The position numbers and the translations under genes are program-made. From NCBI GenBank assembly GCA_037442925.1, contig JBBIPG010000032.1, positions 1 through 26,951 on the forward strand: a stretch of 26,951 bases of DNA. Reading direction: 5' to 3'. The notes beneath the pieces were generated by a model. The model was given only the letters and a program-made list of their open reading frames with translations. It was not told the DNA's origin and did not search any database. The DNA is from Candidatus Fraserbacteria bacterium (GTDB lineage: Bacteria > Bipolaricaulota > Bipolaricaulia > RBG-16-55-9). Positions 1 through 26,951 of this stretch are shown here, one piece after another. Numbering within the stretch: the stretch's first letter is position 1; every line of letters starts with the position of its first letter.

Positions 1-9
1 GGAAGCGTC

Positions 10-22
10 TGTTCTTTGAAAA
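10..22 (+). promoter_or_regulatory. boxA-like rRNA antitermination element in the 16S leader
   Basis: TGTTCTTTGAAAA resembles the rrn boxA consensus (TGCTCTTTAACA) and lies about 35 nt upstream of the 16S 5' end. Confidence 0.6.
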
Positions 23-48
23 GTGGATAGCATAGCTAGTGGTGCATC
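21..48 (+). other. 5' strand of the 16S precursor processing stem
   Basis: AAGTGGATAGCATAGCTAGTGGTGCATC (21-48) is complementary, with G-U pairs and small bulges, to GATGCCCCTGGCTATGCTAGTCCGCTT (1664-1690). Confidence 0.8.
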
Positions 49-56
49 TTTGATAT

Positions 57-1612
<1,556 letters not shown>

Positions 1613-1663
1613 AGCAATTCGCTGATAGCTGTCAGCTGAATGCTCGATGCTTCCAGAGCGTCC

Positions 1664-1701
1664 GATGCCCCTGGCTATGCTAGTCCGCTTCTTTTCTTTT
1701 T
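1664..1701 (+). other. 3' strand of the 16S processing stem, followed by a T-rich tract
   Basis: 1664-1690 pairs with 21-48 and is followed by CTTTTCTTTTT. Confidence 0.75.
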
Positions 1702-1764
1702 CCCCTCGACTACCCACCAGTTGAGACTTCTTCCTTCGTCGACTATACTCCAGCCAGGAAGGAA

Positions 1765-4338
1765 GTGAGGTCCACGAACACCTCAACCCCCCGCCACAAG
1801 AAGAAGATCCTCTGGTATCTCGCAGGAGTAACACTTCTAGTAGGGCTCGCCGTTCTCGTGCTATACATCCTCCAAGTCCCCGGCCCATGGCTCTCCGTCT
1901 TTGCCCCTCCATCCCAGACGGCCATTCTCATCAACGGAGAGCGGATCACCACCGAGGAATTCGAAAACGCCTACAAGGATTTCGTGAACCGCCAGCGAGC
2001 CACACTCGATGCCGCGGAACGCGTGGAGTTCGAGAAGAGCATCGAAGGAGCTCCCGGCGCCTACTATCAGCTGACTCTGCGAAGTGAACTCGCGGAGGAT
2101 CTCATACGCCGAAGGCTCCTGCAACAGGCGGCCCGACGGATGAGCATTCAGATTGAGCCAAACGAACTGCTAAGCGAAGTCAAACAGCAGCTGTGGCGCT
2201 TCTTGGAGCAGAACGGCGTTCCCCCAGAGCAGATCGAACAAGCCCTCAATGACCCCAAGACCTACCAGAGTGCGTTCACCCAAGGGCTTATGGAACTGAC
2301 TCGCTGGCAGCTACTGGAAGAACGGCTGCGCGAGCGCGTGGTAGGGCCTCTCGATCCGACAGACGCGGAGCTTCGTCAGTACTACGAAGAGCGGAAGCTG
2401 CGCTATTACACGCCGGAGCTTGTGCGCGTGCGGCATATTCTCATTCGACTCTCAGAAGATGCCCCTGCCACAGACGTCGAGGCCGCGCAAGACAAGCTCA
2501 TGGAGATCCGATCTCAATGGGCGAAGGGTGCAAATTTCTCAGAACTGGCCCGCCGGTATTCAGAAGACGAACTCACGGTTCCTCAGGGCGGAGATTACGG
2601 CTGGATCCAGCGGGGCGATCCCACAGGCGAGGATTTCGTCGATGCAGCCTTTTCGTTACGAACTCCGGGTGATGTGAGCGCCCCTGTGCGAACGAAGCGT
2701 GGACTTCACTTGATTCAACTGGTCGAACGCCGCCCGGCTCGTGGGGAATCCTTCGAACAAATTGCTGCCGAAGTCCGCTCAGACTACATCATTGAGAAGA
2801 CGGCAACCATGTATCGCGAGTGGTTTGAACAGTATCGGGCCAGAGCGGATGTGCGCATCCAGTTGCCCCTTCTAATGGCCTATCGATTGGAGAGCACCGA
2901 CCGTGAGGCCGCCGTACAGGCCTACGAGAGAATCGAGACGGAAGGCAAAGTTGACGATCCCTACTTGGGATACTACATCGCTCGCCTCTACCGCCAGAAG
3001 CTGGATGAAGCTCAGCAACAGCTAGGCCTGTTGCAATCCAACGGTGCTCGCGAGGCCGACATCGCCAAACTCAACGCTCAAATCGAGGAGCTTAAGATCA
3101 AGATCATCAAGAACTTAAAGAAAGTACTGGCCCAGGCGTCACCTCAGCAGGAGATCTTTGAAGAGATCCTCAAGCTGACACCGGAGGACGCAGAGATGCA
3201 TCTGGCGTTCGCTCAGTTCTTGTTGGGCAAAGGTCAGTGGGACGAGGCCGCTACGCAACTGAAGACCACTCTAGAGATTCAGCCGGAGAACCTGGAAGCC
3301 CTGCGCCAGTATGGTCTATTGCTCGTGAAGATGAACGATCTTGAGGGAGCCATCGAGCATTTGGAACACGCACTCCTCATCCTGGGAAAAGATAACCCGA
3401 AAGAGCGCATCGAGCTACAATTGCAATTGGCACGGGCCTATCGAGAATTAAAGCACTTGGACAAAGCTCGTCAACTACTCCGACAGGTGCTGGAGGTTGA
3501 TCCCAAACATACGGAGGCCAACAGGGATTTGGGATTGCTGGCCCTCGAGCAAGAGGACTACACAGGCGCCATTGAGGCTCTGCAAGCGGCCCGCGAGAAT
3601 GCCCCGCCAGAGGATCAAGCAGAACTAGACGTGCTATTGGGACGAGCCTATGCGGGTTTGGGAGATCTAGACCAAGCAGAGCAGTTGTTTGAAGCAGCTC
3701 TACAATCTGCCTCGCCCCCCTCGGAGATCTACCGCCGCTTAGGGGAACTCTACGAGAAACGTGGAGACAGGGAGCAAGCCCTTCGCTATTACCATCAGGG
3801 CCTAGAGAAGGTCACAGGCTGGCAAGAGAGGGAAGAGCTGGCACTCCGCCTTCTCGTGTTCAATCCTGATGATGTAAATGTACGCTTTACACTGGCAAGT
3901 CTCTATGAACAGAGCCGACGGTATCAAGAGGCCGTTGAACAATATCGCACAATCCTGGCGCGCCAACCGGACTCCTTGATGGCCTGGCGCAGCTTGGGCG
4001 ACTCCTACCTCACTCTCCAGCAATATCCTGAGGCCCTGAATGCATTCCAACGGGCGCTCCCGTTGGCCAAGAGCCCTCCGGAGCAAGCAGGCCTCTGGGC
4101 TCGCATTCTCCGTGCGGATCGAGCTCAGGCCAAGGGCAAATTGACCCCAACGGGTCTAGAGGCGCTCTATCAGCTAGCACGTCTTTCTTTGCAGATGGGG
4201 CAGAATCAGCAAGCAGCTCAGTACCTGACAGAACTGATCACGGCAGATGCCAACTACAAACCAGACGAAGTGGCGCGGCTCATCGAGGAGCTACAAGAGA
4301 AGGGGATCGAAGTCACCCTGCCCCAAGCGCCCAAGTGA
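1765..4338 (+). CDS. Membrane-anchored SurA/PrsA-like parvulin (PpiC) peptidyl-prolyl isomerase fused to a C-terminal TPR array, 857 aa
   Basis: N-terminal TM helix (ILWYLAGVTLLVGLAVLVLYIL); SurA_N-like INGERIT...LIRRRLLQQAARRMSI; rotamase motifs VRVRHILI, FSELARRYSED, GGDYGWI, VSAPVRTKRGLHLIQL; many TPR-like repeats (e.g. AWRSLGDSYLTLQQYPEALNAFQRAL). AGGAAGG RBS before the GTG start. Confidence 0.9.
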   Translation: MRSTNTSTPRHKKKILWYLAGVTLLVGLAVLVLYILQVPGPWLSVFAPPSQTAILINGERITTEEFENAYKDFVNRQRATLDAAERVEFEKSIEGAPGAYYQLTLRSELAEDLIRRRLLQQAARRMSIQIEPNELLSEVKQQLWRFLEQNGVPPEQIEQALNDPKTYQSAFTQGLMELTRWQLLEERLRERVVGPLDPTDAELRQYYEERKLRYYTPELVRVRHILIRLSEDAPATDVEAAQDKLMEIRSQWAKGANFSELARRYSEDELTVPQGGDYGWIQRGDPTGEDFVDAAFSLRTPGDVSAPVRTKRGLHLIQLVERRPARGESFEQIAAEVRSDYIIEKTATMYREWFEQYRARADVRIQLPLLMAYRLESTDREAAVQAYERIETEGKVDDPYLGYYIARLYRQKLDEAQQQLGLLQSNGAREADIAKLNAQIEELKIKIIKNLKKVLAQASPQQEIFEEILKLTPEDAEMHLAFAQFLLGKGQWDEAATQLKTTLEIQPENLEALRQYGLLLVKMNDLEGAIEHLEHALLILGKDNPKERIELQLQLARAYRELKHLDKARQLLRQVLEVDPKHTEANRDLGLLALEQEDYTGAIEALQAARENAPPEDQAELDVLLGRAYAGLGDLDQAEQLFEAALQSASPPSEIYRRLGELYEKRGDREQALRYYHQGLEKVTGWQEREELALRLLVFNPDDVNVRFTLASLYEQSRRYQEAVEQYRTILARQPDSLMAWRSLGDSYLTLQQYPEALNAFQRALPLAKSPPEQAGLWARILRADRAQAKGKLTPTGLEALYQLARLSLQMGQNQQAAQYLTELITADANYKPDEVARLIEELQEKGIEVTLPQAPK

Positions 4339-4348
4339 GAGGTTTGCG

Positions 4349-4747
4349 TCAGTCGCCCCGCCCGATGAGCTTGCTGATCAGCAGGCCGACAAGAGCCAGC
4401 GGAGTTGACACGACAACTAAACTCAAGAGTGCCTTGGCTGCTGAGAGCTCTAAGGCAACATCCCGACCCAATCGCTCTGCCCGCAACTCCGGATACGTCA
4501 GAGCCAAGGCGTCAACGACAACACTGAATGTGAGCACCAGAAGTAACGTGCCAATGGCTTGCCCCAAGTGCTGTGTCAGGGCACCCACCAGGATGCCCAC
4601 CAACACGGGCAGCACGTAGAAGACGATCACCGGCACACGGGAAAAATCGGAGAGATCGATCATCGCGGAGCCCGCTCCGGTCACGAAACCCATGAGGACA
4701 GATAGGGTGAGAACTCGTATTATGTTGCCGAGCTTATCGCGCGTCAC
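4349..4747 (-). CDS. Small integral membrane protein (about 4 TM), hypothetical
   Basis: 132-aa hydrophobic ORF; its GTG start overlaps the TGA of the upstream gene (GTGA coupling). Confidence 0.75.
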   Translation of the reverse strand: MTRDKLGNIIRVLTLSVLMGFVTGAGSAMIDLSDFSRVPVIVFYVLPVLVGILVGALTQHLGQAIGTLLLVLTFSVVVDALALTYPELRAERLGRDVALELSAAKALLSLVVVSTPLALVGLLISKLIGRGD

Positions 4748-5274
4748 TGCTGGGCCCCTCCCCGCAACGGAAATGTGCCCCCAACATCATAAAAGACGGT
4801 GAGTGATGTGGTGCCGATCTGGATGCCCACGCGAGCACGGCCCACAACGCGAAGCTGACTCTGGCCAGATGCGCGAGCTTCTTGGAACATCCGAGCTCGG
4901 TTCTCCCAGAGGACAGCCAAGAGGGGAACGGCTTGCTCGCCCTTGGGAGGGACCGGGATCTGGCCTTCTGTGATGGAAGGGGCACCGGCGTATTCTTCGC
5001 CAACGAAGAGCTGCGTGTTGAGGGCTTCGACGTTCATGGTAAGATCAGAGACGTTGCGGAAGATCGCCTCAAAGTGCAACGTGACTTTCTCTTCGGTCTC
5101 CTCCGTTTGCACCCAGAACAGCTTCACATCGACATCATCGAGACTCTCGATAAAGTGCAGATAACGGATTTCGGTATCCGCGAGGAGAAGCGCCGTAATC
5201 AGAGTGATAAGCAGCGCTCCCAGCCAGAAAATCCTCGGCAGGAAGTTGTGCGCTGTCGCATCGCTAGACTTCAT
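4744..5274 (-). CDS. Membrane-anchored LEA_2/WHy-like beta-sandwich protein
   Basis: N-terminal TM helix, then a beta-rich domain (VTLHFEAIFRNVSDLTMNVEALNTQLFVGEEYAG...IPVPPKGEQAVPL) reminiscent of LEA_2. ATG 5274 is preferred over the track start at 5310 because it overlaps oppF less. Confidence 0.65.
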   Translation of the reverse strand: MKSSDATAHNFLPRIFWLGALLITLITALLLADTEIRYLHFIESLDDVDVKLFWVQTEETEEKVTLHFEAIFRNVSDLTMNVEALNTQLFVGEEYAGAPSITEGQIPVPPKGEQAVPLLAVLWENRARMFQEARASGQSQLRVVGRARVGIQIGTTSLTVFYDVGGTFPLRGGAQQ

Positions 5275-6253
5275 AACACGCCACGTAGTGTCCTCCTCCT
5301 TTGTCTTCAAGAGGAGGATGATCGTGAGTGTTGCAATGTTCCGTGGCTATAGGACAACGATCGTAGAAGCGGCAGCGCGGCTTGGGATCGATGGGGCTGG
5401 GCACATCGCCCTTAAGCTGTATGGGCTGACGCTTCAGCGTAGGGTCCGGGATGGGCACAGCCGATATCAGCGCCTGCGTGTAGGGGTGTAAGGGGGATTG
5501 AATCACGTCTTCTGTGGGACCCATTTCGACGATCTTGCCCAGATACATCACGGCGATCCGGTCGCACATGTAACGCGCCACGGCGAGATCGTGTGTGATG
5601 TATAAGTAACTGATGCTGAACTCCTTCTGGAGGTCCTTCATCAGCTTCATCACGCCGGTGCGAATGGAGACGTCCAACATGGAAGTCGGCTCATCGGCCA
5701 CGATGAAACGCGGATTGATGATCATGGCGCGCGCAATGGCCACCCTCTGGCGTTGACCTCCGGAAAGCTCATGTGGGTAGCGGAAGAGAAAGCTCTCCGC
5801 CGGTGCTAGGCCGACCATCTCCAGCATCTCCGCCACACGGACTTCCCGTTCCATCACAGTCCCGATCCGCTGGACTTTCAGAGGTTCCGCCACGATGTCA
5901 AAGATCGTGAGTCTTGGGTTCAGTGATTCATAGGGGTCTTGGAAGATCATCTGGACTTGACGATGGAATTGCTTCAGCCCCAGAGCGGGAATGGTGGCGA
6001 TATCGCGACCATTCAGATACATGCGTCCACTGGTGGGCACAAGCAGACGAACCAGCAGCTTGCCGGTGGTCGTCTTGCCACACCCCGACTCGCCCACGAG
6101 CCCGAGCGTGTCGTCAGCCTGAATCTCAAAGCTGACGTCGTCGACGGCGTGGATGAAGGACCTGCTTCGACGAAAGAGGCCCTTCTCCACCGGGAACAGC
6201 TTCCGCAGGTTTTGCACGCGGATGAGCTGCTCGGCGGCCACTCTAGTTGTCAT
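5264..6253 (-). CDS. oppF: Peptide/nickel ABC transporter ATP-binding subunit (OppF/DppF-type)
   Basis: Walker A GESGCGKT, signature LSGGQRQR, Walker B FIVADEPTSMLDVS, C-terminal oligo_HPY domain with CRFYDRC..C..C. ATG 6253 follows AAGGTGA; the track start is 6280. Confidence 0.93.
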   Translation of the reverse strand: MTTRVAAEQLIRVQNLRKLFPVEKGLFRRSRSFIHAVDDVSFEIQADDTLGLVGESGCGKTTTGKLLVRLLVPTSGRMYLNGRDIATIPALGLKQFHRQVQMIFQDPYESLNPRLTIFDIVAEPLKVQRIGTVMEREVRVAEMLEMVGLAPAESFLFRYPHELSGGQRQRVAIARAMIINPRFIVADEPTSMLDVSIRTGVMKLMKDLQKEFSISYLYITHDLAVARYMCDRIAVMYLGKIVEMGPTEDVIQSPLHPYTQALISAVPIPDPTLKRQPIQLKGDVPSPIDPKPRCRFYDRCPIATEHCNTHDHPPLEDKGGGHYVACYEV

Positions 6254-6286
6254 GAGATCACCTTGGCTCTTGACGCGCATGGTAGC

Positions 6287-7318
6287 TCACCGCTGAACCG
6301 GGTTCCAACAAGCGGCGTAGTGCTCTTCCCCAAAGAGCTGCAGTTGGGGCACTTGCTCCTGACAGATGGCCGTGGCGTGCGGGCAACGCGGGTGAAAGCG
6401 ACAGCCCGAAGGAGGCTGGAGCAAGTTGGGTGGCTCACCCGGAACGATGGTCAGCTCGTGCTTCTCCCCTCGGATGCTGGGAAACGCCGACATGAGCGCT
6501 GCCGTATACGGGTGACGCGGACGCTTGAAGATGACCTCCGTGGGGCCCATCTCTACCAGCTTGCCTGCGTACATGATGCCGACTTTGTCCGATACTTCCG
6601 CGATGACCGCGATGTCATGCGAGATGTAGATGACACTCATGTTGAGCTGATGGCGGATCTCATCTAGTTTATTGAGAATGCGATCCTGCACGATCACGTC
6701 GAGGGCTGTAGTGGGCTCATCCGCGATGATGAGACTGGGGTCGCAAGCCAACGCCATGGCGATGACGGCCCGCTGACGCATGCCCCCGCTATATTCATGT
6801 GGGTACTGGTCCATGCGGTTGGGGTTCAGACCAACCAGTTCGAAGAGTTCGGCAACTCTATTGCGTGCCTCTTGTGTGCCCACGCCGTTATGGGTCTGCA
6901 TCGCTTCCACGATCTGCTCGCTCACACGATAGACGGGATTGAGCGAGTTCATAGCCGCTTGGAAGACCATCGAGATGCCTTTCCAGCGCACCTTGCGCAT
7001 GTGCCGTTCGGGAAGCTTAAGTAAATCCACATGATCTTCCTTGATCACGCCAGCCCTCTCATACCAGCGTGCCTCTTCCTCCGGCAGCTTGAGCAGGTCT
7101 TTGCACCGATAGAAGACGTGGCCTCCGCGAATCTGAGCGTTTTCCGGCAGCAGACGCAGCAGAGTGATCGCCAGCGAGGACTTGCCACAGCCCGACTCAC
7201 CTACGAGTCCTAAAGCTTCGCCCTGTTTCAACGCCAAGGAGACTCTATCGACCGCACTGACGTCTCCCTTCTTCGTGCGGTAATGCATGGTCAAATCGCG
7301 CACTTCCAGTAAGTTCAT
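6287..7318 (-). CDS. oppD: Peptide/nickel ABC transporter ATP-binding subunit (OppD/DppD-type)
   Basis: GESGCGKS, YPHEYSGGMRQR, IIADEPTTALDV, HPYT and the CRFHPRC..C..C tail. Confidence 0.95.
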   Translation of the reverse strand: MNLLEVRDLTMHYRTKKGDVSAVDRVSLALKQGEALGLVGESGCGKSSLAITLLRLLPENAQIRGGHVFYRCKDLLKLPEEEARWYERAGVIKEDHVDLLKLPERHMRKVRWKGISMVFQAAMNSLNPVYRVSEQIVEAMQTHNGVGTQEARNRVAELFELVGLNPNRMDQYPHEYSGGMRQRAVIAMALACDPSLIIADEPTTALDVIVQDRILNKLDEIRHQLNMSVIYISHDIAVIAEVSDKVGIMYAGKLVEMGPTEVIFKRPRHPYTAALMSAFPSIRGEKHELTIVPGEPPNLLQPPSGCRFHPRCPHATAICQEQVPQLQLFGEEHYAACWNPVQR

Positions 7319-7349
7319 GAATCTTCACCCGCAACAGTGAATGGAGCGC

Positions 7350-8312
7350 TCAAATCTTTCTCAACCTGGGATTGACTATCTCATCCATGCCACGACCCAC
7401 AAAGTAGAAGGCGGCACAAAGAGCCGTAATCGAGGTCGCTGCCGGGAAGAAGAGCCACCAGTAGCGGGTGACGGCCTCTCCGGTCAGATAGCCACCGATG
7501 TTGGCCAGCTCCACCATCATACCCCAACTCATCTGGATATTGATCAAGCCGAAGAAGCTGAGAACGGCCTCTGTGAAGATCGCGTTGGTCACATTGAACA
7601 TCATGTATAAGAAGCTCAAGGGCAAGAGATTGGGGATGATGTGGGTGAAGATGATGTGGAAGCTGCTGCCACCGGAGACCTTGGCTGCCTCGATGTACGG
7701 CTTCACTTTGATCGTCAGCGCTTGAGACTTGAGCACGATGGTGATCGACCCGAATCCGTAGATGAGCCCCAGCACGACAGCCAGACTATAGAGGGTGAGA
7801 TCGAACATGGCACTCAGCACAATCAGAAAGGCAATGACCGGGAACAAGACAGCCACATCAGCCACGCGCATGAAAAACGTATCTACGAATCCCCCATAAT
7901 AGGCCGAGGCTGCCGCGATGAGGGTCCCAATGATTACGGTGATGAGCGCCGCCATAACGCCCAAGAAGAACTCGGATCGGGCACTATAGGCAAGCTGCGA
8001 GAAGACATCGCGCCCGTGTTGGTCTGTGCCCAACCAGTGCCGCGCCGATGGGGGAGCCGGATGCTGCCCTCCTTGCTGCACGACGACCGGGTCATAGCCC
8101 GAGACGGGATTGTAGATTTCATGATCCCAGATCGTGGCCATGAGAATCGGGTAAGACAGGGACAGAAGCCCATAGAACACAATAATTGCCAATCCGATCA
8201 GACCGACGCGGGATTCCTTGAAGAGTTCCCAGTTGATAGACAAGCCTCTCAGAAAGAGCCTGAGCTTCGCCCTCCAGGGTGCCTCGTAATGACGTTGCGC
8301 TATCGCTGCCAT
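7350..8312 (-). CDS. oppC: Peptide ABC transporter permease (OppC/DppC-type)
   Basis: PPSARHWLGTDQHGRDVFSQL, EAA loop YIEAAKVSGGS, HIIPNL, and C-terminal EIVNPRLR. Confidence 0.93.
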   Translation of the reverse strand: MAAIAQRHYEAPWRAKLRLFLRGLSINWELFKESRVGLIGLAIIVFYGLLSLSYPILMATIWDHEIYNPVSGYDPVVVQQGGQHPAPPSARHWLGTDQHGRDVFSQLAYSARSEFFLGVMAALITVIIGTLIAAASAYYGGFVDTFFMRVADVAVLFPVIAFLIVLSAMFDLTLYSLAVVLGLIYGFGSITIVLKSQALTIKVKPYIEAAKVSGGSSFHIIFTHIIPNLLPLSFLYMMFNVTNAIFTEAVLSFFGLINIQMSWGMMVELANIGGYLTGEAVTRYWWLFFPAATSITALCAAFYFVGRGMDEIVNPRLRKI

Positions 8313-8351
8313 GGAACTAAGTCTTTCACTCCCTCGGTTGTTCTGGGTTCA

Positions 8352-9518
8352 TTATGTGTACCGAATGCGCGGATCCAGATAGGCGTAGAGGAGGTCCGCG
8401 ATCAAGTGAGCAATGAGGGCAAATATGCCGGTGAATACAAAGGTGCCAATGGCCAGAGGAAGATCCTCCTCCACAACAGCTCGTAGCAATGTCAGCCCCA
8501 TCCCCGGCCAGGAGAAGATCGTCTCCGTGACGATGCCGCCATCTACAGCGAAGGCCAAAGACAAGACGAAGCTGGTCACCACAGGCAGCAAGGCATTGCG
8601 GGCCGCGTGCTTGTCACGCACGACTTTATCCGGCAGGCCTTTGGCCTTGGCCGCCATCACGTAATCTTCCTTGACGACGTCGAGCATGCTATCGCGCATC
8701 AAGAGCATATAACCGCCGAAGCCAATAGCCGTCAAGGCAAACGCCGGCAGGATCATGTGCCACAGGATATCTTGCGCCAAGTAGCCCATAGGATACGTAT
8801 TGAAGAGCAGATACCCCAAAGATCCAGCTGTGAGCGCAACGGCACCCACCTGGACGGAGAGACGAGCCCAGTAGGACTGAAGTAGACGCTGCGCAAACAG
8901 GTAGACACTGAACAGGACGACGAAGCCCCCTCCCCCATAGAGCAAGATGTAGTTGAAGACATCGTTCGGTGAGATGTACTTGATGAAGGGTCTCCACTTG
9001 AGCGGATCGATGAATTTCCCGATGGGAAGCCAGCCAAGTTGGAACGCGAAGATCCAGATCAGAAGCAGGCCGAACCAGGGAGTGTACACGGTCCAGAGCA
9101 CGACTCCGCTGACCGTCGCCGAGTAGTCCACGACTCCACCACGCCTCCAGGCGATCAGCTTCCCCAGCTGGAAGGCCAAGGCATAGTAGATGATCGTAGC
9201 CGTCAAGAAGAGGGCAAGCGTGCGGGGCAGACGCTCCTTGATGATCTCCCAGACGGGCTGAGGGTAATTGGTGAAGGAGAGCCCCAGGTTCCCGGTGACG
9301 ATGTTTTTCAAGTAATTCACGTATTGAATGTGCAGAGGTTGATCCAGACCCAGCCGTCGCTTCAGCGCGTCGCGGGCCTCCTGTGGGATACGGGGATTGC
9401 TGATATACACTTGCGAGATGTCACCCGGCTGCGCAGCCACGATGATGAAGACAATGGTCACATAGATGTAGAGCGTCAGAAGAATCTGAGCCACCCGCTT
9501 GATCACATATTTGCGCAT
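8352..9518 (-). CDS. oppB: Peptide ABC transporter permease (OppB/DppB-type)
   Basis: LGLDQPLHIQY, EDYVMAAKAKGL, KHAARNALLP, ETIFSWPGMG, DLLYAYLDPRIR. Confidence 0.93.
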   Translation of the reverse strand: MRKYVIKRVAQILLTLYIYVTIVFIIVAAQPGDISQVYISNPRIPQEARDALKRRLGLDQPLHIQYVNYLKNIVTGNLGLSFTNYPQPVWEIIKERLPRTLALFLTATIIYYALAFQLGKLIAWRRGGVVDYSATVSGVVLWTVYTPWFGLLLIWIFAFQLGWLPIGKFIDPLKWRPFIKYISPNDVFNYILLYGGGGFVVLFSVYLFAQRLLQSYWARLSVQVGAVALTAGSLGYLLFNTYPMGYLAQDILWHMILPAFALTAIGFGGYMLLMRDSMLDVVKEDYVMAAKAKGLPDKVVRDKHAARNALLPVVTSFVLSLAFAVDGGIVTETIFSWPGMGLTLLRAVVEEDLPLAIGTFVFTGIFALIAHLIADLLYAYLDPRIRYT

Positions 9519-9632
9519 GAAGACCTCTTCTTATGCTCTGGGCATCCTGGCCCACCCTTGCTCCTCTAGCCTAGCAAACGACAACCCCGGCGTCAATGCA
9601 GCAAGTCATGTCCTACGAACTAAAGACGGCAA

Positions 9633-9666
9633 GAGGTCCAGGAAGCACGGTCGCCTCCTGGACCTC
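9633..9666 (-). terminator. Strong intergenic hairpin after the substrate-binding protein gene (mRNA stabiliser or partial terminator)
   Basis: Perfect 11-bp inverted repeat GAGGTCCAGGA (9633-9643) / TCCTGGACCTC (9656-9666); no clear U-tract. Confidence 0.6.
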
Positions 9667-9709
9667 CGTGCCTCAACTCATCAACGTCCTTGACACGGCA
9701 ACTGACTTC

Positions 9710-11629
9710 TTACTTGCCGGCAACGAGATTCAGTTGCCCGAGGCTAAGCGAGTTCGAGAATCCACCCAGCAGCGGCTTGTCCTCAAGCCCCTGCCAGCCG
9801 ATCCTGTCGACTCGGAACGCGTCGTTTACGACTACGTGGTGTGTGGGAACATATGCCACGTAGTCGAAGACCATCTTCTGCAGCTGGAAAGCAAGATCGC
9901 GTGCCTTGTTGACGTCCGACTCGGCCAAGAACTGGAATGACAGGTCATCAAACGTGTCCTGGCAGCCGTTCAGGGCGTTCTCCCTGGCGCTACAGACTCC
10001 GCCCTGCGCGGCGTTGCCTTGTCGAGCGGCGTTGCGGCTACCGAAGAATGCCTCCAGGTAGTCTGGATAGAAGCTCAAGCTCCAGCCCAGCTGCCACATG
10101 TCGAAGTCCTGCAGGTCGAACACCAGCGTGACGATGTTGTTGAAGCCTGCGGGTACGTCCCTGACCAGCACGCCCAGCTTCTGCAGCCGGTCCACGATGT
10201 GCAGGCCGAAGATGTTGCGGTTGTTGTCGTAGGCCGCGTTGGGGTGCAAGAGTTCCAGCTGCGGGATCGGGTTGCCCTCCGGATCGGCCGTCAGAATGCC
10301 CTGGGCGTTGAATTGGAAGCCCGCGCCCGTGAGCAGCTGTTTCGCCCTGGCCAGACGATCTGCCTCACTCATTCCCTTGCAAGACTCCTGCCTTTCCGCT
10401 TCCGTCAGAGGCCGGTACCAGAACCCGTTACCCGGCGGAACTACGTTCTCCGCTACGACGACCAGGTTCTGCAAGAGTGAGCTAGCCACGAACTCCTTGT
10501 CAACGACGCAACGGACGGCCTGGCGGAACTCCAGATAGTTGAAGGGGACCTTGCGCATGTTGAAGCTGAGATAAAAGACCCCGTTATCTGCGTTGCTAAG
10601 GACCCGGACGTTGTTAGCCGCTTGCAGCTGTTGCAGGGTGGCCAGTCCATAGCCCAGCGGGTTGAAGTGGTAGTCCGCGTCGCCGCTGATGACGGCCAGA
10701 GCTGCCGCGGCCTGGCTGCCAAAGAGGTTGAAGAGCACCCCATCGACGAAGGGGCCGGTAGTGTATTCAATGAGTTGATTGCTCAGATCGCCTGCCGAGC
10801 GCTCCACGCCAGTGGGCAGTCGCTCCCAGTGGCCATCGCTACCTGTTTCCCCGTACTCCCGGTTGAGGGTGCCCTTGAAGAAGAAGTTGGGGTTGGCCGA
10901 GATCTCCGCGAAGGCTCCCGGCGTCCAGCTCTCAAACTGGAATCCCCAGGCACTTGGCTCATCCGTGCCATCGAAGGCCGACAGAGTCTGAACCGGGTTC
11001 GCGGAAGCGAACGCCTGGTTGAACTTGGGCTCCCAGTAGGCCTTCTGGAGGATGGGAGAAAGCAGGGCACCGAACTCCCAGCGGGCCAGTCCCGGCTTCT
11101 GCTTGAAGAAGAATTTGACAGTGTAGTTGCCCTGCGCTTCCACATGGTCGACGAACTCTGCATCGAACCAGGACGGGAAACCGCCACCCAGGTCGATGGA
11201 GAGCGCATTGCCCGTCGATGGGTTGGTTTTGACAAAGTTGTTGAAGGTGAAGGCCACGTCGTTGGCCGTGATCTCTGTGCCATCGCTCCACTTCACACCC
11301 TGGAGCAGGTTAACCGTGGCGACCGAGAAGCCATCCTCTTCTGTGAAGGGGCCAGCGAAGTCGGCTGCCAAGGAGGGGAATGGCGAGAAGCCTGGAACCG
11401 TCAGACCGTAGAGGGCTATGTGCTGCCAACCCCACACGTAGGCGTTCCAGATGGTGTTGTTGGCCCCGTTGTTCGTGGCGATCCAGCTGTTGCCACCCTT
11501 GAGGTCCTCATGGACGGCAGTCACGAAGATCTTCTCCGCCTGCGCACTCGCAACGCTGGTATTGAGGTTTAGGCCCATCAGGAAGGTCAGCCCCAATGCC
11601 AGTAAAACCGCAAAGCGTATCGCTTTCAT
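9710..11629 (-). CDS. ABC transporter substrate-binding protein, family 5 (OppA/DppA/NikA-like), cleavable signal peptide
   Basis: Signal peptide ending VASAQA; family-5 motifs GVKWSDGTEITANDVAFTF and YLSFNMRKVPFNYLEFRQAV; directly upstream of oppBCDF; AGGAGG RBS. Confidence 0.9.
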   Translation of the reverse strand: MKAIRFAVLLALGLTFLMGLNLNTSVASAQAEKIFVTAVHEDLKGGNSWIATNNGANNTIWNAYVWGWQHIALYGLTVPGFSPFPSLAADFAGPFTEEDGFSVATVNLLQGVKWSDGTEITANDVAFTFNNFVKTNPSTGNALSIDLGGGFPSWFDAEFVDHVEAQGNYTVKFFFKQKPGLARWEFGALLSPILQKAYWEPKFNQAFASANPVQTLSAFDGTDEPSAWGFQFESWTPGAFAEISANPNFFFKGTLNREYGETGSDGHWERLPTGVERSAGDLSNQLIEYTTGPFVDGVLFNLFGSQAAAALAVISGDADYHFNPLGYGLATLQQLQAANNVRVLSNADNGVFYLSFNMRKVPFNYLEFRQAVRCVVDKEFVASSLLQNLVVVAENVVPPGNGFWYRPLTEAERQESCKGMSEADRLARAKQLLTGAGFQFNAQGILTADPEGNPIPQLELLHPNAAYDNNRNIFGLHIVDRLQKLGVLVRDVPAGFNNIVTLVFDLQDFDMWQLGWSLSFYPDYLEAFFGSRNAARQGNAAQGGVCSARENALNGCQDTFDDLSFQFLAESDVNKARDLAFQLQKMVFDYVAYVPTHHVVVNDAFRVDRIGWQGLEDKPLLGGFSNSLSLGQLNLVAGK

Positions 11630-11679
11630 TCGTCTTTACCTCCTCTTTCTTTGTCTCTTGTCTCCCTGATTTTACATCA

Positions 11680-12939
11680 TCAATAAAGCGCACTGACATC
11701 GAACGCCCGGATTTGCATGCGGCCCACCGTGCCCCGCAGACCGCCCTCCCAGAAGACGTACAAGTAGCGGTTGTTGTTCGAGACTGCCACCACACCCACA
11801 GGGGCGGGCTCCGTCTTAGCCACAGCCTGCAGCGTCTCCACCACGCTCAAACTCGCTGTGTCAATGATGCTTACGCTATTGTCCAGGGAGTTCGAGACAT
11901 AGAGGAAGCGGCCGTCCGGGGATAGGGCCAAGTGACGAGGAGCAGTGCCAACCTTAATGGTCGCCACGACACTCCTCACACAGCCGCGTCCACTACCTTC
12001 GAGCACAGTGACCGTGTTCGAACCCTGGTTCGAGACGTACCAGCGACTCGCATCGCTGCTGCCTATGACCATGTAGGGGTTGATCCCTAAGCCGGAGATC
12101 GTGCTGACTCGGTAGTTCTGAAGATCAAAGCAGGCCAGATCTCGGCTTGCCTGCGCGACCACAGCGTATGAGTTCCCGACGACGAACAAACTACCCGGAC
12201 CCACGCCGCCGGTGACGACCTTCTTCAGCACCGCACCGGTCGCCGCGTTTAACACATAGACCGCGTTATCCGCGCTGGCGCTGACGAGGAGCTTGGTCTC
12301 TGCCGTATTGAGCTTGGCATCTACCGGCGAACCCATGATCCTCAGCGCCGGGTCGATGTCACTGGAGCCACCGTCGGTAATGACTGTGGCCTGATAGTTC
12401 GCGGGCCATACGATGGTGCCATCATTGTAGTTGACACTGCTACTCTCATTGGTGGCCGTCGCTTCCGCTCCTCTTGCTAGATCCACCTTGATGGTACTGT
12501 CGAGGAAGAGGTTCGGAACGTACGCGTAATCGCAGCCGATGCTGAGATCCATGCCCGGGTATCCGCGGGGTCCTGTGCCGGCAGGCAGACCTGTGCCCTG
12601 ATCTCCCAGCGAGGGGCTGAAGACGCCGGGACCCGGCCCGAAGTCGTCGTTGTCCCCGAACATCAGGAAGGCATCTCCATCGAGAGCAGGCTTGCCTGTA
12701 TCGATGCCTGTCAGTTTCTGTAGCATGAGATCATCTAGGACGCTTGGACCGATGCTGGCAACCCAGGCCTCGGTGCCGTTGGAGCAGATCGCTATGTCCT
12801 CAATCTTGCCTTGGCCTCTACTCCAGTTGAGGGTAGAAACGAGGCTGATACCGGACTGTGTGATAGCAACTTGTGCCATGCCGACGTACAATCCTGCTGC
12901 GAGAAGAGCCAGCAGTAACCATCGACTGAGCCTATTCAT
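11680..12939 (-). CDS. Secreted YVTN/YncE-type beta-propeller protein
   Basis: Signal peptide; repeats such as YVSNQGSNTVTVL and IKVGTAPRHLALSPDGRFLYVSNSLDNSVSIIDT; AAGGAGG RBS. Confidence 0.85.
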   Translation of the reverse strand: MNRLSRWLLLALLAAGLYVGMAQVAITQSGISLVSTLNWSRGQGKIEDIAICSNGTEAWVASIGPSVLDDLMLQKLTGIDTGKPALDGDAFLMFGDNDDFGPGPGVFSPSLGDQGTGLPAGTGPRGYPGMDLSIGCDYAYVPNLFLDSTIKVDLARGAEATATNESSSVNYNDGTIVWPANYQATVITDGGSSDIDPALRIMGSPVDAKLNTAETKLLVSASADNAVYVLNAATGAVLKKVVTGGVGPGSLFVVGNSYAVVAQASRDLACFDLQNYRVSTISGLGINPYMVIGSSDASRWYVSNQGSNTVTVLEGSGRGCVRSVVATIKVGTAPRHLALSPDGRFLYVSNSLDNSVSIIDTASLSVVETLQAVAKTEPAPVGVVAVSNNNRYLYVFWEGGLRGTVGRMQIRAFDVSALY

Positions 12940-13073
12940 TTTATCCCTCCTTAGGCTTTATGCCGTCTGAAAGCATGCTGATTGAACAGTCTTTTAGGGG
13001 GTTGCGAACTTCACGGTCTTCTTGTGATTTGGTATGGGTCACCTCCCGTCGCCGCGTTTTGGGAGACGCTAGT

Positions 13074-13102
13074 ATTTTAATAACACTCCGGCTCGCTGTC
13101 AA
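13074..13102 (-). promoter_or_regulatory. Sigma70-type promoter of the YVTN-opp operon
   Basis: Minus strand TTGACA (13102-13097), 17 nt, TAAAAT (13079-13074). Confidence 0.8.
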
Positions 13103-13133
13103 GCGTAGCATGGCGGCAAGAGACCTCCTCAGT

Positions 13134-13162
13134 TTGAAGGAGCCCTGCTTTTGAATTATGAT
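13134..13162 (+). promoter_or_regulatory. Sigma70-type promoter of the second opp cassette
   Basis: TTGAAG (13134-13139), 17 nt, TATGAT (13157-13162); GAGGTGA RBS before GTG 13206. Confidence 0.7.
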
Positions 13163-13205
13163 GGGAATTAACTCTTGTGTAGGGAAAGCGCAGAGGTGAG
13201 TTGTC

Positions 13206-15293
13206 GTGGATCGAGCCTGGATCTTGCTGTTGGCCGTTCTAGCCTTGGCTGTAGCGGGTCTTCTCTTGTTGAGACCTGGGGCTCCTCCCGTCGAGAAGCC
13301 CACCCCCATTGAAAAGCCAGCCCCCACGCCGGAAAAGCCACAACCGGAACCACCGAAAGAACCCGAAAAACCCAAAGAGGAACCCCAGCAACCGCCCCCT
13401 CCTATGGAAGAGCCGGTATCGTCGAAACCACGACCGGAACCTTCCAACCGGACGACCCTCATCCTCGACACGATCTCCCTGCCGGAAACACTCGATCCAG
13501 CCTGGTCTTTCTTCACAGCGGACTCGGCCATCATCGAGCAGATGTACGAGCACCTGGTGGACTACAAGGGCGGCTCCCTCGGTGAGTTCATACCGGAGCT
13601 GGCTACAGAAGTCCCCACGGTGGAGAATGGCGGCATCAGCGCGGATGGCTTGACCTACACGTTCCATCTTCGTCGTGGAGTGACATTCTGGGACGGCAGT
13701 CCGTTCACCTGCGCCGACGCGGAGTACAGCTTCGAACGTGTGCTGGCCATGGATCGTGACAGCGGTCCGACCCTGATTTTGATCGATCCATTGCTGGGCA
13801 TTACCACGACCCGTGACGCGGAGGGCAATCTGATCTCGAGCGTGAGAATCGGCGGTCAAGAGAAGTCCTTGGCTCAAGCCATCGATGAGGCCATCGAGTG
13901 CAGTCCAGATGGGACGAAGATCACCTTCAAGCTCGCGCACACCTTCCCGCCCTTCCTGCAGCTGATGTCCCACTCCAGCGTCGGCTCCATCTACTCCAAG
14001 GCCTTCGCCATCGCCAATGGAGCGGCAGACAACGCCGATCCTGAGGCGTTCTTGCAGGCCACCAACGGTCCCACGGACGTGGCTTCGACAGCGCTGTTTG
14101 ACAAGGCCATGGGCACCGGACCCTTCCGGCTCCAGGTCATCGACCGAGTTGCGGAGCAGGTCATCCTCACCCGCTTTAACGGCTATTGGCAGGGACCTGC
14201 CGCGCTCGAGAATGTCATCTGGAATAACGTGCCGGAATTCAACACCCGCCTGCTGCGCCTGGCTGCCGGGGACGCCGACATCAGTTACATCTCCACTCGT
14301 GCTCAGACCCAGCAACTCAAAGATCAAAGACCTGCCGGTGTCCGCCTGATCGAGTTCCTCCCCGGCTTTGTCACCGAATCCTTCAACCTCAACAAAGATA
14401 TTCAAGTCCAAGCCGGCAGTGAGTTCGTGGGCAGCGGTAAGTGCGATGGCAACGGCATCCCGCCCGACTTCTTCGCAGACATCCACGTGCGCAAGGCCTT
14501 TGCCCACTCCTTCAGCCAGGAACAGTTCATCTCGGACTTCCTGCTGGGCGCCGGTGTTGTGGCCGCCACACCCATACCACCCAACGTGGAGTTCTTTGAT
14601 CCCGAGGTCCAGGCGATCCCCTTCGACCTCAACGCCGCGGAGCGGGAGTTCAAACAGGCCCGCTGCACTGGCAGTGACCAGTCCGTCTGGGAGACGGGTT
14701 TTAAGTTGATTGCCACCTACAACGCTGGCAACGCTCGGCGTCAGGCCGCCCTGCAACAACTGGAGTTCTACATCGAGAGCCTAAACGCGAAGCGCCCAGG
14801 TCTACCGCCCTTCGATATCATCATCCGCGATGTGCCCGGCTCGATCTTCTTCAATCCTAACCAGCAGCGGATCACGCCGATCTTCGTGGGCGGCTGGAGC
14901 CCGGACTTCATCGACATCGACAATTGGATCCGTCAGTGGATGGATGCCCAGGCGGGCACCTTCGGAGCCGTGACCGGCCTGAGTGCCCTGGGCGAGAAGA
15001 CGCAGGAGTGGATCAAGCTGCTCAACGAGGGCATCACCACCGTGGACAAGAAGCGCCGCCAAGAGATCTACTCCCAGCTGCAGCGCGACTATGTGGAGTA
15101 CGCCGTCGCGATCACCCTGCCCACGCGCACTCTCGATGTCGTGGAGCGCAGCTGGGTGGACGGCAACTACTACAACCCCGGTGAAGGCGATCCTCAGGAG
15201 CCACCGAACGTCTACGCGCTCAGCAAGAGGGCAGATGGAAAGCCAAAGATGGAGGAGCTAGCACCCTATAGCCCCACGGTCACAGAGTTCTAA
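13206..15293 (+). CDS. ABC transporter substrate-binding protein, family 5 (DppA-like), with N-terminal TM anchor and Pro/Glu/Lys-rich stalk
   Basis: PETLDPA, MYEHLV, TYTFHLRRGVTFWDGSPFTCADAEYSFER, MGTGPFRL, DIHVRKAFAHSF, GWSPDF. Confidence 0.93.
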   Translation: MDRAWILLLAVLALAVAGLLLLRPGAPPVEKPTPIEKPAPTPEKPQPEPPKEPEKPKEEPQQPPPPMEEPVSSKPRPEPSNRTTLILDTISLPETLDPAWSFFTADSAIIEQMYEHLVDYKGGSLGEFIPELATEVPTVENGGISADGLTYTFHLRRGVTFWDGSPFTCADAEYSFERVLAMDRDSGPTLILIDPLLGITTTRDAEGNLISSVRIGGQEKSLAQAIDEAIECSPDGTKITFKLAHTFPPFLQLMSHSSVGSIYSKAFAIANGAADNADPEAFLQATNGPTDVASTALFDKAMGTGPFRLQVIDRVAEQVILTRFNGYWQGPAALENVIWNNVPEFNTRLLRLAAGDADISYISTRAQTQQLKDQRPAGVRLIEFLPGFVTESFNLNKDIQVQAGSEFVGSGKCDGNGIPPDFFADIHVRKAFAHSFSQEQFISDFLLGAGVVAATPIPPNVEFFDPEVQAIPFDLNAAEREFKQARCTGSDQSVWETGFKLIATYNAGNARRQAALQQLEFYIESLNAKRPGLPPFDIIIRDVPGSIFFNPNQQRITPIFVGGWSPDFIDIDNWIRQWMDAQAGTFGAVTGLSALGEKTQEWIKLLNEGITTVDKKRRQEIYSQLQRDYVEYAVAITLPTRTLDVVERSWVDGNYYNPGEGDPQEPPNVYALSKRADGKPKMEELAPYSPTVTEF

Positions 15294-15303
15294 TCCAGAG
15301 GGT

Positions 15304-16338
15304 ATGCTTGCGTTCATCGTTCGCCGACTGCTGCTTCTGCCCGTTGTGGTTTTCATTTCCACACTCTTGATCTTCACCCTCATGCAACTCTTACCACCCA
15401 GCGTCCGAGTTGCCCTCTACGCTAAAGAGAATCCCCGAGCGTGGAATGACATCAACGACCTGATCCGCATTCACGGCCTCGATCAGCCCATCTATGTGCA
15501 GTATTGGAATTGGATTAAGGGAATCTCCCAGGGAAACCTCGGCTGGTCCTATTCGGCTCAGATGCCCGTTGCCAAAGCCTTGCAGAGCTACCTGCCAGCC
15601 ACGATCGAGCTGACGCTCATGTCCATCATCCCCCTCGTCATAGGGGGCATCTGGCTGGGGACCAAATCCGCTGTCTATCATAACCGAGTGCCCGATCACA
15701 TCACACGCCTCATGTCGATCACCGGCTGGTCACTGCCTACGTTTGTCGCGGGTCTGATCTTGCTCATGGTCTTCTATGGCTACTTGCGCTGGTTGCAGCC
15801 GGGCCGACTCAGCACAGAGGTGAAGCTCATTGTAAGCAACCCGCAGCTGTTTACCCCCTATTCGGGCATGTACACCGTGGATGCGCTTCTCAACGGCCCC
15901 AATTGGGTTGTCTTTTGGGATGCGATCAAGCACCTGATCCTGCCCGCTATTACCCTGGCCTATGTGAGCTGGGCGCTCATCGTACGGATCATGAGAAGCA
16001 GCATGCTCAACGTGTTGCGCGAAGACTACATCATGGTGGCGCGAGCTAAGGGCCTAGAAGAGAGAGCCGTCATCAACAAACACGCACGGCGCAATGCGCT
16101 GATCCCGGTGATCACGGTCTCGGCCATCGTGGTGGGGCTCTTGCTCGGGGGCGTGGTCATCACGGAGACCATCTTCAATTACTTTGGGGTGGGCTGGTGG
16201 TTCGTTCGAGCTGCCACGCAACTGGACTTCCCCGCGGTGCTCGGCTTTACGATCTTTAACAGCATTCTCTGGGTACTCGTGAATCTCGGCGTAGACGTGC
16301 TCTACTCCTACATCGACCCGCGTGTGAGGTTGACGTGA
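15304..16338 (+). CDS. oppB: Peptide ABC transporter permease (OppB/DppB-type); its stop codon is supplied by the IS right end
   Basis: HGLDQPIYVQY, EDYIMVARAKGL, KHARRNALIP, DVLYSYIDPRVRLT. Confidence 0.95.
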   Translation: MLAFIVRRLLLLPVVVFISTLLIFTLMQLLPPSVRVALYAKENPRAWNDINDLIRIHGLDQPIYVQYWNWIKGISQGNLGWSYSAQMPVAKALQSYLPATIELTLMSIIPLVIGGIWLGTKSAVYHNRVPDHITRLMSITGWSLPTFVAGLILLMVFYGYLRWLQPGRLSTEVKLIVSNPQLFTPYSGMYTVDALLNGPNWVVFWDAIKHLILPAITLAYVSWALIVRIMRSSMLNVLREDYIMVARAKGLEERAVINKHARRNALIPVITVSAIVVGLLLGGVVITETIFNYFGVGWWFVRAATQLDFPAVLGFTIFNSILWVLVNLGVDVLYSYIDPRVRLT

Positions 16339-16430
16339 CACTCTGCGGCGACTAAAGTCGCGCAGCTTCTCGCCGAAGCGAGCAACTTGCCGGGTGTCCG
16401 CCGGAACTACTGCGCCAAGGGCGCAGATAC
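16315..16430 (-). ncRNA. Predicted TnpB omegaRNA (3' scaffold plus flank-derived guide GTCAACCTCACACGCGGGTC); 5' boundary not determined
   Basis: Structured 3' region overlapping the end of tnpB: CTCGC-TTCG-GCGAG tetraloop hairpin (16382-16369), right-end hairpin, TCAC, then the host flank 16334-16315, as established for IS605 reRNAs. Confidence 0.75.
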
Positions 16431-17527
16431 GTGATGGAGCGTGGAAGATGGCTAACCGGAAGCAAGCGACCGTGAACGCCGATCTGCAAGATGTTCGTGG
16501 CTCCCACAACGTCACGCGGGGCGACTACGCCACACTCACAGCGATATATCCTTCCCTGCTTGCTTCTCCGCCCGCATACGGGACACGTCTGCGAGCTGTA
16601 AGGCTCATCAACTTCAATGGCTCCAGTCGTCTTGTAGTTGAGAAGCCAGATGATCTTGGCATTACACGCTTGACTTACTTGTTGAGCTTGTTGTCTACGA
16701 ATGCCTTGCGATGCATCATTGAACGGCCTTCCAGCGTAGCACTTTGCGTTGGGGAAGGCATTGGCAATCTGGCGCGTGGCCTTGTGCACGATGTCGTTGA
16801 GGCGATGGCGGTTCTTCGCCAGTATCTTGGCTTTGCGACGTTGCAAGCACCTCCACCGACGCGAACCCTTCGCCATGCGGGACTGCTTGGCGCTAATACT
16901 AGCCAAGAGCTTGTTTCTAAGACGAATAACAGACTTAGCCGCACGCCCACTGACAAGGACAGCCTTCTCACCATCGCTGGCCGCGATCAGCGTATTGACA
17001 CCGAGGTCAATTCCGATGGTTCGCTCCACAGCTTGAACTGTATCGGCAACTTCGCTGACGATCAGGACGCGCCCAAAGCACAGACGGGCTTCGATCAGAC
17101 GGCCAGGAAGCTCAACCGGAATCCGTATGCGCAGCTTACCACTCTTGCCACTGGGCAGTGTCAAGATGCCGTCTTTGAGCCGAGCCGCTTGATTGGTGTA
17201 GATGACATCGCGGTACTTGGGCTTGCGCCAAGGGTAGCGCATATGGGCTTGGCCCTGTTTGCGCAGCCGCTTGATGGCTTGAACGGCCTCGCAAAACTCA
17301 GCGATAATCTGTTGAGCAGACTGCGAGTGCAACCCCGGATACTTGCGTTTGGCCCACTTTTGCCAGCGTTCCTTGGTGGGCCATCTCCAGTCGGCAGATC
17401 GGATTCGGTGATGTCGCTCAACCAAGTCCCCCCAGAGCCTAGCAGCCTCTTGGCGAGAGGCTGTGAACGTCTGCCATTGGGTTTGGTTACGCGGCATCCA
17501 GGCAATCTCTATCTTACGATAACTCAC
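16352..17527 (-). CDS. tnpB: RNA-guided endonuclease TnpB with rearranged RuvC-II, about 391 aa from GTG 17527
   Basis: RuvC-I IGIDLG, KGSRRW, HKATRQI, VDEPYSSQTCPVCG...YRCECG zinc finger, RuvC-III RDVVGATNI. The track start at 17575 lies upstream of the element's own promoter, so GTG 17527 is preferred. Confidence 0.95.
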   Translation of the reverse strand: MSYRKIEIAWMPRNQTQWQTFTASRQEAARLWGDLVERHHRIRSADWRWPTKERWQKWAKRKYPGLHSQSAQQIIAEFCEAVQAIKRLRKQGQAHMRYPWRKPKYRDVIYTNQAARLKDGILTLPSGKSGKLRIRIPVELPGRLIEARLCFGRVLIVSEVADTVQAVERTIGIDLGVNTLIAASDGEKAVLVSGRAAKSVIRLRNKLLASISAKQSRMAKGSRRWRCLQRRKAKILAKNRHRLNDIVHKATRQIANAFPNAKCYAGRPFNDASQGIRRQQAQQVSQACNAKIIWLLNYKTTGAIEVDEPYSSQTCPVCGRRSKQGRIYRCECGVVAPRDVVGATNILQIGVHGRLLPVSHLPRSITYLRPWRSSSGGHPASCSLRREAARL

Positions 17528-17533
17528 ACTAGC

Positions 17534-17562
17534 AGTGTAGCTTTTGACACGCTGAAAGTCAA
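17534..17562 (-). promoter_or_regulatory. tnpB promoter (leaderless transcript)
   Basis: TTGACT (17562-17557), 17 nt, TACACT (17539-17534), 6 nt, in-frame GTG at 17527. Confidence 0.75.
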
Positions 17563-17628
17563 AGGGGCGCTTCATCTACAGGGGTTAAAACCCCGTAGCT
17601 TTCGCTCCGGAAGGATTCTGTAATCGTT

Positions 17629-18726
17629 ATGCGCAAACCTCACCCGGAGCCCCCAGGAAGTCCGGCAAGAGCGGAGATCCAAGTCACGGAAGTTCAGAGT
17701 CCCATAGTGCCTCCAGAGGGAGGTCCTCTACCTTCCGGCGAATGGCAGAAATTCAAAGGCGCTCAGTCGACCTGGTGGCCAGGGCTTGTGAAACAGACGA
17801 AGCGCTTCCTGCACAACCCGCTGTCCTGCACGGGGATCATCTTGATCCTCTTCTTCGCCCTGGTTGCCGTTTTCGCCCCTTGGCTTGCTCCGCCTGACCG
17901 CCCTCGCGAACCATACCGCATGCCACGCGACGGATTCGCCTTGCAACCTCGCCCTCCGCAAGCGGACGCTTGGCAGACCTTCCCACCCGACTGGCACAAG
18001 CACCCCTTCGGAACCATGGAGGGCCAGTACGACATCTATTATGGCATCGTCTGGGGGGCTCGCAACGCCTTTCGCATCGGCGTTGCAGTAGTCGGAATTG
18101 CCGTTGTCATCGGCATCATCGTGGGTAGCCTCTCCGGATACTTTGGCGGCTGGATCGACCAGTTGCTCATGCGCCTTGTAGATATCTTGCTCTCGTTTCC
18201 CACGATCATTTTGGCTATCGTCTTGGTCACGGTCTTGACGAACCCTGGCGTGAAACTCTTTGGGATGTCGTTTGATCGGCTTACGGCTCTCATCATCGCC
18301 TTCACGTTCACACAGTGGCTGTCCTATGCCCGTCTTGTCCGCGGGGACATCTTGTCCGTGAAGGAGAAGGAGTTCACCCAAGCGGCCCAGGCCATCGGTG
18401 CAGGCCACCTGCGCATTATCATCAAGCACATTCTCCCCAACTCGATTTATCCGGTGCTGATTGCCGCCTCCTTGGATATTGGCTCCGTCGTACTATCCGT
18501 GGCTGCGCTGAGCTTCTTGGGATTGGGGCCAGGAACGGACTTTGCCGACTGGGGCCAGATCATCAGCTACTCGCGCGAGTGGATCTTGGGAGCACATGGC
18601 AATCCCTTCCATTACTGGTATGTGATCATCATTCCCAGTGCGGCCATCACGCTCTTCGTGCTGGCCTGGAATTTGCTGGGGGATGCCTTCCGAGATATTC
18701 TCGATCCCAAGCTGAAGGGTCGGTAA
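17629..18726 (+). CDS. oppC: Peptide ABC transporter permease (OppC/DppC-type)
   Basis: HPFGTMEGQYDIYYGIVWGAR, GYFGGWIDQLLMRLVD, EFTQAAQAIGA, HILPN, NLLGDAFRDILDPK. Confidence 0.93.
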   Translation: MRKPHPEPPGSPARAEIQVTEVQSPIVPPEGGPLPSGEWQKFKGAQSTWWPGLVKQTKRFLHNPLSCTGIILILFFALVAVFAPWLAPPDRPREPYRMPRDGFALQPRPPQADAWQTFPPDWHKHPFGTMEGQYDIYYGIVWGARNAFRIGVAVVGIAVVIGIIVGSLSGYFGGWIDQLLMRLVDILLSFPTIILAIVLVTVLTNPGVKLFGMSFDRLTALIIAFTFTQWLSYARLVRGDILSVKEKEFTQAAQAIGAGHLRIIIKHILPNSIYPVLIAASLDIGSVVLSVAALSFLGLGPGTDFADWGQIISYSREWILGAHGNPFHYWYVIIIPSAAITLFVLAWNLLGDAFRDILDPKLKGR

Positions 18727-18741
18727 CTGAGCTGTAGTTTG

Positions 18742-18783
18742 ATGTCGGTTCACGTGGCCGACATTCGAGAGTCCTGCTATCAT
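18742..18783 (+). promoter_or_regulatory. Inverted repeat plus extended -10 upstream of the third substrate-binding gene
   Basis: ATGTCGG...CCGACAT inverted repeat (18742-18764); TGcTATCAT (18775-18783); GGGAGGTG RBS before ATG 18810. Confidence 0.5.
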
Positions 18784-18809
18784 TTCATGAGCAAAGGGAG
18801 GTGTTACCT

Positions 18810-20879
18810 ATGAATGGTAACAGTAATATTCTGCTGATCATCCTAGCGATCGCTGCCGTGGTGGTCCTGGGATTTCTCGCCTTGAAGCCTTCCGCTCCAC
18901 CCGCAACGCCTGAGCAACCGACCCCCGTGGAAAAACCCGCCAAACCGGAAAAACCGACAGAACCACAAAAACCACAAGAAGAGCCACCAGCACCGAGTGA
19001 ACAGCCGACCACGCCCCAGAAACCCGAACAGCCACAACAGCCGACCGTGCAACCCCTGACCGGCTCCATCAAGAACCCCGATACGCTGATCGTTGCGGAT
19101 CTAAGCGATATCGATACTCTCGATCCGCAGTTCGCCTATGATACAGCCAGCGGCGAGATCATCTTCCACGTGTACGACAACTTGATCATGTACGACGGCC
19201 CAAGCACTGAGAAATTCTTGCCCATGCTCGCCACACAGGTCCCCAGCCTCGAGAATGGACTCATCACAGAAAACCCTGATGGCTCGGTCGTCATTCGCTT
19301 TCCCATCCGTCAGGGCATCAAATTCCATAACGGCAATGCTCTCACACCGGAGGATGTCGCCTACAGCTTCCAGCGGCTGATGCTCATGGACCGCAGCGGT
19401 GGCCCAAGCTGGCTGGTGCTCAATCCTCTTCTCAATGTCAACACCATCGCCGACATGGCCAAGGTGATCGAGGCCGAGCGCACAGGCCAGAATGCCGACG
19501 AGATCGACTTTCAAGCCGTGAGCCCTGAGACACTGGTCGCAACCTGCGAGCGCGTCAAACAGGCAGTGCGCGTCAACGGCAATGACGTGGAGTTCTCCCT
19601 GCCGAAGCCCTTCCCGCCCTTTCTGTCCATCGTGGCCCAAAGTGCAAGCTGGGCCGCGATCATCGACAAAGAATGGGCGACCGAACAAGGCGCATGGGAT
19701 GGAAGCTGCGATACCTGGAAAGCACACTACGACCCCCAGAAGGAGAATGACCCCCTCTACGAGAAGATGAACGGCACGGGTCCCTTCATGCTGGAGCGCT
19801 GGGATCACGCCACAGGAGATATCTCGCTCGTGCGCAACGACAACTATTGGCGCGGCCCGGCCAAGCTGGCCCGCATCGTCATCAAGAAGGTCAACGAGTT
19901 CAGTACCCGCAAACTGATGCTTCAAAACGGCGACGCGGATATCGCCGCCATCAATAGAAAATTCGTCGACCAAGTCGACGGCACACCGGGTGTGCGGCTC
20001 ATCAAGGGTCAACTGCGCATGACCTTGGGCTTCGTCCTGTTCAACCAGAAGATCACCAAGGAGGGCAACCCCTATATTGGCAGCGGCCAGCTTGACGGTA
20101 ACGGCATCCCTCCTGACTTCTTCAGCGACATCGACGTGCGCAAGGGTTTTAACTATGCGTTCGACTGGGAGACCTTCATCCGCGAGGCCATCAAGAATGA
20201 AGCCGAACAAGCCAAAGGACCCATCCCGCGAGGAGTTCAGTTCTTCAACCCGGAAAATCCCGTCTATCACCTGGATCTAAAGAAGGCCGAAGAGCACTTC
20301 AAGCGAGCCTGGGATGGTCAGCTCTGGCAGAAGGGATTTAAATTTACAGCTCCCTATCTGGTAGACGACCAAGCCTCCAAGACCCTCTTTGAAATACTGA
20401 AGCGCAACCTCCAGAAGCTCAATCCCAAGTTCGACATCGAAACCGTCAATCTCGAATGGTCCGCTCTGCTTGGCCAAAGCGTGAAGGGAACTCTGCCCGT
20501 CTACTCCGCCGGATGGCTGGAGGACTATCACGATGCGCACAACTGGGTCTTCCCGCTCATGCATAGCCAAGGGACCTACGCAACCGCCACGAACATGGGG
20601 ACCCAGTACGATGCCCTCATTGACCGAGGCATCAAGGAGCTGGACCCGACAAAACGCCAAGAGATCTACTACGAACTGCAGCGTCTGGCCTATGAAGATG
20701 CTATCGCCATCTTCACCGATCAACCGTTGGGACGCCACTACCAGCAACGCTGGGTGGACGGCTACTACTTCAACCCCATCTGGCCGGGGCGCAATTTCTA
20801 CCCCCTGTCCAAACGACTCGATGCCAAGCCCTATATGGAGTACGTCACCCAACTCGGCTTGGTCGTCGAAGAATGGTGA
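18810..20879 (+). CDS. ABC transporter substrate-binding protein, family 5 (DppA-like), TM anchor plus Pro/Glu/Lys/Gln stalk; paralog of 13206-15293
   Basis: IDTLDPQFAYDTAS, IRQGIKFHNGNALTPEDVAYSFQR, MNGTGPFML, GSGQLDGNGIPPDFFSDIDVRKGF (shared with the paralog). ATG 18810 follows GGAGGTG. Confidence 0.93.
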   Translation: MNGNSNILLIILAIAAVVVLGFLALKPSAPPATPEQPTPVEKPAKPEKPTEPQKPQEEPPAPSEQPTTPQKPEQPQQPTVQPLTGSIKNPDTLIVADLSDIDTLDPQFAYDTASGEIIFHVYDNLIMYDGPSTEKFLPMLATQVPSLENGLITENPDGSVVIRFPIRQGIKFHNGNALTPEDVAYSFQRLMLMDRSGGPSWLVLNPLLNVNTIADMAKVIEAERTGQNADEIDFQAVSPETLVATCERVKQAVRVNGNDVEFSLPKPFPPFLSIVAQSASWAAIIDKEWATEQGAWDGSCDTWKAHYDPQKENDPLYEKMNGTGPFMLERWDHATGDISLVRNDNYWRGPAKLARIVIKKVNEFSTRKLMLQNGDADIAAINRKFVDQVDGTPGVRLIKGQLRMTLGFVLFNQKITKEGNPYIGSGQLDGNGIPPDFFSDIDVRKGFNYAFDWETFIREAIKNEAEQAKGPIPRGVQFFNPENPVYHLDLKKAEEHFKRAWDGQLWQKGFKFTAPYLVDDQASKTLFEILKRNLQKLNPKFDIETVNLEWSALLGQSVKGTLPVYSAGWLEDYHDAHNWVFPLMHSQGTYATATNMGTQYDALIDRGIKELDPTKRQEIYYELQRLAYEDAIAIFTDQPLGRHYQQRWVDGYYFNPIWPGRNFYPLSKRLDAKPYMEYVTQLGLVVEEW

Positions 20880-20885
20880 TGTGGT

Positions 20886-20913
20886 GTAGGGGTACGACAT
20901 GCCGTACCCCTAC
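20886..20913. repeat. GTAG-type REP-like palindrome
   Basis: GTAGGGGTACG-ACATGC-CGTACCCCTAC, a perfect 11-bp stem bounded by GTAG/CTAC, intergenic. Confidence 0.75.
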
Positions 20914-20921
20914 GGATCGCC

Positions 20922-21986
20922 ATGCTCGCCTACATTGCGCGCCGCCTGATGTTCCTGCCCATCATCCTCTTTGGGGTCACGGTGCTGCTCTTCGCGATGC
21001 TCCAGCTTCTCGATCCCTATGAGAGGCTTTCGCTGTATGTGAGAGACCCATCCCAACTGCGCGGCGGTAAAGAGCAGCTCGATCGGCTGATCGAAAAATA
21101 CGGACTCGCCGACCCTCTTTATCTCCAATACGGCCGTTGGGTGAGTAAATTCGTTCAAGGCGATTTCGGATGGTCGGAGACGGCCAAGACCACAGTACTC
21201 AATGGCTTTCTCGGCCGCTTCCCTGCCACCGTGGAGTTGACGCTCTTCGCCATTGGCCCGATTCTCTTCTTTGCCATCTGGTTGGGAGTGATCTCAGCTG
21301 TTCATCACAATCGCTGGATTGACCAGCTCACTCGGGTCATCACCATCTTGGGATACTCGCTGCCGAGCTTCGTGCTCGGGCTGGTCCTGCTGATGGCTTT
21401 CTATGGCTTGCTCTCTCGGCATCTGCCCCCGCTGTTCAGTGGCTGGTTCTCCCCAGGACGCCTGAGCGAATGGGCCCAGCAGATCGTCAGCAGCGAGGGC
21501 TTTCACGCTTACACAAGACTGGTCACGGTGGATGCCCTTCTCAATGGCCAATGGCGCGTCTTCTGGGATGCAGTGGGACATCTCATCTTGCCGGTGATGA
21601 CGCTTTCCTACGTCAACTGGGCGGGGTTTCTGCGCATCATGCGCTCCTCGATGTTAGAGACCCTACGACAAGACTACGTGACGACGGCGCGCGCCAAGGG
21701 AGTCGAAGAACGTCGGGTGATCAAGAAACATGCCCGTCGCAACGCGCTGATCCCCATTGTCACGCTGTCGGGTTTCTTGGTTGTGGGTCTGCTCAGCGGT
21801 GTGGTCATCACGGAGACGATCTTCGGTTATCCGGGGTTGGGTCAATGGGCAGCGCAAGCGGCACTCCAACTGGATGTGCCCTCCGTCTTGGGATTGCTCA
21901 CGTTCGTCACGATTCTCTTCATCGTCGTCAATCTGATCGTCGATCTGCTCTACGCGGTGGTGGACCCGCGGGTCAGGCTGACATGA
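20922..21986 (+). CDS. oppB: Peptide ABC transporter permease (OppB/DppB-type)
   Basis: QDYVTTARAKGV, KHARRNALIP, ETIFGYPGLG, DLLYAVVDPRVRLT. Confidence 0.95.
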   Translation: MLAYIARRLMFLPIILFGVTVLLFAMLQLLDPYERLSLYVRDPSQLRGGKEQLDRLIEKYGLADPLYLQYGRWVSKFVQGDFGWSETAKTTVLNGFLGRFPATVELTLFAIGPILFFAIWLGVISAVHHNRWIDQLTRVITILGYSLPSFVLGLVLLMAFYGLLSRHLPPLFSGWFSPGRLSEWAQQIVSSEGFHAYTRLVTVDALLNGQWRVFWDAVGHLILPVMTLSYVNWAGFLRIMRSSMLETLRQDYVTTARAKGVEERRVIKKHARRNALIPIVTLSGFLVVGLLSGVVITETIFGYPGLGQWAAQAALQLDVPSVLGLLTFVTILFIVVNLIVDLLYAVVDPRVRLT

Positions 21987-23002
21987 ACGCAGCCCGAACG
22001 CCCGCTGCCTTGTGGGCGGCGCTTCAATGGACAACCCAACGCCTACTAGATGCCGTAATGGCCTTCATGCGGGCATTGTGGGACACGCTGAAGCAGCTTC
22101 TTAGAAACCCGCTCTCCACCATCGGGCTCTTGCTCTTGGTCTTCTATGCTCTCATTGCACTGCTGGCTCCCGTACTGGCGCCGCCGGAACGGCCCGCGGC
22201 TCCGTACCAGATCCCTCAGCGGGAGATCGTCCGCCCCTTTCAAGCCCCTCAAGGCAAAGACGTCTTCGAGACGACACCGACGCCTCCCAGTGCCCATCAC
22301 GTCTTGGGAACCACCCAAGACCACTACGATATTTATTACGCTCTCATCTGGGGAGCCCGCAATGCCTTTAAGCTGGGCATCATCATTGTGCTGAGCACGC
22401 TGCTGATCGGGATCGTCGTGGGCGCTATCTCGGCTTACTTTGGCGGCTGGGTGGATGAGATCTTAATGAGAATCGTCGAGATCTTCTTAGTATTCCCGTT
22501 CTTGCTGGCTACGCTTGTGCTGACCACGATTCTGGGCCGAGGGCTCGACAAGATCGTGATTGCGTTCATCGTCTTCGGTTGGCCCGGATATGCCCGCTTT
22601 GTGCGCGGGGAAGTGTTGCACGTGAAAGAGAACACCTATGTCGAGGCCGCGCGGGCGGCGGGCGCGGGCAATCTGCGCGTCATCTTTCGGCATGTGCTTC
22701 CCAACGCGATTTACCCCGTGCTCGTGCTGGCATCACTGGATATCGGCAGCATTGTGCTGTCGGCCTCGGCGCTCTCGTTCTTGGGGTTGATCCCGGAAGG
22801 CTTCGCTGACTGGGGACAGCTGATCGGCTTTTCCCGCAACTGGATCTTAGGGACAGTTCAAAACCCCCTCGAATACTGGTACACGATCGTCTATCCGGGG
22901 CTGGCCATCTCTTTGTTTGTCTTGGGTTGGAACTTGCTCGGCGATGCCGTCCGAGACATCTTCGATCCTAGACTGCGAGGAGCCCGCAGCCGATCCTCCT
23001 AA
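21983..23002 (+). CDS. oppC: Peptide ABC transporter permease (OppC/DppC-type), 339 aa
   Basis: ATG 21983 overlaps the oppB TGA (ATGA); HHVLGTTQDHYDIYYALIWGAR, YVEAARAAGA, HVLPN, NLLGDAVRDIFDPR. The track ORF (start 21470) is over-extended. Confidence 0.93.
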   Translation: MNAARTPAALWAALQWTTQRLLDAVMAFMRALWDTLKQLLRNPLSTIGLLLLVFYALIALLAPVLAPPERPAAPYQIPQREIVRPFQAPQGKDVFETTPTPPSAHHVLGTTQDHYDIYYALIWGARNAFKLGIIIVLSTLLIGIVVGAISAYFGGWVDEILMRIVEIFLVFPFLLATLVLTTILGRGLDKIVIAFIVFGWPGYARFVRGEVLHVKENTYVEAARAAGAGNLRVIFRHVLPNAIYPVLVLASLDIGSIVLSASALSFLGLIPEGFADWGQLIGFSRNWILGTVQNPLEYWYTIVYPGLAISLFVLGWNLLGDAVRDIFDPRLRGARSRSS

Positions 23003-23172
23003 GCTTTCGCCAAGATGTGCGCAAACAAGTGAACTCTGTCCCATCTAGGGGTGGCGGCAGGGCGCACCACCTTCTCACCAGAGTCTTGTGAAGAGCATAC
23101 CGACTCGTCTCGTTCCACGACCAGAGGTCCTTCAGGCGGTAGGTCTTCTCCGTTACAGTGAGGCTTGCAACC

Positions 23173-23892
23173 ATGACCACGAAGATGAATCGCACCTACG
23201 TGTACGGAAGCATCATGCGCATGTCCGCAAATACGGGACAATCTGGAGACAAGCAGCTGGCGCACCAGCTCGAGAGGCACTTCTCCCGCACCCACGGGCG
23301 TACCTACCAGAAGGGTGAGGTCATCTACCAACCCGGCGATGTCGATGACTCGCTCTACTACATTAAATCAGGGAAGGTGAAGCTGGCCTATCTGGATGAG
23401 AGCGGCCGCAAGTTGACTCTGACCATTCTGGGTGAAGGAGAGATCTTCGGGGAGATGGTGTTGATCGGCAAGGATCGACGGGAACTGATGGCCCAAGTTC
23501 TGCAGGAGGCCTTCATCTACGAGATCGAACGGGGCAGATTCTTGGAGCTGCTGCGAGAGCAGCCTGAACTCACTCTCGAAGTCATGGAGCTGTTCGGGCG
23601 GCGCACCCGCGAGATCGAACGAAAGCTCGAAGATCTGGTCTTCAAAGACATCCCCACGCGCCTCTCTCGACAGATCTTGCAACTCATCGAAGAGCATGGC
23701 ATCCAGACCGGCGAAGGCATCCAGATCGATTTCCGGATCACTCACAAAGAGCTGGCGGATCTCATCGGAAGCGCGCGAGAGAACACGACCAGCGCCCTCA
23801 ACCGATTGGCCAAAGAGGGCATTCTCGATAAGAAGCGGTATCGCATCATCGTCAAGGACGAAGCACGCTTGAAAGAAAAGAGCGGAAGTTGA
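23173..23892 (+). CDS. CRP/FNR-family transcriptional regulator
   Basis: cNMP-binding fold (YQKGEVIYQPGD, LYYIKSGKVKL, GEIFGEM..R) and HTH ITHKELADLIGSARENTTSALNRL. No N-terminal Cys cluster, so CRP-like rather than FNR. Start uncertain (23158-23221). Confidence 0.92.
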   Translation: MTTKMNRTYVYGSIMRMSANTGQSGDKQLAHQLERHFSRTHGRTYQKGEVIYQPGDVDDSLYYIKSGKVKLAYLDESGRKLTLTILGEGEIFGEMVLIGKDRRELMAQVLQEAFIYEIERGRFLELLREQPELTLEVMELFGRRTREIERKLEDLVFKDIPTRLSRQILQLIEEHGIQTGEGIQIDFRITHKELADLIGSARENTTSALNRLAKEGILDKKRYRIIVKDEARLKEKSGS

Positions 23893-23926
23893 ACCCCTAG
23901 CAGCACTCGACTAAGATCACTTCGAG

Positions 23927-24142
23927 ATGATCGCACGTCGAGTGCTGCAGGGAGTGATCCGGCTATATCAGTGGTTCTTATCCCCCTTGTTCCCTCCCTC
24001 TTGTCGGTTCTACCCCAGCTGTTCGGAATACGCTCGGCAGGCCGTTGAAAAGCATGGCGCGGTACGAGGTAGTTGGCTCGCCCTCAAACGCTTGCTCCGG
24101 TGTCATCCGTGGCATCCGGGTGGGCCTGATCCGGTCCCCTGA
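23927..24142 (+). CDS. yidD: Membrane protein insertion efficiency factor YidD
   Basis: YQWFLSP...[18 protein letters not shown]...[22 protein letters not shown] is the family signature. Confidence 0.96.
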
Positions 24143-24169
24143 TATAACTCGCCCATAACCCCTTGGCCT

Positions 24170-24178
24170 TGTTATAAT
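24170..24178 (+). promoter_or_regulatory. Extended -10 promoter of uvrB
   Basis: TGtTATAAT 13 nt upstream of the uvrB ATG, followed by a GAGAGG RBS. Confidence 0.6.
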
Positions 24179-24191
24179 TCCTCGAGAGAGG

Positions 24192-26201
24192 ATGAAGACA
24201 CGTAGCAGCGCGCAGCGCTTTCAGCTCGTTTCCCCGTTCCAGCCCCAGGGCGATCAGCCTAAAGCGATTCGAGAACTCACGGAAGGCCTGGAAGCTGGGC
24301 TGAGATTCCAAACCCTTCTGGGAATCACCGGCTCGGGAAAGACCTACACCATCGCCCACGTCATTCAGAACATCCAACGCCCTACGCTGGTCATATCGCA
24401 CAACAAGACGCTCACCGCCCAGCTCTGCAACGAGTTTCGAGAATTCTTTCCAGACAATGCCGTACACTACTTCGTGAGCTATTATGATTATTACCAGCCC
24501 GAAGCCTACATCCCACAGACGGACACGTACATCGAAAAAGACGCCTCGATCAACGACGAGATTGATCGATTGAGACATGCCGCGACGAGCGCCCTCTTCG
24601 AGCGTCGCGATGTCATCATCGTCGCCAGCGTCTCCTGCATCTATGGGCTAGGCACTCCCGAAGACTATCAAGCCATGACGCTCACCGTGCGACGAGGGGA
24701 CATCAAAGATCGCGATGAGATCTTACGAAGACTCGTTGAGTTGCAGTACGAACGAAACGACATCGGCTTCGGACGTGGGACGTTCCGCGCGCGCGGCGAT
24801 ACCCTCGAACTCATCCCGGCATACAACGAGAACGTCATGCGCATCGAGTTCTTCGGCGATGAGATCGAGCGCATCACGGAGCTGGATGCCATTACGGGCA
24901 AACAGCTGAGTGAGCACGCGAACGTCACGATCTATCCCGCAACTCATTTCATCACAGCCGGCGACAAACTGGAACGAGCGATCACGAGCATTGAAGAGGA
25001 GCTGGAAGAACGACTCACCCACTTTCGCCAGAGTGGGAAGTTACTCGAAGCTCAAAGGCTCGAGCAGCGCACGCGCTATGATCTGGAGATGCTACGCGAA
25101 CTGGGCTATTGCAACGGCATCGAGAATTACTCCAGGCATCTGGCGGGACGTGCGCCGGGGTCTCGTCCCTACACCCTCCTCGACTATTTCCCAGAAGATT
25201 TCTTGATCATCATTGACGAATCACACCAGACGATCCCTCAGCTGCACGGCATGTATAACGGCGATCGCACACGCAAAGAAGTATTGATCGACTACGGCTT
25301 TCGCCTGCCGTCTGCTGCGGACAATCGCCCCCTCAAGTTTGGTGAATTCGAATCGCTTGTCCACCAAGTGATCTTCATGTCCGCTACACCTGGACCCTAC
25401 GAACACGAGAAGAGCCAGAAGATTGTCGAACAGATTGTGCGACCTACAGGACTGGTGGATCCAGAGGTGATTGTGCGTCCCGTCCGGGGTCAGATCGATG
25501 ATCTGATCAGCGAAATTCGGGAGACGACCGAGCGGGGCGAGCGCATCCTCGTCACGACGCTCACCAAGAAGATGGCCGAGGATCTCACGGATTATCTCGT
25601 GGAGCTGGGAATCAGAGCCCGTTATCTGCACTCGGACATCGAAACGCTGGATCGCGTAGATATCCTACGGGATCTTAGATTGGGCGAGTTTGATGTGCTT
25701 GTGGGCATTAATTTGCTACGAGAAGGGCTTGATCTTCCCGAAGTTTCGCTGGTCGCAATTCTGGACGCCGACAAAGAGGGTTTTCTTAGATCTGAGACAT
25801 CGCTCATTCAGACCATTGGGCGGGCAGCCCGCAACGTGCGTGGCAAAGTTGTGTTGTACGCCGATGAAGTGACTGGCTCGATGCAGCGTGCGTTGAAAGA
25901 AACGGAGCGCCGCCGCCGGATTCAGATCGAGTACAACGCAAGACACGGCATCACACCGGAGACGATCAAAAAAGCCATCAAGGAATTCATGCCGGAGCTG
26001 CAGCGCGATAAGAAGATGAAAGACAAAAAAGAGGCACTCAAGAGGAGAGCGGGAGGGCTCGGACCCAAGCAAGTGGTTGATCTCATCAAGCAGTTAGAAG
26101 AAGAGATGTTCGCAGCGGCCAAGAAGCTTGAGTTCGAGAAGGCAGCGAAGTTAAGGGATGAGATCAAAGAGCTGCGTCAGGCGTTGATGGGTTACTCGTA
26201 A
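24192..26201 (+). CDS. uvrB: Excinuclease ABC subunit B
   Basis: [61 protein letters not shown] and a C-terminal UVR domain. Confidence 0.99.
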
Positions 26202-26212
26202 GGAATTACGAG

Positions 26213-26256
26213 AAAAAGCCCATCGCGCCCCAGGACCGTGCCTGAAGCGCGATGGC
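26213..26256 (-). terminator. Rho-independent terminator for the convergent minus-strand unit
   Basis: CCATCGCGC (26220-26228) / GCGCGATGG (26247-26255) with an inner CAGG/CCTG stem. The AAAAA on the left reads as a U-tract on the minus strand. Confidence 0.7.
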
Positions 26257-26332
26257 ACATACCCACGTGAATCCCCACTTCTGAATCTTGAATCATTGTG
26301 AGGATCACCTCGCTTTCCAAGTTATAGCTGAT

Positions 26333-26542
26333 TTACAACACCGGCCGTTCGAACTGTTTGAGCCGACTTCCCAACGCGACCAAAAGATCTCCCAACGCGG
26401 CCGCCAGCCTTTGATGCCATCGCCGGCCAGAGGGACGTCGCTGGCCCTGCCCGAGCAGGCGCCACTCCTCAGCTTCCTTCAACAATTTCTGATGCCGAAG
26501 CTGCTGGAGCGCCTGCCACAACGCAGGATGGTCGTGGCCCAT
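26333..26542 (-). CDS. Small basic helical hypothetical protein, 69 aa
   Basis: MGHDHPALWQALQQLRHQKLLKEAEEWRLL...LAAALGDLLVALGSRLK; AAAGGGGGTG RBS; lies between a strong promoter and a terminator. Confidence 0.65.
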   Translation of the reverse strand: MGHDHPALWQALQQLRHQKLLKEAEEWRLLGQGQRRPSGRRWHQRLAAALGDLLVALGSRLKQFERPVL

Positions 26543-26666
26543 GCGGATGATTACACCCCCTTTCACAAAACCGACGGAACGTATGACCTCGCAAACGAAC
26601 ACGCGGACTTGCTCTTAATGGATTTGGGAATGTACCGATGAAGTGGTCAGCTGCAGGCCCGTCCGG

Positions 26667-26756
26667 TCAGCGGACACGCACCTCAGCTGTTGTAGAGCGC
26701 AGGTCCCATAGACCGTAGGCCCACATCTGCACTTCCACGCGTAGCATCTTAATCAT
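26667..26756 (-). CDS. Candidate 29-aa leader or small peptide MIKMLRVEVQMWAYGLWDLRSTTAEVRVR
   Basis: GGAGGT RBS at 26771-26766, just downstream of a near-consensus promoter; below the ORF-track cutoff. Confidence 0.4.
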   Translation of the reverse strand: MIKMLRVEVQMWAYGLWDLRSTTAEVRVR

Positions 26757-26790
26757 GTCGCATCGACCTCCGGACTTTGGGATGAAAAGA

Positions 26791-26819
26791 ACTATAACAC
26801 GAGTGAGCGCTCTTGTCAA
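26791..26819 (-). promoter_or_regulatory. Strong sigma70-type promoter
   Basis: TTGACA (26819-26814), 17 nt, TATAGT (26796-26791), with an extended TG. Confidence 0.8.
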
Positions 26820-26828
26820 GACCCCGAA

Positions 26829-26885
26829 TTGCCTCATCAAAAAAGTACTCCAAACGGGATCGTTGCCTCAGGTAAGAAAGTACTC
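26829..26885 (+). repeat. Imperfect tandem direct repeat (TTGCCTCA-N5/6-AAAGTACTC) x2, candidate regulator sites
   Basis: Copies at 26829-26850 and 26863-26885. Confidence 0.6.
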
Positions 26886-26932
26886 GAACCCGAGAGGAGG
26901 TTTTGGTTGTCTCTCAGAGCAAGGAGGCAACC

Positions 26933-26951
26933 ATGGAACTGACCATGAGGC
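26933..26951 (+). CDS. Start of a gene truncated by the window edge (MELTMR...)
   Basis: AAGGAGG RBS at 26921-26927, then ATG 26933. Confidence 0.6.

Follow-up and report, generated by a model that had tools for sequence, protein, structure and literature searches.

Replacement of the oppB stop codon by the tip of a tnpB-only IS200/IS605 element, and over-representation of such insertions among related elements in Chloroflexota

Few mobile elements are as common as those of the IS200/IS605 family, from which TnpB editors derive. According to the passages of PMC5934647 and PMC3201880 that describe it, IS608 (ISHp608) of Helicobacter pylori keeps its target TTAC at the left flank without target duplication, uses the guide AAAG at the foot of a subterminal hairpin for that target (PMC5934647), and carries its right cleavage motif within the element, all of which are shared by the element described here. 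The latter has no tnpA, unlike IS608, and its right guide and end are GAAG and TCAC rather than GAAT and TCAA, so that the last host base is kept as G rather than changed. The ISGst1-5 elements of Geobacillus stearothermophilus, in the parts of Meers et al. (PMC10055086) that concern them, are comparable: TAM and TEM covary with DNA guides (TEM TTCAC), tnpB-only and gene-less members are mobilised in trans, and a scarless donor joint is cut by TnpB; mobilisation in trans and cutting of the joint would apply to the present element by analogy.

The locus occupies positions 15,304-18,726 of a window of 26,951 nt (the whole stretch of DNA analysed) from Candidatus Fraserbacteria bacterium (GCA_037442925.1, contig JBBIPG010000032.1). 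A gene for an oppB-like ABC permease (15304..16338, plus strand, 344 aa, PF00528 and PF19300) is followed by a single-copy, tnpB-only IS200/IS605 (IS1341-type) element (16335..17619, minus strand, 1,285 bp) and by an intact oppC-like permease gene (17629..18726, plus strand, PF00528 and PF12911, 81% identical to its ortholog in the same-genus genome G001). Read directly, the host strand at 16330-16338 is TTG ACG TGA; in silico excision of 16335-17619 gives TTG ACG TAA, five bases and the oppC ATG at 17629, and the translation of oppB ends in ...DPRVRLT-stop with and without the element alike. Viewed on the minus strand, the element begins after the target TTAC (17620..17623), which on the plus strand is the original G-TAA of oppB displaced by 1,285 bp, and terminates in the right cleavage motif TCAC (16335..16338), which reads G-TGA on the host strand and is the same end found in homolog loci. 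The element provides the third base of the last oppB codon (16335) as well as the TGA at 16336-16338 that ends the gene; since the TCAC tip contributes its G-TGA in frame, the OppB protein is unchanged. The coupling of oppB to oppC is now split by 1.3 kb, the protein itself being unchanged.

The orthologous oppB of G001 (90% aa) is empty, with the sequence GTGAGGTTGACGTAAGAACCATG, a TAA stop and an unchanged 5-nt spacer to oppC; its flanks are joined and TTAC is present once, so insertion took place 3' of the tetranucleotide without target duplication. At L032, the locus of the closest TnpB homolog (68% aa), matching TTAC-AGAA...AAAG-hairpin and GAAG-hairpin-AGTGTCAC ends stand in unrelated flanks. 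By sequence comparison, the element boundaries are independently confirmed by the empty ortholog and the L032 ends. The excision junction and the TTAC/TCAC tetranucleotides given in an earlier note on this DNA are thus borne out, and translation of the paralogous oppB (20922-21986, stop TGA) confirms the RVRLT C-terminus that the note had read there. The empty allele for which it proposed a search has the predicted junction in G001; the joint was not seen in the contigs of seven sequencing runs, of which three gave nothing, and contigs drop rare variants. The logic is sound: by sequence, an antisense landing on G-TAA gives back a stop as well as the last codon. In this genome, G-TAA stops account for 156 of 5,707 TTAC sites overall (2.7%) and for 143 of the 1,058 that are non-genic (13.5%), and the chance of a stop landing for the oppB site alone is not tiny.

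The tnpB gene (16352..17575, minus strand) is an intact ORF of 407 aa counted from ATG, has PF01385 and PF07282 with NF040570 above cut-off, and adjoins the right end, stopping 13 nt before TCAC. Its start is probably GTG 17527 rather than ATG 17575, because homologs begin MSYR and a -10-like site ends at 17534. Alignment of homologs assigns the protein to the rearranged-RuvC type (D190, G282, E324, D355 and a four-Cys zinc finger), and none of 30 aligned homologs departs from G282 or E324; passages of PMC10530073 define this type, TnpB2, by change of the RuvC-II Glu to Gly or Pro with an alternative Glu at a distance of about 45 residues. The TnpB2 protein TvTnpB, as presented in the same passages, resembles it in sequence at the RuvC-II Gly (G282 here), D190 and D355, and the invariant Glu 42 residues past G282 is E324 here and E323 in TvTnpB, but the TAM of TvTnpB is NTGAC whereas the flank here is TTAC.

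Both element ends carry subterminal hairpins and there are no terminal inverted repeats, as in IS200/IS605 elements. On the right (minus strand), guide GAAG (16366-16369) accompanies a hairpin at 16343-16365 (fold z -2.0, hairpin -8.4 kcal/mol), and this end is near-identical in G035; on the left (minus strand), guide AAAG (17599-17602) accompanies a hairpin at 17576-17598 (fold z -1.85). The pairing of AAAG with TTAC agrees with the IS608 rule, the guide predicting the cleavage site, and a search of viral contigs with the AAAG hairpin alone found TTAC upstream of 42 of 46 left ends. By analogy, GAAG would pair with the TCAC right end; GAAG/TCAC covaries with GAAT/TCAA and GAAC/TCAG. Within the IS200/IS605 family the element is an ordinary member. 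A Y1 TnpA (PF01797) was not found in its own genome (94% complete); G001 has one, and related TTAC/TCAC elements of genome G648 carry it internally. A TnpB guide segment is predicted at 16315..16334 (minus strand), in the flank past the right end and antisense to the last oppB codons, and on the basis of the parts of PMC10055086 that treat donor joints the excised allele would be its target; allowing up to 3 mismatches over 16 nt, this genome yielded no further TTAC-flanked match. Cutting of the paralogous oppB by the TnpB guide was considered and rejected, the flank of the paralog being TCAT, not TTAC. Searches of this genome by blastn, tblastn and end patterns found no further copies of the element, single-protein scans yielded one locus each from genome and metagenome collections, and a plasmid search gave one distant match (34%). 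Homologs of TnpB at E<=1e-30 occur in only 2 of 184 genomes of the phylum, this genome included, and the enrichment test was therefore run on other genomes.

The test set comprised 72 other TTAC elements from 43 Chloroflexota sources and divided into 18 replacements of a host stop codon (stop swaps, in 17 sources), 47 intergenic insertions and 7 in genes. Swaps made up 18 of the 72 insertions (background, 1.3% of TTAC sites overall); among non-genic insertions they numbered 18 of 65 (28%), versus 54 of 1,385 flank sites (3.9%; odds ratio 9.4, p 3e-10). In these comparisons genes were called with our own caller, the background was taken from flanking DNA and not from entire genomes, and related genomes are non-independent. 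Two pairs over 2.2 kb (L543, L547) had been dropped, changing 19/67 to 18/65; L543 was rejected as a TTAC swap, relatives showing there the right end of a 356-bp TTAT element on an A-TAA stop. The excess was stable over five gene-caller thresholds (22-29% versus 1.9-5.2%), and with one element per genome the swap mean was 32% (range 25-38%, before removal of the two long pairs). Independently of the caller, frames of at least 190 codons ended at the TAA in 14 of 72 cases and in none for either of the other two antisense frames, while such frames ended at 58 of 4,471 background GTAA sites and in none of the 70 TGAC controls. In a second, non-overlapping set assembled right end first, a long frame ended at the TGA of the tip in 10 of 92 cases, versus 1 for the other two frames. 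A Pfam family is above cut-off in 11 of the 18 host ORFs, several families ending at the C-terminus; empty G-TAA alleles in two relatives agree with the predicted swap at L551, and one more distant relative has that predicted for L557. Called coding fraction was 75% in the flanks and 89% in the Fraserbacteria genome, and 46 of 119 left ends were left out for want of a right end. Against the compact baseline of the latter genome (13.5%) the excess in the full set is still significant (p 0.002), and subsets do not reach significance (full-length 8/47, p 0.30; Pfam-supported hosts 11/65, p 0.26). The multi-copy elements of G657, G417 and G648 have the target TGAC, not TTAC, and were used as controls instead of test elements; TGAC elements gave 0 swaps in 70. 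A right-end search found no right ends for the multi-copy TTAC element of G627. On viral contigs, where the same AAAG/TTAC rule applies, swaps were not enriched (1/23 non-genic versus 12/372, 3.2%), and the rate differs from that in Chloroflexota (p 0.02). A loose right-end pattern on viral contigs gave 120 loci, mostly chance matches with neither hairpin nor tnpB, and was discarded. The enrichment at antisense G-TAA for which the earlier note had proposed a test is therefore seen in Chloroflexota and not in viral contigs.

Stop replacement also occurs with TTAT/TCAC (L543), TTAA/TCAC (L232) and TTAC/TCAA (L615), so it is not peculiar to the TTAC/TCAC pair for which the earlier note proposed it; many TGAC-target elements likewise end in TCAC, which cannot restore a stop there. 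Among non-genic insertions, 10 of 18 short remnants and 8 of 47 full-length elements are swaps (p 0.004); three of the six 46-48 bp single-hairpin remnants in the test set lie on stops. One gene end exists in four states across four related genomes: an empty TAA, a full element (G648), a 19-nt right-end stub that alone is still the host stop (G657), and an element-free TGA. Swaps could not be told from other full-length copies by tnpB integrity; the longest ORF fell below 300 aa in 2 of 8 swaps. Elements with TGAC targets have a milder excess just past sense TGA stops, where nothing is supplied (4/49 versus 42/1,715, p 0.04).

The over-representation of swaps in Chloroflexota is likely to come from end motifs that read as stops in antisense together with selection that keeps such landings. 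A Y1 TnpA acting in trans would insert the strand 3' of TTAC, guided by AAAG and without duplication, as established for IS608. Targets TTAN and CTAN are N-TAA and N-TAG in antisense and right ends TCAN are N-TGA, by which, as the sequence shows, stop replacement is automatic. The stop junction would be the cleanest safe site, the ORF and the whole intergenic tract each staying unbroken. After landing, the tip may be needed as the host stop; selection may then disfavour deletions that remove it, and old or collapsed copies may pile up at stops. By the relevant parts of Meers et al. (PMC10055086), TnpB could re-cut the excised allele and favour restoration. Selection rather than aiming is supported by the swap-rich remnants, the viral null, the G657 stub and the after-stop excess of TGAC elements; the viral null is read as reflecting a putative young age of the insertions. 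The best reading is thus that swaps are a side effect of the target and end motifs of the family, together with selection. The junction breaks nothing, and the excess that would fit the general strategy proposed in the earlier note is better read in this way. Its safe-harbour claim stands for the protein sequence alone; the element separates oppB and oppC, formerly 5 nt apart, and safety for the operon would be no more than putative. In several cases (L573, L581, L585, L629 and the oppB site) the swap and the following gene are 0-8 nt apart; a polarity cost should be expected there, which counts against the best reading. Sites 2-100 nt past an antisense stop are much less used (9/152 versus 18/53, p 7e-5), and simple harmless survival therefore fits only if most intergenic sites are costly. 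It seems to us doubtful that right ends become parts of host genes by addiction, with an undeletable tip, decay halting at a stop-bearing stub and passage converting TAA to TGA, and that this is why evolution retains the TCAN end or why the site is actively chosen.

The 5- to 6-fold greater use of exact-stop sites than of sites a few bases downstream could also indicate active targeting, in which the transpososome prefers gene-end TTAC (for example in single-stranded DNA or a translation- or transcription-end context) and the TCAC end is adapted for silent landing. Near-identical, TnpA-bearing G648 copies (2 swaps in 10) and the proportion of swaps among non-genic TCAC elements (17/51) versus TCAA/TCAG elements (1/14, p 0.09) agree with this, but viral contigs with identical guide and target are not enriched, TCAC is common on the TGAC elements that cannot restore a stop, the left guide rather than the right sets target choice (passages of PMC3201880), and no flank-base preference is marked beyond a pyrimidine at -5. 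We regard active targeting as improbable.

It is also rather unlikely that the excess is mostly an artefact of background choice and detection, intergenic TTAC being over-counted by the gene caller or non-neutral, the demand for an intact right end biasing the copies, and oppB being a lucky survivor. The lower coding fraction of the flanks, the excluded left ends, the subsets that fall short against 13.5% and the viral null would fit such an artefact; the caller-free comparison (14 versus 0 and 0, n=72) and the persistence of the excess at all thresholds, with one element per genome and in the second set, argue against it. Wrong boundaries or an ancestral TGA at oppB, with the match a coincidence, would accord with the TGA stop of the paralog and with run contigs that yielded no empty allele, but are largely refuted already by the TAA and predicted junction of G001 and by the agreement of both ends with homologous elements and the guide rule, and have hardly any probability left.

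The stop swap follows from the known insertion rule and is a neat consequence of it, not a new machine. The pattern was not found in the literature searched. The term "stop codon" is absent from the main texts of PMC3201880 and PMC10055086 and has 0 occurrences for PMC5934647. If a quarter of surviving chromosomal insertions of this class use host stops, such insertions would be easily missed or mis-annotated as intergenic, their tips may persist as functional stops and give rise to long-lived remnants and TAA-to-TGA turnover, and engineered IS608-type tools would have natural sites for silent landing in G-TAA gene ends. The 46-48 bp remnants, made by deletion between the end hairpins, resemble the terminal-only PATEs of Haloquadratum walsbyi, whose position relative to stop codons is not discussed in the passages of PMC3119063. 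IStrons, as described in passages of PMC4227781, share the relation to IS605, the intact host protein and an insertion frame biased by post-insertion selection. No group I intron was found in the element, 16S rRNA alone reaching the Rfam gathering score in the window. IStrons mend the transcript by group I splicing in sense orientation, whereas repair at the oppB site is antisense, at the DNA level and of the stop only; if swaps are as frequent as a quarter of such insertions, the family would have a DNA-level means of residing at gene ends with proteins unaltered, distinct from IStron splicing.

The bases at 16330-16338 of the window read TTG ACG TGA and those at 17620-17631 read GTAA TCGTT ATG, and deletion in silico of the tnpB-only IS200/IS605 element between them (16335-17619, minus strand) restores TTG ACG TAA. 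Translation with or without the element ends in DPRVRLT followed by a stop codon, which bears out the proposal of the earlier note that the TAA of oppB was exchanged for a TGA supplied by the element with no change in the host protein. The empty allele sought in a related genome is found in the same-genus genome G001, where the oppB ortholog (90% at the amino acid level) lacks the element. Because this ortholog ends in RVRLT-TAA and is separated from the start of oppC by the predicted 5-nt spacer, comparison of the sequences confirms the junction, the TAA ancestry, the element boundaries and the stop swap itself.

The element is flanked by oppB-like and oppC-like permease genes, with an oppA-like gene upstream of the site. 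The suggestion that such a gene end is a safe harbour holds for the protein sequence of OppB, which is unchanged. The oppC gene is also whole, with 81% identity to its G001 ortholog, but its distance from oppB was 5 nt before the insertion and is now 1.3 kb. On the plus strand of the element there is one weak terminator-like site, at chance level. The left end (17603-17619) offers AAGGA 13 nt from the oppC start, the empty allele has GAGGT in the last codons of oppB at the same 13-nt distance, and both motifs are complementary to the 16S tail of this genome. A sigma-70-like site (16330-16358, plus strand; 9/12, a consensus match only) is composed of the last codons of oppB (TTGACG) and the loop of the right-end hairpin; transcription from it would enter the element in the direction of oppC, antisense to tnpB. 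At 5264-23002 the window has three adjoining sets of peptide ABC transporter genes, one on the minus strand and a tandem pair on the plus strand; their neighbours are the 16S rRNA gene (57-1606) and what we take, from their sequences, to be genes for a Crp-like regulator and a UvrB-like protein.

The left end of the element consists of TTAC, 17 nt, AAAG and a hairpin, and the right end of GAAG, a hairpin and AGTGTCAC. In IS608, AAAG is the guide for TTAC and GAAT the guide for TCAA (PMC5934647); a role of GAAG as the guide for TCAC would be an extension of this rule. In the collected element set, GAAG/TCAC covaries with GAAT/TCAA and GAAC/TCAG. TTAC lies upstream in 42 of 46 viral loci found by an AAAG-hairpin pattern that does not contain TTAC. 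The single intact minus-strand ORF within 16335-17619 encodes a TnpB of the rearranged-RuvC type (PF01385, PF07282 and NF040570, all over cut-off). A promoter-like TTGACT-17-TACACT (17527-17562, minus strand) ends 7 nt before GTG 17527, which suggests that the tnpB transcript is leaderless and that tnpB starts 16 codons after the beginning of the longest ORF. The element is present once in its genome (94% complete), where a search for a Y1 TnpA found none; the sister genome G001 has one. Of 184 genomes from the phylum, 2 encode TnpB homologs at E<=1e-30, and the named close homologs belong to Chloroflexota, and therefore horizontal arrival is likely. In a genome of the same class (G035:C5:7851-7887; loci L204/L043), an element that targets TGAC and has a distant TnpB (34%) carries a right end only one base away from that of the oppB element, from which it appears that ends and cargo are exchanged between elements. 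Close TnpB homologs at four other loci (L044, L045, L049, L050) have CTAC targets and AGTG/AGGG guides; since CTAC reads G-TAG antisense, these elements could swap TAG stops.

Stop replacement upon antisense insertion is shown by this reading to be an expected, automatic outcome, because N plus a stop is what the opposite strand shows at a TTAN/CTAN target as well as at a TCAN right end; the claim that antisense landing on G-TAA restores both the last codon and a stop follows directly. Other pairings of ends also swap stops: TTAT/TCAC at L543, with a silent Ser codon change and empty A-TAA alleles at three loci; TTAA/TCAC at L232; and TTAC/TCAA at L615, where the last residue changes from Trp to Cys. 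In the element's own genome (1,916 genes and 89% coding by our own gene caller, which recovers the long ORFs of the window), G-TAA stops make up 156 of 5,707 TTAC sites, and 143 of the 1,058 outside other genes (13.5%). The oppB insertion on its own is unremarkable because such stops are this common among TTAC sites.

Searches for TTAC left ends in Chloroflexota returned 44 rows in 45 genomes, 83 rows in 112 genomes and about 50 mostly chance rows in 151 genomes. From these, 120 regions were picked before their right flanks were seen, leaving out rows without contig room, chance-looking rows and one unpublished genome; 119 had a left end, with a right end paired in 73 and not in 46. Addition of six earlier loci, including oppB, and removal of the oppB locus, four short-flank loci and two pairs longer than 2.2 kb gave 72 TTAC insertions; their 43 sources are 41 genomes, a metagenome contig and a viral contig. 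The controls were 70 TGAC/TCAC elements from three genomes, which cannot make a stop because TGAC reads G-TCA antisense. No count includes the unpublished genomes G528, G635 or G617, and the right-end profile had 127 training sequences, possibly one from G635.

The 72 insertions comprise 18 stop swaps, 47 intergenic insertions and 7 within genes, so that swaps account for 25% of insertions, compared with 1.3% for the whole of the TTAC sites present in flanking DNA. At non-genic sites, swaps are 18/65 against a background of 54/1,385 (odds ratio 9.4, p 3e-10, kinship of genomes ignored); background sites were drawn from element flanks (75% called coding) rather than whole genomes, and the p values overstate significance because related genomes are not independent. 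The excess holds at all five gene-caller thresholds. Independently of the gene caller, at least 190 open codons end at the TAA in 14/72 insertions, compared with 0 and 0 in the other two antisense frames, 58/4,471 background sites and 0/70 TGAC controls. Among the 18 host ORFs, 11 have a Pfam family over cut-off, one a weak match and six none, and relatives have an empty G-TAA at both loci available for L551 and, for L557, in genome G614. In a separate right-end-first set (92 ends, targets mostly unknown), 10 long frames end at the TGA of the tip and 1 in other frames. Against the stricter compact-genome baseline of 13.5% the full set is still significant (p 0.002), but full-length copies only (8/47) and Pfam-supported hosts only (11/65) are not. 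Viral contigs have 30 TTAC elements for which both ends are present, and of these 1 is a swap, 22 are intergenic and 7 are in genes (background 12/372, p 0.55); the viral right-end-first set has swaps at 6/56 ends, with targets mostly unknown. The enrichment at gene ends foreseen in the earlier note is thus found in one phylum, Chloroflexota, and not in viral contigs.

Such an excess could arise by aiming at stop codons or by selection among insertions, and selection would be the better account because swaps are more frequent among short remnants (10/18) than among full-length copies (8/47), because no excess occurs in viral copies, whose targeting rule is the same, and because TGAC elements have a milder excess directly after sense TGA stops (4/49 versus 42/1,715). 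Selection alone explains less well the use of sites 2-100 nt past the stop, which is about six times lower per site. Six single-hairpin remnants of 46-48 bp (L524, L525, L528, L558, L566, L629), in which the left start is fused to the right tip, include three located on stop codons. The end of one altronate-dehydratase-family gene occurs in four states in related genomes: empty with TAA in G614 (L655), carrying the full element in G648 (L557:4243-4262), with a 19-nt right-end stub still supplying the TGA stop in G657 (L653), and element-free with TGA in G636 (L654). These may represent a life cycle of the stop swap, and the TGA of G636 could equally be a point change.

Stop swaps are probably a by-product that follows from known chemistry and has been shaped by selection. 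Among other mobile DNA, stop codons are reported as sites of TA-targeting MITEs in bacteria, and the ends of tRNA genes are rebuilt by phages upon integration. No description of stop-codon replacement by IS200/IS605 ends was found in the literature covered, which is weak evidence of absence since most subscription journals and the ISfinder reviews lay outside its scope, and insertion-site tables in paper supplements could bear on novelty. Comparison was made with PMC5934647, PMC3201880, PMC10055086, PMC10530073, PMC4227781, PMC3119063, PMC7290912 and 10.1101/2023.11.20.567912. In every testable feature the element agrees with IS200/IS605, of which it is an ordinary member.

Follow-up and report, generated by a model that had tools for sequence, protein, structure and literature searches.

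The analysed stretch of DNA, referred to below as the window (26,951 nt), contains a mobile element of 1,285 bp (17619..16335), which lies between oppB and oppC and is read on the minus strand. It is most probably a TnpB-only, IS1341-type element of the IS200/IS605 family that inserted 3' of a TTAC located on the oppB stop codon, and whose conserved 3' scaffold would give rise to an omegaRNA with a flank-derived 3' guide directed against the TTAC-flanked empty site. It is an ordinary further member of a well-known family, the IS1341-type TnpB-omegaRNA elements. The relevant parts of PMC3119063 and PMC4615843 characterise IS1341-type TnpB-only elements as diverse, low-copy and mostly unlinked to tnpA. 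Those described with 3' ncRNAs resemble the window element in having TnpB alone between IS605-type ends, but they are haloarchaeal, whereas the family studied here is found in bacterial genomes and metagenomes and has a scaffold of its own, without an Rfam match. The features of the element and its surroundings are collected in Table 1.

Table 1. Features of the TnpB element and of the flanking genes (window coordinates).
Feature	Position	Strand	Remarks
oppB-like permease	15304..16338	+	stop TGA (16336-16338) made by the last bases of the element
Predicted guide	16315..16334	-	flank directly 3' of RE; antisense to the last oppB codons; used length perhaps ~16-20 nt
Right end (RE)	16335..16369	-	GAAG, imperfect hairpin, AGTG, TCAC
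Predicted omegaRNA-type scaffold core	16335..16432	-	98 nt; from covariance model and per-sequence folds
tnpB	16352..17527	-	391 aa from GTG 17527 (likely start)
Promoter-like site in LE	17534..17562	-	TTGACT, 17 nt, TACACT; 6 nt before GTG 17527
Left end (LE)	17576..17619	-	17-nt spacer, AAAG, imperfect hairpin
Left cleavage/target site TTAC	17620..17623	-	in the flank, outside the element; predicted TAM (a role drawn from the literature)
oppC-like permease	17629..18726	+	start 5 nt past GTAA, the same spacing as in the empty site

The limits of the element can be read from a genome of the same genus (G001), in which the site is uninterrupted (...GGTTGAC|GTAA-5 nt-ATG), oppB adjoins oppC and the element is absent; the proteins encoded by its oppB and oppC orthologues are 90% and 81% identical, respectively, to those of the window. 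As comparison of the two alleles reveals no target duplication, the element must have inserted 3' of TTAC. On the plus strand this tetranucleotide is GTAA, and in the empty site it carries the oppB stop codon TAA. Both oppB orthologues end in ...DPRVRLT, followed by TGA in the window and by TAA in G001. The G001 junction falls at the exact position predicted by the tetranucleotides of the two element ends, and it agrees with the original prediction, which had placed TTAC at 17623-17620 and TCAC at 16338-16335.

No terminal inverted repeats are present; both ends carry subterminal imperfect hairpins, each with one bulged pyrimidine, and the stems covary in relatives. At the left end, AAAG (17602-17599) stands directly 5' of a hairpin (17598-17576, minus strand) whose 6-nt loop separates an arm of 8 nt from a 3' arm bearing a single bulged T, and AT follows immediately. 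At the right end, GAAG (16369-16366) directly precedes a hairpin with one bulged C (16365-16343, minus strand), after which come AGTG and the cleavage site TCAC, the final four bases of the element. Both tetranucleotides are, base for base, those originally read at the feet of the hairpins. The closest metagenome relative (L025) has a matching left end (TTAC|AGAA...AAAG-hairpin-ATGAA). Relatives conserve the right end, ...GAAG-hairpin-AGTGTCAC|, and similarity ends directly after it: the flanks diverge, differing completely from position 16334 onward.

This organization closely resembles that of IS608 from Helicobacter pylori, which also has a TTAC target outside LE, AAAG 5' of the LE hairpin, two imperfect hairpins with an unpaired base and AT after the LE hairpin, the latter (A+42/T+43) taking part in base triplets in the IS608 structures covered in PMC5934647. 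In IS608, too, the RE site is dictated, under the same crossing rule, by the four bases that precede the RE hairpin, and no target is duplicated. The window element differs in lacking tnpA and in its RE pair (GAAG/TCAC versus GAAT/TCAA in IS608), as well as in its host; the records of its nearest relatives are labelled Chloroflexi-type.

In the account of the IS608 rule given by PMC5934647, the pairing partners of A+16 and A+17 are T-3 and T-4, respectively, and the guide and cleavage tetranucleotides are GL AAAG with CL TTAC and GR GAAT with CR TCAA. The original prediction had applied the rule in a form that matches this account, and in the window it pairs AAAG with TTAC on the left and GAAG with TCAC on the right. 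Among relatives it holds at 46 of the 53 right ends, comprising 44 GAAG/TCAC and 2 GAAT/TCAA pairs; the exceptions are GAAT/TCAC (3), GAAG/TCAT (2), GAAA/TCAC (1) and AAAG/TCAC (1). It is likewise obeyed at 20 of 24 left ends anchored by hand, a set confined to loci with a recognisable GL plus hairpin (exceptions L063, L085, L088 and L033). The left sites track the guide tetranucleotide: AAAG and AATG go with TTAC; AGAG, AGTG and AGGG with CTAC; and AGTA with CTAT. The hand-anchored set took over from an automatic hairpin caller, which was noisy and chose hairpins in the flanks. With this caller 25 loci were scored and 15 received no call; the predicted site was present at 16 of the 25, against a mean of 9.8 in shuffles, and a value of 16 was reached in 6 of 2,000 shuffles.

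The longest tnpB open reading frame (16352-17575, minus strand) encodes 407 aa from ATG 17575, but GTG 17527 is the likelier start. As the promoter-like site ends 6 nt before GTG 17527, a leaderless tnpB mRNA is predicted. Both promoter hexamers occur at the same spacing in 23 of 43 distinct relatives, and in these the -10 hexamer ends 6 nt (21 relatives) or 7 nt (2 relatives) before the start. The stop codon, TAG, is situated within the loop of the right-end hairpin. The identification of the product as TnpB is borne out by the Pfam domains OrfB_IS605 (PF01385, E 3.3e-11) and Cas12f1-like_TNB (PF07282, E 2.9e-13), and by intact catalytic and zinc-binding residues: the RuvC triad D190, E324 and D355 and the cysteines C331, C334, C346 and C348 (407-aa numbering) are invariant in 32 sequences. 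An AF2 model of the protein has a mean pLDDT of 80.7, with values below 50 for residues 1-15 and 389-407, and its best fold matches in the PDB are the TnpB structures 8iaz (E 1e-12) and 8h1j (E 1.8e-12), followed by Cas12f. Sequence similarity to characterised TnpB proteins is only distant (ISDra2, E 3.2e-4).

The 3' part of the element contains a predicted omegaRNA-type scaffold, which overlaps the tnpB 3' end and RE and stops exactly at the element boundary TCAC, as had been proposed. It starts with ACGTAT and continues with P1 (16426-16410), TAGTT, P2 (16404-16390, loop CGGACAC), P3 (16382-16369), P4, which is the right-end hairpin, and A-GTGTC-AC. The structure emerged from per-sequence folds and then from a covariance model (R1); run on a plain MAFFT alignment, RNAalifold found no helices other than P2 and P3, and a single-sequence fold of 246 nt gave z = 0.01. 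The ~98-nt model was matched in 72 of 82 related sources, with one match in the host genome of the element, and wherever coordinates were compared the matches fall at the RE end. Standard pairs occupy 96.8% of 1,790 pair cells, compared with 73.6% in shuffles, and both sides change in 24 of the 27 pairs. The observed covariation values were reached by none of 500 shuffles, and slid controls gave 30-43%. In addition, GACAC (16398-16394) pairs with GTGTC (16341-16337) in a pseudoknot which, though absent from the covariance model, is 99.4% paired and shows five kinds of compensatory variants: GAACC/GGTTC (3 rows), GATAC/GTATC, GACGC/GCGTC, GACCC/GGGTC and GGTGT/ACATC. The scaffold comprises four hairpins and a pseudoknot that covary across about 70 relatives. 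A scan of positions 15800-18200 against Rfam gave no family match at E values up to 1.

Scaffolds in which an upstream stem-loop forms a pseudoknot with the bases next to the guide on its 5' side have been described in published omegaRNA systems, at least for the examples treated in the relevant part of bioRxiv 10.1101/2023.11.20.567912. The TnpB-omegaRNA of ISDra2 (Deinococcus radiodurans), as far as the corresponding portions of its description go, resembles what is predicted here in that the RNA overlaps the tnpB 3' end and RE, the flank supplies the guide, and stems are accompanied by a pseudoknot involving the bases that immediately precede the guide. The protein fold (8h1j, 8exa) and the coincidence of the TAM, predicted in our case, with the transposase target are also shared. 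On the other hand, the two systems are very distant in sequence (the E value given above), the predicted TAM of the window element is the 4-nt TTAC rather than TTGAT, its scaffold core measures ~98 nt instead of 116 nt, and ISDra2 is autonomous, having tnpA.

In published TnpB systems the TAM is the TnpA target and a guide of ~16 nt is taken from the flank, as set out in the pertinent section of PMC8612924. By analogy, we infer that the left cleavage site TTAC serves as the TAM, that the RNA is guided by its flank-derived 3' end and that this guide targets the empty allele. The guide string quoted in the original prediction corresponds to the 20 nt after TCAC (16334-16315). The only other match to it within 3 mismatches in the genome lies at 21963-21982 and has no GTAA. 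A 5-nt TAM, ATTAC, had also been entertained but is not supported: of the seven TTAC-flanked elements listed, four have A, two C and one T before the tetranucleotide.

We propose the following course of events. Transcription from the LE promoter would yield the leaderless tnpB mRNA, and the omegaRNA would span the tnpB 3' end, RE and about 16-20 nt of the oppB flank. TnpB loaded with this RNA would likely read 5'-TTAC (perhaps NTAC) together with a match to the guide. If a Y1 transposase acting in trans were to excise the element, TTAC and the guide match would come together in the rejoined donor site, and only there, so that excision would lead to cleavage of this site and then to copy-back repair. 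The occupied allele, with TCAC at the TAM position, would likely escape cleavage; this predicted protection hinges on a single base (TCAC versus TTAC) and is drawn by analogy with SfaTnpB (see below).

It is quite possible, although we lean the other way, that the same system operates with a looser TAM (NTAC or TAC) and a shorter guide of ~16 nt, in which case TTAC and the 20-nt strings are only approximate. Related elements adjoin either CTAC or TTAC, and ISDra2 uses 16 nt of guide, according to the same section of PMC8612924. For SfaTnpB, a TnpB employed in diagnostics, the part of PMC12781874 concerned with its TAM reports experimental demonstration of TTAC, in which positions 2-4 matter and position 1 is tolerant; the enzyme accepts all NTAC and requires guides of at least 14 nt. 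By its published description, SfaTnpB shares the 5'-TTAC TAM predicted here, and its tolerant first position fits the TTAC and CTAC left ends of the family, while its required positions 2-4 fit TCAC at the predicted protected right end. However, the base-pairing rule binds the transposase, not TnpB.

The absence of tnpA from the element, noted in the original prediction along with a call for a wider search, extends to the genome: PF01797 gave no match in this 94.37% complete assembly, while the control was positive in 6 of 14 genomes. In the window and 81 related loci, tblastn with two Y1 TnpA queries from G061, the genome of relative L024, reached at best E 0.18. We therefore regard the element as non-autonomous. 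G061 itself contains two full Y1 tnpA matches, one short, stop-interrupted fragment and 3 scaffold matches; its tnpA genes were considered as the cognate partner and rejected, as no matching hairpins or ends surround the two that were read.

The element is present in a single copy and the genome encodes no TnpB paralogue. Together with the missing tnpA, this makes present-day mobility doubtful. In four DNA runs no flank-to-flank contig crossing the element, as expected of the excised allele, was found among contigs on 15900-18000. Contigs of run X1, which may be the source data, cover this whole stretch, and one contig of X4, a further sample from that study, bridges the LE junction (17582-17732). 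Runs X2 and X3, both hot-spring metagenomes, gave pieces of 151-197 nt from the flanks and the element, with 0-1 differences and no junction bridged; their tables are identical and may represent one data set. No RNA runs were listed among the sequencing runs containing the stretch.

These observations would also suit an immobile relic with the anatomy described, stranded because no transposase reaches it, its TnpB or RNA not made or inactive and nothing being cut. A single copy with neither Y1 tnpA nor paralogue in a 94%-complete genome, the lack of a close relative in the other 60 genomes searched (best match 34% identical) and the failure to see an excised allele in the four runs are all in keeping with such a state, as is the broken guide/cleavage pairing of some relatives, expected for ends decaying without a transposase. 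Nevertheless, we consider this unlikely. The open reading frame is unbroken and keeps every catalytic and zinc residue, and the window copy has preserved its promoter, every scaffold helix and, at either end, the hairpin with its guide tetranucleotide. Moreover, the assembly is a draft in 86 contigs, and small IS copies and repeats often remain unassembled in such data.

Two further readings are highly improbable. An element of the IS607 type, mobilised by a serine recombinase instead of a Y1 transposase, would share the stem-loop and pseudoknot plan of its TnpB/omegaRNAs (as outlined in part of bioRxiv 10.1101/2023.11.20.567912), but it is opposed by the subterminal imperfect hairpins at both ends, a tetranucleotide pairing of the IS608 kind, which varies in step with the flanking site, and insertion 3' of a tetranucleotide without duplication. 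A non-nuclease role, as a domesticated RNA-guided regulator (TldR-like) or as one acting on oppB in antisense, would fit an element that is fixed inside an operon and whose guide runs antisense to the 3' end of oppB, yet the RuvC triad is intact, unlike that of the nuclease-dead TldRs described in the relevant part of PMC13622181, the transposon ends are intact, and the sister genome G001 lacks the element.

Returning to the TnpB-omegaRNA element that we favour, its position on a stop codon deserves comment. All three left sites seen in the family (TTAC, CTAC and CTAT) are complements of a TAA or TAG stop, and the terminal bases of the elements (TCAC, TCAA and TCAT) restore TGA; host genes often end in the TGA of the element. 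On a stop-codon reading, the guide would therefore always lie antisense to the conserved 3'-terminal codons of the host gene. Between 12 and 21 of 59 insertions in the family are on stop codons. In the genome of the window element, 6.2% of all GTAA sites end an open frame of at least 100 codons, a background against which stop-codon insertion looks enriched, and about 21% of GTAA sites outside open reading frames overlap a stop (219/1,042). Given this last background, survivorship alone could yield the observed 12-21 of 59. A text search of the literature, which included passages of PMC7290912 and PMC3119063, returned nothing relevant on stop-codon insertion by TnpB/IS605 elements. We think it improbable, though worth stating, that this TnpB-only family is adapted to stop codons, which would give it a scarless landing pad as well as a homing target that evolves slowly, and allow it to persist with little or no transposase.

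The boundaries, transposase target, predicted TAM, scaffold and guide of this element are readable from one copy and can be checked by comparison alone, which helps in the annotation of the numerous TnpB-only elements labelled 'putative transposase'. The scaffold, having no Rfam family, could become a new model, and the natural TTAC, CTAC and CTAT variants, combined with a compact enzyme of 391 aa, may be of interest for the mining of TnpB editors. For the biology of the family, the window provides a further case of a TnpB element retained without its transposase.

The element is bordered by two genes of a peptide transporter, oppB and oppC, and its neighbours encode BPD_transp_1 permeases and SBP_bac_5 binding proteins (Pfam). 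Its parts are collected in the table below; every coordinate and string in the original prediction, read on the minus strand of the window, proved to be correct.

Features of the element and its flanking genes in the window
Feature	Position	Strand	Basis or remark
TTAC, end of left flank	17623-17620	-	sequence read
spacer, 17 nt, between TTAC and AAAG		-	sequence read
AAAG, left guide tetranucleotide	17602-17599	-	sequence read
left-end (LE) imperfect hairpin, one bulged T	17598-17576	-	sequence read
1.2-kb tnpB ORF	16352-17575	-	Pfam OrfB_IS605 and Cas12f1-like_TNB
GAAG, right guide tetranucleotide	16369-16366	-	sequence read
right-end (RE) imperfect hairpin, one bulged C	16365-16343	-	sequence read
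AGTG, then TCAC at the element's right edge	TCAC 16338-16335	-	sequence read; oppB sequence next
oppB	15304-16338	+	gene on RE side of element
oppC	17629-18726	+	gene on LE side of element

In G001, a genome of the same genus with an empty site, the orthologues of oppB and oppC (90% and 81% protein identity, respectively) are adjacent, and the junction reads ...CGCGTGAGGTTGAC|GTAA, 5 nt, ATG. Removal of 17619..16335 from the window leaves ...GGTTGAC|GTAA, 5 nt, ATG, the arrangement found in G001, which indicates an element of 1,285 bp, inserted 3' of TTAC (minus strand) without target duplication. The original oppB stop codon, TAA, is part of GTAA. In the occupied allele the TCAC of the element, which is GTGA on the plus strand, supplies a new stop, TGA, with the last codon unchanged, and the OppB C-terminus is ...DPRVRLT in the window and G001 alike. 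On the other side, the region upstream of the oppC start (17606-17628, +) has been element DNA since the insertion; it carries GGAAGGA, some 10 nt upstream of the ATG, which could act as a ribosome-binding site, replacing the original context. The locus comprises two tandem paralogous gene sets for peptide/nickel-type ABC transporters, each with SBP_bac_5 proteins and permeases (13206-18726 and 18801 to ~22000). Short contigs from two hot-spring metagenome runs (two studies, possibly one data set deposited twice) cover parts of the element and its flanks within 15900-18000 with 0-1 differences, and one contig from a second sample of the source study spans the LE junction.

The original prediction derived the cleavage sites from the pairing rule of IS608, and this is the rule described in PMC5934647, where left and right cleavage sites TTAC and TCAA are matched by guide tetranucleotides AAAG and GAAT. 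Because A+16 pairs with T-3 and A+17 with T-4 in that account, guide position 1 determines cleavage position 2 and guide position 2 determines cleavage position 1; correspondence of position 4 with position 4 is implied by the two published IS608 pairs. For comparison, 81 related loci were used, one from GTDB genomes and the best 80 of 491 confirmed metagenome stretches. Among 53 right ends examined, 44 have GAAG/TCAC (one automatically mis-parsed row being counted as such) and two have GAAT/TCAA, a compensated change, the exceptions being GAAT/TCAC (three), GAAG/TCAT with a G-T pair (two), GAAA/TCAC (one) and AAAG/TCAC (one). At the left, the predicted tetranucleotide stands at the expected place in 20 of the 24 loci where guide and hairpin could be recognised: AAAG or AATG with TTAC in 6, AGAG, AGTG or AGGG with CTAC in 12, and AGTA with CTAT in 2. 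The remaining loci are L088 (GATG/TTAC), L063 (GAAG/CTAC), L085 (AGGA/CTAC) and L033 (AGTG/CTAT). In most of the 24, this site is the sole NTAN within the searched stretch. An automatic version, which was noisier, could score 25 loci, no hairpin being called in another 15; it found 16 agreements versus 9.8 expected, and 16 was reached in 6 of 2,000 shuffles.

The right ends of the relatives share ...GAGAAG-hairpin-AGTGTCAC, beyond which there is no shared sequence. According to single-sequence folds, the last ~100 nt follow one plan in most of the 53: AAGTAT, hairpin P1, TAGTT, P2 (loop CGGACAC), CAAGTNGCT, P3, AAG, P4 (the RE hairpin) and AGTGTCAC. Nineteen of these 53 sequences were used to build a covariance model, which gave 72 matches in 82 sources, ending at the right end wherever coordinates were compared, and hit the window's own genome a single time; several of the ten sources without a match are loci cut before their 3' end. 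In the model alignment (68 distinct rows) standard pairs occupy 96.8% of 1,790 cells (shuffles, 73.6%), both partners vary in 24 of 27 pairs, and no observed measure was reached by any of 500 shuffles. These statistics favour the nested helices, which were fitted by the model itself. With partners slid by 1-3 columns as a control, 30-43% were paired.

The pseudoknot between GACAC of the P2 loop and GTGTC, the five bases preceding the final AC, is 99.4% paired even though it lies outside the model. It is unchanged in 57 of the 72 rows and compensated in others (GAACC/GGTTC in three; GATAC/GTATC, GACGC/GCGTC, GACCC/GGGTC and GGTGT/ACATC in one each); the rest show a G-U wobble (GGCAC/GTGTC, three) or an A-C mismatch (GACAC/GCGTC, two), or are unclear or cut (three). 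The T and C of TCAC (16337-16341 region) double as partners in the last two pairs of this pseudoknot, and in the relatives the fourth base alone of the right site varies (TCAC, TCAA, TCAT). Such a double constraint, as DNA recognised by a transposase and as RNA, may explain this restriction. Published omegaRNAs are described as consecutive stem-loops, the first of which pairs with the scaffold 3' end beside the guide (PMC10097598; bioRxiv 10.1101/2023.11.20.567912), and the scaffold and pseudoknot of the window fit the same plan. No Rfam family was matched by the scaffold region. The TnpB tail ...SSGGHPA (residues ~390-396) is nearly invariant; because this peptide is predicted to be disordered and its codons (16390-16404) form P2 and the pseudoknot, RNA constraint best accounts for its conservation, that of the protein looking like a by-product.

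Of 7,367 candidates, 1,013 are homologues of TnpB at E <= 1e-20; apart from the protein itself, the best has 76% identity and the majority ~60%, and some bear Chloroflexi-type source names. D190, E324, D355 and C331/C334/C346/C348 (407-aa numbering) are invariant in a 32-sequence alignment. D190 was placed by eye in the GxDxG motif containing D191 of ISDra2 TnpB, for which D191A is reported to abolish cleavage (PMC8612924). The top Foldseek matches in the PDB were the TnpB proteins of ISFba1 (8iaz, E 1e-12) and ISDra2 (8h1j, E 1.8e-12), followed by Cas12f and Fanzor; by sequence, ISDra2 TnpB is matched at E 3.2e-4 only, which points to a distant branch.

An ATG at 17575, an annotated-looking start, lies upstream of the -35 hexamer, immediately 3' of the LE hairpin. 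Most homologues start with MSYRTIE, whose counterpart in the window is a GTG at 17527, and a promoter-like site, TTGACT-17-TACACT (17534-17562, -), ends 6 nt upstream of it. In the AF2 model (mean pLDDT 80.7) residues 1-15 and 389-407 fall below 50. Given these homologue starts, the promoter position and the low pLDDT of residues 1-15, we take TnpB to be a protein of 391 aa, probably translated from a leaderless mRNA. A TTGAC-like hexamer, 16-18 nt and a TAnnnT hexamer precede the start in 23 of 43 distinct relatives, the gap between the -10 hexamer and the start codon being 6 nt in 21 loci and 7 nt in 2, and this spacing suggests leaderless tnpB mRNAs in the relatives too.

Element, TnpB protein and scaffold each occur once in their own genome, a 94.37% complete assembly of 2.07 Mb in 86 contigs. 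A search of this assembly with Pfam Y1_Tnp gave no match, while the control search was positive in 6 of 14 reference genomes. In the host's own family, none of the 8 other genomes encodes a relative of the TnpB protein, and any TnpB match at all occurred in 6 of 61 genomes searched, the window's own included (best other, 34% identity). Two Y1 TnpA sequences from G061, the genome of the related locus L024, matched nothing in the 81 loci and the window (best E 0.18), and among the relatives listed the LE lies ~100-130 nt upstream of tnpB. On these grounds the family looks TnpB-only, as do the haloarchaeal IS1341-type elements described in PMC3119063. L024 itself (a locus in a Chloroflexia MAG) has short direct repeats with the target motif, unit ...CTGTGACTTACGAT..., at 1250-1360, directly outside the left end.

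On the opposite strand the left sites become GTAA, GTAG or ATAG and the right ends GTGA, TTGA or ATGA; every left variant (TTAC, CTAC, CTAT) is complementary to TAA or TAG. In 21 of 59 distinct right flanks the antisense frame that the element's TGA closes stays open for at least 100 codons (or for at least 50 up to the locus end), compared with 12 and 7 for the other two frames. Outside the window, 11 of 20 such ORFs have a Pfam domain (E <= 1e-5), nine of them reaching the profile's own end within a residue, whereas control-frame ORFs gave a Pfam match in 0 of 19. The domains are SelR, AlkZ-like, VitK2_biosynth, YebC, Acyl-CoA dehydrogenase C-terminal, Oxidored_q4, ABC_tran, DUF3124, Glucodextran_C and 3keto-disac_hyd. 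Genes ending in the element's TGA were seen in the window (16335-16338), in L024, L030, L040, L044, L046, L058, L085, L090, L096 and L097, and in others. Counting the 11 Pfam-positive ORFs and oppB, at least 12 of 59 insertions hit a convergent host gene at its stop codon and restore the stop. As a control, of 5,905 GTAA sites in the genome that carries the window, 6.2% terminate an open frame of at least 100 codons; of the 1,042 lying outside ORFs, 219 (21%) overlap a stop. The pattern could thus arise from loss of gene-disrupting insertions alone, without targeting.

To the anatomy, insertion site and conserved RNA structure established here we add a mechanism that we infer from ISDra2 and the Geobacillus/Clostridium systems. 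TnpB and an omegaRNA would both arise by transcription, the final 16-20 nt of the RNA being oppB flank (from 16334 downwards), and the left target motif would be the TAM required by their complex. Because TTAC followed by that flank would arise only by precise excision, the empty donor joint would be cut by the nuclease and the element copied back during repair. The occupied allele has TCAC in front of the same protospacer, and TCAC would be a poor TAM if the protein resembles SfaTnpB, where position 1 is described as free and positions 2-4 as needed (PMC12781874). The predicted 20-mer guide has one other genomic site within 3 mismatches, at the end of a paralogous permease (21963-21982), which differs from it by 3 mismatches and is followed by ATGA, not GTAA; the empty site of G001 matches it at 17 of 20 positions, the first 11 included. 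The original interpretation is thus right in all its checkable parts, and the element represents no new mechanism but a further, cleanly readable example of a known system.

Follow-up and report, generated by a model that had tools for sequence, protein, structure and literature searches.

TnpB nucleases in which the catalytic glutamate of RuvC-II has changed place were described in several recent papers. According to Altae-Tran et al. (2023; PMC10691335), two major clades as well as eight large branches show RuvC-II rearrangements. In RIIr-5, the largest group, Gly takes the place of Glu, an alternative Glu faces the active site from a loop, and the proteins are mobile. Jiang et al. (2023; PMC10530073) named the class TnpB2 and reported that the E467A change abolishes cleavage by Fanzor2. 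They also described TvTnpB from Thermoplasma volcanium (IS605, alternative Glu E323), which cuts DNA using TGAC as its TAM and shows no collateral activity. TvTnpB is the one prokaryotic IS605 member of the rearranged class assayed in the papers cited here, where the effect of the rearrangement on specificity is raised as a question. Yoon et al. (2023; PMC10711439) divided the alternative-Glu proteins into a DPG clade that includes the Fanzors and a D-hydrophobic-G clade. The solved catalytic triad of Fanzor2 includes E467 and D501, and its RNA is pseudoknotted (PMC11832414). In a 2026 preprint (10.64898/2026.06.23.733943), moving the Glu back in Fanzor2 is reported to result in gain of trans-cleavage and reduced cis-cleavage.

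Since the rearranged site already appears in three 2023 papers and one structure, the TnpB described here adds a member to this class and not a concept. It was found in a contig of 26,951 nucleotides from a Candidatus Fraserbacteria bacterium (the window), and it quite probably is an active RNA-guided nuclease with a predicted TTAC/CTAC TAM. With a protein of 391 aa, known ends, a predicted TAM, an RNA backed by covariation and a natural empty site, it represents a ready test case.

The TnpB protein and its RuvC-II site

The longest tnpB open reading frame spans 16352..17575 on the minus strand (407 aa; residue numbers below refer to it). It passed the NCBIfam TnpB model NF040570 with 117.6 bits (cut-off 100) and contains Pfam domains PF01385 and PF07282. 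The coding sequence itself is likely 16352..17527 (-), starting with GTG at 17527 (residue 17), because 92 of 120 aligned relatives start at this residue. These close relatives are the best 120 of 1022 clusters that reached E 1e-10 or better; their identity to the window protein is 56-76%. A sigma-70-like promoter at 17562-17534 (-), matching 9 of 12 consensus positions, ends 7 nt before the GTG, and similar hexamers with the same spacing, as judged by eye, precede tnpB in many relatives. A transcript from this putative promoter would likely be leaderless. The length of about 391 aa proposed in the initial annotation is thus supported by the starts of relatives and by putative promoter spacing.

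The initial annotation had also proposed a rearranged RuvC-II site, and translation of the frame placed all four residues where it had put them; the stretch it flagged, 16511..17008, spans exactly Asp190 to Asp355. RuvC-I Asp190, in the DLG motif of IGIDLG (17006..17008, -), is kept in 119 of the 120 close relatives. Gly282 of KCYAGRP (16730..16732, -) occupies the canonical RuvC-II Glu position, and the alternative Glu324 of VDEPYSSQTC (16604..16606, -) follows 42 residues later, six residues before the zinc finger (C331). Both are present in 120 of 120 of these sequences, as is RuvC-III Asp355 of RDVVGATNI (16511..16513, -), always among the best 120 of 1022 clusters. The alignment and PF07282 place a C4 zinc finger at C331/C334/C346/C348 (16532..16585, -). 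By comparison, of the protein's 27 acidic residues, 13 are retained in at least 85% of the same 120 sequences and the remainder in 4-83%.

The pattern extends well beyond close relatives. D190, G282, E324 and D355 occur together in 80 of 82 loci retrieved from contigs of genomes, metagenomes and viruses, the other two being truncated. They are also all present in 65 of 71 distant proteins, a set defined as those of 340-500 aa among the 150 best full-library matches, and in 52 of the 56 that share less than 39% identity with the window protein. The reverse is seen in two canonical TnpBs from related genomes (L004 and L006), which have Glu where the window protein has G282 and Pro where it has E324. 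Another two (L005 and L009) are misregistered at the G282 column and provide no test of it. As judged from these alignments, conservation of the four residues is not due to chance. In a pairwise alignment with mimivirus Fanzor2 (chain 9b0l_P), a check proposed in advance, E324 falls on catalytic E467 and D355 on D501. D190, E324 and D355 are the predicted catalytic triad.

A FastTree phylogeny was built from 81 sequences and 380 columns, rooted on two canonical TnpBs and excluding rows without the zinc-finger or RuvC-I motif. The subfamily of the window protein (22 sequences, support 1.0) is nested in a group of 76 proteins with Gly and alternative Glu (support 0.96), and one further protein of that kind (L010) is placed outside this group. 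The rearranged RuvC-II is a family-wide trait and not a rare one, and it defines one major TnpB clade; the subfamily alone has hundreds of metagenomic members. RuvC-II in the window protein and its subfamily reads G-x-P-F-N, whereas it reads G-D in 43 of the 56 distant relatives drawn from the 150 best matches. Protein P0123 (607 aa) is 56% identical over residues 16-335 and 200 aa longer, possibly owing to a fusion or a frameshift. At two loci (L085 2501-4113 and L086 395-2007) the tnpB match exceeds the usual length by about 400 nt, which suggests an insertion within the gene.

By residue pattern, the window protein belongs to the published class with Gly plus alternative Glu (TnpB2, RIIr-5-like). 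With RIIr-5, itself one of ten RuvC-II-rearranged groups, it shares both residues as described (PMC10691335). With TnpB2 and TvTnpB it shares an inert canonical RuvC-II residue and an alternative Glu about 45 residues on (42 here), and with TvTnpB also IS605-type ends and a right-end RNA, here predicted, by comparison with the published description (PMC10530073). The window element differs from that of TvTnpB in having no tnpA and in its predicted TAM, TTAC/CTAC instead of TGAC. The DLG at RuvC-I and a Glu six residues before the zinc finger recall the D-hydrophobic-G clade with alternative Glu, as outlined by Yoon et al. (PMC10711439), but the zinc finger is shorter here, with 11 residues between knuckles. 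Because it is one residue shorter, the strict pattern of those authors catches only one of the 120 close relatives (best 120 of 1022 clusters), while a loosened version catches 117 of the 120.

The AlphaFold2 model (mean pLDDT 86.8; residues 1-14, 288-294 and 389-407 below 50) places D190 in strand 185-191 and D355 at the start of helix 354-368; strand 277-282 ends with G282. E324 comes directly after strand 319-322, a secondary-structure position that fits the alternative-Glu role. Foldseek ranked ISDra2 TnpB, ISFba1 TnpB, Cas12f and Fanzor2 first (top matches 8H1J and 8IAZ; E 1e-13 or better), and both model and search show the WED-REC-RuvC-zinc finger fold of TnpB. ISDra2 TnpB (8H1J) shares the fold; ISDra2 has a canonical Glu and its own tnpA, unlike the window element. 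Fanzor2 was matched with TM 0.61 at 17% identity. The C-terminal tail is modeled with low confidence and yet is conserved, possibly because the tnpB 3' end overlaps the predicted omegaRNA and is under RNA constraint.

Ends, insertion and mobility of the element

The gene lies in a tnpB-only element of the IS200/IS605 family, 1285 bp long (16335..17619, -), whose limits were set by an empty site and by the ends of multi-copy relatives. It is preceded, 5' of its left end, by a TTAC target at 17620..17623 (-), which is also the predicted TAM. In a genome of the same genus (G001, locus L096) the two flanks are joined directly, with neither element nor target duplication. The permease orthologue there (81% identical) continues from the left flank into GTAA and then into the next start codon. 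The insertion, as judged from this comparison, postdates the split from that species. Near-identical relatives in differing flanks share sequence that runs from TTAC in three independent pairs, or from CTAC/CTAT in one, to TCAC; judged by these boundaries, they are mobile. A right end was found at 71 of 80 loci by a search pattern that required TCA (64 TCAC, 4 TCAT and 3 TCAA), nine being unmatched.

Subterminal hairpins lie at 17576..17598 (-), where folding was compared with shuffles and similar hairpins occur upstream of relatives, and at 16343-16365. Their z scores are -1.8 and -1.9, and each was bettered by 8 of 200 shuffles. They are modest evidence alone, and it is the empty site and the multi-copy relatives that fix the ends. 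Insertion after TTAC without duplication, together with hairpins at both ends, is by sequence the IS200/IS605 pattern and not that of IS607, which bears out the Y1-type ends of the initial annotation. IS608 likewise targets TTAC and inserts 3' of its short target without duplication (PMC8612924), and ISDra2 also inserts 3' of a short target with no duplication.

These ends also bear on the possibility that the window protein is an IS607 pro-Fanzor on the line leading to eukaryotic Fanzors, which we regard as scarcely credible. It shares its alternative Glu with Fanzor2 (mimivirus ApmFz2, PDB 9B0L), where E324/E467 and D355/D501 align, and both have a pseudoknotted RNA, predicted here. On the other hand, the window protein is prokaryotic, has 391 aa compared to 520, and carries DLG and not DPG at RuvC-I; DPG is found in none of the 120 close relatives (best 120 of 1022 clusters). 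The ends and the TTAC target are of the IS200/IS605 kind, no serine recombinase gene was found upstream of 45 relatives, and the one resolvase-family gene of the genome is on another contig. Assignment as a Fanzor or pro-Fanzor is largely refuted by the DLG motif, the lack of an IS607 serine recombinase partner and the bacterial 16S rRNA gene in the window. The term Fanzor-like in the initial annotation thus holds for the position of the alternative Glu and fails for RuvC-I.

DPG does occur at RuvC-I in other alternative-Glu relatives (P0124, P0135, P0152, P0163, P0169, P0189, P0196, P0206, P0211, P0223 and P0267). This motif, used as a Fanzor fingerprint, seems to have arisen more than once among alternative-Glu proteins.

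Only 92 nt separate the left end from the start codon, leaving no room for a transposase. No Y1 transposase gene was found in the host genome, which is 94% complete, and the 141 reading frames checked ahead of 45 close loci included no tnpA (141 out of a total of 184, after excluding duplicates and loci with less than 700 nt upstream). An autonomous IS200/IS605 element was therefore rejected and the element was filed as non-autonomous. Elements that carry only tnpB are labeled IS1341-type. On an Allomeiothermus plasmid, an annotated IS200/IS605 tnpA immediately precedes a distant relative that has this Gly and Glu (L110), and no tnpA was found beside three other plasmid relatives that were fetched. 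Related elements also seem to be stacked in places, with TnpB-like or end-like sequence adjoining at L028 (3742 onward), L061 and L066 (upstream of 2494) and L094 (3717 onward). In L094, a viral contig, the family member at 2501-3613 adjoins a terminase large-subunit gene.

Close subfamily members were not found in other genomes of the host phylum (184 examined), and the named close relatives belong to Chloroflexota, which suggests horizontal arrival. The host genome has a single copy of the element and, as no Y1 transposase was found there, the element may be stranded. One may thus ask whether the class is active while this particular copy, with a drifted TnpB, is decayed or weak. Of 171 highly conserved columns, 15 differ from the family consensus in the window protein, a higher number than for any other aligned sequence (best 120 of 1022 clusters), in a set enriched in members nearer each other than to the window TnpB. 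The departures include R60S and R243C, and most are conservative. In addition, most TnpBs are reported to be without robust editing activity (PMC11844463). Against decay, the copy retains an intact frame, triad and zinc finger, along with its predicted promoter, its two ends and the RNA pairs. The insertion is younger than the split from the same-genus species, and dN/dS is low, 0.11 and 0.14 against two relatives (it is saturated against three more). We therefore consider a decayed copy unlikely, while giving it some weight, and favor an active nuclease.

The predicted omegaRNA, its guide and a proposed cycle

The last 100 nt of the element are conserved across 41 aligned sequences, taken from 61 distinct ends. 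They contain a predicted omegaRNA (reRNA) scaffold at 16335..16430 (-), the 5' limit of which is approximate and which overlaps the 3' end of tnpB. The covariation alignment gives hairpins at 16426-16410, 16404-16390 and 16382-16369 and the right-end hairpin at 16365-16343, and covariation also points to a pseudoknot between a loop (16398-16394) and the last bases before the end (16341-16337), all on the minus strand. Thirteen pairs, covering two stems and the pseudoknot, were selected by visual inspection of the alignment. Pairing holds in 99.4% of 533 cells, and 8 of the 13 show changes on both sides. None of 500 shuffles reached this pairing score, and slid controls gave 23-46%. For the pseudoknot alone, three cells show changes on both sides. 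The right end thus fits a structured, pseudoknotted omegaRNA as in TnpB and Fanzor2 systems. The 16S rRNA was the single RNA that Rfam identified in the window.

By its position, as in ISDra2, the predicted guide is the right flank (16315..16334, -), antisense to the 3' end of a permease gene. Judged from the insertion targets, the TAM is probably TTAC or YTAC (CTAC/TTAC). Apart from the empty site, no guide target was found in the host genome with 4 or fewer mismatches over 16 nt beside YTAC.

An antisense guide within a dpp/opp-type operon could suggest a nuclease-dead, RNA-guided binder of the TldR or DppD-TnpB kind, domesticated to regulate its peptide-transporter operon; examples of inactivated TnpBs within peptide ABC operons have been published (PMC10691335). 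The window protein retains both Asp and the strictly conserved Glu. The element has full ends, lies antisense to the operon and is missing from the site in the same-genus genome, relatives adjoin unrelated genes, and the guide merely equals the flank, with no other TAM-bearing target in the genome. This makes such a role very improbable. TldR and DppD-TnpB proteins, dead and immobile, were rejected as a model in view of the kept triad, the recent insertion and the varied neighbors.

An active nuclease in an element that lies between TTAC and its right flank, without duplication and without a transposase gene, could operate as follows. A Y1 TnpA acting in trans would have delivered the element by single-strand peel-and-paste, as in IS608 and ISDra2. 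Its 3' end would be transcribed and processed to a pseudoknotted omegaRNA ending in the flank, as covariation suggests. By analogy to TvTnpB and Fanzor2, TnpB would recognize its TAM, probably TTAC or YTAC, and cut through the alternative Glu with little collateral activity. Together with its own right-end guide RNA, it would likely cut transposon-free copies of the site. Repair of the break from the copy bearing the element would then result in retention of the element.

Insertion in a stop codon of a peptide-transporter operon

The element interrupts the stop codon of a DppB/OppB-like ABC permease gene (15304..16338, +), to which it is antisense. The next gene of the interrupted operon, at 17629..18726 (+), encodes a DppC/OppC-like ABC permease. 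Read on the plus strand, the target is G-TAA, in which TAA is the original permease stop, and the right end of the element is G-TGA, so the permease protein is unchanged by the insertion. Its stop is now the TGA at 16336-16338, provided by the element, while the G001 orthologue ends with TAA. The insertion adds 1285 bp and a predicted antisense promoter within the operon.

Similar stop swaps were found in relatives. Among 47 distinct related insertions with a right flank of at least 450 nt, 13 have at least 150 open codons in the frame that ends at this TGA, compared to 4 and 2 for the other two frames. Pfam matches were obtained in 8 of the 14 TGA-closed frames of at least 90 codons, 7 of them reaching the profile end, and in none of 11 control frames. 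Thus, 8 of the 47 have a Pfam-backed swap of TAA or TAG to TGA like that in the window, the element supplying TGA to a convergent host gene in the right flank (L001, L019, L021, L029, L038, L041, L043 and L068).

As background, 1.6% of YTAC sites overall are real stops, as are 9.4% of those that break no gene, values obtained with a crude ORF caller in the host genome of the window and not in the host of each contig. The 8 of 47 is higher than the first share (p 6e-7) but not clearly above the second (p 0.07). The 13 of 47 exceeds both (p 3e-4 against 9.4%), but includes unverified frames. A more elaborate view is that the tnpA-less subfamily, with its G-x-P-F-N motif and short zinc finger, could be adapted to stop codons. 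A YTAC target and a TCAC end each read as G plus a stop, so that TAA or TAG would become TGA, the protein would stay intact and the guide would always match the 3' end of a gene, TAM, target and end being co-selected. We hold this adaptation to be improbable; a simpler reading, compatible with the data, is that harmless sites are selected. The stop-codon swap is one way in which such elements sit harmlessly in dense operons.

According to the open reading frames, the window contains three consecutive peptide ABC transporter sets (5264-11629, -, and 13206-23002, +), comprising three substrate-binding proteins, three permease pairs and one ATPase pair. A full-length bacterial 16S rRNA gene (57-1606) is found at the start of the contig, with protein genes directly after it.
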